From contig OZ218953.1 in assembly GCA_965112735.1 (NCBI GenBank), forward strand, positions 3,720,001 through 3,784,000: a stretch of 64,000 nt of DNA, given 5' to 3'. Source of the stretch: Phaeosaccion multiseriatum. Its lineage: Eukaryota > Protista > Ochrophyta, other classes. The notes beneath the pieces were generated by a model that saw only the letters and a list, made by a program, of their open reading frames with translations, was not told the DNA's origin and ran no database searches. This document shows, piece after piece, positions 1 to 64,000 of the stretch; within the stretch, counting starts at the first letter, position 1, and the number at the start of each line of letters is the position of its first letter. Both the position numbers and the translations under genes were made by a program.

Positions 1-335
1 GGCTTTGGATATCCTTTGACAATAAACAACAAGCAAGATCACCGCGACAAGAAGGGTCGTCCAAACGAGCTGAAACTGAAACTGAGATTTCCCTTTTTTT
101 TTTTGCCAAGGTGTGTTTGGTGTTCTTACACCCTTGTGTTTTGCTTTCGCTCTTTGATTACCTCTCTACCCGAGCCGGGAGGCTAGTCTTGTCCGGATGA
201 TTCTCTTCGGCATGGAATGGGGGCATCGCTCTGGGGGCGACACGTTTTAGCGCCTGTTGCGTGGGCCCTCTTGGTCCTTCACCCTTCTGTTGCCTTCCGC
301 TGCAGCAGCAGCGAAGTGTGTGACACATAGGGAGC

Positions 336-5320
<4,985 letters not shown>

Positions 5321-6149
5321 TGAGACATCAGATCATGTCATGGATGGATGGCAGTGGATGGACGGGACTGCTCGGACCAAGACAGCAGAGCAGAGGAGAC
5401 GGTGGCTAGGGGTTGGGGGCCCGGGGTGGGATTGGGCGTCGACCTTGAAGGTCGAGGCCCTTGGCCTTCATTTGTTACCGACGCTTACAGTAGCAGGGGG
5501 GGAGGGAGGACGGGACGGTTTGTTTTGTTTGTTTCTGTGACCTTTTTACATAATTTTCTTGCGTTTTAGCAGCAGGGAAAGCAAAGGCAGTCAGGCAGCA
5601 GTCAGACAGCCCTCAGACAGCAGTCAGACAGCAGTCAGGCAGCAGGGGTGCAGTTTAAGGTCTGCACATGGAAGCATGGAGGGCGCCAGAGTCTACACAC
5701 AGTCTGCACACAGTCTACAAGGCTGCCCGAGCATCAGTACTTAGTGTCAGGAGAAACCGAGGGGAGGAGGATAACCAATACAATGATATGAATAGACGAG
5801 GAAATTCTTCTTCTTTCTATACGCATTACGCATTACTACTTGTACTTGATTGCGACACAATGCAGTGCCGAGAGGCAGAAGGAAGGAGGAGGCTTCATTT
5901 TTCTTTTAATCAATGGACGCAAGGGGACTCCGCCCCCTTCATTTTGCTTCCTAACTCATCTCCCCCCCTTCCTTGTGGTGCCATGGTATGTACAAGTTAT
6001 TGGTTGTGTCTCAACGCTCTGCTGTGTAACATGTGTCGCGAATAGTGTCATATCCATTCTCTCCTGTCGTGTGTAGCAAGCATGCAACACTACCTTTGCA
6101 CGGAGGGACGGATGTCCATATGCCTTCCTCGTGTCTGCCCTGTCGTTCT

Positions 6150-8403
6150 TCACCCCAGGGCATCCTCTGTTGCGGAGGGAGGAGGAGGCAGAGTTAAACC
6201 CTCCATCTCCGAAGGCAAATCAGCCTCGCCATCGCTGTCTCCTCCTCCTCCTCCTCCTGCTACTGCTACTGCTACCGCTGAAACTGCTGACGGAGCCTCT
6301 CCTCCTCCTCCTCCTCCTCCTCCTCCTCCCCCTCCTCCTCCTCCTCCACCTCCTCCTCCTCCTTCAGTCTGCATCGCCTCCTGCCTCCCGCCCTCCTCCT
6401 CGGGCTCCACCTGCTCCTTGCTCGAGAGGGACGTGGGTGTGGGCGCAGCAGATGGGTAGCCCAGCGGCGGTGGGAGAGCGTTGCCTGCGCCCAGGCCGTT
6501 GCCGAAGCCCTCATCGCCGTCGCCGCCATTTGTGAGGAACTTGGCGTATTCTTTCCGCTCACACTCGCCTGGCTCCCTGGGAGAGATTAGAGGAGAGGGC
6601 AAACGGGCGGCACAGCGGGCATATGTATGCGTAGCAATAGTGGCCGAGAGAGATGGGGGGGGGGGGGTGGCGGAGGGGTCATCAGCGCATGCTTGTTTCC
6701 GTTTTGTCCGCACCACACGAGAGGCGGGAGGACACCGCCACACGCAAAAGTCATCGCTGTATCACCAACTTCACAAGGCGACAGGAGGCTCTCGCTTTCT
6801 GCTTTTTGCAGTGTTGGGAGAACACCTTCATCCTTATACCCCCATTGATCCTCTACATATATACTCACTCGAAGCTCGCGGTGAGAAAGGATCCGTCGGC
6901 GGAAACCACCACCACGGTCTTGGCCGCGTGCCCAAAGGCGCAGATGGACTTTGCCTCCAAGCCGCGCACCTGAGCATAGCTCCACTCAGAGTCAAAGTAC
7001 TTGGGCACACCGGGGAGGAGCTGGGTAGGTGCAATGACCGAACAGAGGGATGGCAGTGGATGGCAGCGCATGGAGGGGGAACGGGGAGGGGGGAGGGGAG
7101 AGAGAGGGGGGGGGTTAGTGCACGGGCAGGTGGGAGGGCGTCACGTGTGGAGGAGGAGGGGGGAGAGGGGGAGAGGAGGAGAGGAGGAGGATGCGGAATG
7201 GAGAGGAGGAGGAGGAGGAGGAGGAGGAGGAGGAGGAGGAGGAGGAGGAGGAGGAGGAGGAGGAGGAGGGGGCGGAGGAAGGGGGATGTGATAGGGGGAG
7301 GAGGCCCACGGAGGAGGGGAAGGAGGTGGGAGAGGGTGGGTAGGGGTAGGCCTCCTCCTCCCCTCCCAGCCCATTGCCTTGGTCTCTGTCTCTATCTGTC
7401 TGTCTTGCCCCCCCTGTCTCCGTCGTTCTTACCTTGGGGATGAAGCTGAGGCCGCTCCTCGCATTCTTAGGCTTGCCCCCCCCCACCCCTCCCTCCCCCG
7501 GTACCCCCCCGCCTCCGCCTCCCTGCTGCAACCCCTCCCCTCTTTCCCGGCCCCCCTGGGACAGTCGACGACCGTCTTCCTCCCCGTCCCCGTCCCCACC
7601 TCTACCTCCGCTGCTGCCCTTCCCCCGTCCCCCCTTGAGACTAAAGATGTGCACGGTGCCCCGATCACTCGAACACGCGAGGAAGGTGGTCGGTTGGTTG
7701 AAGGCGATGCTTCGAAGAAGAAGGGGGGGCGGGGGCAAAAGAAAGGGAAGGAAAGAGGGGGCAAAGCGCAGCAGCACATGTGGGGCATCGAGAGTGGTGA
7801 AAAGCAAGGAAGTGGGAAAGGAGCGAATGAAAGACTGCGGTACAACGGAACGTGTGTACGTACTCGTACGGAATGAAAGACTGAGAACACGGAACAATGT
7901 ACTTGTTCCAACGTGAGAGGAACCCGCCCCTCCTTCGGGACCCATCTGCCCTACTGCTGTGGCTGCCACCGGAGCTTCAGCGACACGCAACCCCATCTCT
8001 ACGCCGCTGATTGCTCTTCTCTTCCAGCCTCTCTTCCACAGCCCATCTGGCATGCCTTGCTCGGTACTGACGGGGCGGCCGAAGCATAACCACACGTAAG
8101 CACACGTAGGCAATACGAACCTGTATATCTCTGCCCGGTCCATCCCCCTGCGCAGCTCCTGCAGGAGCTTCCCGTTGTTTGTATCGAAGATGCGGATCAG
8201 AGTGCCCTTGTCTGAAGCCGTGGCCACTCTGTGGCGAACACGCACCCACACGAGAGGATGAGAGAGCAGGACATGACACAAAATTTGAGTTTGGGGGGTC
8301 AGGGTCAGGCGGTGTATCCCACAAGACTGCAGCTCACCCCGCCCACACACACACGCACACACACACACACACACACACGCACACACACGCACACACACAC
8401 ACT

Positions 8404-8434
<31 letters not shown>

Positions 8435-9678
8435 ACACACACACACACACTTGAGGTGACGTGTTGCTCACCTCGATCCGTCGCTGTTGAGGCAAATCTG
8501 CGCCAACTCGCTCTCATGTGCAGGGATGAGCGTGCTCTTTCTAATGTCGTAGAGCTCGACATTGAGGTGGCCCTTGCTGATGCCCGGGCAGGCCAGCACC
8601 ATGTGGCTGGAGTCGGGGCAAAGGGCCACGAGGCCGGAGTCGTTCTTGATGGTGTTGATCTGGTCCAGCAGCTTCAGATCGCTGCGGTGGAGGGGGGTGG
8701 AGGGGGAGGGTATGAGGAGGGGGTGAGGGTGAGGGGGGTGAGGGGGGTGAGGGGCTAAAGAGAGTCAACGGACACTCCGCAGTCTTAGAAGGAAGCTCCG
8801 CGCTTTAGACTGGACTGCATGCGCAAACAGAACCCCACGCAAACGTCCGCATGCACGCACGCACCTGAATCGGTACACGTATATCTTGAGCGCGAGGGCA
8901 ACGACGACTCTATCCCTGCGAAGCTTGACGGCCTTTACGTCGCTGCGGAAGGACAGCTGCCCGATGCAGCGGTTCTGGTGGTCGTCCCAGATCATTACCA
9001 TGTTGGGTGGATAGCGAGGGTTCCTGCCCCCCCCAACTAGGGCCAGCAGATTGCAGCGAAAGAGCATCTCTACGATGCCCACGCCTCCGTTGCTGAGCGG
9101 CGTGTTTGGGGAATGGAAATAGGAGGAGGAGGACGAGGAGGATGGAGAGCCATACATACAACACACAGGCTCGTCAGACAAAGCCTTGTTCTCCACTGGC
9201 TGCTGCTGCACCCACCTGAACACCCTGCGAAACGTCTCCTTGAAGGGGTCCACATTGTAGATGCGGAAGCCGTTGGCGGTGCCGCACGCAAAGCAGCCTG
9301 CTCGTGTTTTGGGTTTGGTCGGGGAAGGAGGGCACGGGCGGGGCGTGCAGGGAGCCAGTCAGGGTGGGTGGGGGACCGGGGGGAAGGGGGCTGCCTCCAC
9401 CTTGTCAATCTATCTCAGTTTTTAATGCCTTCTTCCCAATCCCTGGCTCAAGTCCCCTCTTCCACCCCCTCCCCCTAATCGTGCAGCGAGGTGTACAACG
9501 CAGTGTCCAGTCGCCAAGAGTCACTCCGTCTCATCGTCGCGTGTGCGGACCCCACCGCTTTGCCAAGAGAAAGCGCTCTACCTTCTACCTCTCTCCTACA
9601 GAGTCAGTTCGCACCGTAGTCTTGATTGAAGCCCACGAATTGAAGCTCGCTGCTGGCCTGATCCTTCGTCACCAGCAT
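6150..9678 (-). CDS. ATG18: ATG18/WIPI3-4-like PROPPIN (phosphoinositide-binding WD40 beta-propeller) with low-complexity C-terminal tail
   Basis: Exon 1 [21 protein letters not shown], then [75 protein letters not shown]...LQELRRG (LRRG lipid-binding motif), [13 protein letters not shown] and [12 protein letters not shown]. Confidence 0.93.
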
Positions 9679-10729
9679 GATGACTCACAGCCCCACACAA
9701 GCTGCTGCTGCGGCTGCTTTCCCTACTGCCAAGGGGCTTCAACTCTTGGTCTTCCCTCCTCCTCCGCCCCTCCTCCGACGAGGCCGCGCTATCCCTTTTT
9801 TCCGAGCTTGCAACGCCGTTCTTGGGGGGGATCTATCGCCTCTTGAAAGGGTTGTGAGGGACCACCACAGCTTTCTATTGCGTCGTTGCTTAAGCTGTGC
9901 CTCCCAGCCTCCTTATAAACACGAGGGGAAGAAGCTCACTCTTGGGCAAGGAGACGGTTCCCTTCGTACATAGGCCTCTTTCTCTCTGCAACGTTCCGCG
10001 CCACAGGGACGAACACCACCTTTACAGTGTAGAGGGTTGAAAGAGAAGACTATAAAGGGGAGAGATCCTGATGCGCTGCTCCTAAGCTCTCCTCTCTAGG
10101 CGCGTACAAAAGAAAAAAAAAAGACCGGGGGGAGGAAAGGTTCAAGAAACTGGAACTTTGTCGAGGCCTTCCTCGACATTCTTACCATTTCTCCTCTCCC
10201 CTCGCTTGCTTGTCATCGCTTTTGGGTGAGTCGTTCCGTGCAGGAGGGCACACTTCTCTCTCTCTCAGCTCCAACGCCGCCTTGAATGACGCTGCCTCTC
10301 TTCCTCCCAATCTCCTCCGTCTTTCTCTTCCCCCCCTTCTTAATCCTGCTGCTGCTGCTGCTGCTTCTCTTTTTTTTTTCTGAATTTTTGACTCGTACTC
10401 TTCCAGAGACCAAAGCTCGCTTAAAACACAGCGGCTCTGTGGGAGCGATCCTCCCATCCTCCCACTTCAGCTGCTAGGAATATTGCACGGGCGTTCACCG
10501 CTCGTTTCTTTGGTGAACTGCAGGTCAGAAGGAGGGGGAGAGCAGCGCAACCGGGGGGGCACTCCTTCCTCCTCAAGTGACTCTACCACCGCTTGGCTTC
10601 GGGTTGCACGCCTTTGGCGAGCCACGCTTACCGGTAGTGGCACTCTGAACACCAAGGACCTCCGCTGCGTGTCACCGCCGGAGGGCTTGCCCTCAAACCC
10701 CTGCAGCAACAGCAACATCACGGCCAGGT

Positions 10730-11817
10730 ATGCATCAGGGAGGCAGGGGAGCTGGAGACGGGTACGCGGACCAGCGCCTGCAGCACGCTCAGCAGCAGCA
10801 CCACCTCCTTCAGCAGCACCAAGGCCTGGCTGCGGCGCACCAGGGGGGGCACCTGCCGCCGCACGTATACCCCCCGGGGGGGGCGGCGCACATGAGCCAC
10901 TTCCAACAGCACTTGGCGCAGCAGCAGCAGGCCCACTTTGAGTACGAGCAGAAGCAGTACTTCGAGGCGCAGGCCAGGGCCGCGCATGCCAGGCAGCAGG
11001 GCGAGGGCGGCGCTGGGGAGTACATTGTGGGCGGCGGCGGGGGGGGGGCCTTGACGGCCAGTGGCATGATGATGATGCAGCAGGAGCAGCAGCACCGCAT
11101 GCACATGGACATGCAGCAGCGTCAGCGAGGGGGCATGCTGGAGGCCCGCCCCGAGCATCAGCAACGGCGCCAGCTGCAGGAGCAGGAGGGAGGACAGGTG
11201 GCCCGAGGCGCTGCTGCTATGGCCCCCAAGAAGCGGTAAGGAGATGCACCTGGCCTGCTTTCCCTATCCCTTTTCCCTCCCTCCACCCTCTCTGGTGGCA
11301 TACTTCGCCTTGGATTATCTCTGCGGTGATGGGCAAAAGCAACTTTTCTGTTACATCTGCACTTCAAGCGACCGAAACCGAAACCTTTCACGAAACCTTC
11401 CGTCCCCGATCTACCGGGGTTTCCTTCTTGGATAGTCTCTCTGCCCCCTTCTCCCCGTCTCTCCCTTCCCTCTTTAGCCCCTATGCTCATCTGTCTCTCT
11501 TATCCCCCCCCCTCCCTCTTCCCCGACCCTCATCCTGGGCACCTGCTTCTCTCCCCACCCCAGGCCGCGCCTGTCGCTTCTGCCGGCGGCCATGGCTGAG
11601 CGCTGCACGTATCCACTGCCTTCGGATCTTCCCAGGAACGGTTCTCTCTCCTCGCCCCCCCTTCCCTCGCCCTCCTTCGCCCAAGGAGCCGCGGCAGGGG
11701 CGAGTAGTGACCTCATCTTTGGTCCCACGCCTCTGCATCAAGTGTCTCAGCGCCGCCTCCTCTTCACCAGCAGCCTCCCGGGGGGGGGCACACACATCAC
11801 AGGCAGTAGTAGTAGTT

Positions 11818-11863
<46 letters not shown>

Positions 11864-14800
11864 CACCATGATCAGCATTCGCGGCAGCACGGACAACCAC
11901 GCCAGGGGCGGTGAAGACACTGCTCGCCTTAGCCTTCGCCACCGTCAGCGTCAGCGTCAGGCCGCAGCGCAGGCAGGGCGGGCGCGGCAGCATCACCAGC
12001 AGCAGCAGCGGCAACAGGAGGGGCAGGAGCAGGAGGGGGACGATGGAGTGCTGGAGTTGGCGGTGCCCTCTGTGATTTGGAGGGGCGTCCAGCAGGGCGT
12101 AAGGTGTGTCAGCGCCAGGGAGGCCGAGGAGGACTTGCGTTTCCTGCGAGCTCCGGCGGCGGTGGCGTTGGCTGGTCCAGGCACTGTCACGGACGCCTCC
12201 TCCTCCCTTGTAGCCAAGGCGGGGGGCACAGATGCGATGGAGCCATCATCGGGCGATCCGTCGGCCGAGCCGGAGGGGGAGGGGGTGGCTGCAGTCGCTG
12301 ATGACGATGACGCTGCTGATGATGCTACCAGCGGGGGCGGAGAGGAGAGGGAGGCAGACTCTAGTGGCTCGCCTGTCGAGAAGGACAGTATGGACCGCCC
12401 CTCTCTGCCCGTGCGCCAGAGGAGGACCTCCGCCGCCAAGGCCGTGGCGGCAGCGGCGGCCAAGGCAGGCTCCTCCATGTACGAGAGCTTGAGTAGGGAG
12501 GAGCTGATTCAGCAGGCGGACCTCAGGGAAAAGATGCTGGAGGCGGTACGTAATGTTACGTGTCACGAGCCCGCTTCTTGTCTCACTGCTGTCGCGCTGC
12601 TGATTCGCTGTATCGCTCGCTCGGCGGCGGGCCCGTGACCCCTTGTCCCTTGTTCCTTGTTCCATTTGTGGTAACATTGAGATTGTTCCTTCCCCCTGCG
12701 GAATGGAGCGGAACCACAAGGGCGGTCCAGCCTCAAGTTCGTTTGCCCACCAACCCTGCCAACCCCTGTGTGTGTGTATCCCTTTTGCCCCCTTGGCAGG
12801 AGCCCGAGCGAGAGGCGATGGAGCTGCAGCTGTTGAGCCTGCGCAAGAGCGTCAATCAGGGCAAAAGAGTCACCGCGCTGGAGGCGAGGGACAGGAAGCA
12901 CGTCCTTCGCCCGCTCAGGTAAGGCTATGCAAGGCTATGTAAGGCTATGTAAGGCTATGTAAGGCTATGCCGACCGACCGAGCAGGTAGTATAGGGTAGG
13001 GTCGAAGCAAAAGAGTTTTTGTACCTCCCTCTCTCACCCACGCCGTATGGAATGTGGATTGAAATGCATGACGGGTGATGTTCACGCCCCCCCTCTGCTC
13101 ATTCCCTTCTCCCTTCTTCCCCGGCTCCCCTCGCACCACACCAGGGGCATGCGTCTGGCCGCTGGCTATCAGCTCGTCGTCAAGAGGAGGCTCAATTCGA
13201 TGGCCAGGGACACATTGGTCGCACTGGACGCTAGAGCAGAGGTCCGTGACTTGGACAGGCGTATGGGCAGACAGGCGTATGGGCAGACAGGCGTATGGGC
13301 AAGACAGGCGTGACGCCAGGGATAAAGAGAGAGAGAGTTCGACCCCTGCCCGTGTGATGCTGTCTTGATACACACCTTCCTACCCCCTCCTCTCTTCCCT
13401 CCCTGCTCACACTTGTTATTGTCTTCTGTCGGCTGTTGACGTTCACATTCGTCGTTTCGTGTGTGTGTCTGTCTCCCCTTTGTTCGCCGCTCCTTGTCGC
13501 TGGTGCTCTGCCCACAAGGCAATTTCGCGAGTAAGGGCCGAGATCGAGGCCCTTCGCACGGCCCTGGCGGAAAGGGAGGCCGGTTCGGCGACCCAAGTCA
13601 AGGGGAACAAGCGGCAGCAGAAGCAGCAGCAGCAGCGACAGAAGCAAAAGCAGAAGCAGAAGCAACAGCAGCAGAAGGTGCTGCAGCAAGAGGAGGGGAT
13701 GGCGGGGGGGGAGGACGACAAGACGACCCCGCTGCCGCTGCCTGTACCGCTCAGCAGTGTCGGAGAGGTGGGGAAGGGCAACAAGACGTTGAGGCAGCGG
13801 CAGATCGAGGGGCGGCTGCAGCTCCTGCAGGAGAAGTCTGAGGAGCCTCGCATCGGTCAGCAGATGCACTGTGGCTGTCTGGGGGAGGGGGTGGTGACAG
13901 ACATTCGCGCCATTCCCTTCCGAGGCGTAGCGTCCTACGTGGTGAAGCTTGCCTTTGGGACCGCCTATATAGCGGCGTCCACTGTGATAGTCTCGCCTCT
14001 CGATACAGGGAACGATGCGAATACCACTACTACGACCAAGTTGCGGTCAGTCATCATCCACCCTTCGTTGCTGGGCAAGCAGCAGCAGCAGCAGCAGCAG
14101 CAGGAGGAGGAGGAGGAGGAGGCAGGGGCGCTTGGGGCAGTGGCAGCAACAGGGGCGGGCAAGGCCACTGGCACTCGCACTGGGGCGACGGCATTGCTCA
14201 AGTACATGTGGAGGCGTATGGAGGAGGAGGACCGTTCAAGGGGACAGACGGTGCACGAGGAACTGGGCGGGAATGGCGCCGATACGGACATGTACGACCA
14301 GGAGGACGAGGGAGGGGATGAGGGGGAGGGCGCGGCGGAGGGAGGGGACGAAGACGGAGCAGGGGACCTCACGCTGGTGCTTGACGATGGGGCAGACGAG
14401 GTGAGAGGGTATTGGCGAGGGAAAAGAGGGGAGGGGATGCCTGCGGGCGGAGCGAGGGGGGGGGGGGGGGAGGTATAGAGACATGTCCCTGTCTTCTTCT
14501 GTCTCCCTCTGTCTCTCCCTTTCTGTCGATGTCTGTCCCTCCCTCTTGGCCTCTGTGTCTACCTCGCTGTGTCTCTCTCTTTCCCCCTCGCTTTCTATCT
14601 ATCTCTCTCTCTCTCTCTCTGGGGGTGGAGGGGACTCGATCCAAACTTCATTTACTCACTCGACTTTCTCGGGGGCATCGTCTCCTACGTGCACACTCCA
14701 GTCACCAGCAGCCCCCCCCCCCCCCGTGCTCTCCTCACACCCTCTGTTGTTTTGGCCTTTTCTCTCACCCCTTACACCCCTCCAACACTCCTCTCACCGC

Positions 14801-15791
14801 TCTGAATGGATTGTCCTGTCTGCCCCTTCTGCCGCTCCCTCCTAATCCTCTCCTCCCTTCCGCAGGAGAGTGAGAGCAGCTCCAGCGACGACGAGGGCTA
14901 CGGCCCTGCTTACAACAAGCGCAGTAGCAAGCCCCGGGGGCGAGGTAAGGCCCGCGGGGCAGGTGTGAGCGCGAGCGGCGGAGGAGGGGGAGGAGGAGCA
15001 GGAGCAGGAGGAGCTTCAGCCTCAGTAGCCAAGGCCGAGCGAAGGGCGGTATGGTGGTCCCACTTCTCCCCCGCCGTGCCCTTCGACACGCCTCTGCTGC
15101 TGAGCAGGGCAAGTCACCGGCCTGACCGCACAGCTGGGATGGTGTACGCCCTGCGCAGCCCGGGGGTCAAGGCCCGGACGAGTGGCGAGTTTGGCATCTT
15201 AGAGAGTGGAAGGGCCACTTGGGAGGGATTAGAGGTGGATGAGAGAGTGGTGCCACCACAGCATGAGAAGGAGGGGGAGGGGGGGGGGCAAGGGGAGGGG
15301 GGCAGCAGCAGCAGCAGCAGCAAGTCAGCAGCAGGGTTGCTGGCGATGGAGACGGGGGCGAATGCGGAGGCTGAGGAGGGCGAGAAGGAAGAGGCAAAGC
15401 AGGGGGGGAAGACGAAGAAAGGCGGCGCCCTGAGGGGGCTTGCCCCTGCTGCTGCCCCCTATCAAGAAGAAGAGGGGGGTTGGAATGAGGGTAGTGGCGG
15501 GGCTGGTGTCACCTCCTCCTGCAGGAAGAGGAGGCGCCTCGCACCCGGGCCGGGCCCTGTGCTGGGATCAGGGTCTGCGCTGCAGCAGATGGAGGAGCTG
15601 AGGACCAAGGTGCAGCAGAGGCGAGCGGCGTGTGAGCAGCTGCAGGGCCTGCTGCGCGTCACGGGAGAGAAAGAGAAGGAGCTGAGGAAGGCGGCGGAGG
15701 ACGCGGTGAGGGACAACTTGGCCTTGTGTTCCTTTTGGCCGCGGCTCGGGCTCGGGCTGGGGCTCTGTATTGGGATGGCTCTCTCTGGCTT

Positions 15792-15835
<44 letters not shown>

Positions 15836-17683
15836 GTATCCTTGTTCATAGCTGTGTATACTTGCCGAGGTGTAGGACGAATGGGGCTTCGATCCATCGT
15901 CTCCTTGAAGCGTCGGGCTGTTTGCGGCTTTGTGTCGACCCTCCCCCTTCCTCTTACGGCATGAAAGCTGACTCTCGACGTCCTCTCTGTCTCATGTGCC
16001 CTACCGGTCGACTGCCATTTTCCATCCCAGGCCGCCTGCTGCTTGAAGTTGGAGTACAAGCTCGCCCCCCCTTGTGCCGCCGCAGAAGCAGCGGCAGCAG
16101 AAGCAGCAGCAGCTGCTGCGGCGGTTGGTGATACAGCAGCCGACGGCATGGAGGACGGCACAACGGACACAGCCACGTCAGCAGAGGCGACGGATGATGT
16201 GACCAACGATGGTGACGAAGGCGGGAAGGTCTCGCAGGGGAAAGGAGCGGAGGGGGACCATGACGAAGATCCGAACGAGGAGGAGGGCGACGAGCCTGCC
16301 CCGCGGGAAGGCAAGGCATCCTCGATGGAGAGCAGCAAGGGAGATAAGAGTGGGGACCAAGGCGATGAAGGCGGCGAGGAAGAGGATAGTGATGCTGCTG
16401 CTAAGGCATCTCTCTCGAAGGGGGCGGCCAACGCTCTCAGGAAGGGGGGGAGGAGGAGGCGGAGAGGTGAGAACGAGGAGGAGCAGGAGGTAGAGGAGGA
16501 GGAGGAGGAAGAGGACGACGGAGAAGAAGAATCTATGACGAAGCAAAAGCGGCGTTATACGTATGCAGGGGAGAGGCGGAGAAGGAAGGCTACTCAGGGG
16601 GGAGAGGTGGAGGAGAATGTGGAGGTGGACAGGAGAGGGAGGAGGGCCTGTCGAGGAGCGGGGGGCAAGTTCGTCATGCGAGGGATAGGGGGTGGCGCGG
16701 GTCGGCCTATTCCTCAGAGACGAAGGGCCGCTGCAAGCAGACAGGTGGAGGTGGAGGAAGATGAGGAGCAGAAAGAGGAAGGAGACGAGGGGAAGGATAG
16801 TGGTGATGGTGATGCTGATGCTGATGCTGAGGAGGGGTCGAAGGAGAAGGAGGAAGAGGAGGACGAGGACGAGGAGGAGGGGGGGGGGGGAACTGGAGAG
16901 ATGAGTGAGGAGGAGGATGAGCAGAAGAAAGGGAGCCCGAATGGAGCGAAAGCGAGCAATCGGCGCAGTCGCGGAAGTAGGCGCAACGAGGAGGAGGAGG
17001 ATGGGGATGAGGAGGAGGAGGGGGAGGAGGAGGAGGAGGAGGAGGAGGAGGAGGAAGAAGAAGAAGAGGAGGAGGAGGAGGAGGAGGAGGAGGAGGAGGA
17101 AGGGGTGGGTGATGACCCGGACGAAGGCGAGGACGAGGACGACGATGAAGACGACGAGGAAGAAGAAGAAGAGGACGAGGAGGACGAGGAAGGGGAGAGC
17201 GGAGAGAGTGGAGAGAGCAAGGAGAGCGCGGAGGACGAGGACGACTCCTCCGAGGGAAGCAGCGCCTACGGGGGCGGCAAGAGAGGCGCGGCTCCGTCCT
17301 CTCCTGAGGGCCTTTTCGGCGGCAAGAGGAAGCACAAGGGCTCCTCCTCTGGTGGGTCAGCGGCCGCGGGGGGCGGAGGGGCTGCGAGCAAGAGCAGGGC
17401 AGCAGCGTCCAAAGTGGTGAAGCAGACTCAGGCCATGGCAGCGGCAGCAGCGGCGGCTCTCCTGCAGGAGGAGGGGGACGCGGGGGGAGGCGGCAACGAC
17501 AACAGCAATGACGGCGATGAGGGTGGTGCATCTGATGACGAGGAAGGGTCCTCCAAGTCGTCCTTGCCTCGACGGCCGTCCTCTCGCTCCAAGCGTTTCA
17601 AGGGCAGTTTCAAGGAGACCACGTCTAGGCTGCTGCCGCCTCCCAGAGGGGCCGGCGGGGGGCGCAGAGCAGCATCAGGATGA
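10730..17683 (+). CDS. Large hypothetical protein (about 1700 aa, about 7 exons) with Q/H-rich N-terminus, coiled coils, a possible small SH3/KOW-like barrel and a long acidic/basic C-terminus; probably nuclear
   Basis: Phase-compatible exons 10730-11235, 11563-12545, 12799-12918, 13145-13241, 13519-14400, 14866-15703 and 16031-17683. NLS-like PKKRPR, RKRRRL and GKRKHK. No family recognised; the true start is uncertain. Confidence 0.6.
12919..12970 (+). repeat. 10-bp tandem repeat (AAGGCTATGY x5) at an intron donor
   Basis: gt aaggctatgc aaggctatgt aaggctatgt aaggctatgt aaggctatgc. Confidence 0.9.
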
Positions 17684-18065
17684 GGAGGAGGAGGAGGAGG
17701 AGGAGGAGGAGGAGGAGGAGGAGGGGGGTGGGGGGAATAGGAGATGGATGGCACTTAACGTAACAGACAGAATTTGGGGGGGGGGGGCAGGAGTTGGCCC
17801 CTGTTCCCTTGTGCGCCGTTCTGTCGAGCAGAACGAGGGCACGGCCCTGGGGCGGCGCATCGCAACATCACGAGCCCTTCGTACTTAATTAACGTACGAA
17901 CGATAGAAGAACGGATAGAGATTTTACAGTAGTATACAAGAACGAGAAGAATGAGAAGAACGAAAGAACGTGACGGGGCTTAGGACCCAAAACTCGTCAA
18001 TCATTGGGTCCTCCTTGTGTGTTAATAAATGCCGCATTGAAATGCCGGCTTCTTTTCTTCTCACT

Positions 18066-18431
18066 GGGCCTCGACTCTTCGCCAGGGTAGGGTATGCATT
18101 TTCAGCAAGGGGGGGGGTCCAAGAGGCATACCCGCTTGTCCCAGTGTTCGGCTCGGAGGAGGTTTGGAAGCATACCTCTTATCCCCATTCGTTGATCACT
18201 CGTTCATTTGGCCCCATTTCCGTATGACTGAGCGGACCCAGCCACTCGTAGGATGGACCATGCAGGAGGGTATGGTATGAGGCTCCCCAAGATACATATA
18301 CCCCCCCTGCCCCACTGTCCTCGAATCCCCTGATCTGCACAGCATACCCCATGGCCCTGCGCATTTTCTTCTTTACTACTGAGTAGCTCTAAAAATGCAT
18401 TAGATCCTACCCTGGCGAAAAGTCGAGGCCC
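18066..18431. mobile_element. MITE-like non-autonomous element with imperfect terminal inverted repeats of about 40 bp
   Basis: Left end GGGCCTCGACTCTTCGCCAGGGTAGG..ATGCATTTTCAG matches the reverse complement of the right end GGGCCTCGACTTTTCGCCAGGGTAGG..ATGCATTTTTAG (25/26 over the outer part). Length 366 bp, no coding signal, no clean TSD. Confidence 0.6.
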
Positions 18432-18443
18432 CACGCCGCTCTG

Positions 18444-21400
18444 CTACTGCGTTGCTCTGGACCCTGCCGCCGCCTCCGCCGTAATTGTCCCGAGTGACCG
18501 GCTCCCCTTTCTGGTAAGACCCTGCTGTGTGACGAGGCCCTGCTGTTGGCCAGGCTTCGTCATGAGAGTTGGGCCGGCCTCTTGCAGAAGTTGTACTGCC
18601 GCCACACTGCCGTAACGACTGCTGCTGCTGCTGCTGCTGCCCCCTCCTGCCGCCGAGCGTCTCTGCTGGAAGGCGTCCAGGCACTCTTGCACCACGCCCC
18701 ACACGGCAGCGTTGGCCTCGTGACTCACGTCCACACAGAGCAGGTCCCGCTCCATAGCAGACGACGACCCCCTCCCCCCCCGGCCCTGCCGCCTCCCCTC
18801 CTCTGCTATCTGGGCTTGGCCTTGCTGCTGCTGCTGCCGCTGCCGCCACTCCTCCGCTGCTGTTCCACCCCCTACCCATTGCACAAACTCTTGCTGGGAG
18901 CGGCCCTGGTGCACGGGTGGCGAGCTCAGCTCCGCAGGGGCGTTGTGGAAGAGATAGAGCCAGACCGTCGAGGGGCGCAGGAAGCCCAGGCAGGGCTCCG
19001 TGAGGAAGGAGAAGGAGAGACGCTGCTCAACCGGCTGTAGCACCAACTGCTCCTTGTCCCCCCCCTGGTCGGGCCTGACGGAGGCCTGAAATACCATTTG
19101 GTTGAATGCTTTAAGCTCGGCCATTGCGGCCTCCGCCGACAAGTGCGCTCCGCGCTGCACCTCCGACAAGAAAGTCGTGAGCGGCACCGCTGTATCACCA
19201 CCTGCTGCGGCACTAGTAGTAGGCTCAGGCCTGTTGTCTATCGGAGCCCCTCGCATCAGGGGCGACACCAGCAACTCGAGCTCCGCCAAATCCAGCTTGA
19301 GTTTGAGTTTGCCACTGTCCATGCCCACCCCCCCGTCGCCCCCCCCCAGTGGCCTGAGCAGCGCGGCGTGCGAAAGAAAGGAGCGCAGAAGCCTTGTGGC
19401 GAGCCTCTGCAGACACACCGCCGCATAGGGGCTTCCTTTGGCCTCCAGTGCCCCGACGTGCTCCCTCACAAGGCCGGCCACGCCCGCCTGCAGCTCTTGG
19501 ATATACACCGACGCAGCCCCAGCCCCTGCCAACTGTGATGGGGACTGTGATGAGGGACCCCCTCCACTGCCATCCCCCCCACCGCCCCCCGAGAAGCTCT
19601 CCCTGTGCATGCGTGCCATGAGCGTCTCCAGGCTCTGCGCAGCCCCCGCGAGGTACGGGTCACAGATGGTGCGGATGGCCAACTCGTCAAGGGCAGACAC
19701 ACAGTCGCGCAGCAGCCGCTCGCAGGCCTGCATATCCTCAGAGCGGGCCGCACCACCACCAGTTGGTGGTACAGCAACAGAAGCAGTAGTAGGCTCTCCC
19801 GTGCCTCCTTTGCCCTTCCCCCCCGCGCCTCCTTTGCCCTGCAGGGTGTCGGGTAGGGTGAGCAATGCCTGCCGGAGTCTGTGCACAAGGCCCAGCAGCT
19901 GCAGATTGTGCTCCTGCTGCTCTGTCTTCTCCCAAGAGGAGGCCCCGCCTCCACCCCCACCGGCGTCTATAGCATCCCCTCCCAGGCCCTCCCCTGCCCC
20001 CCCTGCACCTCCTACCCCACCGGCCCCTTTGCCGCCGCTCTTGGTCTTCGCCCCTGAGGAGTCCGCCTTGATGGCCTCGGACTTTAGTTGGACGATGCCT
20101 CCAAAGCTGTACGCCTCCGGGGATGTGTTGACCATATCCTCTACCTTGGTGCAAAGCAAACGCACGGCACTTAACACGCCACGCATGAGCAGCGGCGCGA
20201 GAGAGAAGTCCACGTCTCCATCTCCGACAATGTCGCCACCAACAACACCGCCTCCTTCCCTCTTTATGCCCGACGAAACCGACGAAGACGAAGCCGTGAC
20301 CTGCCTCATCTCAGCGTGTATGGCCCTCACCAGTGACGCCAAGTCGTGTCGGGAGGGCACTGCCGCTGTGTATCCGTGCACATGAGGGAACATCTGCTCC
20401 ACAGGCAGGGTAAGGCGGGCCAGACTCGCTGCAAGGAAACGGTCCCGCAGAGGGGCCAGCGATTGTAAAAGAGGGTGACTGCTGCTGCTGCTACTACTAC
20501 TGCTGCTGCTGCTGCCCAACAGTGGCAGGAGGAGCTGTCGAGAGCGAAAGACAGACATGAGGGGCGGGCGGCAACAGAGCGATGGTCGGAGAGGATGCAA
20601 GCAGCATGGGATAACAGAGGGACGGGTGGAGTGGGGGAGTGAGAATACAGGAGAAGAGAAGAGGGGATCCAAACTTGGACTCCATTCTCTCCCAAAAGAA
20701 CGAAAGCACTCCGTCACGAAGATCGCACCCCCTCCCCATTCTCACACCACCACCCCCACCGCACAGCATCGGCCCCACCTGTCCGTCTCCCTCTCCTCCT
20801 GCTACTCCCCTGACGGCATCCTCCTGCGCCTCCTCCTCCTCCTTCTTCTTCTCCTCCTCCTCCTCCTCCTCCTCCTCCTCCTCCTCCTCCTCCTCCTCCT
20901 CCTCCCCCTCTTCATCATCATCCTCATCATCCTCCTCCTCATCGTCGTCGCCAAGCATGCCCAGCTTGACCAATGCTGACCCCCCCAAGATGCCCTTGCC
21001 GATCCTTCCTCCTGCGTGTCCATGCCCCCCTTCCGCTTCTCTGCCGCCGCCCCCCCGAGACGACACTCTACTGGCACCAGCGCCACTGCCATCCGCAGTT
21101 GTTCCGGCGAGTCCCCGTGGGTTGAAGGCGGGGTCACTCAGCCTCTGTAGCAGCCGTAGAAAGGTCCTTCTCAGGAACGGGTACAGCTCCACCACAGTGG
21201 CCAGGGCTTGCGCGTTTATCTGTGCTGCTTCCGCTCCTGCCGCCCCTGCTCCGCCGGCCTTGGTGGGTGTTATCACACCACCCCCACCACCACCCCCACG
21301 GGCCCCGGGAGTGGTCGGTAGCGAGAAAGTCGCTGAGGAGAAACCCTTGTCAGGTGTCCCTGGCCCTCCTGCTGCTCCTGGACTTACCCCTCCTCCTGTC

Positions 21401-23162
21401 CCCCGCCCGCGCTCCCCCCCCCCGCCTCCTCCTAAGCCACCTCCTCCTCCTCCTCCTCCGCCTCCTCCGCCACCTCCTCCTCCTGCCCCTCCGGCGGTGG
21501 AGGAGGGCGAGCTCAGAGAGAGCAGGCGCACTACATTGTCGGCGATTGCCCTGCTCAACATCTCCAGAAAGGCCGCCAGCACCCCCCGCTGCATGCGCGC
21601 ACTTCGGTTGGCGACGACGACTTGGAGATACACCGCGTGCGTCACCGCGTCGGCCTTCTTGGCAAGGATGCGGTGCAGGTGACATGCCTGGGGGGGTGGA
21701 GGATGGAGGCGGAAGAATGGATGGGGGGGGGGGGGCGAGTGGGTTTCTTGAGAGAAGGAACGGAGAGAGTGCATTGCTTTGCACGAGTGAAGAAGCACTA
21801 TACCGACGTCCACCCACCATACCCACACCCACCTTCCCACTCCCACACCGCTACACACCCACCCCCACACCCATGTGCACACGCACACGCACGCGCACAC
21901 ACACGCGCGCACACACACTCACGTACACACAGATACCCAACCCCACACACCCACGCACGCACACACGCACCTGCATGCAACAATCGAAGAACGCAGTGCC
22001 GATGCCGTCCGAGTGCTCCGCGAACTTCATCCTCTTGTGCCTCGCGATAAAGGCCTCTTGCTCCTTGAGGGAAGTGCCCGCTGATGGAGTGAGCTCCACC
22101 CTCCCAAGCTTGGCCAGGAGGGTAGGCTCGAGGCCGCGGCTCCAGGCGGCGTCTGCCTGGTCCTTGAGGCGGGATACAGAGCCGCGCACACGCTCGGGCA
22201 GGCAGTGCAGGTTATAGAACACCTGATGATGGTGATGAGAGAGGAGGGGAGGGGAGGGGAGGGGAGGGGAGGCCACCGCATGGGTCCGTATATAATGGTA
22301 TAGGGATAGGGTGATAGGGATGCAGGGATGGATATGTAGGTACGGGAATGTCGAGTTTGCTACTTCGAGTTTGAGGCGGATAGAGAGAGGCGAAAGACTT
22401 CCATGGCCATAGAGGCCTAGGCATAGCCCTCCAAAACACAAACACACAAGAACCTTCCTCTCCTCGCCATCTGCAAGGAGGAGCAGAGCACCAACAGCCC
22501 CACCTCGAGGGCCCCGGCCACGTCGTTCTGATCGAGCGTCTTGAGGCCTCTTGAGAGCACCTCCGCCGCTGTGCGCCGCATGGCCTGAGACACGCTCCCC
22601 ACGTAGGGCCTGGCGGACAGGGTAGAGGCACATGGGCAAGGCAACGTGTGGGCAAGGAGGGAGGAGGGAGGGAGGGAGGGAGGGAGGGAGGGGAGGAGGG
22701 AGGGAGGGAGGGAGGGAGGGAGGGAGGGGAGGAGGGAGGGAGGGAGGGAGGGAGGGAGGGACACAACGGGTGGACGTAAGGGTAGCGTATAGATTCAGGG
22801 TACGGCGGTGCGCAGCGGAGGAAAGCTTGAGGGAGAGAGGGGGGGAGGGAGGGAGAGGCGGTGCGGGCCATGTAGCGCTCACTGGCAAGGCTCACTGACC
22901 GGCTGTGCTGTCCTCTCCTACTGGACTGACTACCCTTACCTCTCCGCCTCCACCACCAAGATACCCTCGAGCTGCGGCTCTGCCAAGAGGCACTCAAGCT
23001 CAAAGAGGTTCTTGCCCGCAGCCGACAATTCGTGCAGGTCCACTGACAGGTGAGGGAGGGAGGTCAAAGGTGGAGGGGTGAGAGCACGGCAGGATGGCAG
23101 ATAGACCTCAGGCGGACAGGCTGGCAGAGAGACAGACAGACAGGCAGGCAGGCAGGCAGGCA

Positions 23163-23203
<41 letters not shown>

Positions 23204-23338
23204 ACAGGCAGACAGGCAGGCAGGCAGGCAGGCAGGCAGACAGGCAGGCAGACAGGCAGGCAGACAGGCAGACAGGCAGACAGGCAGACAGGCAGGCAGG
23301 CAGGCAGGCAGACAGGCAGACAGGCAGGCAGACAGGCA

Positions 23339-23375
<37 letters not shown>

Positions 23376-23406
23376 ACAGGCAGACAGGCAGGCAGACAGG
23401 CAGGCA

Positions 23407-23447
<41 letters not shown>

Positions 23448-23458
23448 ACAGGCAGGCA

Positions 23459-23491
<33 letters not shown>

Positions 23492-24086
23492 ACAGACAGG
23501 GGCACAGAGAGACAGAGACAAAAAAGGAGAGAGAGGAGAGGGTTTCTCTGTTTCGCGCTGGATTCGAGGCTGCAAGGGCCGAGTAACCTCCTCCGATGGC
23601 CGCGGCCTATCCGAATGCCTCTCTCTCTCTCCTCTCTCTCTCTCCCTCTGTCTACCTGAGGCGTGCAGACCCCCCTGGGACCCCCTCCGCGTCGGTGAGC
23701 TGAGTCTGCCACTGCCCCCGCCCCCGCCGGATAGCCCCCCCCCCTGGGGCAGCAGAGCGAGGGCGGCGTCGTGCTGGCGAAGGCGCCTCACTGCTGATAA
23801 CACGCGGAGCACGCACTTTGGGGGGGGGGGGGGGGGGGATGCACACATTCATGCATTCATTCCACAGGCACAGGATGGGGAGGTATTCGAAGGGAGGACG
23901 GGCATAGTAGAAGGGTGGAGGTCCATACTGGCGCCCCACTATTCCCATGAGTGAGCATGGCCAGTACAAGGCACCGGCACTGCGGTTAGGCAGGTAGGCG
24001 GACAGACAGCGCCTCTCTACTAAAAGCTTCCTCCGTGCCTGTGTTGTGCACACTGACCAAACCCAAATATGTTTCCCACGGAGACT

Positions 24087-24121
<35 letters not shown>

Positions 24122-25163
24122 TACAAACAAGCCGCGCCTCCCCCCCCCCCTAACCCACCTTGAGGGCATAGGCCGCCTCCAAGACGCGCTCGAGCTGCAG
24201 TGTGCGCACCCGGATGCTCTCGAAAGGCTCGAACACCTCCCTCTAAGAGGGGCAGGGCATAGGGCAAGGGCAGCGGGAGAGGGCAAGTGAGTTACAGGTC
24301 AGAGGTTGGGGGGGGGGCGATATGCTCGTTTACACTCTCTCGTTCACTTCCTTCCCTTGTGCCTGTCGACCCTCTGCTTGCACAAAGGAAAAAGCCAGTG
24401 GCTGCATTTGTCTCTTCGCGCTCTGTGTTTTGTCCTCCATGTGCTATGCTTTGTGCAGCGCAGCCGACGAGCTGCATTTGTCCTTTGTGCTTTATGCCTT
24501 ATGCAGCTCAGCTGGCGGACTGACCTTAATCTTGGCCAAGGCCCGCTTGAGGTCGCGCACACCCATGCGCAGTGTGTCGCATTTGCTGGCCAGCTCCGTC
24601 ACGCCGCTCACGCTGCCCAACAGGTCCGCCTCGTTCTCGCAGATGTGGTTCCGGATGGCGGTCTCAATGCGGGCGATGTGCGCGGACATGCTCTGTGGGG
24701 GGCAGGGGCAGAGGCATGGGGCAAGGGTAGGGCCAAGAAGGGAGGGAGTGAACGTTACCGCGCCTTGGGGCCGTCCGTGCCCATTTGTCGCAGCTTCGGG
24801 GAGGAGAGCCCAGCCACCACCCCAGCAGTAGCAGCAGGGGCAGCAGCAGGGGCAGCAACAGGAACAACAGAGGATGCTGCAGCACCGTAGCCCTACCTCG
24901 AGAGTCTCCTCTGCCTGACTCGACATTGTTCCATTTCCAGGACCAGCATTCCCACTGCTGCCGTTGTGAAGAACAGAAGAAGCTCCTGTAGCTGAGCCTC
25001 CAGCAGCAGAGTCTGCCGAGGGCGCGGGAGCCAGCAGAACCTTCTCTGTGTCCTGAGAGACAATCTTCCCCGCAAAGGAAGAGGGATCAAACTCCGCCTG
25101 CCCGAACTCGCGCGTGAGAGGGTCTACCTCAATGGCAGCCAGCAGGTCCCGAGCCTCCTGCAT
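18444..25163 (-). CDS. COG5: Conserved oligomeric Golgi complex subunit 5
   Basis: N-terminal EFDPSSFAGKIV; IETAIRNHICENEADLLGSVSGVTEL; FEPFESIRVRTLQLERV; ELSAAGKNLFELECLLAEPQLEGILVVE; LSRGLKTLDQNDVAGALEVFYNL; C-terminal ASVYIQEL, FLSHAALLRPL..SGKLKLKLDLAELELLV and APAELSSP. Confidence 0.9.
22655..22760 (+). repeat. (GGGA)n purine tract, read as a polypyrimidine tract in a COG5 intron
   Basis: Continuous gggagggaggga run. Confidence 0.9.
23125..23500 (+). repeat. Compound (GCAG/ACAG)n tetranucleotide microsatellite in a COG5 intron
   Basis: About 370 bp of caggcaggcagacagg. Confidence 0.95.
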
Positions 25164-25329
25164 CTCTCTCACAGGGCAGCTTCACCTCCACCCTCTCTCC
25201 TTGTGGGTGGGGATAGGCGTCCATCGTCCCTCCTCCCTCGGCACTCACCAACCTGTTGGAGAGAGAACCAACACGGGAAGATCATCGCTCATCCCACCCG
25301 ACAAAGCGTCCGAGCAGGGCTTGGCCACG

Positions 25330-28300
25330 ATGTTCGGCCGAAAAAAGGGGCCAAAGGTCAGTCTCAGCAGTGGCGGCGAGTATGGGCTTAACTGCGCTTG
25401 GAGCTTCGCACCTGCTCCTCCTGATCATTTCTCCATTCCACCTTCCCGCTCTCTCCCCTTCGGTAACCCTCCTCTCTTCACCCTTGATCTTCTACCCGAT
25501 CGCCTCTGACCCTCCACCGCATTCTCCTTCTTTCGTGCAACCCCTCCCCCTTCATTTCTTCTCTCCTGCCTTGCTCCTGCCATGCCTCCCTCCCTCCTTC
25601 CCTCCCTCCCTCCCTCCCTCTCTCCCTCTCTTTCCTTCCGTCCCTCCCTCCCTCACTCCCTCCCTCCCCCCCCCCTCTCTCTGTCTCCTTTCTTCCTCTC
25701 ACCAACAGGAGGATGCCCCTGCCCCTGCCCAGGCTGAACCTGTCCTGGGCAAGGTCAATACCAAGCCTATCAAAGAGCTTGGGGAGGAGGTCAACGTTTT
25801 AGATGAGGTATGATCCAAACACAACACAACTAGGACGCTACTAGAGATCTTCACTTCTCTCCAACACAAATACGACCCTGCCATAGATCCTCACTTCTTC
25901 TCTCCAGCCTCCACCCCGTCGCTGAATCCTTTCATCCCCCACCCCCGTCCTCCCCTGCTACCCCTGCCTGTGGCTCCGCCGCCGCCCCCCCCCCCTTCCC
26001 TCCCTTATCCTGCCCTGCCCTGCCCTGCCCTGCCCTGTGCCCCCGGGCGGTGTGGTCCATCCGCCCATCAGGTGCTGGAGACAGAGGTTCGGCCGTTCCT
26101 GGACCTCATCGACTCTCTGAGGGAGTTCGGCATTCAGGTAGACGCTCCTGCAGTGTAAGGCCTCTCACTCGTTCGGTCCTGCTTGCTCCCCCTCACACGG
26201 CCCTCCCACAACCCTTTCGACTGCCCTTACACTACCCTTCCGCTGCCCTGCGCTGTCCTTTGCGTCCTCCTCCATCTGTCTTGGCAGGATGAGGTGTCGC
26301 TGCCCCAGATCGCAGTAATGGGAGACCAGTCCTGCGGAAAGTCTTCGGTCTTGGAGGTGAGGGAGGGATGGCAGTAGATGGGGAGAGCTGCCGTGTCATA
26401 CCATCCCTTGCGGTGGGTTGGTCTCTCTCTCTCTCTCTCGCTCCGCCATGCTCCTCCTTCCATCACACGCTGGAGTGACCATCTTGACTGCCGCCCCTTC
26501 CCATGCCCAGTCTGCTCAGTTTCATTCCATTCCCGTCTCCTCAACCCGCCACCTCCCCCAACTTCACCCTGCGTCGCCATATACTGCCTTCCGACCACCA
26601 AACAGGCGCTGTCGGGTATTCAGTTCCCGCGGGGGAGCGGTCTCGTGACGAGGTGCCCTGTGCAGCTGGTGATGAAGAGGGGCAAGAAGGGCACACGTAA
26701 GTAACTCTTACGTAATATACATCAATGAGTGTAGCATATGTGGGAATGGAAGGCAGGAGGGCGCTGTGGCGCCGAGTTAGCTCACATCCACAGAGTGAGC
26801 GAGCTGTTCCGACGGACCACTCATTCATCCCTCCCCCCCTCTCTCCCTCTCACTCCCTTTCCCCCCTCCCTCGGGTAGCCTGGCAAGGGCGAGCGACGGT
26901 ATCGTGGGCAGGGAAGGAGCAACCGGGCGGCTCAGGGGTGAGTGAGTGAGTGTCCAGGGACATACGACCACCACAGCTGGCTAGAACTGAAACTGGAACC
27001 GAGAGAAGGGGTTACCGAGGGATAGGAGCATGTGCGTTTTGTATTCCCTCTGTCTCTCTAAGGCATGTACTCCTTTGCTTGCCCGAAACTAAAGCGAACA
27101 AAGCTTAAAAAGAAACGTAAAATATTTGCTTGTTGCCCCATACGTGGCATCCGCACAGGTGGTCTCCTCTCCGGACAAGATGCGCGCCGTGATCGAGGAG
27201 CTCATGAACGAGCTGTGCGCAGGGGCCGCCAACGGATTCAGCCACGATAGCATCTGCGTGCAGGTCACGAGTCCAGACTGCCCCGACCTTACTCTCATTG
27301 ACCTACCAGGTACACGCTGTCGGGTGGTGGAGGGGAGGCGAGGCGAGGGGAGGGGCTGATGGCATAAACCATATTGGTGTATCACCAACCGCTGCTGCTC
27401 CTGCTGCTGCTCCTGCTACTGCTGCTTTTCTATATTCTGCACCCCCCTCCAGGAATCGTGCGGACTGCCGTGAGCGGGCAGACCACGGGGGTTATGAGCG
27501 AGGTGAGTAGAGTGAGTCGAGAGGAAGGTGGCGTTGATGTTGGTGCTACGCGGCGAGATGACATCCGTCGCCAACAAGCCGTTCCCCATCTCCCTAACCA
27601 CCCCCCTCAAGCAGAGCTGTGGTAGCTCTCTCTCTCACACACACTGCGAGAGTGAATCATCCTAGCAGCGATCGTAGACGCGATGGCAAGCTTGTGAAAG
27701 CAAGGGAAGGCCTACCACCTGCTGCATCGGCACTCGTACACCCCTTTGGCCCTGACCCTCAGCCCAATTGTCCTCCCAACTGCCGTACGCCTCTATCCGC
27801 CCCTCTGTGCATTCTGCGTTCCCGTGTGCCTCTAACCACAACCAGGTTAATGGGCTGATCGAGGGCTTCCTTGAACGTGAGCGCACCATCGTGCTGGCCA
27901 TTGTGCCCGCCAATCAGGACGTTGCCACTGTTGACATACTCGAGAGGGCCAAGAGAGTGGACCCCGAGGGGGACAGGTACGCACATGGAGGGTGTATACA
28001 CGCTGGCCCATGTATGGCACGTGTGTGAGGGGGGGCTGTGGAGTGTGGGTGGATGGGTGGGTGGGTGTGTGGGTGTGGTGGGTGAATGGGTGTGGGTGTG
28101 GGTGGGTGTTTATGTGGGTGGGTGGGTGGGTGGGTGGGTGTTTATGTGGGTGGGTGGGTGGGTGGGTGGGTGGGTGGGTGTGTCCCGTCGTGTGGATAAT
28201 GTGCTGAAGTGATGCTCCAACGAAGTGCTCACCCCAAGCACACTTGAGTGATACATTCGCTGCGCAGACTCTGAAAGAACCTTCCATTCGTGTGTGTATG

Positions 28301-29936
28301 TGTTTACATGCGTATACATATATTACATGTATATATGTATGTGTGTGCGTGCGTCTGTATATGTGTTTGTGTGTGTGTATGTGTGTGCGTGCGTGGCGCA
28401 GGACCATCGGAGTGCTGACCAAGCCTGACTTGATCGGCCCCGGCAACGAGGAGGAGGTGCTGCAGACCCTCACCAACAAGTGAGTGCAGCGCGAGTCCCC
28501 CACACTCAGTACCTCACACTCAGTACCTCACACTCAGTACCTCACACTCAGTACCTCACACTCAGTACCTCACACTCAGTACCTCACACTCAGTACCTCA
28601 CACTCAGTACCTCACACTCAGTACCTCACACTCAGTACCTCACACTCAGTACCTCACACTCAGTACCTCACACTCAGTACCTCACACTCAGTACCTCACA
28701 CTCAGTACCTCACACTCAGTACCTCACACTCAGTACCTCACACTCAGTACCTCACACTCAGTACCTCACACTCAGTACCTCACACTCAGTACCTCACACT
28801 CAGTACCTCACACTCAGTACCTCACACTCAGTACCTCACACTCAGTACCTCACACTCAGTACCTCACACTCAGTACCTCACACTCAGTACCTCACACTCA
28901 GTACCTCACACTCAGTACCTCACACTCAGTACCTCACACTCAGTACCTCACACTCAGTACCTCACGGCCTCCTGAGTGACTCACACACAGCGTCTGGTCA
29001 CACGGGCGGTCCAAAGAGTGAGCTCCGTCGCCAGCCGACGCCCGTGGTGTGCTCTGCCTTTCTTTCTTCTTTCCTCCCTCCCTCCCTCCCTCCCTCCCTC
29101 CCTCCCTCCCTCCCCATCCCTTTGAGTGGTATGCTATGGGTAATGAGCATGCTAAACGGAAACTGAAACTCCCCCACCTTACCACCCCTACTTTGCAGGA
29201 GAAAGTACCTGAAGCTCGGCTACGTGATGGTGAAGAACCGCAACCAGCAGCAGCTCAGCAAGGGCATGTCCCTGGAGGAGGCCCACCAGGAAGAGGTATG
29301 CGCCAGTTGTGAATGAAGAGAGGGGCTCCCCTTATTAATGGTGGGGAGGGGGTTCCTTCCCAAGGAAGGGTGGCCTTGAGCGGTTGAGAAGCAACCCCGG
29401 GATGGAGGCTGGATGCTCCCTACTCCCCCCCCCTCCCTCCCTCTCACCCGGGGGCATTACAGAGAAGGCGTCGTCCTACTTTCTCACATGAATGACCACG
29501 TGGCTGTGTTGCCCCAAACCCCGTTGCATGTGAAATCGCGCACGCACGCGCACGCGCACACACGCGCACACACACGCACTCACACACACAAACACGCATA
29601 CGTATGCACACGCATACGCTTACGCACACACGCGCAGCTGTCCTTTTTCAAGAACCACGGCGTGTTTAGCGATGTGGACCCCTCGCTGCTGGGCATCAAG
29701 AGCCTGACAGACAGGCTTGTGGCGCTGCTGCTCACGCGCATTAAGACCGCGCTGCCCAATATGAAGTGGGAGATGCAGGAGAACCTCGCCTGTGAGTGGG
29801 AGTAGGGGGGGGGGTGCCAGCCACCTCAGCGCTTAAGAGAAGAGACGCTTATCGCTGTCAGTGTCCTTGTTGTTGCCTCTGCCGCTGACCGTGTGCTTCT
29901 CTGTTCGTCGTGACTCTCCTCTCTCTCCTCTCTCTC

Positions 29937-29967
<31 letters not shown>

Positions 29968-30340
29968 GGCGACAGATGTGGAGAAGGAGCTGCACCCTCT
30001 GGAGAGGAACTTGCCCCGCACACCCATTGACAGAATAAAGGTACGCACGCACGCACGCACGCACACACGCACACACGCAAGCTCGCATGCTCAAAAAGGC
30101 AAAGGACAACGGCAAAGACCCTTATGCTGTCAACTGCCTCCAGCTCTTTGAGGATACTGTATTGACATACTGTATTGACCATTCGAACCCCCCTGCCCTC
30201 CTCCTCCCCGTGCTTCAAACCCGACTGTGCCCCGACTGTGCCCCGACTGTGCCCCGACTGTGCCCCGACTGTGCCCCGACTGGGTTGCGACCGGGGATTG
30301 CCCGCACGCACACGTGGCGCCTTACGCGGCCCCTTTTGAC

Positions 30341-30408
<68 letters not shown>

Positions 30409-33400
30409 CGTGCTCAGGGCCTGATGCAAATCGTGACGGAGTTCACTCGGCTGCTGCGCTCCTCCATCCAGGGGGAGTACAAGGACGCGGTGCTCAACTC
30501 CTCCCCCGACCTGCGCATCAGGTGAGTCAGTACTCAAGGGCGTCAGCTTTTGTCAGGGATGCGATGGGATGTCAGGAGTCAGTCAGGGCGGGTCAGTCAG
30601 GGAGTCTTAAGATGCCAGCAAGGGGGGCAATAGACGGGTAGGTAAGGGGACCTTCCTTGCTTGCCTTTCTCTCCAAGGGCTCACCCCCCCCCCCTCCTAC
30701 TGTGCAGATCGATGGTGGACCGCTCGTTCCGCGAGCTTCAGCACCAACTGTCCTCCCTCAACCCCGGCTTCGAGCATCCTGACTTCCCGAAGGTGGGCAC
30801 TTAGCATCATTACGTACCTACACTATGTACATACAATACCGCGTCTTTCGTTGGACTGCGCATACGCCTATGCTTTTTGTCTTGGCCTTTCACTTTCCAT
30901 ACGCCTCTACTTTGTCTTATCTTTGACTGCCCATACACCTTACCACCGTGTCGGGCGGAGACAGGTCCTACAGGACGAGCTGCGCGCCCACCGGGGAAGA
31001 GAGGTACGTTACTATACGTACGAGTCAGAGAGAGAGGAAGGCAGGACCAGGGGGGGGTGGAGTAGAGTTGGGTGGGGTGGTGTTCATTTCTCTCCTCCGT
31101 GGGAGGATATACTAGCCTAGTCTAGCTCGCTCTCTACTTCTTTTAGTCTAGCTCTCTCTCACACGCCTAGTCTAGCTCTCTCTCTATCTCGCTCTCTCTC
31201 TCTCGCTCTCTACTTATACTCGCCTAGTCTAGCTCTCTCTCTCTCTCGCTCTCTACTTCTGTCTTTTTTCTCTCTCACTCTCTCTCGCTCTCTACTTCTC
31301 TTTGTTTTCTCTCTCAATTTCTCTCCCTCTCTTCCCCCCCCCCCCCCCTTCCTCTCGCTTACGCTCTCCAGCTGTGCGGTATCGTCAACAGTCAGTTCTT
31401 TTACGTATTCATGCTGCAACAGGCAAGTGTGTGTGCGGCACTCCAGCCAATGGTCACATACCAATGGTCACAATAGGTCAATGGTCACATGTCTTGCGTG
31501 ACCTCACGTGCCCTTACGTGGCTTTACGTGGCTTTACGTGCCCTCGCTCCTTCCCCCCCCTGGGCAGGTGGAGATGTTCCGTCCGCAGGTGGAGAAGTGC
31601 CGCAACGACTGCTGCAACTTCGTGCTCAACGTGGGGAACAGGCTCATTTCTCAGGTCAGAAACCTAGAGCCTTGAGGGCACGTGAGAGTGGCGGATGGTC
31701 CTCAGAGCCTGGCCATCAAAGTTTGGACCTCAGAGCCTGTGTGTCCCTCACAGCCTGGCCCTTCGGGGGGGGGGGGGAGGGCTCCTCGAGGCTACGCTGG
31801 CCTGTCCTGACCCCGCTGTGCTGTACCGCCTCAAGACAGGACCGGGTGGGCACCGCTGCAGTACTGTCACCCGCCCTCCATCTGGCCGCTTCCTTCCCTC
31901 CCTGCCTCACTCCCTCCCTCCCTCCCTCCCTCCCACCCACCTTCTCTCCCTTCCCTCCCTCCCACGCGCCAGGTGAGCCCTCAGTACCCGGGCCTGGTGG
32001 AGCGGTTTCAGGTGAGATGGCGGCAGATGGCAATAGAAGGCAGCAGCAGATGGCACTAGAGGACTGCAATGCTCGCGGTCTTAACGGATTGGCGATTGAA
32101 GAGTGAAGATCGCCACAGTGCTTTCCTCCAAATCTATTGCTGCTTTACTACTTGCCACAGTGCTTTACTACTAGCCACAGTGCCTTTACTGCAAGTCCAT
32201 TGCTGCTTCACCTTTACAAGTGCTTTTTTGTGTGTCTTTTTTTGTCTCACAACTAGCGCTCACTCACTACCCCACATGCGTTTGCCCAATGCCCGCAGGA
32301 GGTGGTGTCTGAGATGGTGGACGAGACAGCGGAGAAGCTTCAGCCAGAGCTGGACCAGCTCTTCGACAAGGAGAGGAATCCCTTCACGGAGAACCAGGTA
32401 AGTGCGTTGATGGTACACACGGGGATGGGGGATTCTGTGACTTCTGATCAGTGAGGGGCTTGAGTGGAGGGAAGGGGTTGTGGGACGAATTGGCTGCTCG
32501 CTCGATCGACAGATTGATTGATTGATTGGTTGGTTGGTTGGTTGGTGGATGGAATGATTGTTTGACGGATTGGTTGACTGACTGATTGATTGGTTGACTG
32601 ATTGATTGGTCCCATCGATAGGTTCGAACGAGTGACTGATGGCGCTCCATTGCGACCCCCATGCATGCTTTGGGCCTCTTTCTCTGCTCTGCTCTGCTCT
32701 GCCTTGCTCTGTGCCCCATGTGCATGTAACTGGCGCCTCCCTGCCCCATCCGCCGCCTTCACCTGAGGGCAGGACCTGGTGGAGGCAATGAACCGCGTGA
32801 GGTTTGAGAGGTTCGACAGAGTGCTGCATCAGGTGCGTGGGGGGCAGGGGGCGGAGAGGAAAAGAACCCGGTCCTGCTTGACAACTGACGTGTGTACTTG
32901 ACACACTCACCTGCTCCATGATGCTCCCATCCCGTGGGCCGTGGCCTCAACTCTGCTGATCTCTCTCCTCGCTTCCTTCTCTCTTCGAAGGTGATGATCG
33001 AGGCGGGGGACGAGCCCGAGGGGGGCGGAGACGCGAGCGACACCTCTGAGCTGAAGGAGTGGGTGCTCGACAACTTGGGCACATGGTACAGGTACAGCCA
33101 CGGAGCCAACGCCACCAGCAAGGTGAGGAGGAGGAGCCGCAACTAACGCAACTAGTCTGGCTTGCATCCTCTCGGCCTTGTCGACCCTCTGTATCGATCA
33201 CTGTGTCGACCATGTCGACATGGGCGCGGTAATCGCGATTTATGACAGCAAAATCTCGATATTTCCTCTCAAGTCGCTCGCCTCCTCCATCTCTCTCTCT
33301 CTCTCTCTCTGGCCCGCTCCATCTTTCCCTCTCCATCGCTCTCTATACATGTGTGTGTCTGATGTGGTGCCCTCTGGTGGCCTATCCCCCCCTCCCTCCC

Positions 33401-36400
33401 CCCCTTAGGTGGAGGACATGAGCACGATACTGCAGGCGTACTGGCGGGTGTCGAGCAAGCGCGTGTGCTCCAACGCCTGCATGCTGTTGGAAACCAACCT
33501 CTTGGCGGAGGTCACCAACCAACTTGAGACTCACCTCCTCACCCTCACGCAGGTGAGGAAGAGAGATGGAGTGTGACGATGAGTGTTGCAAGGTGCTGAG
33601 CCGGGCTGGGCTCCGGTGTCTGTTGCTCGCCTTGATGGGTGGGTGGGTGCCCCCTGTGTGAGTCGTTTCAGAGTCAATCAAGTAAGCCGACTCAGCCCCC
33701 CCGCCGTCGAAGGACAAGCAGTCTCTTTTTTGCCACGCTCGCTCGTGGTCGATGTGAAGTGTTATCAAACAACCGCTGACCTTGCCCTGCCTTGCCTTGT
33801 CCTGTCCGACCCGATGTCCGATATACACAAAACGATTCGGGCCTCCTGTCTGACCCAACAACCCCACTCCCTTTGATCCAACGCGATGGGATAAATCGTT
33901 CGACGGACTGACCGACTGACTGACCGATGGATGGACATCATATGGGCACAGACCATGAGTGAAGAGGCCGTCATGGCGCTGTTCCAGGAGGACGCCGCCC
34001 TCGCCTCTCGTAGGGAGAAGCTGTCGGGCAGGAGGAGCCGCCTCAGGGCAGCGCTCAAAGAGGTGGACACGATTGCGCCGGAGGTGGTGGCCATGAGCAA
34101 GAGACAAGCCAAGCGAAGTGGTCAGTAAGGCGGGGGTACTGGGTGTGTGGTTGGGGGTGGGTGGGTGCGTGCGTGCGTGCGTGTGTGTGTGTGTGTGAGA
34201 GGGATGTGGTGTAAGGAGAATGGGAGGGAGGAGGGAGAGAGGGAAACTAGCTGTGGAATCCGCCTCTCCTCCTCCTCCTCCTCCTCCTCATTCCTCATCC
34301 CCACCTCCCCTTCTTCTCAGACTTGGAAACCCTCCTCCTCCTCTCCCTCCTCCTCAGGATCGGGTAGCGCCTCTGACAGCACGCCCACATCGGAATTTTC
34401 GTCGCCGGACAACGTGCTTCGCAAGCCCAAGCCCGCCTGGATCACAAGCTCGGAGTCGGCGCCAATAGGTTGGGAAGGGAGAGAGGGGGCACCTTGAACC
34501 GTCCACTGCCTTCTCACGCTCTGTCCCCTTGGTCTTTATTGGCATCGGCCCCTCCTTTCCTCTCTCAGGAGGGACGGTTCGTAGCGCAGCGACCATGGGA
34601 GGAAGCGCTGGCCTCAGCGCCAGTCCCAGCCCTAGCCCCAGCTCCAAGCCCCTCCGGAAGAGGTTCGGTGGCAGGGGTTCGGCGCTCTCCAGCGGCTCTG
34701 CTGACTCGTTGGTAAGGAGAGAGGGAGGAGCTTCATAGAGGCCTAGGCAGGCCTAGGCAGGCAGGCGGGGAGAGAGGGGGAGCAGGGGGAGGGAGGTAGG
34801 GAGGTGGGGAGGGAGATAAGAGCTGCATGGGGAGAGACAGAAGAAGCGAGGAGTATGCACTCTAAAGGCTTTAGTACCTGCGTCTCGGCCTATCCAACAC
34901 GTTAATGGCCCTCCTCAATCTGCCCTGCGCTGCCCCTTCCTGCCCTGCCCTGCCTCCCACCTCTCATCCTGGCAGGTGTTCAAGTCACAGCCCGAGAAGG
35001 CATCAGAGGCGGCGCAGGATGGAAGCTTTGCCACTTTTGTCTACACTCGTGATGGAGACAACGGCGGCCTCATCTACTGGCTGGGCACCCGCAGTGAGTG
35101 TAATGTCTTGCCCCCCTTACACCCCCGCTCTCCCACTTTCTTCCTACATGCACGTTACTTGCACACGCACGCACGCACGCACGCACATGAAATGAAATGC
35201 ATCGCCAAAGAGTATCTCCTCTCTTCAGCCCAGACCTCACCTCCTCCGCTCGAGTGTGTGCCCTCTCTCCCCCTCAGCACCTCAACGAAGCCCCCCCACC
35301 CCTCTCCCCCGCCGTCCACTGCCATCCTCAGAGCACTCTCGCAAGTTCGACAACCCTGCCCTATCCGGCCTCGTTGCCGTGACTTCGAGCGGCATGCAGC
35401 AAGGCTCGGAGGCCTCCCTCGTATCCCGGAAGCGGAGACCCACGTGTACCACCGACAAGCCCGACGCCTGGCTCTGCATCGACGTGGGTAACAAGCAGAG
35501 GTGGGTGCGTGCGTGCGTGCGTGCGTTCGTTCGTCTCGATGTCGCTTTGAAAGGAAAGCGGCGCTGGGGCTGGGTAGGAAGAAGAAGTGGGGTGTCCCTC
35601 GTACCTCTCCGCCCCATCGTTTGTCGAAGTGCATCCCCTTTTCTTCTCACTCGTGCCGTGCCTTTTCTTTTCAACTCTCTTCTCTCCTCCCTGCTCCCCC
35701 CTCTCTCTGTCCTCCCACCCACCTCTTCTCCCCTCCTCTCCCCTCCCTCCTCTCTCTCTCGCTCCCCTCCCTCTCTCTCTCTGCCCCCCGTTCTCTCCTC
35801 CACAGCTTGTGCGTCACCAATTACTCCCTCTGTAACGGCAGCGATAGGGAGGGCTCAGACCTCGTCAATTGGGTTCTGGAAGGGTGCGTTTCGTATGTCT
35901 CTTCTCCGAGTCAGTCGTCCATGCCCTATTTGGCCCACCCCACCCCCGGCCTTTGAGAGAGAGAGAGGGGCTCACTGAGCCCGCTATGCGTCGTTCCAGC
36001 TCCAGAGCCCGCTTGACGCCTCCTCCTGACACCTCACGCCCGCCACGACTTACTTTTTATACCCTTACGTATGTACCTACTCTGCGGCCCTCCCCTGCCC
36101 TGTCCTGCTCTGCCCTGTATCACCAACTGCCCTGCCCTGCACAGCTACGACGACTCCATCCGCATGTGGATAATCCTCACACACACGCGGGCCGCGGGGC
36201 CTTCCCCCGTGCTGCCCTCCCCCTACGGAGTGGGTTCGTGGCCAGTGGACAGCATGGGGAAGGTGCGAGCGTCTGTCCGCCCCGTGGACACAGAAATAGC
36301 GTGCCTTCTGTTTCCCCCCCCCTCTATAGTCTGCGTTCCTCCTGCTCCCTTCAACAAGTCAACGATGCGCCCTTCCCTCCCTCCCCCGCCCCTTACTGGT

Positions 36401-36589
36401 GGTGGTGGTGCTGCTGCTGCTGTTGCTGCTGCTGCTGTCCCCCCCCCCCCCCTCTCCTCCTGTACTCCTACCACAGAGCTTCCGCTTCATCCGAGTCCGC
36501 TCCACCGGCCCCAACGGCTCCGCCGGTCACGCCCTCCCCATCTGCGCGATTGAGCTCTACGGCAAGCTGTGGTGCGAGCCCGAGCTATA
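25330..36589 (+). CDS. Mx/DRP4-like dynamin-family GTPase with putative C-terminal HECTD1-type SUN/discoidin-like domain (about 31 exons)
   Basis: VRPFLDLIDSLREFG (Mx-type BSE helix); G1 LPQIAVMGDQSCGKSSVLEALSG; G2 FPRGSGLVTRCP; G3 DLTLIDLPGI; G4 TIGVLTKPDL; LGYVMVKNRNQ; stalk HRGRELCGIVN; GED ILQAYWRVSSKRV...FQEDAALASRREKL. In-phase exons 34358-36589 then encode GDNGGLIYWLGT..FDNPALSGLVAVTSS..AWLCIDVG..LVNWVLEG..FRFIRVRSTGPNG..AIELYG. The dynamin part (25330-34128) is near certain; the fusion is less so. Confidence 0.85.
28500..28965 (+). repeat. Homogeneous 14-bp minisatellite (CACTCAGTACCTCA) x about 33 in a dynamin intron
   Basis: Identical head-to-tail units with no spacers, starting about 20 bp after the donor of the TKPD exon. 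Confidence 0.97.
30220..30281 (+). repeat. 11-bp tandem repeat (CCCGACTGTGC) x about 5.5, intronic
   Basis: cccgactgtgc cccgactgtgc repeated. Confidence 0.9.
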
Positions 36590-36799
36590 GCAGTGGTGGG
36601 CATGAGCAGTCAATAAGCTTAACACATGCATTATATTGCGTCTATGATCGACCTACGCCTTTTTGACTTGCTGATTGATAAGCAAAGCCGCGGCGTGTCT
36701 ATTCTCAGTGGCCAGTTTCAGTTTCAGCGCCAAGGCGTCTTACACTATTTACATGCACCCTCGCTTGTCTGAGTGGCGCACTCAGAGATCGCACACACG

Positions 36800-36831
<32 letters not shown>

Positions 36832-36973
36832 ATATATATATTATATGTATATATTGTGAGAGAGATGGAGGCCTGCTGCAGAGTGGGAGCTCCGATTCAT
36901 TCAAACTTTTGAAAAATGAGCCACAGCAGCGCCAGCACTAGGAGAGCCGACCAACGCTCAGGAGCCACTCCCA

Positions 36974-38383
36974 CTACGCCCCTACTGCTGAGGCATCGTC
37001 GTCGCTAAGAATGTAAAGATCATCATCATCATCATCATCGTCGTCGTCATCGTCAGTGTCACTTCCTCCGTCAGGTTGGGCTTCCCTCTTCATCTCTCTC
37101 ATCGCTCTGTTTGCCAGTGCTCCTCCTTGTCTTTGTTCTTCTCTTTGTCGATCCTCAGCAGCCATGGGAGGGCAAAGCGGCCTCAAGCCATCCCCACCTC
37201 CGTCTTTATCACCACCACCACCACTACCACCACCACCACCACCACCACCACCACCACTACCACAAAGGGGTGCCTCTGGAACTGCGGAGACAGCCTCCTG
37301 GGCAGCAAACACGATGTCTGCCATGTCATCCAAGGGCCGCCCACTGACCTCTCCACCTTCCTTCCCCACCCGCCCTCCGTGCTGGTCGTCCCCCTCTTCT
37401 TCCCCTCCGTCATCACAGAGGAGGGCGGCGGAGGCCCGTCGCTCCGTCTTCCACCGCCAAAAAGAGGCGATTTTCGAGGCGGAGAGGCGTCTCTTGTGGC
37501 GCAGGGCCTCGTGGAGCAGCCTGCTCACCATACACATTGCACATTGCATGCGTGGGGTGGGCAGCAGCAGCAGTAGTGGCCGTGGCCGTTGCAGGGGAGC
37601 AAGCGAGAGATGAGGTGGTTGAGTGAGGTTGGGAGGCACGAGGGCAAAGAGAGAAACGGAGGCCCAACAACTCCAAGAAGAAAAGAGTCCCCTCGCTTCC
37701 TTGACAAGAGCTGCGACGACGCACCGCTTGTCGAAGAGCCTCTTTTCTGCCTCCCTCGTCTCGAGGAGGTCCAGGGTGTCCCGCCTGAACAATCGCATCT
37801 TCGCGTCCCTCTCCGCCTCCTCTGCCTCAATCTGAGCCCGTAATGCGTTGCAGTAGCGCTTGCGGCCGATTCTTCCTCGCAGCAGAGACTGAATTACGAC
37901 CACGGCAGCAGCGGTCGTGGACAAAGTCTCATCTTGATGAATCGAATTGGCTGAAGCGAGATCAAAAGAGAGCAGAGAGACGTGAGGCTTCAGAAGCGGA
38001 CGAATAGAGACAAAAGGGAGAGACAGACAGAGAGAGAGGAAGAGACGGGGATAGAGAGGAGACAGAGAGAGGAAGAGACAGAGAGAGAGAGAGGAAGAGA
38101 CAGAGAGAGATCGAACGAGAGAGAGAGAGGGGGAGAGGGAGAGAGGGAGGGAGAGAGAGAAAGAAACTGCGTAGGACACTTCAGTGGAAGAAGTGGGGGT
38201 GCACACTCCGCACTCTGACTCACCAATTCCGCTGTCGAGTCTCGAGAGTTTCCCGATCACCTCTGCCTTCCTCTCTCTCTCCCGCGCTGCTATGGCGGCA
38301 TTGATTCCCGCGTCTCCAGCACTATCGTCTTCCTCCACTTCGTTGGGCACAGCGTACTTGTGCCTTGCGGCTGCTCTGACCAT
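36974..38383 (-). CDS. IQ-motif (calmodulin-binding) coiled-coil protein with acidic tail
   Basis: VVIQSLLRGRIGRKRY fits IQxxxRGxxxR; a second degenerate motif ASKIASFWRWKTERR; introns with (CT)n tracts; ends in poly-D. Confidence 0.65.
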   Translation of the reverse strand: MVRAAARHKYAVPNEVEEDDSAGDAGINAAIAARERERKAEVIGKLSRLDSGIGESECGVCTPTSSTEVSYAVSFSLSLPLSLSPSLSLVRSLSVSSSLSLCLFLSLSPLYPRLFLSLCLSLPFVSIRPLLKPHVSLLSFDLASANSIHQDETLSTTAAAVVVIQSLLRGRIGRKRYCNALRAQIEAEEAERDAKMRLFRRDTLDLLETREAEKRLFDKRCVVAALVKEARGLFSSWSCWASVSLFALVPPNLTQPPHLSLAPLQRPRPLLLLLPTPRMQCAMCMVSRLLHEALRHKRRLSASKIASFWRWKTERRASAALLCDDGGEEEGDDQHGGRVGKEGGEVSGRPLDDMADIVFAAQEAVSAVPEAPLCGSGGGGGGGGGGSGGGGDKDGGGDGLRPLCPPMAAEDRQREEQRQGGALANRAMREMKREAQPDGGSDTDDDDDDDDDDDDLYILSDDDASAVGA

Positions 38384-38537
38384 CTTCAACGGCCTTCAAG
38401 AACGAAAGAGGAGACAACCGTCCTGATAGGGGAGTTGGTGCTCCACTACATTCACAGTTGGCTATTCCCTTCAAGTCTCCCTCTCTTTCTTCTCTTCTTC
38501 CTTCCTGAGGGAGAAGCGATCTCCCGTAGAAGCAGAG

Positions 38538-39514
38538 ATGTCCATGTCCGTCATAAGTAAGAAGATCGCCGCATTCACACAGGGAGGCAAGAAGGCGTTC
38601 TGGGACATGAGGGACCTTCGTGCCCTGCGCAAGCGACTGTGTAGGGAGGGCGACCCCCTGTCTCGCCTAGAGTACAGGCGCTCGAGAGAGGTGAGCAGAG
38701 GGAGGCTTTGCCAGATGGTCCTCTCGTTGTTTTGCGATGGAGTTCCCGTCTCCAGAGAATCAATGGGGGCACTCCCCCTCATTTTCTACAGGCCTTTAAT
38801 ACATTTAATACCTCTTTAATGCCACTCTCTGCTCATGACCCGCGCGCAGCTTGGGCGCTCCCTGACCCAGGCGGCTCCCCTGGTGACTATTTTGGCACTA
38901 CCCCTTGTGGGCTACCTTGCTCCCGTGCTGGGCACGCTCTTCCCACGGCTCCTCCTCTCGCCTCACTTCTATAGCGCCGCGGTGCAGAGGAAGTACATGC
39001 TGCAGGACATGCAGGAGCTCACCGCAGAGCAGGTGCGTATGTGCGTGTGCCACGGAGCACCGGTAGTGGGGCGCACACAGAGGCCAGCTGCCTCCAAAAG
39101 TGTTTACCTACCTGTCGGCTCCGAAAGTGATGTGTATCTAGGTGCCTCCCACGGAGCGGCTTACCACGCTGCCCCCCCCCCCCCCCCCTCTCTCTCTCTC
39201 AGAAGGGCCGCTTTGACGAGCTACTCACCTCCCTGCTGCGCTTGGAGGGCGGGGAGGCCCTAGTAGAGCGAGTCCTGGCGGCGCAGAGGGAAGCGCAGAG
39301 GGCAGCAGCTGGGGGCAATGGCACAAGAACTGGACTCAGCCTCGCTGGCTTTTCGGCGGACTTTGGGGGAGGCAGTAGCAACAGTAGGGGTATTAGTGGT
39401 GGTAGTAGTAACACTTGTTGCAGCAGCAGTAACAATAGTAGTAGCAATGGTAGCAGTAGTAATTGTAGCAGCAGCAGTAATAGTAATTGTAGCAGCAGCA
39501 GTAGTAGTAGTAGC

Positions 39515-39561
<47 letters not shown>

Positions 39562-39633
39562 CAGTAGCAGTGGCAGTAGTAGGGGAGGTGCGAAGGAAGT
39601 TCCGATATTAGCGGGGGCAGCACCTGGTCACAT

Positions 39634-39674
<41 letters not shown>

Positions 39675-40727
39675 AGCCGATACAGCGGCCGCCCTGGAAG
39701 GCTCCCTTCGCTTTGGCCAATCTCCCGCACAGCCACCTCGTGCGTCTGGCAGCGGCCACCAACCTCATCGGGCCCTGGCAGAAGTGGTTACTGCCGATCA
39801 TGCCGCGCACTCTGCTGTGCGGGCTGTGCCACTCGGCCTCCAAAGACATCATCACTGACGACATGCTGCTCCTGTCGGACATGGTGCAGCGGCGAGGCAG
39901 TAAGGACGAGAAGAAGAAGGAGACCATCGGCATAGGGGATGAGAGGAGGGGAAGGAGGAGTGGCAAGGCGGAGGCGGAGCAGGGGCGGGGGAGGAGGGGG
40001 GCAGGAACAGGGCCAGAGACAGCAACGGCGTCGTCTTCGGGTGGCTCGGACGGCCCTCACGGCTCGGATGGCTCCTCGGATGAGGCTGTGGGATTGTCGA
40101 CTCTGGCGGACTGGGAGGTGCGGACAGAGTGTTGGAAAAGGGGGCTGCTGGGGAGGGACCCGCCGGGGTGGGAGAACGTGGGCAGCTGCAGGGCCGCGCT
40201 GGGAGCGTGGCGGGATAGCTTGTACGTGAGACCCAAGGGGACTGCGAGCTGCGAGGGAGACCCGGTGGCGCTGGCGGCAAGAAGCGCCATGGACGGGAGG
40301 GCGACTGTGGCTTCGGTGGATTCAATGTATGTGTGTGTATGTGTGTAGGTGTGCGTGCTTTGTTCTCCTCGTCCGCGGGGTACAGCCTCTGTTTCTTCCC
40401 TCCTTCTTTCCTTTTCGCTCCGTTCTCAGTCTCGCCCTCCCTGCCCTTCATTCCAGATTGTTCACGCCCCTCCCCACCACCTCCACGCCCCCCCCCCACT
40501 GGTCCGGCCCGGCCCGGGCTGCCTCCACTCCTCCCCGCCTCACTTGCTTCGTCCATTCCTGTCTTCCTCACTCGCCTCTCTTGCCCAGGCCCCTGCCCCA
40601 AGCCTCGCTGCTGCTGCACGCGCCCGTCCTGCTGTGGCTCGCACAGGGCAAATCTCGGCCCTCATGGCTCGAGATGATAGAGGAGGAGGACAAGGAAGAG
40701 GACCCAAAGGATGTGCCTGCGAAATAG
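38538..40727 (+). CDS. LETM1-domain protein, LETMD1-like (mitochondrial membrane)
   Basis: LSRLEYRRSRE-LGRSLTQAAPLVTILALPLVGYLAPVLGTLFPRLLLSPHF (LETM1 Pro-rich TM region); IITDDMLL...LSTLADWEVRTECWKRGL (matches the DD..L..EL..AC..RG pattern); C-terminal SLLLHAPVLL resembles the LETMD1 end. Confidence 0.75.
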
Positions 40728-41662
40728 CGAGCATTGACTTGCGAGGAGTAGGAAGATAAGAGATGGAACAAGAGGATTAAGGAAGAGGGGCGGTGAGACG
40801 GGCCAAGGGGGGCTTTCGTCCACAGCCCTTCTCTCTTCATTTGCACAGCGGCACAGGCGGCTCTTCCAATCATCCTTCGTACTGTGTTCCTAAGTACATT
40901 TTATCTCGCGGAGTGCCCATTTTGTCCTTTCTTTGTTGGCTACCTCGTCCCTGCCTCGTGCAGGCAAGTGAGGACGGCACTTGCACTACCTCGCGGCTGT
41001 ATAGTCCGTGTTGTATCTGATAACTTCTCTGTAATGCAAGCGCCTTCCTCCGACTGTTGCTTCCTTCACATTCCATACCCCCTCTTCCTTCGCGCCCACC
41101 TTCCTACGCCAAGAAGCTCACCGGCGTCGAGCGTGCGGTGGTGCGGTGCTCCCGCCATCGCTTGCTTGCCCCTCCCTCACGAGCCACAACAGGACAACAG
41201 ACCTGGCAACTCAAAGAGCGCAGTGTCTTCCTGTGAGGCGGTGCTACACTAAGCCTGACTGTTCTCCTGATGCTGTTCGACCCCCCTTCTGGACAGGGCC
41301 TGTTGTGAGTGTGTGCGGGCTATGCAATCGTCGTCGCCAGGCGTCTCACCACTGGTCACCTCCTGCCATGTGAGCGGCGCTGGTGCTGGCGCGGGAAAGC
41401 GACACTCACAAGAGCCGACCGACCACGTTTTCCTCCTCATTCTCGGCGCCCCTCCTCCGCGTATAGACCAGCGCGTTGCCCAACTCATGTTTTACTCTAC
41501 ATCTCCGGCCCCGTGGGGGCCAGCCAAGTCATCGGCAGTTACCTCTCCTCCCTTCTCTCGTTGGCCCCGATGCAGGGGCCCCATGTTCATCATATCTCAT
41601 GGAATGAGTGGAGTGCATGTGTATGTGCGCATGCGTGTGTGCGTGGGCGTACACTTTCTTCG

Positions 41663-42365
41663 TTAGTGCTTTCGCAACACGGCCTGCAGGTCCCGCTCGA
41701 GGCGCTCGATGGCAATGTCCGCCAGGCGCTGCTCAGGAGTCACGGGGGGCAGCACGAAGCGGTTCGCGCAGTGCGGGCACACGCCATCGTTTTCGTCGAA
41801 GATGCTGGGAGTAGGAAGGGAGAGGAAGACGCCGGGCGGGGAGGGGGGTGCGCTTTCAGATGCTGGAGACCAACGCAATTTGGCGTTACTCCGATCCCTC
41901 TCGATGCTCTGCCTACCCGCCCTGCCGCCCCGAGGCCTCCCTACCCACACACGAAGCACGCACCTGAGGTCCTTGGTGAAGATTCCTTTGCACTGAATGC
42001 AGCTGAAGGCCACCATATTGGTGTGCTTCTGCTCGTGCGTCTCACACTCGTCATGGCACTCCGGGCACTCGTACCACTTGCCGCAGCACGGTGACTGGAT
42101 GCTCACCTGCACAGGCACACAGCAGCAGCAGCAGCAGTAGCAACGGGCCAGCAGAGTGTCAGCAATGATTCATGCGCCAGACACGGGGCCGCAGGAGCTA
42201 CACGAGCACTCGACGAAGGAATTGCAAAGCCGTTGAGGGAAGGGGGTAAAGCAGGGCTGGAGAGAGACAACCCCAGAGCAGAAAGGCCCTTGGTAATAGG
42301 TCCTGTGGAAATGCAAAGGGGTAGGCGACTCGGAATACCTGGACATTGAGTATATGCTTGCACAT
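41663..42365 (-). CDS. Small CHY-type zinc-finger protein (3 exons)
   Basis: MCKHILNVQ|VSIQSPCCGKWYECPECHDECETH...FSCIQCKGIFTKDL|IFDENDGVCPHCANRF. Confidence 0.88.
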
Positions 42366-42500
42366 CGTTTCCTCGTCTCTTTATTCCCACATCGGAATCG
42401 TGCGATGAGAAACCCGTTTTTACTTTTAGACTTTTTTGCTTTTTTGGCCTCGGCTGTAAACTCCACTGAACTCCGAACTCCACCCAGAGAGTAAAGGAAG

Positions 42501-43656
42501 ATGTCAGACGACTTGAGCAGCGTAAGCAGCAGTCCCTCCGGTGGGGAGGACAAGAAGACGGAGGAGAAGAAGGCTTTGGGATCTGCAGAAGCAGCAGAGG
42601 CACATCACCAGGAACAGGGGGAGGAGCAGCAGAAGGAGAAGGAGGAGGAGGAGGAGGAGGAGGAGGAGGAGGAGGAGGAGGAGGGGAAGGAGGAAGAGGA
42701 GGAGGCGGAGGAGGAGGAGGAGGAGGAGGAGGATAAGAAGCAGGACGAGGACGAAGGGGATGAAGAGAGGGGGGGCTGGAAGCGCCTCATGGGGGAGAAC
42801 GTCGTGGTGAAGGTGAGGGAATGAGGGTCGCGATGGAAGGCGAAGATCGGGCCACAAAGCACACGCTGGAAATGGTTTGTCACACAGACTCAGTTCAGCT
42901 ACCCTATAATAGATGCATAGAACTGAGTTTTGGTGATAGGGGGTGCTGAGTAACCCTTCTCCTCTGCCCCCACCCCCTCTCTTGCGGATGTTGGTGACAA
43001 TCAGACAATCCACGCTGGACAAGGCCCCAACCCGGGAATAGATGACACGCTGACCTTTGACGTGGTGGGTAGGCTGCTGCCGCCCCAGGAAGGACTGGTA
43101 CCAGACGCAGCAGCAGCAGCGGTGGGGGCACAGGCCGAGAACGGGGACCGAGATGCGACAGAGCCAGCTGGCGATGCCTTTCTGCGCTTCACGGGGCGGA
43201 AAATGTGCATGGGGCGGGCAGACGAAGTCCCTGGTGAGTAGGGGATGCACACTCTCGCCCCCCCCCCCCCCTTAATGTCCATACAGATTGGCGTCCTTTC
43301 TCTACCGTTCTCGAGGCCGCCGCTCGCCAGGAGCACACGCCCCCACCCCATGTGAAGCCCCCATAACGAGCGTACCCCCCGCCTCCCCACGACAGGCCTG
43401 GAGCTTGCCCTTCGCTACATGCAGCAGGGCGAGCGGGCCTTGCTGCGCTGCAACTCGCGATTTGCATGGGGCCCCATGGGGAGGCGTCCTCTGAGCCCAG
43501 AGGAGAGGGCCGTCCCTCCTGACGCCGACATTGAGTTCGAGGTGCACCTGAGCGCCATTGCAAAGGCCTCCATGAGCCCCACGAAGCAGGTGCGGCTCAG
43601 CCCTCGCTCCTTCTATCGCTACCGAGAAATATGCGTGTCTCTCGGTCTCTTACTCC

Positions 43657-43689
<33 letters not shown>

Positions 43690-45065
43690 TGTGTGTTTGG
43701 AGAGAGAGGGATGAAGAGAGCGTCAGGGGAGGTGGGGGCTGGGAGCTGTTTATATGAGAACGGGGGCTTCACTGCTCGACATTCCCGTAGAAGCCTCAAG
43801 AGGTGTCCCCGAAAACTCTCTGTGCTTGCTCTGCTCGTCGCCCGCCCCGCCTATCGCACAGGAGCAACTCGAGGCGTGGCTCTTTCGCAAGGAGAGGGGC
43901 AATGAACAGTTCCGGCAGGGAGACTACGCGAAAGCGGCAAGAAATTACTCGGTGGGTGAGATGGCCGCGCGCGATGGTGGGCTTTGAAAGATCGAGTGAG
44001 CGTTGGCCGAGGAGGCGAGGATAGTGTTCCGTGTTTCCCGCGTGTGACTCGCTGCTCCCACCCAGAGTCTTGGCAGGACTCTGCCGTGACGAGACGACGA
44101 TGGGGCGCCTCTCTCTCTCTCTCTCTCTGTGTGTGTCTTCGCGTCGATTGACAGCCTCGGCTCAACCCCTCGCCCGGAAAGTGCTTACCTCCCTCCTCCT
44201 TTCGCCTCTCTCCCTCTCACCCACGCCCCTCACGTAATCTCACGTAAGGCCGTCATTAAGGAAGTCGACCTTGATGTGTACAGCGCCGGCGAGGCTGGTG
44301 ACGCTGGCGAGGAGGACGGCAGGGGTGCTGGGGCTGGAGAGAGCGAGGGTGAGGGTGAGGGGGAGCAGGTGATGCTCGAGGCGGCCGTGAAGCTGCTGCT
44401 GGACTGCGGCAACAACATCACCACGTGCTTTGTGAAGATGGGCGACTTGCCCAAGGCTGTTGACTCCGTCATGGCGGTGAGAAGAGGCGAGGGAGGGAGC
44501 GTGGGTGGGTGTGTGGGTGGTTGGTGGGTGGCTGGGTGAGGCAATGTGATGCGCAGAAGCATATCGTTCGGGTCTATCCTGCCCTGCTCCCTCGCTTCTG
44601 TCCATATGCCTCCACTCGTATGCCCTGGTCTGCAGTGCCTTCCTATCTTCCTTCCCTAGCTCTTGTAGTTCCCTTCCGTCCTTCCTTCTTCCTGCCCATA
44701 CGCCTCTATATCACCCCCCCTTCCCCCCTTCCCCCCCCAGGTGCTATCGCTCGCGCCCGACAACGTGAAGGCACTAGTGCGTGCGGCTCAGCTGTCCACC
44801 AAGCGAGGAGACTTCACTGAGGCCAAGATGGCACTGGAGAGGGCACTTCGCAACGATCCGGACAATAAGTGAGCGAATGAGGATGTGGCAAAAAGTCAGA
44901 GAAGCTGAGCTGGGCGCGTTAGTCTCTTTCTCCTTCGCTCTCGCTCTCGCTCTCTCCTCTCCTCTTCTCTCTCTCTCGTCTTGTGTTGCGTGGCACGAGG
45001 GTGCAGCTGGAGTTTTTAATCAGTGGCGCATTACGTACTCATCGGCCCCACCTCTCTCTCTCCAT

Positions 45066-45096
<31 letters not shown>

Positions 45097-45490
45097 AACA
45101 CACACACACATAACCATGCATAGAGACGCCAAGGTGGAGCAGCGGCGGCTGGCGGAGACGAAGAGCAGGTACAAGGAGCGGAGCAGCAAGATGTCCAAGG
45201 CCATGGCGGGCAGTCTGTTGAAGGAGGCGGACGGGCAGGATGGCAGTCTAGCTGGGGGCGACTCCTCCTTAGACGCTGCTCTGGAAACCATCAAGTCTGC
45301 AACCACCGCTGCCGAGGAGGAGAGAGCTCGAGCAGCGGAAGAACGCGCTCGGATTGTTGCGGGGTGGAAGAAGGATCGAGAGGACCAAAGCAGCAAGCCG
45401 TGGGTGTCGGTCGCGTTGGCCGTGGCGGCTACTCTTGTAGGCATCCTCCTCAAGCTCTGGTTGGTGTCGGCGGGAATACTCGCAGAGTGA
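42501..45490 (+). CDS. FKBP8/FKBP38-like tail-anchored immunophilin (Glu-rich region, FKBP domain, TPRs, TM anchor)
   Basis: GLELALRYMQQGERALLRCNSRFAWG..VPPDADIEFEVHL (FKBP); RKERGNEQFRQGDYAKAARNYS and APDNVKALVR (TPR); C-terminal WVSVALAVAATLVGILLKLWLV (TM). Confidence 0.87.
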
Positions 45491-45859
45491 GTGTGGGAGT
45501 GAGTGAGGAGGGGGTGAAGGAGTGAATGAGGGGGTGATTGACTTACAGTGCCGCAAGCAGCCAGTCTTGGATCAGTCTTGGTACTTTCTCTGCCTGTTGG
45601 CCTTCCGACGGGAACGACGCGGTCACCCGTCCTGTCCTACATGGAGTGATGCGACAGGAGCCGTCTCTACATGGAGTGCTGTCAGTAGCGGGGAGGAGCA
45701 GTGGACTGTGGTAGGGCGGGGTTGTCCCATCTCTGCAGCTGGACGCGCAATATCCTTGGTTTCTTTCGTCTCGGAGCAACCGGCTGCAGTCAGAGTTCGA
45801 GCTCCCCTCATCACGTAGAGAGACGGAGACAGAGGCGCTTGCTCGTGTGGAGCAGAGGT

Positions 45860-46213
45860 ATGCCATGGAGTGCCATTTTTTTATCGTTGTGCGTCGCACT
45901 ATCCTCTGCTAGCGTGAGTGCCGCCCCGTCAGAGAGCGGCTGCCCAGGGGAGCCGTCGCGTGCGTGTTGGACTACGGCAAGGCGGGGCGGCGGCCTCCGC
46001 CAATACAGCCCCTCTCCGTCCCTCTCCCTTGCGGAGGGAGTGGAAGGCAGGCAGGCACTGGCGCACCACAGCGTCACACCGCCGCCTCCCTTCTGGGACT
46101 CGCACAGTCTCCTCCATCTTCGCCTCGCGCCGGAAGAAAGCTTCTCAAAAGTACGTGGGCCCTACGGCCCTTTGGATTTGCGCCGGACATTCGCGCCGGA
46201 AGAAAAGCTCTGA
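45860..46213 (+). CDS. Possible small secreted protein or gene remnant overlapping the fold-back repeat
   Basis: MPWSAIFLSLCVALSSASVSA-AP resembles a signal peptide; no homology recognised. Confidence 0.2.
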   Translation: MPWSAIFLSLCVALSSASVSAAPSESGCPGEPSRACWTTARRGGGLRQYSPSPSLSLAEGVEGRQALAHHSVTPPPPFWDSHSLLHLRLAPEESFSKVRGPYGPLDLRRTFAPEEKL

Positions 46214-46337
46214 AGAGTAAGTTGGGCCCTTTGGAGGACAAAAGAGCCCAAAGGACCCAACGTACTTTTGAGAGGCTTTCTTCCGGCGCGAGGCGAAGAT
46301 GGAGGAGACTGTGCGAGTCCCAGAAGGGAGGCGGCGG
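46079..46337. repeat. Long inverted repeat: 78-bp arms with 1 mismatch and a 103-bp spacer containing a diverged partial third copy
   Basis: 46079-46156 is the reverse complement of 46260-46337 except AAAGCTTCTC versus AAAGCCTCTC. Confidence 0.95.
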
Positions 46338-47134
46338 GGGGAGTGTGTTGGGGGCGGGCGGCCGTGTTTCCTAAGGGTTTACTCACGGCTCCTCGAAGCG
46401 TTCGCCAGCCACCACAGAGCCGTCTCGGCTCTCAAGAGTGCGGCGCCCCATGCCAGGAGCCGGAGCACCAACAGGACAAGGTCTTGGGAAGGAAGGAGGT
46501 TGTGGCGCTCAGCACAAGGAAGAGCCGCCAGAAGTACCACAAAGGAGGGACAGCAAGATGCAATGATTTCATTTAATTTTACAGGTTGTTTCTCACGAAA
46601 TGTGTTTGGGCGGCTGTAGCGCGCGCCTCATTTCCCTCCCCAATGGACGCACCGCACCGCGTGTGAGGCCTGCAGGGGAGGGGAGGGGAGGGGAAGGGAG
46701 GAGGGGGGGCGGGAGGGGAAGTGAGGTCGTGGCGATGGTGTGAGTGTGATGGGATTTGTTGTCCCGCTGCCAGAAAGACACAAGGGCCACCGCTGTGTAG
46801 GGGAAGCAACCAACAGCTTGTAACGTCGGGATGTCAAGGGAGGTACAGAGCTTCAAAGTGCAAAACAACAACAGACAGCACCGATGATTTCCCACGTGCC
46901 CCTTCCCCCCCCCCCCCCCCGCAGTACTGAATCGGCTTGACATCGTTTCACTTCCGTGATCAGACGGAACGGGTTCTCTCGACGCGATACGGCCGGCCGT
47001 GAGTATATAGAGCAATAGAGAGATTCTGCTGCCCATACACTGTCAGTATGCAACACCCACTCGCACCTGCTTTCTGCAGAGGTTGACATGGCCGGCCCCA
47101 CGCCTCGCCTGCTCCCCCACGTCAGCTTTATGCC

Positions 47135-47206
47135 TTATGCCGGTGGCTCCCCTTTTTGCAGCTCAGGGTAGCGCCGCCCATTCCCCCGAGTAGTGGGCTT
47201 CTTCTT

Positions 47207-47237
<31 letters not shown>

Positions 47238-50200
47238 CTGAGGCTGGCGCTGGCGCTGCCCCCTGCCACTGCGCCCCCCCCCGCGCCGCTTGCCCCTGCC
47301 CTAGGTGCCCCCGCCTTCAACGGCCGTCGACTGCTCACGCCCGCACCCGCACCCGCGCCGACGCCCGCTGCACTGCCGTTGCTGCTGCTGCTGCTGCTCA
47401 AAGAGCGACCAAACGCAGCCTTTCCCCTGATGCTGCTGCTGCTGCTGCTCACAGGGCGGCCAACGCTTCCCTCGCCGGCTCCTTTCCCCTCTCCGCCTCC
47501 TCCTCCTCCTCCACCACCCCCTCGTCCTCCTCCCCCTCCTCCTCCTCCTCCTCCTCCTCCTCCTCCTCCTCCTCCTCCTCCACCACCACCACCACCTCCT
47601 CCTCCTCCTCCTCCTCCACCACCACCACCACCACCACCATCACCTCCACCACCACCACCACCACCTCCTCCTCCTCCTCCTCCAGCTGTCGTTCCTTTCG
47701 CGCCGCCACTGCGTCCTTCTCCACCTTCTCCTTCTCCGCTGCTGCTGCGACTGAGTGCCTTGCTCGAGCCCGAGCCGCTCCTCCGCCGAACCTTGCCCGA
47801 CCCCTTGCCCGCCGCGGCCGCGTCCTGCTTGTACAGCTGACTCATGAGTGACAAGCACTTGGCGTGCTTGTCCAGCGTGAAGGGCACGGCCTCTGCGTCC
47901 CTCGTGTCCGAGGGCTCCACACCGTCTGGTTTGAAGTAGAAGATGAGGAGGTCTGCCCGGGCCTTTTGGCTGGTGATGCGCGTGAGTTGCCCGATGCGTC
48001 GCTTCTCCACTATTTTCACCGTCGCCTCTGCGCCCCGAAGCGCCATGACCTGCCCAGGTGGGCAGGCCCAGGGGGGAGAAGAGGAGAGAGAGGGAAGGCA
48101 GTCGAAGGGAAGGGAAGCGTTACATACAAAACCGTGGGACCGAAGGGCCACAAAAACAAACAAGGACACCCCCTACTTGTTTCTCCACGTTGGACCTCTA
48201 GAGTCCGTAACACACCTCGGTGAAGAAGCGCTTAGAGATGAGCAGTACGCATGTCTGCTGCACCTCCTGCCTGTCGCTGTTGAGGCTGAGACGCCGCGCC
48301 GCAAAGGCCGTTACTTTGCCCCCGCTCTCCCCCTCCTCCGCCGCTATGAAGCTGCGCAGTGTTACCGGCTCCGAGGGCACGGGGAGCGAAGTGCCACGGT
48401 GCGTGAGACGTGCGTGGCTGGGGTGTTTAAGGCCCCATGCGGGGAGCTCGGACGAGGGCTGCTCCTGCTTCTGCTTCTCAACCTGCTTCTGAGCCTCCTC
48501 CTCCTCCTCCTGCTGCTGCTGCTGCTGCTGCTGTTGCTCGAGATGGAGCTTCTCCGCCACGGCTGCGACCACCGCTGCTGACTCGTCTGTCCCTCCCACC
48601 TCCGCCCCGTTGGCGCCACGACCAGCAGCGGTATCAGCACCAGCACCAGCACCAACACCAGCTCTAGTCGCCGCAGTAGAGGTGCTAGACTTGGGCGAGA
48701 GCATAGGAGGCGGTGTGGAGGCGTCATCCGTCACGCCCATGAGCTTGAAGAGAGACTTACTGAAGGCGTCCGTTGTCCCTCCGCCTCCCTTTGAGGAAGT
48801 ATTGCTCGTCATGCTGCTCGTGCGGGACCGTCTGCTGCTCTTTGGTGGCCCTGATCCTGACCCTGACTGCTGCCCCTCTCCTCCCTCTTTGTCCTTCTCT
48901 CCCTCTCCCTCCCCCTCCCCCCCCTCCCCCTCCTCGCCCTGTTTCCGTGGCTGCCGCTCCTGTGGTTGCTGTTGACTGTGCCCAGCGGCGAAGGAGAAGC
49001 CACCCTCCTCAGCGGTGGCTGAGGGCGACTTGGAAGACGAAAAGATGCTCATCAGAGATCGCTTGGTGGCGAGTATCGAGGGTGGAGTGAGCGAGCCGGT
49101 AGAGGAGTCAACCTCGCCGTCCATACCCCCGCTCGGGTTCAGTATATCGGATGCGAACGATCGGGGGCGCATGGCCCGCACAGATAGGCCTTGCCCCCCC
49201 CCCCTCTTCTGACTGCTGTCTCCTCCACCACCGCTCCCGCCCCGCTGGCGCTGTCGCTGCTGGCGCTTCCCAGCCCTGGTGACTGCCTGTTGATCCTTGG
49301 GGGAGTTCCCACTGCTACCGCCGCTGTCTCTGTCTCCCCCCCAGCCGCTCCAGCTGAAGGGCATGGAGGGCATCGGAGGCTTACCTCTGGCACTGCTCGA
49401 GGCCGCCGCGCCTCCTTCTCTCCCCCCTGCCCCTGCTTGGGTTCCGCTTCCCCCCACACTCCCCCCGCCGAAGACCCTATCTACGAGGCTCTGACAGTCT
49501 GAGCCGATGAGGACGCCATCCACCAGGCGAGAAAATTCAAATCTGCCCGCACTCCCGTCATTTCCCTCCTCCTCTTTTTCTTGTCTACCCATCGACTGTG
49601 CCGCCGCGACAGTGTTCTTCTCGTCAGCAGCACTAACATCTCCGTCTGCTCCTTTGTGGCTTGCCCCTTCTCCTCCCTTTCCTCCTCCTCCTCCTGCTGC
49701 TGCTGTATCACCAACTGCCGCTGCTGCCGCACTAAGAGGGTCGCCGCTCTCCCCACCACTTTCGCTCCGACGCACATCGTCTACACTCCTCATCGGTGAC
49801 TCATCTGCCCTCGGCCGCTTGCCGGCGCCGATTCTCTTCCGACGCACACTTCTACTATTGCTATTGCTATAACTATTACTGCCGCTGCTGCCCCCACCGC
49901 CGCCACCTCCGCCACCTCCACTGGTGACGACGGTTACAGTCCCTCCTCCATCCTCTCCACCCCGACCCTTCGAAGCGCTGGCTGACTGCTTCTCCGCAAC
50001 GTCCTGCCCCCTGAGGCCCTGTAGACAGGCGGGCATGTCGCCGCGAACATGACTCACGTACGGGAAGTCGTGCTCCAGCAGCACCCGCACGAAGCGAGCC
50101 ACCTGCGGGTCCTCTTCGCCCCCCCCGTCCACTGCCACCTCCATCCCCAGCCCCATCCCCGCCGCCGTGGCCTTCTCTTGCCCTGTGTCGGCAGCGGCCC

Positions 50201-53200
50201 TGCTACCATTCGCACCGCCATGCCCTCCTCCTCCCGGACGGCCTTCCGTACCCTCTTCCTCCTCCTCCTGCTGCTGCTGCTGCTGCTGCGTGTGCCCGAC
50301 ATTGAGTCCCTTTCCCTTATCCTGCCGCCCCCCCTGCTGCGTCCTCCCTCCTCCTGTCCCTGTTGCTGCCAAGTCCAAGAACTTTGGTCGCAGCCCCATT
50401 GCCTCCCCGCTGAGATCCTGTGCTATTACACCACTGAGTGTGCCGCCTCCGCCTGCCTTGGCCTCTGCAGTGCCGCTATTACCGCTGCTACTCGCACGCC
50501 CTGTCCAGCTGGGGAGGGAGAGCCCCTTGAGCGACGACAGCTCGCCGTCTGTTGCCCTCCTTGACCCCTGCTGCTGCTCTTGCTGCTGTATCACCAACTG
50601 CTGCTGCTGCTGCTGCTGCTGGTCGCCCTCTCCAATAAGGCAAAAGTGGCCCAGCCCTCGGAAGGGGAGGAACTCCGCGAGCTTGTCCTCCAAGTCGACG
50701 CCATTTGGCCTGCTGTGCAGGCGGTCCACCATAGCCGCTGCCATGGCCATGCCTTTCTTACCCATGCTCATTCCGCTGCTGCTAATGCTGCTGCTGATGC
50801 TGCTTCCAATGCCCCCTCCTCCTCCTCCGCCGCTGCCATCGTCCCCGGTGCCTGCCCCCCCACCACCATCTCCAGTGACGGCAGGCGCGGTAAGACTCCT
50901 CTTAAGTCGACTTACCCGTGGCGCCTTCCCCAGCGCCGCCAGAGGCGACAAGCCTTCCCCCCCCCCTGCCGGGCTGTTGCTGCTCATGCTGCTGATGGAG
51001 CCGCCCACTCCGTCCGCGGAGGAGGCGGACAAAAAGGCGGTCCCTGACCCTGACCCAAAGGGCCCTGAGGCTGACCCTGCCCCCGCTGGGGAGTTGTTCA
51101 GGATTGCAGGGTCTAGGTGCAGGGCGGGCGCGAGACGGCACTTTTCGAACTCCTCAGCGGAACGGCAGTCCATCAAGATGTACTGCCTGTGATAGGGGGT
51201 AGAGAGACAGAGAGCGAGAGAGAGAGAGGGCGAGAGAAAGAGCAAGAGAGAGAGAGAGAGAGAGAGGTGCCGGAGGGGCGCGGGGGGCGGGCGGGCGTCA
51301 AGAGGAGTCGGCAGCAGCAGCAGCAGGAGGAGGAGCAGGAGCAGCAGAAGTACGACGAGAGTAGGAACCGAAACTGATGATGCAGCCAATAGCACGTAGT
51401 GGGTGGGGCGCACACGCAAACAACCAACGCGTTAAGCACAGCACACACACGGCCCTCCCTTCCTTCCCCACCTCTTCTCCGACGGCTCCGACGGCTCCGA
51501 GGCGTTCCTCTGTCCACCGTCCCACAGCGGGGAAGAGCTCTCCCCCCCTCTCTCTCCCTCTCCCTCTCCCTCTCTTCCAAAGAACACCCCTCCTCCTCCT
51601 CCTCCTCCCGCCCCGCCCGCGCTGAGCCGTGCCTGGTCCTCGTAGCTCGACCCCGTGGGTGAAGGCGCTCCCTTCGACCCCTTGGGTTCCCCATCCACAG
51701 AGGCCTCTGAATCGCTGCTAGCCTCACTCATAGCGCCATCGGACCCGATCGACGACCGCCGCACGGTAGTCTCTTTCTCCCTGCCGCCCTCGCCCCCGCC
51801 CTCCTCTTCCTCCTCTCCCCCCTCCTCTTGCCCCTCCCCCTGCAGTCCGTTGTCAGGACTACCCCTTCTCCCCGCCTTGCTGCCCTCCCCCGTCCCTGTC
51901 TTCTCTGAGGCGTACATCTGCTGGCGCAAGGACCGCTTTTGTTGATGCTTGGATTTCAGCCTTGGGGGGGGGGGGGGGGAAGGGCCAGGGGCGCCTTTAG
52001 GATACTATCTGCGATGTTATGATACCCAAGACGTAACACGGATGTGCCCTCCCTTGCATAGAAGCACAGCAGGCCTCAGGCGATTCGACAGATACCCCAA
52101 TACTGAAGCAAGCAAGAGAGTAAGGCGGCGGGTGGAAGCTTTTATCCGGGCCGATATATATATTATACGGCTCATGTAGTCAAGTCGCCACCCGCACCCC
52201 CCAGCCAATCCTTCCTGCTTCTTACCTCCTCTTGCTGCTGCTGCTGCTGCTGCTGCTGCCGCTGTCGCCGCTGCGGCTGGTCCCATGTGCTCTGTGGCCA
52301 GAAGGACTCTTGTGCAGAATGTAGGCCACGATTTCATCCGCTCCAACGGGGATGCAGGACGCACTCTGCAACGTTGCCAGCACCATGTGGCGCTGGGCCT
52401 GGGAGACATGCAGGGGGTTGCATGGGTAGAATACGTCAGACATATGGATAGACAGAAAGACAGACAGGCCGACAGATAGACAGGCAGCGGTATATATATG
52501 GTCTTGTTACAAAAAGAAAGAGAGAGGGGATGAACAAAGGGACTCAGAAACGGCCTCTATCGAAGGCTGTGTGCAGATGCATGCGCAAGAGCCTTGTAGC
52601 CTCTCCTCCCCCTCCTCCTCCCCCCCCCACGCACGCACACACACACACGCACTTTCTTTTTCTTACCTCCTGCAGATGCGAGAAGAGCGCACTCTTTAGT
52701 ATCTGGCGGAAGCTCTTGGGAGTGTAGAGCATGAGCCGCTTGGCTTGGTGCAACAGCTCTCGGGCAGAGGACTCCGAGTCCATGCCCTTCTTGAGGTTGC
52801 AGAGGCGCTCGGGGAGGGTGGCGGCGTCGCATTCCATGATGAAGTCAGCATTTCCTTCATTGGTTGGGTTGTGGGTGGTAGGTGGTACATTTGGTTGGGT
52901 GTAGTGGGGTAAGGGGACCAGGGGTGGTGAGGAGCGGTAGTGAGTGGGGATGTCTGCCTGCTGAGGGCTGGGCCTTCGTTGAAGCACGAGGACACGAGGA
53001 ACAAGCAGCAGTTTCCGTTGCGGCATTCTCTCCTGTCACTCTTGCCGCTCAACGGTTGGTGCTCACTCGGAGTGGGGGTGGTAGGTGGTACATTTGGTTG
53101 GGTGTAGTGGGGTAAGGGGACCAGGGGTGGTGAGGAGCGGTAATGAGTGGGGATGTCTGCCTGCTGAGGGCTGGGCCTTCGTTGAAGCACGAGGACACGA

Positions 53201-55204
53201 GGAACAAGCAGCAGTTTCCGTTGCGGCATTCTCTCCTGTCACTCTTGCCGCTCAACGGTTGGTGCTCACTCACCGATGACGAAGGCGAGCACGGTGAAGA
53301 AGTGCAGCGCAGGGTCTCCCCAGAAGAGGTACATATCCCACATCTTGACGAACACCGTGCGAGAGGGGGAGAGAGCAGGAGAGAGGGAGAGAGTAGGAGA
53401 GTGAGAGACAGACAGACAGATGCACAGATGCACAGATGGAGAGGAAATCGAGAGAACAAACATAATACAAACGAGTGAAAGGGGACAGACAGACAGAGAC
53501 AGAGCAAGCACGCCGTGCACACCCTAACCCACCTCGAAGAGCATGTCTAGCTCCATGTTGACGGCGAAGAGTGTCTGGAACCAGCCCGACGAGTACAGCT
53601 CGGGGGGGAGGTCGTGGAAGTCAAGGAACTTGCACAGCTTGGGGCGGTGGTACAGGAGCAGCAGCCGGAACAGCCGGAAGCTGCCACACAGGGCCACAAG
53701 CGAAGGGAGCAGGAGGGGGGAGGATCGAGAGGCGAGAGGGGGTGGCGGCGGGCAGGAAGGAGCTTAGACCTGAGTGTTTCGGAGAGTTGACTTTTCTTTG
53801 GACAGGGGAGAAAGGGAAGCTCACAGAGGTGGGAAGGAAGAAACAAAGAACGTCAATCGATACGAGAGAGTGAGAAGCCGAGAGCAAACGACCCGCAAGG
53901 CCTTTGTCAGGCTATCTATCCGCCCATATGCCCCCCCCCCATCCTCCACCTCTCACCAGATTTGTAGGGAGATGCACTCGTCATCTTGCGCGACGACGTA
54001 GGGTAGGAAGCGCTCAACGAAGGCACTGTAGGCAAGGAAAGTGTCCGTCACCGCCACAGCTGTCTCCTCCCCCCACCCCGAGGCTGCTGCGGCCGCCAGT
54101 GCGGCTTCCTCTTCGTCCTCTTCTTGCGCCGACCGCACCCGTACCGTGCCATCAACAGAGCCCCGAGTAGCCTGGGCAGCAGCGGCAGCAGCAGCAGCAG
54201 CAGCAGCAGCGATAGCTGCGGTATCTCTCTTTGGCATGAGGTGCTGCGACTGCCAGGACAGCGCCACGAAGGGGGCGAGAATCTCGTGCATGCCCTGCTT
54301 GTACCTGACGTCATTGTGCTTGCAGTAGTACGTCAGTAGCTGCGTCAGCAGGTGCCGCCCCTCGGCCGTGTTGAAGGGCGCCTGCGTTTGCCGAGTGCGC
54401 TCCACGTCGACTCGGATGACCCGCTGATTGGGTAGGTCCAGCGGAGTGGTCATGATGGCTTCCTGCAGGGCCAGACGGCCGCGCAGTCGGGCAGCTTTGG
54501 CCGCCACAAAGCTCGGCCTGGCACTGGTGTTGCCGCCCTCCTCCCCCTCTCCTCCTCCACCTGCTGCTGCTGCTACTGCCGTATCACCAACTGCCCCAGC
54601 GTGGCCTTGACCCGCCGCATCAGTCTGACCGATTAGCAGGAGCCACCACACCTCCCTCCTCCTCTCCGGCGGTACTCTTGCTGCCTCTCTACAGAGCACC
54701 TTGACCCGCTGTGGATCCACCGCCGCAGCGCCACGCGCCTGCGCATCAAGCTCTGCTCCGATGGCGGCGAGTCGCTTCTCCGTCTCAGAGAGAGGAGGAG
54801 GACTCGCCACTTCTTCGGCTTCTTCTTCTTCCGCAGCAGAGGGGACTTTCGATAAAGAGGCAGTGTCGGGTTCCGAAGAGGCTCCTGAGTCTTCCACGGC
54901 CGCCTTTGTGGGCGATGCCTCTCCATTCGAGGCGGTGGCTATGGCTGGGGTGGTGGGATTGGATGCATCTCCTTTGGTCACGAGCTTTGGGGGAGCGGAG
55001 CCGCCCGCGCTTTGTGTACCGCCGCGGCTACCATTCTTGCTCCTCCTGCTGCTCCTGACACTGCGGCTGCTGTTGCTGCTTGTGCTGCTACTGATCCTAT
55101 GGCTACCACCACCAGCCTTCTTGGCGTCCGCGCCACCCCTCTTCGCCGGTGTGCTTTGCTCCTTGCCTCCACCACCAACGCCAGCCTTTGATGGAGCATC
55201 AGAC

Positions 55205-55242
<38 letters not shown>

Positions 55243-55764
55243 AGTTGGAGACAGAGCCGTTGGCGACACAGACACAGCAGGCCTCCCCCGTGCCCCCCGG
55301 GCAGCGCTCTTGCCCTTGGGGCTGCCGACGAAGGGGCCGAACACCTTCTCCGCCTTGGCCAGGGGGTTGGCCTGGCCGGCCAGGGGCGAGGAGGCAGACA
55401 CGGCGCGCTGGTGCACAACGCTCTTGTTGCGCCCCTGCCCCTTCCCCTCTCCCGTTGAGGCCGCCGCGCGCTGCCGAGCATTCATGGCGTGCAGGTACTT
55501 GGCGCCGATCCCTTTGGCCGCCACAGGAGACTCGGACTCCTCCTGCGACGCCAATGCCGCCGCACCAGCAGTAGCAGAAGTACTACGGGGAGGAGAAGGA
55601 GCAAGACGAGGAGGAGGAGGAGGAGGAGGAGGTGCCTCTGAATCATCAGGCAATGCGCCGCTCGATCGGACACTCCCGTGCCTCCCTCTACTGCTGGTGC
55701 CACTACCACGGGTGCTGCCCTGCCTCCGGTGGCCGCTCCTTCCTGGAGAAGCTCCACTCGCCAT
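47135..55764 (-). CDS. TBC1D23: TBC1D23-like protein (TBC + rhodanese-like + C-terminal PH-like domain) with long low-complexity inserts
   Basis: RVIRVDVERTR..LLTYYCKHNDVRYKQGMHEILAPF; FRLLLLYHRPKLCKFLD..PELYSSGWFQTLF; MWDMYLFWGDPALHFF; YTPKSFR; YILMDCRSAEEFEKCRLAPALHLDP and FPYVSHVRG (rhodanese); LTRITSQKARADLLIFYF (C-terminal domain). Confidence 0.85.
52875..53270. repeat. Tandem duplication (203-bp period, two near-identical copies) filling one TBC1D23 intron
   Basis: ggtggtaggtggtacatttgg...ggtgctcact at about 52875-53067 and 53078-53270; one substitution seen (ggtagtgag versus ggtaatgag). Confidence 0.93.
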
Positions 55765-56119
55765 GGCTGGCACAAGCAGGAGGATTATTCAAGGCGCTGC
55801 TGCAGCTGCCGTTGTTGTGGGCCTTGAAGACTTGCTCCCCCCACACATAGCGCTGCTTCGTGACTACCTCATCCTCCTATTGCAAAGTGCTCCCAGGCAA
55901 GCTTTGGACCTCCTCCTCCGATTGCAAAGTGCTCTTCGGTTCGACGGAAAAAAAAAAATGACGAAGTGGATCAAGCCCACAAACCCCCTTCTTCCTCCTG
56001 CCACACGTGTCCGGGGCAGTGACTCGTAACAGCAGTAGCAGTAGCAGTACCAGGAGCAGTAGCAGTAGCGCCAGCACCAGCACTCGGAGATGCCCTTCAA
56101 GGCATCCGTACACTCACAA

Positions 56120-56143
56120 GTAAACTTCCGTACGTAAGTTTAC
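56120..56143. promoter_or_regulatory. 24-bp near-perfect palindrome in the divergent TBC1D23/ZMYND12 promoter region
   Basis: GTAAACTT-C-CGTACG-T-AAGTTTAC within an AT-rich island; function is inferred from position only. Confidence 0.35.
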
Positions 56144-56532
56144 GTAAGCTAGAAGTATTTTTGTAACGGTACCCAAAATATTCTCTCCGTCTCTCCCTAT
56201 CTCTCCTCCAAAGCTCTCATCTGTACCGTATTGGGCGCGGTCGATAGTATCATCGGCAAGTGCGGCCGACACATTGCGCCCGAACAGCTGGAGGAGGGAG
56301 GAGAGATCGGCAGCCGCAGCGAGCCACGTTCGGGGCTTCGTGTGTTTGGCGGTGGTGTGGGCGAGGCAAGGTATGCTGAGGGAGGCATAAGGGATGAAGG
56401 AGGTCGCCCGGCCGTCCTGCCTTCGAAGCCGAAAGGTAGGGAAGGAAGACAGGGGACGATTATAGAGTCCGGTTGGGAGCGAGGTCGAGCAGAGAAGACG
56501 AAAAAAACAGTGGAAGTAGCGAGTGCGTTCCA

Positions 56533-58999
56533 ATGTCGGTGCAGCAGTTCAGTAGCGGGACGCTGGGGACGGGCACCCAAGCAGGAGGGTCTGCGGCTTC
56601 CACGGACTATCGCATCGAGCGCATCAACCGCCTGGCGTACCCCAAAGGGAAGATCCCTCGCTGCGAGCTGACGGGCCTCCCTGCCCAAGTTATGCTCGTT
56701 GCTCACAATGTCAGCCTCTGCTATGCCACTGAGGAGCACGCGGAGCAGGCATGGCATGGCATTATGCACAAAATCGGGCCCCTGGTCGGGCCGCTACGGG
56801 CTGCTCCCCCCATGATTGGATCGGAGGAAGACAGAGCTCGGCGGCAGTACACTGTGCGAATGAGCAAACGCGCCCTGGTGGACTTGTGCCAGCAGGAGGC
56901 GAGCACGTTTCTGGTCAAGGGCAGGTTCGACCTGGCCATTCCGGGGGCAATTCAGGCGCTGGCCTTTTGCAAGGAGATCTTTGGGGAAGGCAGCATCGAG
57001 ATGGTGCCACCCTACCTGCTGCTCTCGGAGGCCAACTTGGGCCTGGGCAGACTGCAAGCAGCGGAAGAGTTTCTGTCTCTCGCGAATTGGAGCATCCTCA
57101 AGAATCCAGATTGCAGCAACAACATCCGGTCGCAGGTAACGAAGCTCCAGCACGGGCGTGTGTGGAGGGCGTTGTGGTGCATTGCGGGACAGACAGACGG
57201 GAAGCTTCCGCTGGCCCACAGTGACTGACACTTCGAAAAGCTATGCACAAAGAGCGCTGACGATGTCCTCCCTCCCTCCCTCCCTCCCCCCCTCCCCCCC
57301 CATTAGCTACACCGCAACTTCGGCAAGCTATACACCGCGCAGAACAAGTTGGACGAGGCTATCCGAGAGCTGGCCAAGGACATTTACTGCTCCTCACTGG
57401 AGGTGGGGCCGGAGAACGTCAACACCTCGCCGGGCATCTTCCTCATGGCCAACACGCTCTACGCCAAGAGAAACGTCGAGGTGAGGAAGCGGGGCAGGAG
57501 GAGGGCAAAGTATGCAGGAGAGGCGCCTCCTTTGCGTGGGGGTGCCTGAGGAGGTATTCGAGGAGGGAAGGTCCATCTGCGTTGCGTCGGCTCCGTCGAG
57601 TAGGAATAGGCCGGGTCTGTTGTCCGTGGGCTACAAGCGTGGTCTTTGTTGTCAGTGGTCTGTTTGTTCCTTCTCCTCCCCCCCTCTCTCCTTGGATACG
57701 GTCAGCCCCTGCAGTAGGTAGTGGCTCGGGCTGTGATCCTCACCACACGAGCAGCGCCTCGTTCTCCCCGTATCCGCGCCTCCCTCGTCCTTTCTGTTGT
57801 CGTGCGGTACAATTGACCCACCCGCCTGACCATGCCATCTCATGCCTTATCTTACCTTGGTCTCGTCTCGCACATGCCCCACGCACACACCCACGCCTCC
57901 ACGCTCTCACGCCAACCCCACCTCACAGAGCGCCTTGGCCTTCTACGACAAGGTGGTGGACATTTGGTACAAATTTATGGCCTCTCTGCGGCAGGATCCC
58001 CAGCTGGCAGAGGCGCTGGGCAACGAATCGCAGCTGTCCGAGGGCGTGGAGATGCTCACACGAGTGCTCAACACTAGGCTGAACCTGCTGGGGGAGGGGC
58101 ACATCGCCACGGGGGAGGCGAGGTACACACTAGGGTTGCTCAACTCCTTCATGGGCAATCACGCGGTAAGGAGGAAAGGAAGAGGGGGGGGGGGGGGGGG
58201 GGCAAGTTGAGTACTCGGGAGGGCGCTTGATCGGAGTTCCTTTGGGAAGTCTTCAGGCTTGAACCGAGTTGAAGGGGATGGAAGGATCCATCGCTCGAGC
58301 AAGCATCCACCTATTCCATCCACAGATGGCACCTCGAAGAGGCTCTGAGGTGCGAAGGTGCATGAGATGCGCACAGACGGATGCGCTTCTTGGGCCTTGG
58401 ACGGCGTTGTACCACTCCTAGCTTTCCCTCCCCTCTTCTCCGCCCTCGTACTTACTTACTTACATACATATTTACTTCCTTCCTTCTTTCATATCCTGTC
58501 CTGTCCTGGCGTGCCGTGTCCTATCCTGCAGCTGGCCGTGGAGAACCTGACGGCGGCCTCCAACATCTACGAGAAGCAGCTGGGGCAGGGGCACCAGTCA
58601 TACAAGGACGTTATGGCTGTGCTGGACCAGCTCAGCGACCAGCAGCAACAGCAGCTTCAGCAAGGCGGAACTAGATCCGCTGCCGACCAACAAGGCGGTA
58701 GCACTGACGGGGTGGGTGGGGCCGGAGCTTCTGGTGCGGTCGGGGGCGTGGTGAATAACTTTGTCTTGAACAGCAGTCGGCGGCCGACGCCTGAGGGAGG
58801 CGAGGCTGGCGACCACGGGGCGCTTCTCTCTGCGAGCTCTCTGCTCAATCAATTCCCCGGCGGCGATTCGGTCATGCCGAGGGCCCCGAAGCAGAGTCCC
58901 ATCCCGCTGCCCCCCCTGGGCTCGGCCGCTCACCCGCACAGCACGGAGGGTACAGCGGGAGATGCCATGACAATGTCTCCGCCACAATCGGCAGGGTAG
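56533..58999 (+). CDS. ZMYND12: ZMYND12-like axonemal TPR protein (4 exons) with degenerate MYND finger
   Basis: INRLAYPKGKIPRCEL...QAWHGIMHKIGPLVGPLR...GSEEDR; AIPGAIQAL; EMVPPYLLLSEANLGLGRLQAAEEFLSLANW; LHRNFGKLY..AIRELAKDIY; AFYDKVVDIW. Confidence 0.9.
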
Positions 59000-59329
59000 G
59001 AAGGAAGGGGCGAAGCGGGCCGAGGGTGGTGGGCAGAGGGCTCAGGCTCTCAAGCGGCGCACGAGAGAAAGGGAGGTGGAGAAGCAGCAGCGGCGGCAGC
59101 GCTAGTATTGTAGTGAGGTAGCACTCCACAGCAGAGGCTGAGAATGTAAGAAGCGAAAAAAGGCGTATGACCACGCGTGGGCCTTGTTCTTCAGGGAGGA
59201 GGATGAGATGAAGGTACCCCGGATGCCTTTCATCAAAGGGAACAAAGACGAGGTGGCGCACATTGCTACATAGCAGGAGCAGATGCGGCCTATGGAGGCA
59301 TTTTTCTTCTTGTCCAACACATCTTTTCT

Positions 59330-60121
59330 TTACAGCAATAGATCGTCATCAGATGATTCGTCGTCGTCGTCGTCGTCGTCGTCGGACCCAGCACCAAGCT
59401 CCCATGTACGTCTGCCTCCACTGCTAGCAGGCACAGCGGGGAGATGGCTCGCCTCTGCCGGAGCTGCTGGGCCGCCCAACACACACCCTCCTGCCGTACC
59501 TCCTCTCATGCCCACCGCTGCATAGTTTGGAGGGGAGTTTTCGAAATCATCCTCGTCACTCCTGCCCCGATGCCCGTGCCCACCGTTCTCGTCTCCGTTC
59601 CCACGTGCTTCACCGCCATTGTATTCATCATCCCCACTGCCATCCTCGCCGCCGCCGTGCGCAACACCATCCACTGGCAGGCTGAACGATACCCCCCCTG
59701 CCGCTGCCGCTGCCGCCGCCACTGTCTTGACCTTCTTCTTGCTTCCCCGCGTATCTCCGCCTCCACTTGCACTGTCCTTCTTCCTCCTTTCCTCGAAAGA
59801 AGCGAGGGCGTGCGTGACTCCATTTCCCCCTCTCCGGGCCACCAGCTTCACGTCATCCACGCCCACGACGGACCGCTTACCATGCTTGGAGAACTGGTGC
59901 AAATCGTCCGCCAAAATCGCAGTGTACTTGAGGAGGAGGTGGGTAAGTGTGCTAGTGGCTCCTCCGCCGAAGGGAATAGGGGCTTCTTTGCCACCCTGGT
60001 CCTGTTGCTGTCGCTGCTCCTTCTCATGCTTCTCCTGCTGCTTTGCGTGCTCTACCCTGAGTATCTCCCCCACGCTGAACTGCAGGGCCTTTCTAACCTC
60101 TTCGTTATACGAAGGATCCAT
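59330..60121 (-). CDS. CENPS: CENP-S/MHF1 histone-fold protein with long acidic C-terminal extension
   Basis: RKALQFSVGEIL...LADDLHQFSKHGKRSVVGVDDVKLVARR matches the CENP-S signature (DLE.FA.HAKR..I..EDV.L.ARR). Confidence 0.87.
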   Translation of the reverse strand: MDPSYNEEVRKALQFSVGEILRVEHAKQQEKHEKEQRQQQDQGGKEAPIPFGGGATSTLTHLLLKYTAILADDLHQFSKHGKRSVVGVDDVKLVARRGGNGVTHALASFEERRKKDSASGGGDTRGSKKKVKTVAAAAAAAGGVSFSLPVDGVAHGGGEDGSGDDEYNGGEARGNGDENGGHGHRGRSDEDDFENSPPNYAAVGMRGGTAGGCVLGGPAAPAEASHLPAVPASSGGRRTWELGAGSDDDDDDDDESSDDDLLL

Positions 60122-60679
60122 GAAGAACAGCGATGCCCGAGGAAGGGTTCCCTCTCGTCCCCCTCCCCCCCTCCTTTCCAGACAAAGCTTTCTATTCGTC
60201 TCTGTCGCGTTTTTTTCTCCCTTTGAGATGGAGGGGGCCCGTCCAACTTGTATTTATTGACTTAAGAGGATAGAGGGCAATCTGTCCAAGTTAGTGCTGT
60301 TGGTTCTGATGCGACCCTGCTCCCTGCTTCTGGCTGGCGCCAGCCGGCCAGGCAGGTTCCAGGTTCTGGGGGAAAGCCATGTAATAAGGCAATGTGATGA
60401 GGGCCAAGGCTGCTTCCTGCTTCTGGGCTGGCCTGTCTCAGAAGCATGTCAGGGGCCGAGAGAAGGCTGTGCGATGTTGAAATCACGTTGCTCTGCTGCT
60501 GCAGGCATTTAAATTAAAAATAAAACATGGACTGAATGAGGGGACAAGAGCTGAGCCGCGTCGGGCGACTCGATGCTCGGCCAAAACGAGTCTAATCTAA
60601 AAAACAAAAAAGATGCAATGAGAGTTGGGGTGTTGCCAATCGATCTCCTTCTCCTTCATCGCTCGCTCGCTCGCTCGCC

Positions 60680-61630
60680 TCACCGCTTCTTGACCTTCGT
60701 GATGGGCAGAAACTTGGTGGAGTTGGGAACGAAACGCCCGTGCAGCCTCTCGCGCTTCAGCGCCACTTCCTTGCGGCTGTCGGACACGGCCTTCACGACG
60801 CCGCCATCGCCGGCTCGCGCTCTCTGGGGCTTGCGCGCCCACGTCCGGCGCTTTCTCTTCCACAGGTAGCGAGCCACGCTCAGGGCTCGGCGACGAGGCT
60901 GGTGCGGCGGAGGGAAGGCTTCGGCGTTGCAGGCAGAGAGGCCCGGGACAGGGGGGCAAGGCGGGGCGGGGTCGGGATCGGGGTCGGGGTCGCTCTGGTC
61001 CATGCTGCTGCCGCTCTTGTCGACGGACAGAGCATGCTCGTAAACACAAGGCGGTGACTCCCCAGCCGCACCGCTGCATCCAGCGTGACTGGGTTTGGCA
61101 TTGCAGGTAGAGAGGCTGCTGCCTCCGCTGCTGCTGCTGATGCTGCTTGTGAAAGCGCTTCTGTAAGGGACGAATGTCACGCTGCTGGTGTTGCTACTGC
61201 TGCTGATATCGGTGTCAGAGCTGCTGCTACTCTCGCTCCGAACGAGGCGACCACTGGGCTCGCCCTCCATGGCCACATGGCCGATAGTGGGCAGGAGCTG
61301 CTGATACGGCAGGGGCTGCTGATGGTGATAGGAGCGATCACACTCTTCCAGCGGCTGTTCCTTCCCGAATCTCGATAGAGATACCGAGTCGAAGTCCTCA
61401 GGCGAAACGAATGTCTCGTCGTCTTCCATCTCCAGCTCCCACGCCAGCTCCTCCTCAAGAAAAAAGATGCCATCCGCCTCTTCGCCCAGCTCGAGCACAT
61501 CCTGTATCTCCCCTCCAGGGGTGCCCCTCAGGTCACTGCTGCCACTGCACGTGTCCCTGAGAGGCACCGCTTGCCCCCCTTCCCCCTCCATCCCCGCCCC
61601 CTTGCTGTTTTGCTCTTGCATGGCCGTCAT
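60680..61630 (-). CDS. CCT-motif (CONSTANS/TOC1-type) transcriptional regulator with acidic N-terminal region
   Basis: RALSVARYLWKRKRRTWARK...SRKEVALKRERLHGRF matches CCT R....RY..KRK.R...K..RK..A..R.R..GRF. The stop overlaps a possible gtgagg donor, so the 3' end is uncertain. Confidence 0.75.
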   Translation of the reverse strand: MTAMQEQNSKGAGMEGEGGQAVPLRDTCSGSSDLRGTPGGEIQDVLELGEEADGIFFLEEELAWELEMEDDETFVSPEDFDSVSLSRFGKEQPLEECDRSYHHQQPLPYQQLLPTIGHVAMEGEPSGRLVRSESSSSSDTDISSSSNTSSVTFVPYRSAFTSSISSSSGGSSLSTCNAKPSHAGCSGAAGESPPCVYEHALSVDKSGSSMDQSDPDPDPDPAPPCPPVPGLSACNAEAFPPPHQPRRRALSVARYLWKRKRRTWARKPQRARAGDGGVVKAVSDSRKEVALKRERLHGRFVPNSTKFLPITKVKKR

Positions 61631-62245
61631 TTGTACTTGTCGGCGACATCATTCTGGAATACATCTTGGCTTTTCCTTTTCGCCTAGCTGGTCTCATAGT
61701 CTTTGAGGGAGGTGGTGAGTCCATTAGCAGTACATGATTGCTTGCTGTTCTGTGTTGTGTTGTAGGAGGGGGAAGCGTTTGGAGACCAGTCAGTTTCGCA
61801 CCTTACATGCACAAGCTTTCTCGAGCCTTTCCTTCTCCTCCCCCCCCTCTTCATACCATTGGGTTACCTTCCTACCCTTCCTACCCCACTCCCCACCCCA
61901 TCTCCACTCCACTCGACCCCCCCACAAACCCTTGAAACTCTTCCTGAACCGTTCCCTTCCCTCTCCCCAATCCGGCGCTCCTTGCTTTAAAACATGGGAG
62001 AGGGAAAACGACCTCGCCCCACCCCTCATATCTCCCCTTATTAGCTCCATGGTCTCACCTTAGGTCCTTTTCCCCTTACACACGTGTCTCTGTGCCAATG
62101 ATTTTGCCGGCCCATGTGGACCATTCCTGAAATCGTCGCCACTTGTGATCCACTTGTCGCGGATTTCGAGCTCGCTCACATGATCCATTACTTTTAGACA
62201 ACCATATAGCGCTCCTCGATCTCCGATCTCCTCTGACAAGGATTC

Positions 62246-63625
62246 ATGGTGATCGGGAGGGTTGTGGTGATGCTGCTTGTTTCTCGTTCCGTTCGAGGCT
62301 TTGTCGCTGTGCCCGCTTCGCGTGTAGCAGCGGCAGCAGCAAGAGGAGGAGGACGAGGAGGAGCGGGACGGATGGCACGTCGACAACCGCCTTGTCACAC
62401 CATCTCTCGCCGGCTACACGACGGAGAAGAGATAGCTTTGTGGTCATTGGCAGCAGCGAGAGGGAGAGGGGGTGGGAGGAGCTCAAGTGGCGGCGGCGGC
62501 GGCAGGAGGAGGAGGAGGCCTTCTCCAAGGTGAGCAGGGCCCAAGCCTCGGCCCGCCCGCTCCTACCGTCATCTTCTTTTCCCTTCTCGCTCTCTGTCTC
62601 TTCTCGCATCTCAATCTGTCCTCCGCCCCCCTTCTCCCCCCTCCTCCCTCTCCCCTTCTCTTCTCTCCTCTCCTCTCCTCGTCTCTCTATCTCAGGGACG
62701 GAGGTGGTGAGGGTGGTGCGGGCAGTCCGTCCAGGGCGAGCCAGTATCGGCATAACTTACGGCCGGGCATTCGCGTGGAGGTGGTGAAGAAGCAAGACCA
62801 GAGAACGGGGCGCTTGACAAGGTGCGTAGAGGAAACAAGCGGTCGCAGCCGCAGCGTTTCGGCAATGGCTGTGGAACGGGGAGGCTTTCTGGGGCCGCCT
62901 CTGTACAAGGGGCAGCAATGGGGAATGGGATGGAGTCAGCAAAGAGATGAGGAGAGATGGGGAAAGAGGGAGAGAGAGGGAGGGAGACCAAAATATCTGA
63001 ACAAGAGGGCATCTTCTACCTCAGGACACTCCTTAGTTTGCCTCTACTTGCAAAGAAGGCTCTGGTTGGCTCACGTTTTCATTGTTATCTTCATTCTGTC
63101 TCGCGCCGTCCGTCCCTCCGCCTCCGCAGCGGTGTGGTACAACGACTGTTGACAAACTCGACTTTCCATCCGCGAGGAATCAAGGTGCGGCTGGATAACG
63201 GAGTAGTAGGAAGAGTCTTTAGCATCGCCGGCGACGAAACCCGCTCCAACTTCTTGCCGACTGCTGCTGGTGTCGACACGTCCTCCTCGGAGAACCCAGT
63301 ATCGGGCGGAGCAGCAGACGCAGCAGCAGTACTGGAACACCCACAGCAGGAGGATCACTTTGCGGCTCACGCAGAGAATCAGCTAGGAGAGCAGCAGCAG
63401 CAGGAGGAGGAGGAGAAGGAGGAGGAGGAGGAGGAGGAGGGGGAGGAGCGGCGGCGGCACGGGCGGCGGCAGGGCGAAGCTTGGAGACGGAGACGGGGAC
63501 GGGGAGGGAGGGGGGGGGGCAGGCAGGTTCACGCGAGAGGTGGGGCAGGAGGCGAGGCAGGAGGCGAAGCCAAAACGAGCCGCTCGTGGCACTTCGTGGA
63601 CGGCGTGTTGGTGGACAGCACATAG
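62246..63625 (+). CDS. YwbE/DUF2196-family protein with putative bipartite plastid-targeting leader (3 exons)
   Basis: QYRHNLRPGIRVEVVKKQDQRTGRLT|SGVVQRLLTNSTFHPRGIKVRLDNGVVGRV; leader MVIGRVVVMLLVSRSVRG-FVAVPASR; phase-2 introns at about 62530-62695 and 62822-63129 join in frame. Confidence 0.85.
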
Positions 63626-64000
63626 AGCCTCGCCACCTCGTCTACCCAAGGTTAGTTAGCTCTATTACATAAAGAGGAAATTTAATGCTGGGAAGAAAAA
63701 AAACTAATTAAAATTCATTAAAAAATTGAGCCCTCTGGTGTTTTATCGATCTCCTCCTCGCACGCAGCACAGTGATATAAGGGTGTGAGGCTGCGAGAGA
63801 GAGAGCTCCTCACTGCTTCTCAGGGAAATCATGGCCCTCCTCTGCGGCGTCTAATGGCAATGACACATCCTGCTTCGGCACAGGCTCCTCCTGTACAGGA
63901 GGGGCAGGACACAGTCTAGAGTTTCATCGAAGGCGGCAGGTTCCTGAAGGCAGGCGCTGGATCCATCAACACAGAGAGGGGGGGGGGGGGGCTCTCCTAC

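Follow-up and report, generated by a model that had tools for sequence, protein, structure and literature searches.

The closest described relatives of the gene reported here are the Mx-like dynamins of Langley et al. 2025 (PMC11789081), a second eukaryotic lineage, with fungal MxF1, that has the same GTPase-stalk-GED architecture without a PH domain or membrane anchor. Whether such non-animal dynamins are antiviral or housekeeping proteins is posed as an open question in the Discussion of that paper, where housekeeping roles are expected to bring little turnover. Its data set and tree already contain two orthologues of our gene, Ectocarpus siliculosus CBN76986.1 (UniRef D8LJA2, ‘Mgm1 homolog’) and Tribonema minus KAG5178451.1 (‘Mgm1-like protein’); its trees were built on the GTPase domain only, and the terms ‘discoidin’, ‘fused’ and ‘additional domain’ are absent from the main text as available to us. 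To the Mx-like plan the algal subfamily adds a conserved discoidin-like domain after the GED. The same fold is shared by the discoidin/F5-8 type C (PF00754), Sad1_UNC (PF07738) and NedA-like (PF22633) domains, from which the Mx-fused copies differ in falling below the Pfam cut-off and forming a branch of their own. HECTD1, in the sections of PMC11043113 and PMC3673628 that describe it, has a Sad1/UNC (SUN) domain regarded as a possible mediator of protein interactions, and this domain belongs to the same Pfam clan as the matches of the algal domain. Other ochrophyte Mx paralogues, on separate tree branches, combine the same dynamin core (38–49% identity) with a different interaction domain at the same C-terminal place, either UBA (Ectocarpus ‘Mx1’) or PDZ (Aureoumbra).

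The gene lies at 25330..36590 on the forward strand of our window, a 64,000-nucleotide stretch of the Phaeosaccion multiseriatum genome, and was modelled as 31 exons, all on that strand, encoding 998 aa with no internal stops; its introns (100–719 nt) comprise 29 of the GT-AG type and one GC-AG (after 31422). Exons 1–2 (25330–25356 and 25709–25807) encode a short N-terminal extension without a hydrophobic membrane anchor, and this extension is unconserved among relatives, which makes the predicted start the weakest point of the model. The first BSE helix and the GTPase domain are carried by exons 3–6 (26072–26137, 26288–26356, 26606–26696 and 26879–26937) together with exons 7–11 (27159–27309, 27453–27502, 27846–27976, 28402–28479 and 29199–29295), a region (26072..29295) in which motifs G1–G4 are intact and identity with CBN76986.1 reaches 73%. 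The stalk (Dynamin_M) follows in exons 12–16 (29638–29791, 29976–30040, 30418–30521, 30708–30792 and 30965–31003) and 17–21 (31372–31422, 31568–31654, 31973–32011, 32299–32397 and 32773–32832). At the stalk tip, exon 22 (32991..33122) encodes a short L4-like loop, with no PH domain, and the beginning of the next stalk helix; by its position we take the loop to be the equivalent of MxA loop L4. The GED and last BSE helix occupy exons 23–24 (33409–33552 and 33952–34120), with a splice donor after 34120.

A preliminary description of the locus had joined seven further exons to the dynamin. All seven are present with AG/GT borders and matching phases, completing the 998 aa with the 24 dynamin exons: an S/P-rich linker in exon 25 (34358–34468; phase 1-1), an S/G/P-rich linker in exon 26 (34569–34711), a helix and then the discoidin-like domain from about 35030 in exon 27 (34976–35093), and the rest of the domain in exons 28 (35332–35500), 29 (35806–35883), 30 (36145–36262) and 31 (36477–36590). 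Four of the exon starts first given were exact (34358, 34569, 34976 and 35806), but three shifted, from 35330 to 35332, 36144 to 36145 and 36476 to 36477; the gene end, placed at 36589, is at 36590, the stop codon TAG occupying 36588–36590. The motifs quoted for the extra domain were found in the spliced translation.

The Mx-type GTPase named in that description is upheld by the similarity ranking and the published tree, which place the protein in the Mx clade and not with Drp1, Vps1 or Mgm1. Similarity was highest to MxB (281 bits) and MxA (270), followed by dynamin (175), Vps1 (161), Drp1 (137), Mgm1 (105–127) and OPA1 (80–83), and the best solved (PDB) relatives by both sequence and fold were human MxB and MxA. 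Stalk and GED are present without a PH domain or transmembrane segment; among the 16 proteins compared, N-terminal extensions were short and none had a hydrophobic segment (best 19-residue hydropathy 1.25–1.53). CBN76986.1 and KAG5178451.1 sit in the Mx-like part of the supplementary IQ-TREE of PMC11789081, outside Mgm1/MidX and OPA1, in parts 2–3 of 5, which were inspected by eye. Our own trees were built without a non-Mx outgroup, and in these the window protein formed one clade with both orthologues (support 100/99).

The fusion is not peculiar to one alga: public databases contain orthologues, which are named Mgm1 there. Residues 801–998 matched the C-termini of 13 of 64 relatives (40–63% identity, E 2e-39 to 4e-84), all 13 of them dynamins, including CBN76986.1 (dynamin part 65%, domain 60% identical to the window protein) and KAG5178451.1 (60% and 57%, respectively). 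Relatives of at least 700 aa (n = 27) comprised 13 discoidin-like fusions, four proteins with UBA, three with PDZ and seven with no recognised domain; every full-length protein in the clade of the window protein (13/13) was fused. Domain order is the same in brown algae, a xanthophyte, Chrysoparadoxa and pelagophytes. In one metagenome contig (L001) a single intron-free frame runs from the GTPase through the tail domain, and among ten loci examined the domain was present in nine, sharing one frame with the GED in five; the tenth is cut by its contig end. Single-exon searches returned no further instance (0/27 candidates for exon 28, 0/33 for exon 12), and scans of viral contigs with two orthologues, sensitive to close relatives only, found no relative (0/36 pattern matches in one, no match in the other). 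The dynamin tree decides neither for nor against a single origin of the fusion (support 38); in the published GTPase tree (PMC11789081) the two branches that carry it do not group as sisters. An Mx core with a discoidin-like tail, which the preliminary description did not know from the literature, was not found in the literature we searched; the available sections of PMC3879662, PMC3499364 and PMC10280142 do not deal with the gene, and ‘discoidin’ has no occurrence in those of PMC10280142. These data are best read as a conserved ochrophyte Mx subfamily carrying a swappable C-terminal recruiting module. Taken together, the UBA, PDZ and discoidin tails suggest that Mx-clade GTPases diversified by C-terminal module swapping, unlike animal Mx.

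The extra domain, first put at about 160 aa, is present but somewhat larger, at about 175 aa, and is preceded by a helix kept in the brown-algal/xanthophyte branch. Its assignment as a galactose-binding-like beta-sandwich, and its kinship with a domain of BTB proteins, were both borne out, the former by profile homology and modelled fold. The domain of one orthologue (P0014) was modelled with pLDDT 94.8 and pTM 0.90, and its top structural matches were CBM32 and F-lectins (Z 12–13, up to 13.1; for CBM32 Z 12.9, rmsd 2.6, 127 aligned), with which protein-binding folds tie (muskelin Z 12.4, rmsd 2.6, 135 aligned). Other matches included APC10/DOC, neuropilin b1, the factor V/VIII C2 fold (Z 10.8–11.1) and SUN; SUN2 (Z 11.2, rmsd 3.4) was no better than other clan members. 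In muskelin, APC10/DOC, neuropilin b1 and SUN this fold binds peptides or proteins. Matches to viral proteins (8–19% identity) were set aside as generic discoidin matches, and a nuclear-envelope SUN protein was rejected, there being no membrane segment ahead of the domain.

By sequence, the tail is invisible to Pfam in the fused proteins: the cut-off was reached in 0 of 13, with one F5_F8_type_C match at E 0.17, and by none of the five domain exons taken individually. Exon 28 had no Atlas match and no PDB sequence match, nor did the domain profile match a PDB sequence; an Atlas comparison with the discoidin/F5-8C/Sad1_UNC clan gave a cosine of 0.97. A BTB-BACK protein was matched by profile with probability 99.8 (34% identity, 171 columns). 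The domain profile had 6014 matches, and 118 of the best 150 (95 short, 23 long) were scanned for domains: PF00754, PF07738 or PF22633 was carried by 69/95 short and 18/23 long matches, BTB and/or BACK by 15 of the 95 short ones, and the 23 long ones included SPRY (6), UBC (2), IBR, B-box, kinases (3) and ankyrin proteins (2). Among the matches scanned, BTB-BACK and ubiquitin-pathway proteins carry the domains closest in sequence to the algal one, and its relatives are mostly intracellular interaction proteins. The motif series may resemble that of the HECTD1 Sad1/UNC domain; a HECT domain was found in 0 of the 118 matches scanned among the best 150 of 6014. The Mx-fused copies formed their own branch in the domain tree, with subfamily-specific basic residues and a median net charge of +3 (n = 22) versus −1 in relatives (n = 242), these sequences being related and not independent. 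Six family-conserved positions are replaced in the Mx-fused subfamily, and thus the usual ligand of the family need not carry over.

With moderate confidence, we propose that the protein is a cytosolic Mx-clade dynamin of ochrophytes whose tail domain is likely a recruiting arm for a conserved host partner, probably a protein, and not a sensor of fast-changing viruses. Dynamin stalks oligomerise and contact membrane or target with their tips, through the PH domain in dynamin and loop L4 in MxA; any sequence after the last BSE helix projects from the GTPase head, the site at which dynamin-1 has its recruiting proline-rich tail. The discoidin-like domain would take this recruiting role and bring the GTPase to a defined site, at which the oligomer could constrict or sequester its target with GTP hydrolysis. 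Such a job may be constitutive, in trafficking or quality control, and possibly of use in defence too, with ochrophyte Mx paralogues having specialised by trading the tail module for UBA or PDZ. In a full-length model of the Ectocarpus orthologue (pTM 0.50) the linker had pLDDT <50, a result compatible with flexible tethering of the domain.

The preliminary description had favoured a sensor-effector antiviral protein, and this was not supported by evolutionary rates: the domain bears no sign of an arms race, with a dN/dS of 0.159 versus 0.161 for the GTPase between loci L001 and L002 (pairwise counts, blind to single-site selection) and of 0.05–0.07 in the domain pieces of L007/L009 (pairwise). 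Only 1 of 174 sites varied among the 12 listed members of one cluster; Ectocarpus and seven other brown-algal proteins were 81–98% identical in the domain and 88–100% in the L4-like loop, and identity with pelagophyte relatives was 43–50% in the domain versus 33–38% in the stalk. Purifying selection acts on the tail domain as it does on the GTPase. Conservation would also be expected of a sensor for a viral feature that does not vary. Loop L4 of antiviral MxA is characterised as a rapidly evolving target-binding surface in the portion of PMC12047444 available; the brown-algal L4-like loop is short and conserved. In one pelagophyte pair the long L4-like loop had a dN/dS of 0.77 (56 codons, pairwise), a rate compatible with relaxed or diversifying selection.

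An antiviral reading, possible but unlikely, has the domain recognising something conserved in algal viruses (a glycan or protein of the capsid, or a virus-factory membrane) that the Mx oligomer then traps; it draws on the fast loop of that pelagophyte pair, on the glycan binding of many proteins with the same fold, on MxB and MxA as best solved relatives, on the coexistence in ochrophytes of Mx paralogues with different tails, and on the place of the orthologues in the Mx-like clade of PMC11789081. We regard as equally tentative a modular Mx immune toolkit of ochrophytes, in which interchangeable sensors at the C-terminus (discoidin, UBA, PDZ) direct a common antiviral dynamin core and the discoidin form is an ancient one-protein sensor-effector for an invariant giant-virus glycan or protein or for an infection-set host mark. 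If this were true, the domain would be conserved and not fast-evolving because its target is invariant or a host mark. The subfamily offers a handle on the antiviral-versus-housekeeping question, since its domain is discrete, confidently modelled and about 175 aa long, with a ligand that could be fished. Ectocarpus and Aureococcus are model algae with known giant viruses.

Somewhat less probable is a membrane or glycan anchor, in which the domain replaces the missing PH domain and binds acidic phospholipids, as factor V/VIII C2 does, or a cytosolic glycan. The fold is common to factor V/VIII C2 and CBM32/F-lectins, the stalk tip lacks a PH domain, and a positive net charge with basic residues particular to the subfamily would suit acidic lipids. 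However, solved lectins are only 6–21% identical (10–17% for CBM32 and F-type lectins), and the closest sequence relatives are BTB-BACK and ubiquitin-pathway domains. The position beyond the BSE also counts against an anchor: the stalk tip that faces the membrane lies at the other end of the molecule.

A further alternative, which we consider very improbable, is that two units lie here in this genome, a plain Mx of 717 aa ending at TAA 34126–34128 and a discoidin protein starting at ATG 34595, or that the 717-aa isoform predominates. The TAA lies in frame five bases beyond the 34120 donor and would end translation if that intron were retained; donor scores are low at 34120, 34468 and 34711 (3.4, −2.7 and −0.5, versus 5.3–14.0 for exons 1–23, on whose 23 donors the score matrix was itself trained), and the ATG at 34595 noted earlier is present, in exon 26, in frame with the fused protein. 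Against this, all 13 full-length proteins of the clade are fused, the acceptors at 34358 (12.1) and 34569 are strong, intron-like microsatellites follow 34128, and exon 25, which precedes the ATG, looks coding by codon score when read in the fused frame (0.31, with 0.07 for exon 26, versus a 95th percentile of −0.18 for 145 intron windows). No homology of exons 25 and 26 to relatives was found, and the linker is poorly conserved across fused proteins (45–95 residues). Exon 25, with its weak donor, could be skipped in frame, whereas exon 26 restores the frame and is unskippable; the skipped product of 961 aa equals brown-algal orthologues (950–961 aa) in length, and unless exon 25 is skipped the linker spans about 94 aligned residues versus 45–59 in CBN76986.1 and KAG5178451.1. 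Four read runs at the locus covered introns like exons, with no splice joint and no variant letters; they behave as DNA from at most one sample and lend no independent support. From the sequence features above, one predicted fused protein of Mx-type GTPase, stalk, GED, linker and beta-sandwich is supported.

Least probable is that the gene is the alga’s Mgm1/OPA1, the dynamin of mitochondrial inner-membrane fusion. In favour are the database names of both orthologues and the listing of Ectocarpus locus Esi0024_0159, possibly that of CBN76986.1, as Mgm1/Opa1 in the relevant part of PMC3097184; against it are the MxB-first similarity ranking, the absence of a hydrophobic segment in 16/16 proteins, their only short N-terminal extensions, and the position of both orthologues in the inspected parts of the published tree. 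The Mgm1 name of both is contradicted; the fusion sits under a wrong name, and the Ectocarpus ‘Mgm1’ record therefore needs correction. No neighbours common to the window and the relatives’ loci were seen in the seven locus frames scanned. A COG5-like gene lies upstream of the Mx fusion in the window, and a methyltransferase was seen as a neighbour in L007 and L009.

Rebuilt from the window by coordinates, the Mx gene comprised 31 exons (25330–36590, + strand) encoding 998 residues without an internal stop, and was the only Mx gene within the 64-kb window. Its exons had AG acceptors, GT donors with one exception (a GC after 31422) and phases that were all compatible. The exon coordinates of the preliminary description proved correct to within 2 bases, and the matching phases that it reported for the added exons hold, with an open frame through all 31 exons. 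Exon-by-exon Pfam matches placed the GTPase, stalk and GED in exons 3–24, mostly under cut-off because single exons are short. Exons 25–26 encode an S/P/G-rich linker and exons 27–31 an additional, discoidin-like domain. The GC-AG intron after exon 17 (31422–31423) is required by the frame and backed by homology; intron 10, the longest (719 nt), holds about 30 perfect tandem copies of a 15-bp unit (28509–28966).

A search with exon 9 yielded 64 related proteins from 72 candidates. Model residues 801–998 matched 13 of the 64 (40–63% identity), all of them dynamins of 857–1004 aa. Among the 27 matches of at least 700 aa, the C-terminus carried this domain in 13, UBA in four, PDZ in three and nothing recognised in seven; the UBA or PDZ tails sit in place of the discoidin domain in ochrophyte Mx paralogues (P0002, P0003, P0004, P0010, and P0017, P0019, P0034). 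Carriers of the fusion, mostly known as gene models, include Ectocarpus, Nemacystus, Cladosiphon, Pylaiella, Undaria, Laminaria (partial), Ascophyllum, Chrysoparadoxa, Tribonema, Chrysophaeum and Aureococcus. At metagenome locus L001, the GTPase through the domain lie in a single stop-free frame of 924 codons, and GED and domain share one frame at five of 10 loci. Brown-algal genes are intron-rich, and the fused orthologue P0014 (974 aa), nested within brown algae, lies on a contig of ≤3,645 nt, which is therefore probably a spliced transcript. A tree built from 38 dynamin parts put the window protein in a 16-row clade (support 100/99) made up of brown algae, Tribonema, Chrysoparadoxa and Phaeothamnion, where all 13 full-length rows were fused; a second clade held six pelagophyte-type fusions and three partial rows. 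An ochrophyte from the first clade is therefore the likely source of the window. Another fused orthologue, P0031, from a set labelled Bolivina argentea (a foraminiferan), grouped with algal proteins and is probably algal material.

Pfam called the domain in none of the 13 fusions (best E 0.17). A profile built from the 13 fused domains and the five window exons retrieved 6014 representatives at E ≤0.001. When 118 of the best 150 matches were scanned against Pfam (95 short, 23 long), F5_F8_type_C, F5_F8_type_C_2 or Sad1_UNC was found in 69 short and 18 long proteins, and BTB and/or BACK in 15 short ones; the long proteins also carried SPRY, UBC, IBR, B-box, kinase and ankyrin domains, and HECT was found in none of the 118. 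Alignment of the profile to a BTB-BACK protein gave a probability of 99.8, and F5/8C clusters were returned from the Atlas at 0.97. The P0014 domain (63% identity to the window domain) was predicted to fold as a galactose-binding-like sandwich (pLDDT 94.8), matching CBM32, F-lectins, muskelin, neuropilin b1, SUN2, DOC/APC10 and factor V/VIII C2; as these matches differ by only about two Z units, the fold does not name a ligand. In a tree of 97 domains, for which the 75 best-scoring of 133 non-fused rows were kept, the Mx-fused domains and two short proteins of unknown context formed a single branch (SH-aLRT 98), compatible with a single origin of the fusion; the dynamin tree neither supported nor rejected one origin. 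The fused subfamily is more basic than the rest of the family and departs from it at six otherwise conserved positions. Two long ankyrin/TRP-like channel proteins, P0094 and P0152, carry multiple discoidin-type copies, the former with SPRY and kinase domains as well.

Ectocarpus compared with seven other brown-algal proteins showed identities of 91–100% in the GTPase, 88–100% in the L4-like loop at the stalk tip, 81–98% in the domain and 60–100% in the linker. Between the window protein and five pelagophyte-type proteins, identity was 33–38% in the stalk and 43–50% in the domain. For loci L001/L002, dN/dS was 0.161 (GTPase), 0.129 (stalk), 0.159 (domain), 0.77 (L4-like loop, 56 codons) and 0.60 (linker). 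The L007/L009 pair gave 0.03–0.07 across four pieces. In a cluster of 206 members, the 12 listed ones showed one variable site among the domain's 174. As far as pairwise tests can tell, and with the fast pelagophyte L4-like loop as an exception, the pattern suits a module whose ligand is fixed rather than an arms race.

In dynamins the stalk tip contacts membrane or target, whereas the segment past the last BSE helix hangs from the GTPase head, where dynamin-1 has a recruiting tail. The linker had pLDDT <50 in the full-length predicted model of the Ectocarpus orthologue. Tethered by a flexible linker, the discoidin-like domain may recruit the Mx oligomer to a conserved host partner; domain order, conservation and fold class are observed, and we consider such recruitment an evenly balanced proposition. 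The preliminary description had offered an antiviral sensor-effector, with the domain as the putative virus-sensing part. The domain's conservation is unlike an arms race and leaves that reading weaker than proposed; the fast pelagophyte loop tempers this objection, yet a sensor appears rather unlikely. That the domain is a putative lipid or glycan anchor is more doubtful still.

The weakest point of the model was the junction after 34120, where the donor scored 3.4 (vs 5.3–14.0 in exons 1–23), just ahead of an in-frame TAA (34126–34128). Together with an ATG at 34595, noted in the preliminary description and in frame, these features would suit two separate genes instead of one fusion. However, the acceptors at 34358 and 34569 were strong (12.1 and 10.6, respectively), and the coding scores of exons 25 and 26 exceeded the 95th percentile for 145 intron windows; we regard two genes as very improbable. 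Exon 25 could be skipped without frame loss, giving 961 aa.

The proposal of an Mx-like GTPase was borne out by scores, structure and published tree position. The fused orthologue P0015 scored 281 bits against MxB, 270 against MxA, 175 against dynamin-1, 161 against Vps1, 137 against Drp1, 105–127 against Mgm1 and 80–83 against OPA1; MxB and MxA were the first structural matches of the predicted full-length Ectocarpus model, and motifs G1–G4 are intact. The fused orthologues CBN76986.1 (Ectocarpus) and KAG5178451.1 (Tribonema) both occur in the Langley et al. (PMC11789081) data set. In that study's IQ-TREE file, inspected by eye, they pair as sisters (97.8/100) inside a group of stramenopiles, cryptophytes and red algae (96.6/99). 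That group joins fungal MxF1 at 96/98 and adjoins animal Mx, which fits the “second lineage” of that paper's text. Mgm1, the database name of both orthologues, is contradicted by the Mx-like tree, by scores far below those for MxB and by the finding that all 16 proteins examined lack a hydrophobic segment, and is almost certainly wrong for this gene. The preliminary description knew of no published account of this architecture, and none was found in the literature searched, mainly main texts and with few subscription papers; accession CBN76986 was absent from the main texts. The architecture, as read from sequence, is real and conserved within a known family, its function being predicted; it is apparently undescribed, masked by the wrong name and the Pfam miss.

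A COG5-like gene (18444–25163, − strand; far end guessed from open frames) with weak matches below cut-off (COG5_N, E 7e-4; COG5_C, E 1.5e-3) is arranged head to head with Mx, their likely starts 166 bases apart. Tail to tail with the Mx gene lies a 473-codon open frame (36974–38395, − strand) without a Pfam match and with an apparent IQ motif by eye. Open frames read by eye indicated ordinary eukaryotic neighbours: a CaMK-like kinase (1300–4500, +), an ATG18/WIPI-like WD40 gene (7100–9400, −), a CHY zinc finger (41660–42170, +; Pfam E 2.5e-5) and a TBC-domain gene (52000–55800, −). Repeated translations revealed a coding-like stretch at 52544–53546 (−) in two or three near-identical copies ∼200–300 bases apart, either a tandem duplication or an assembly artefact.
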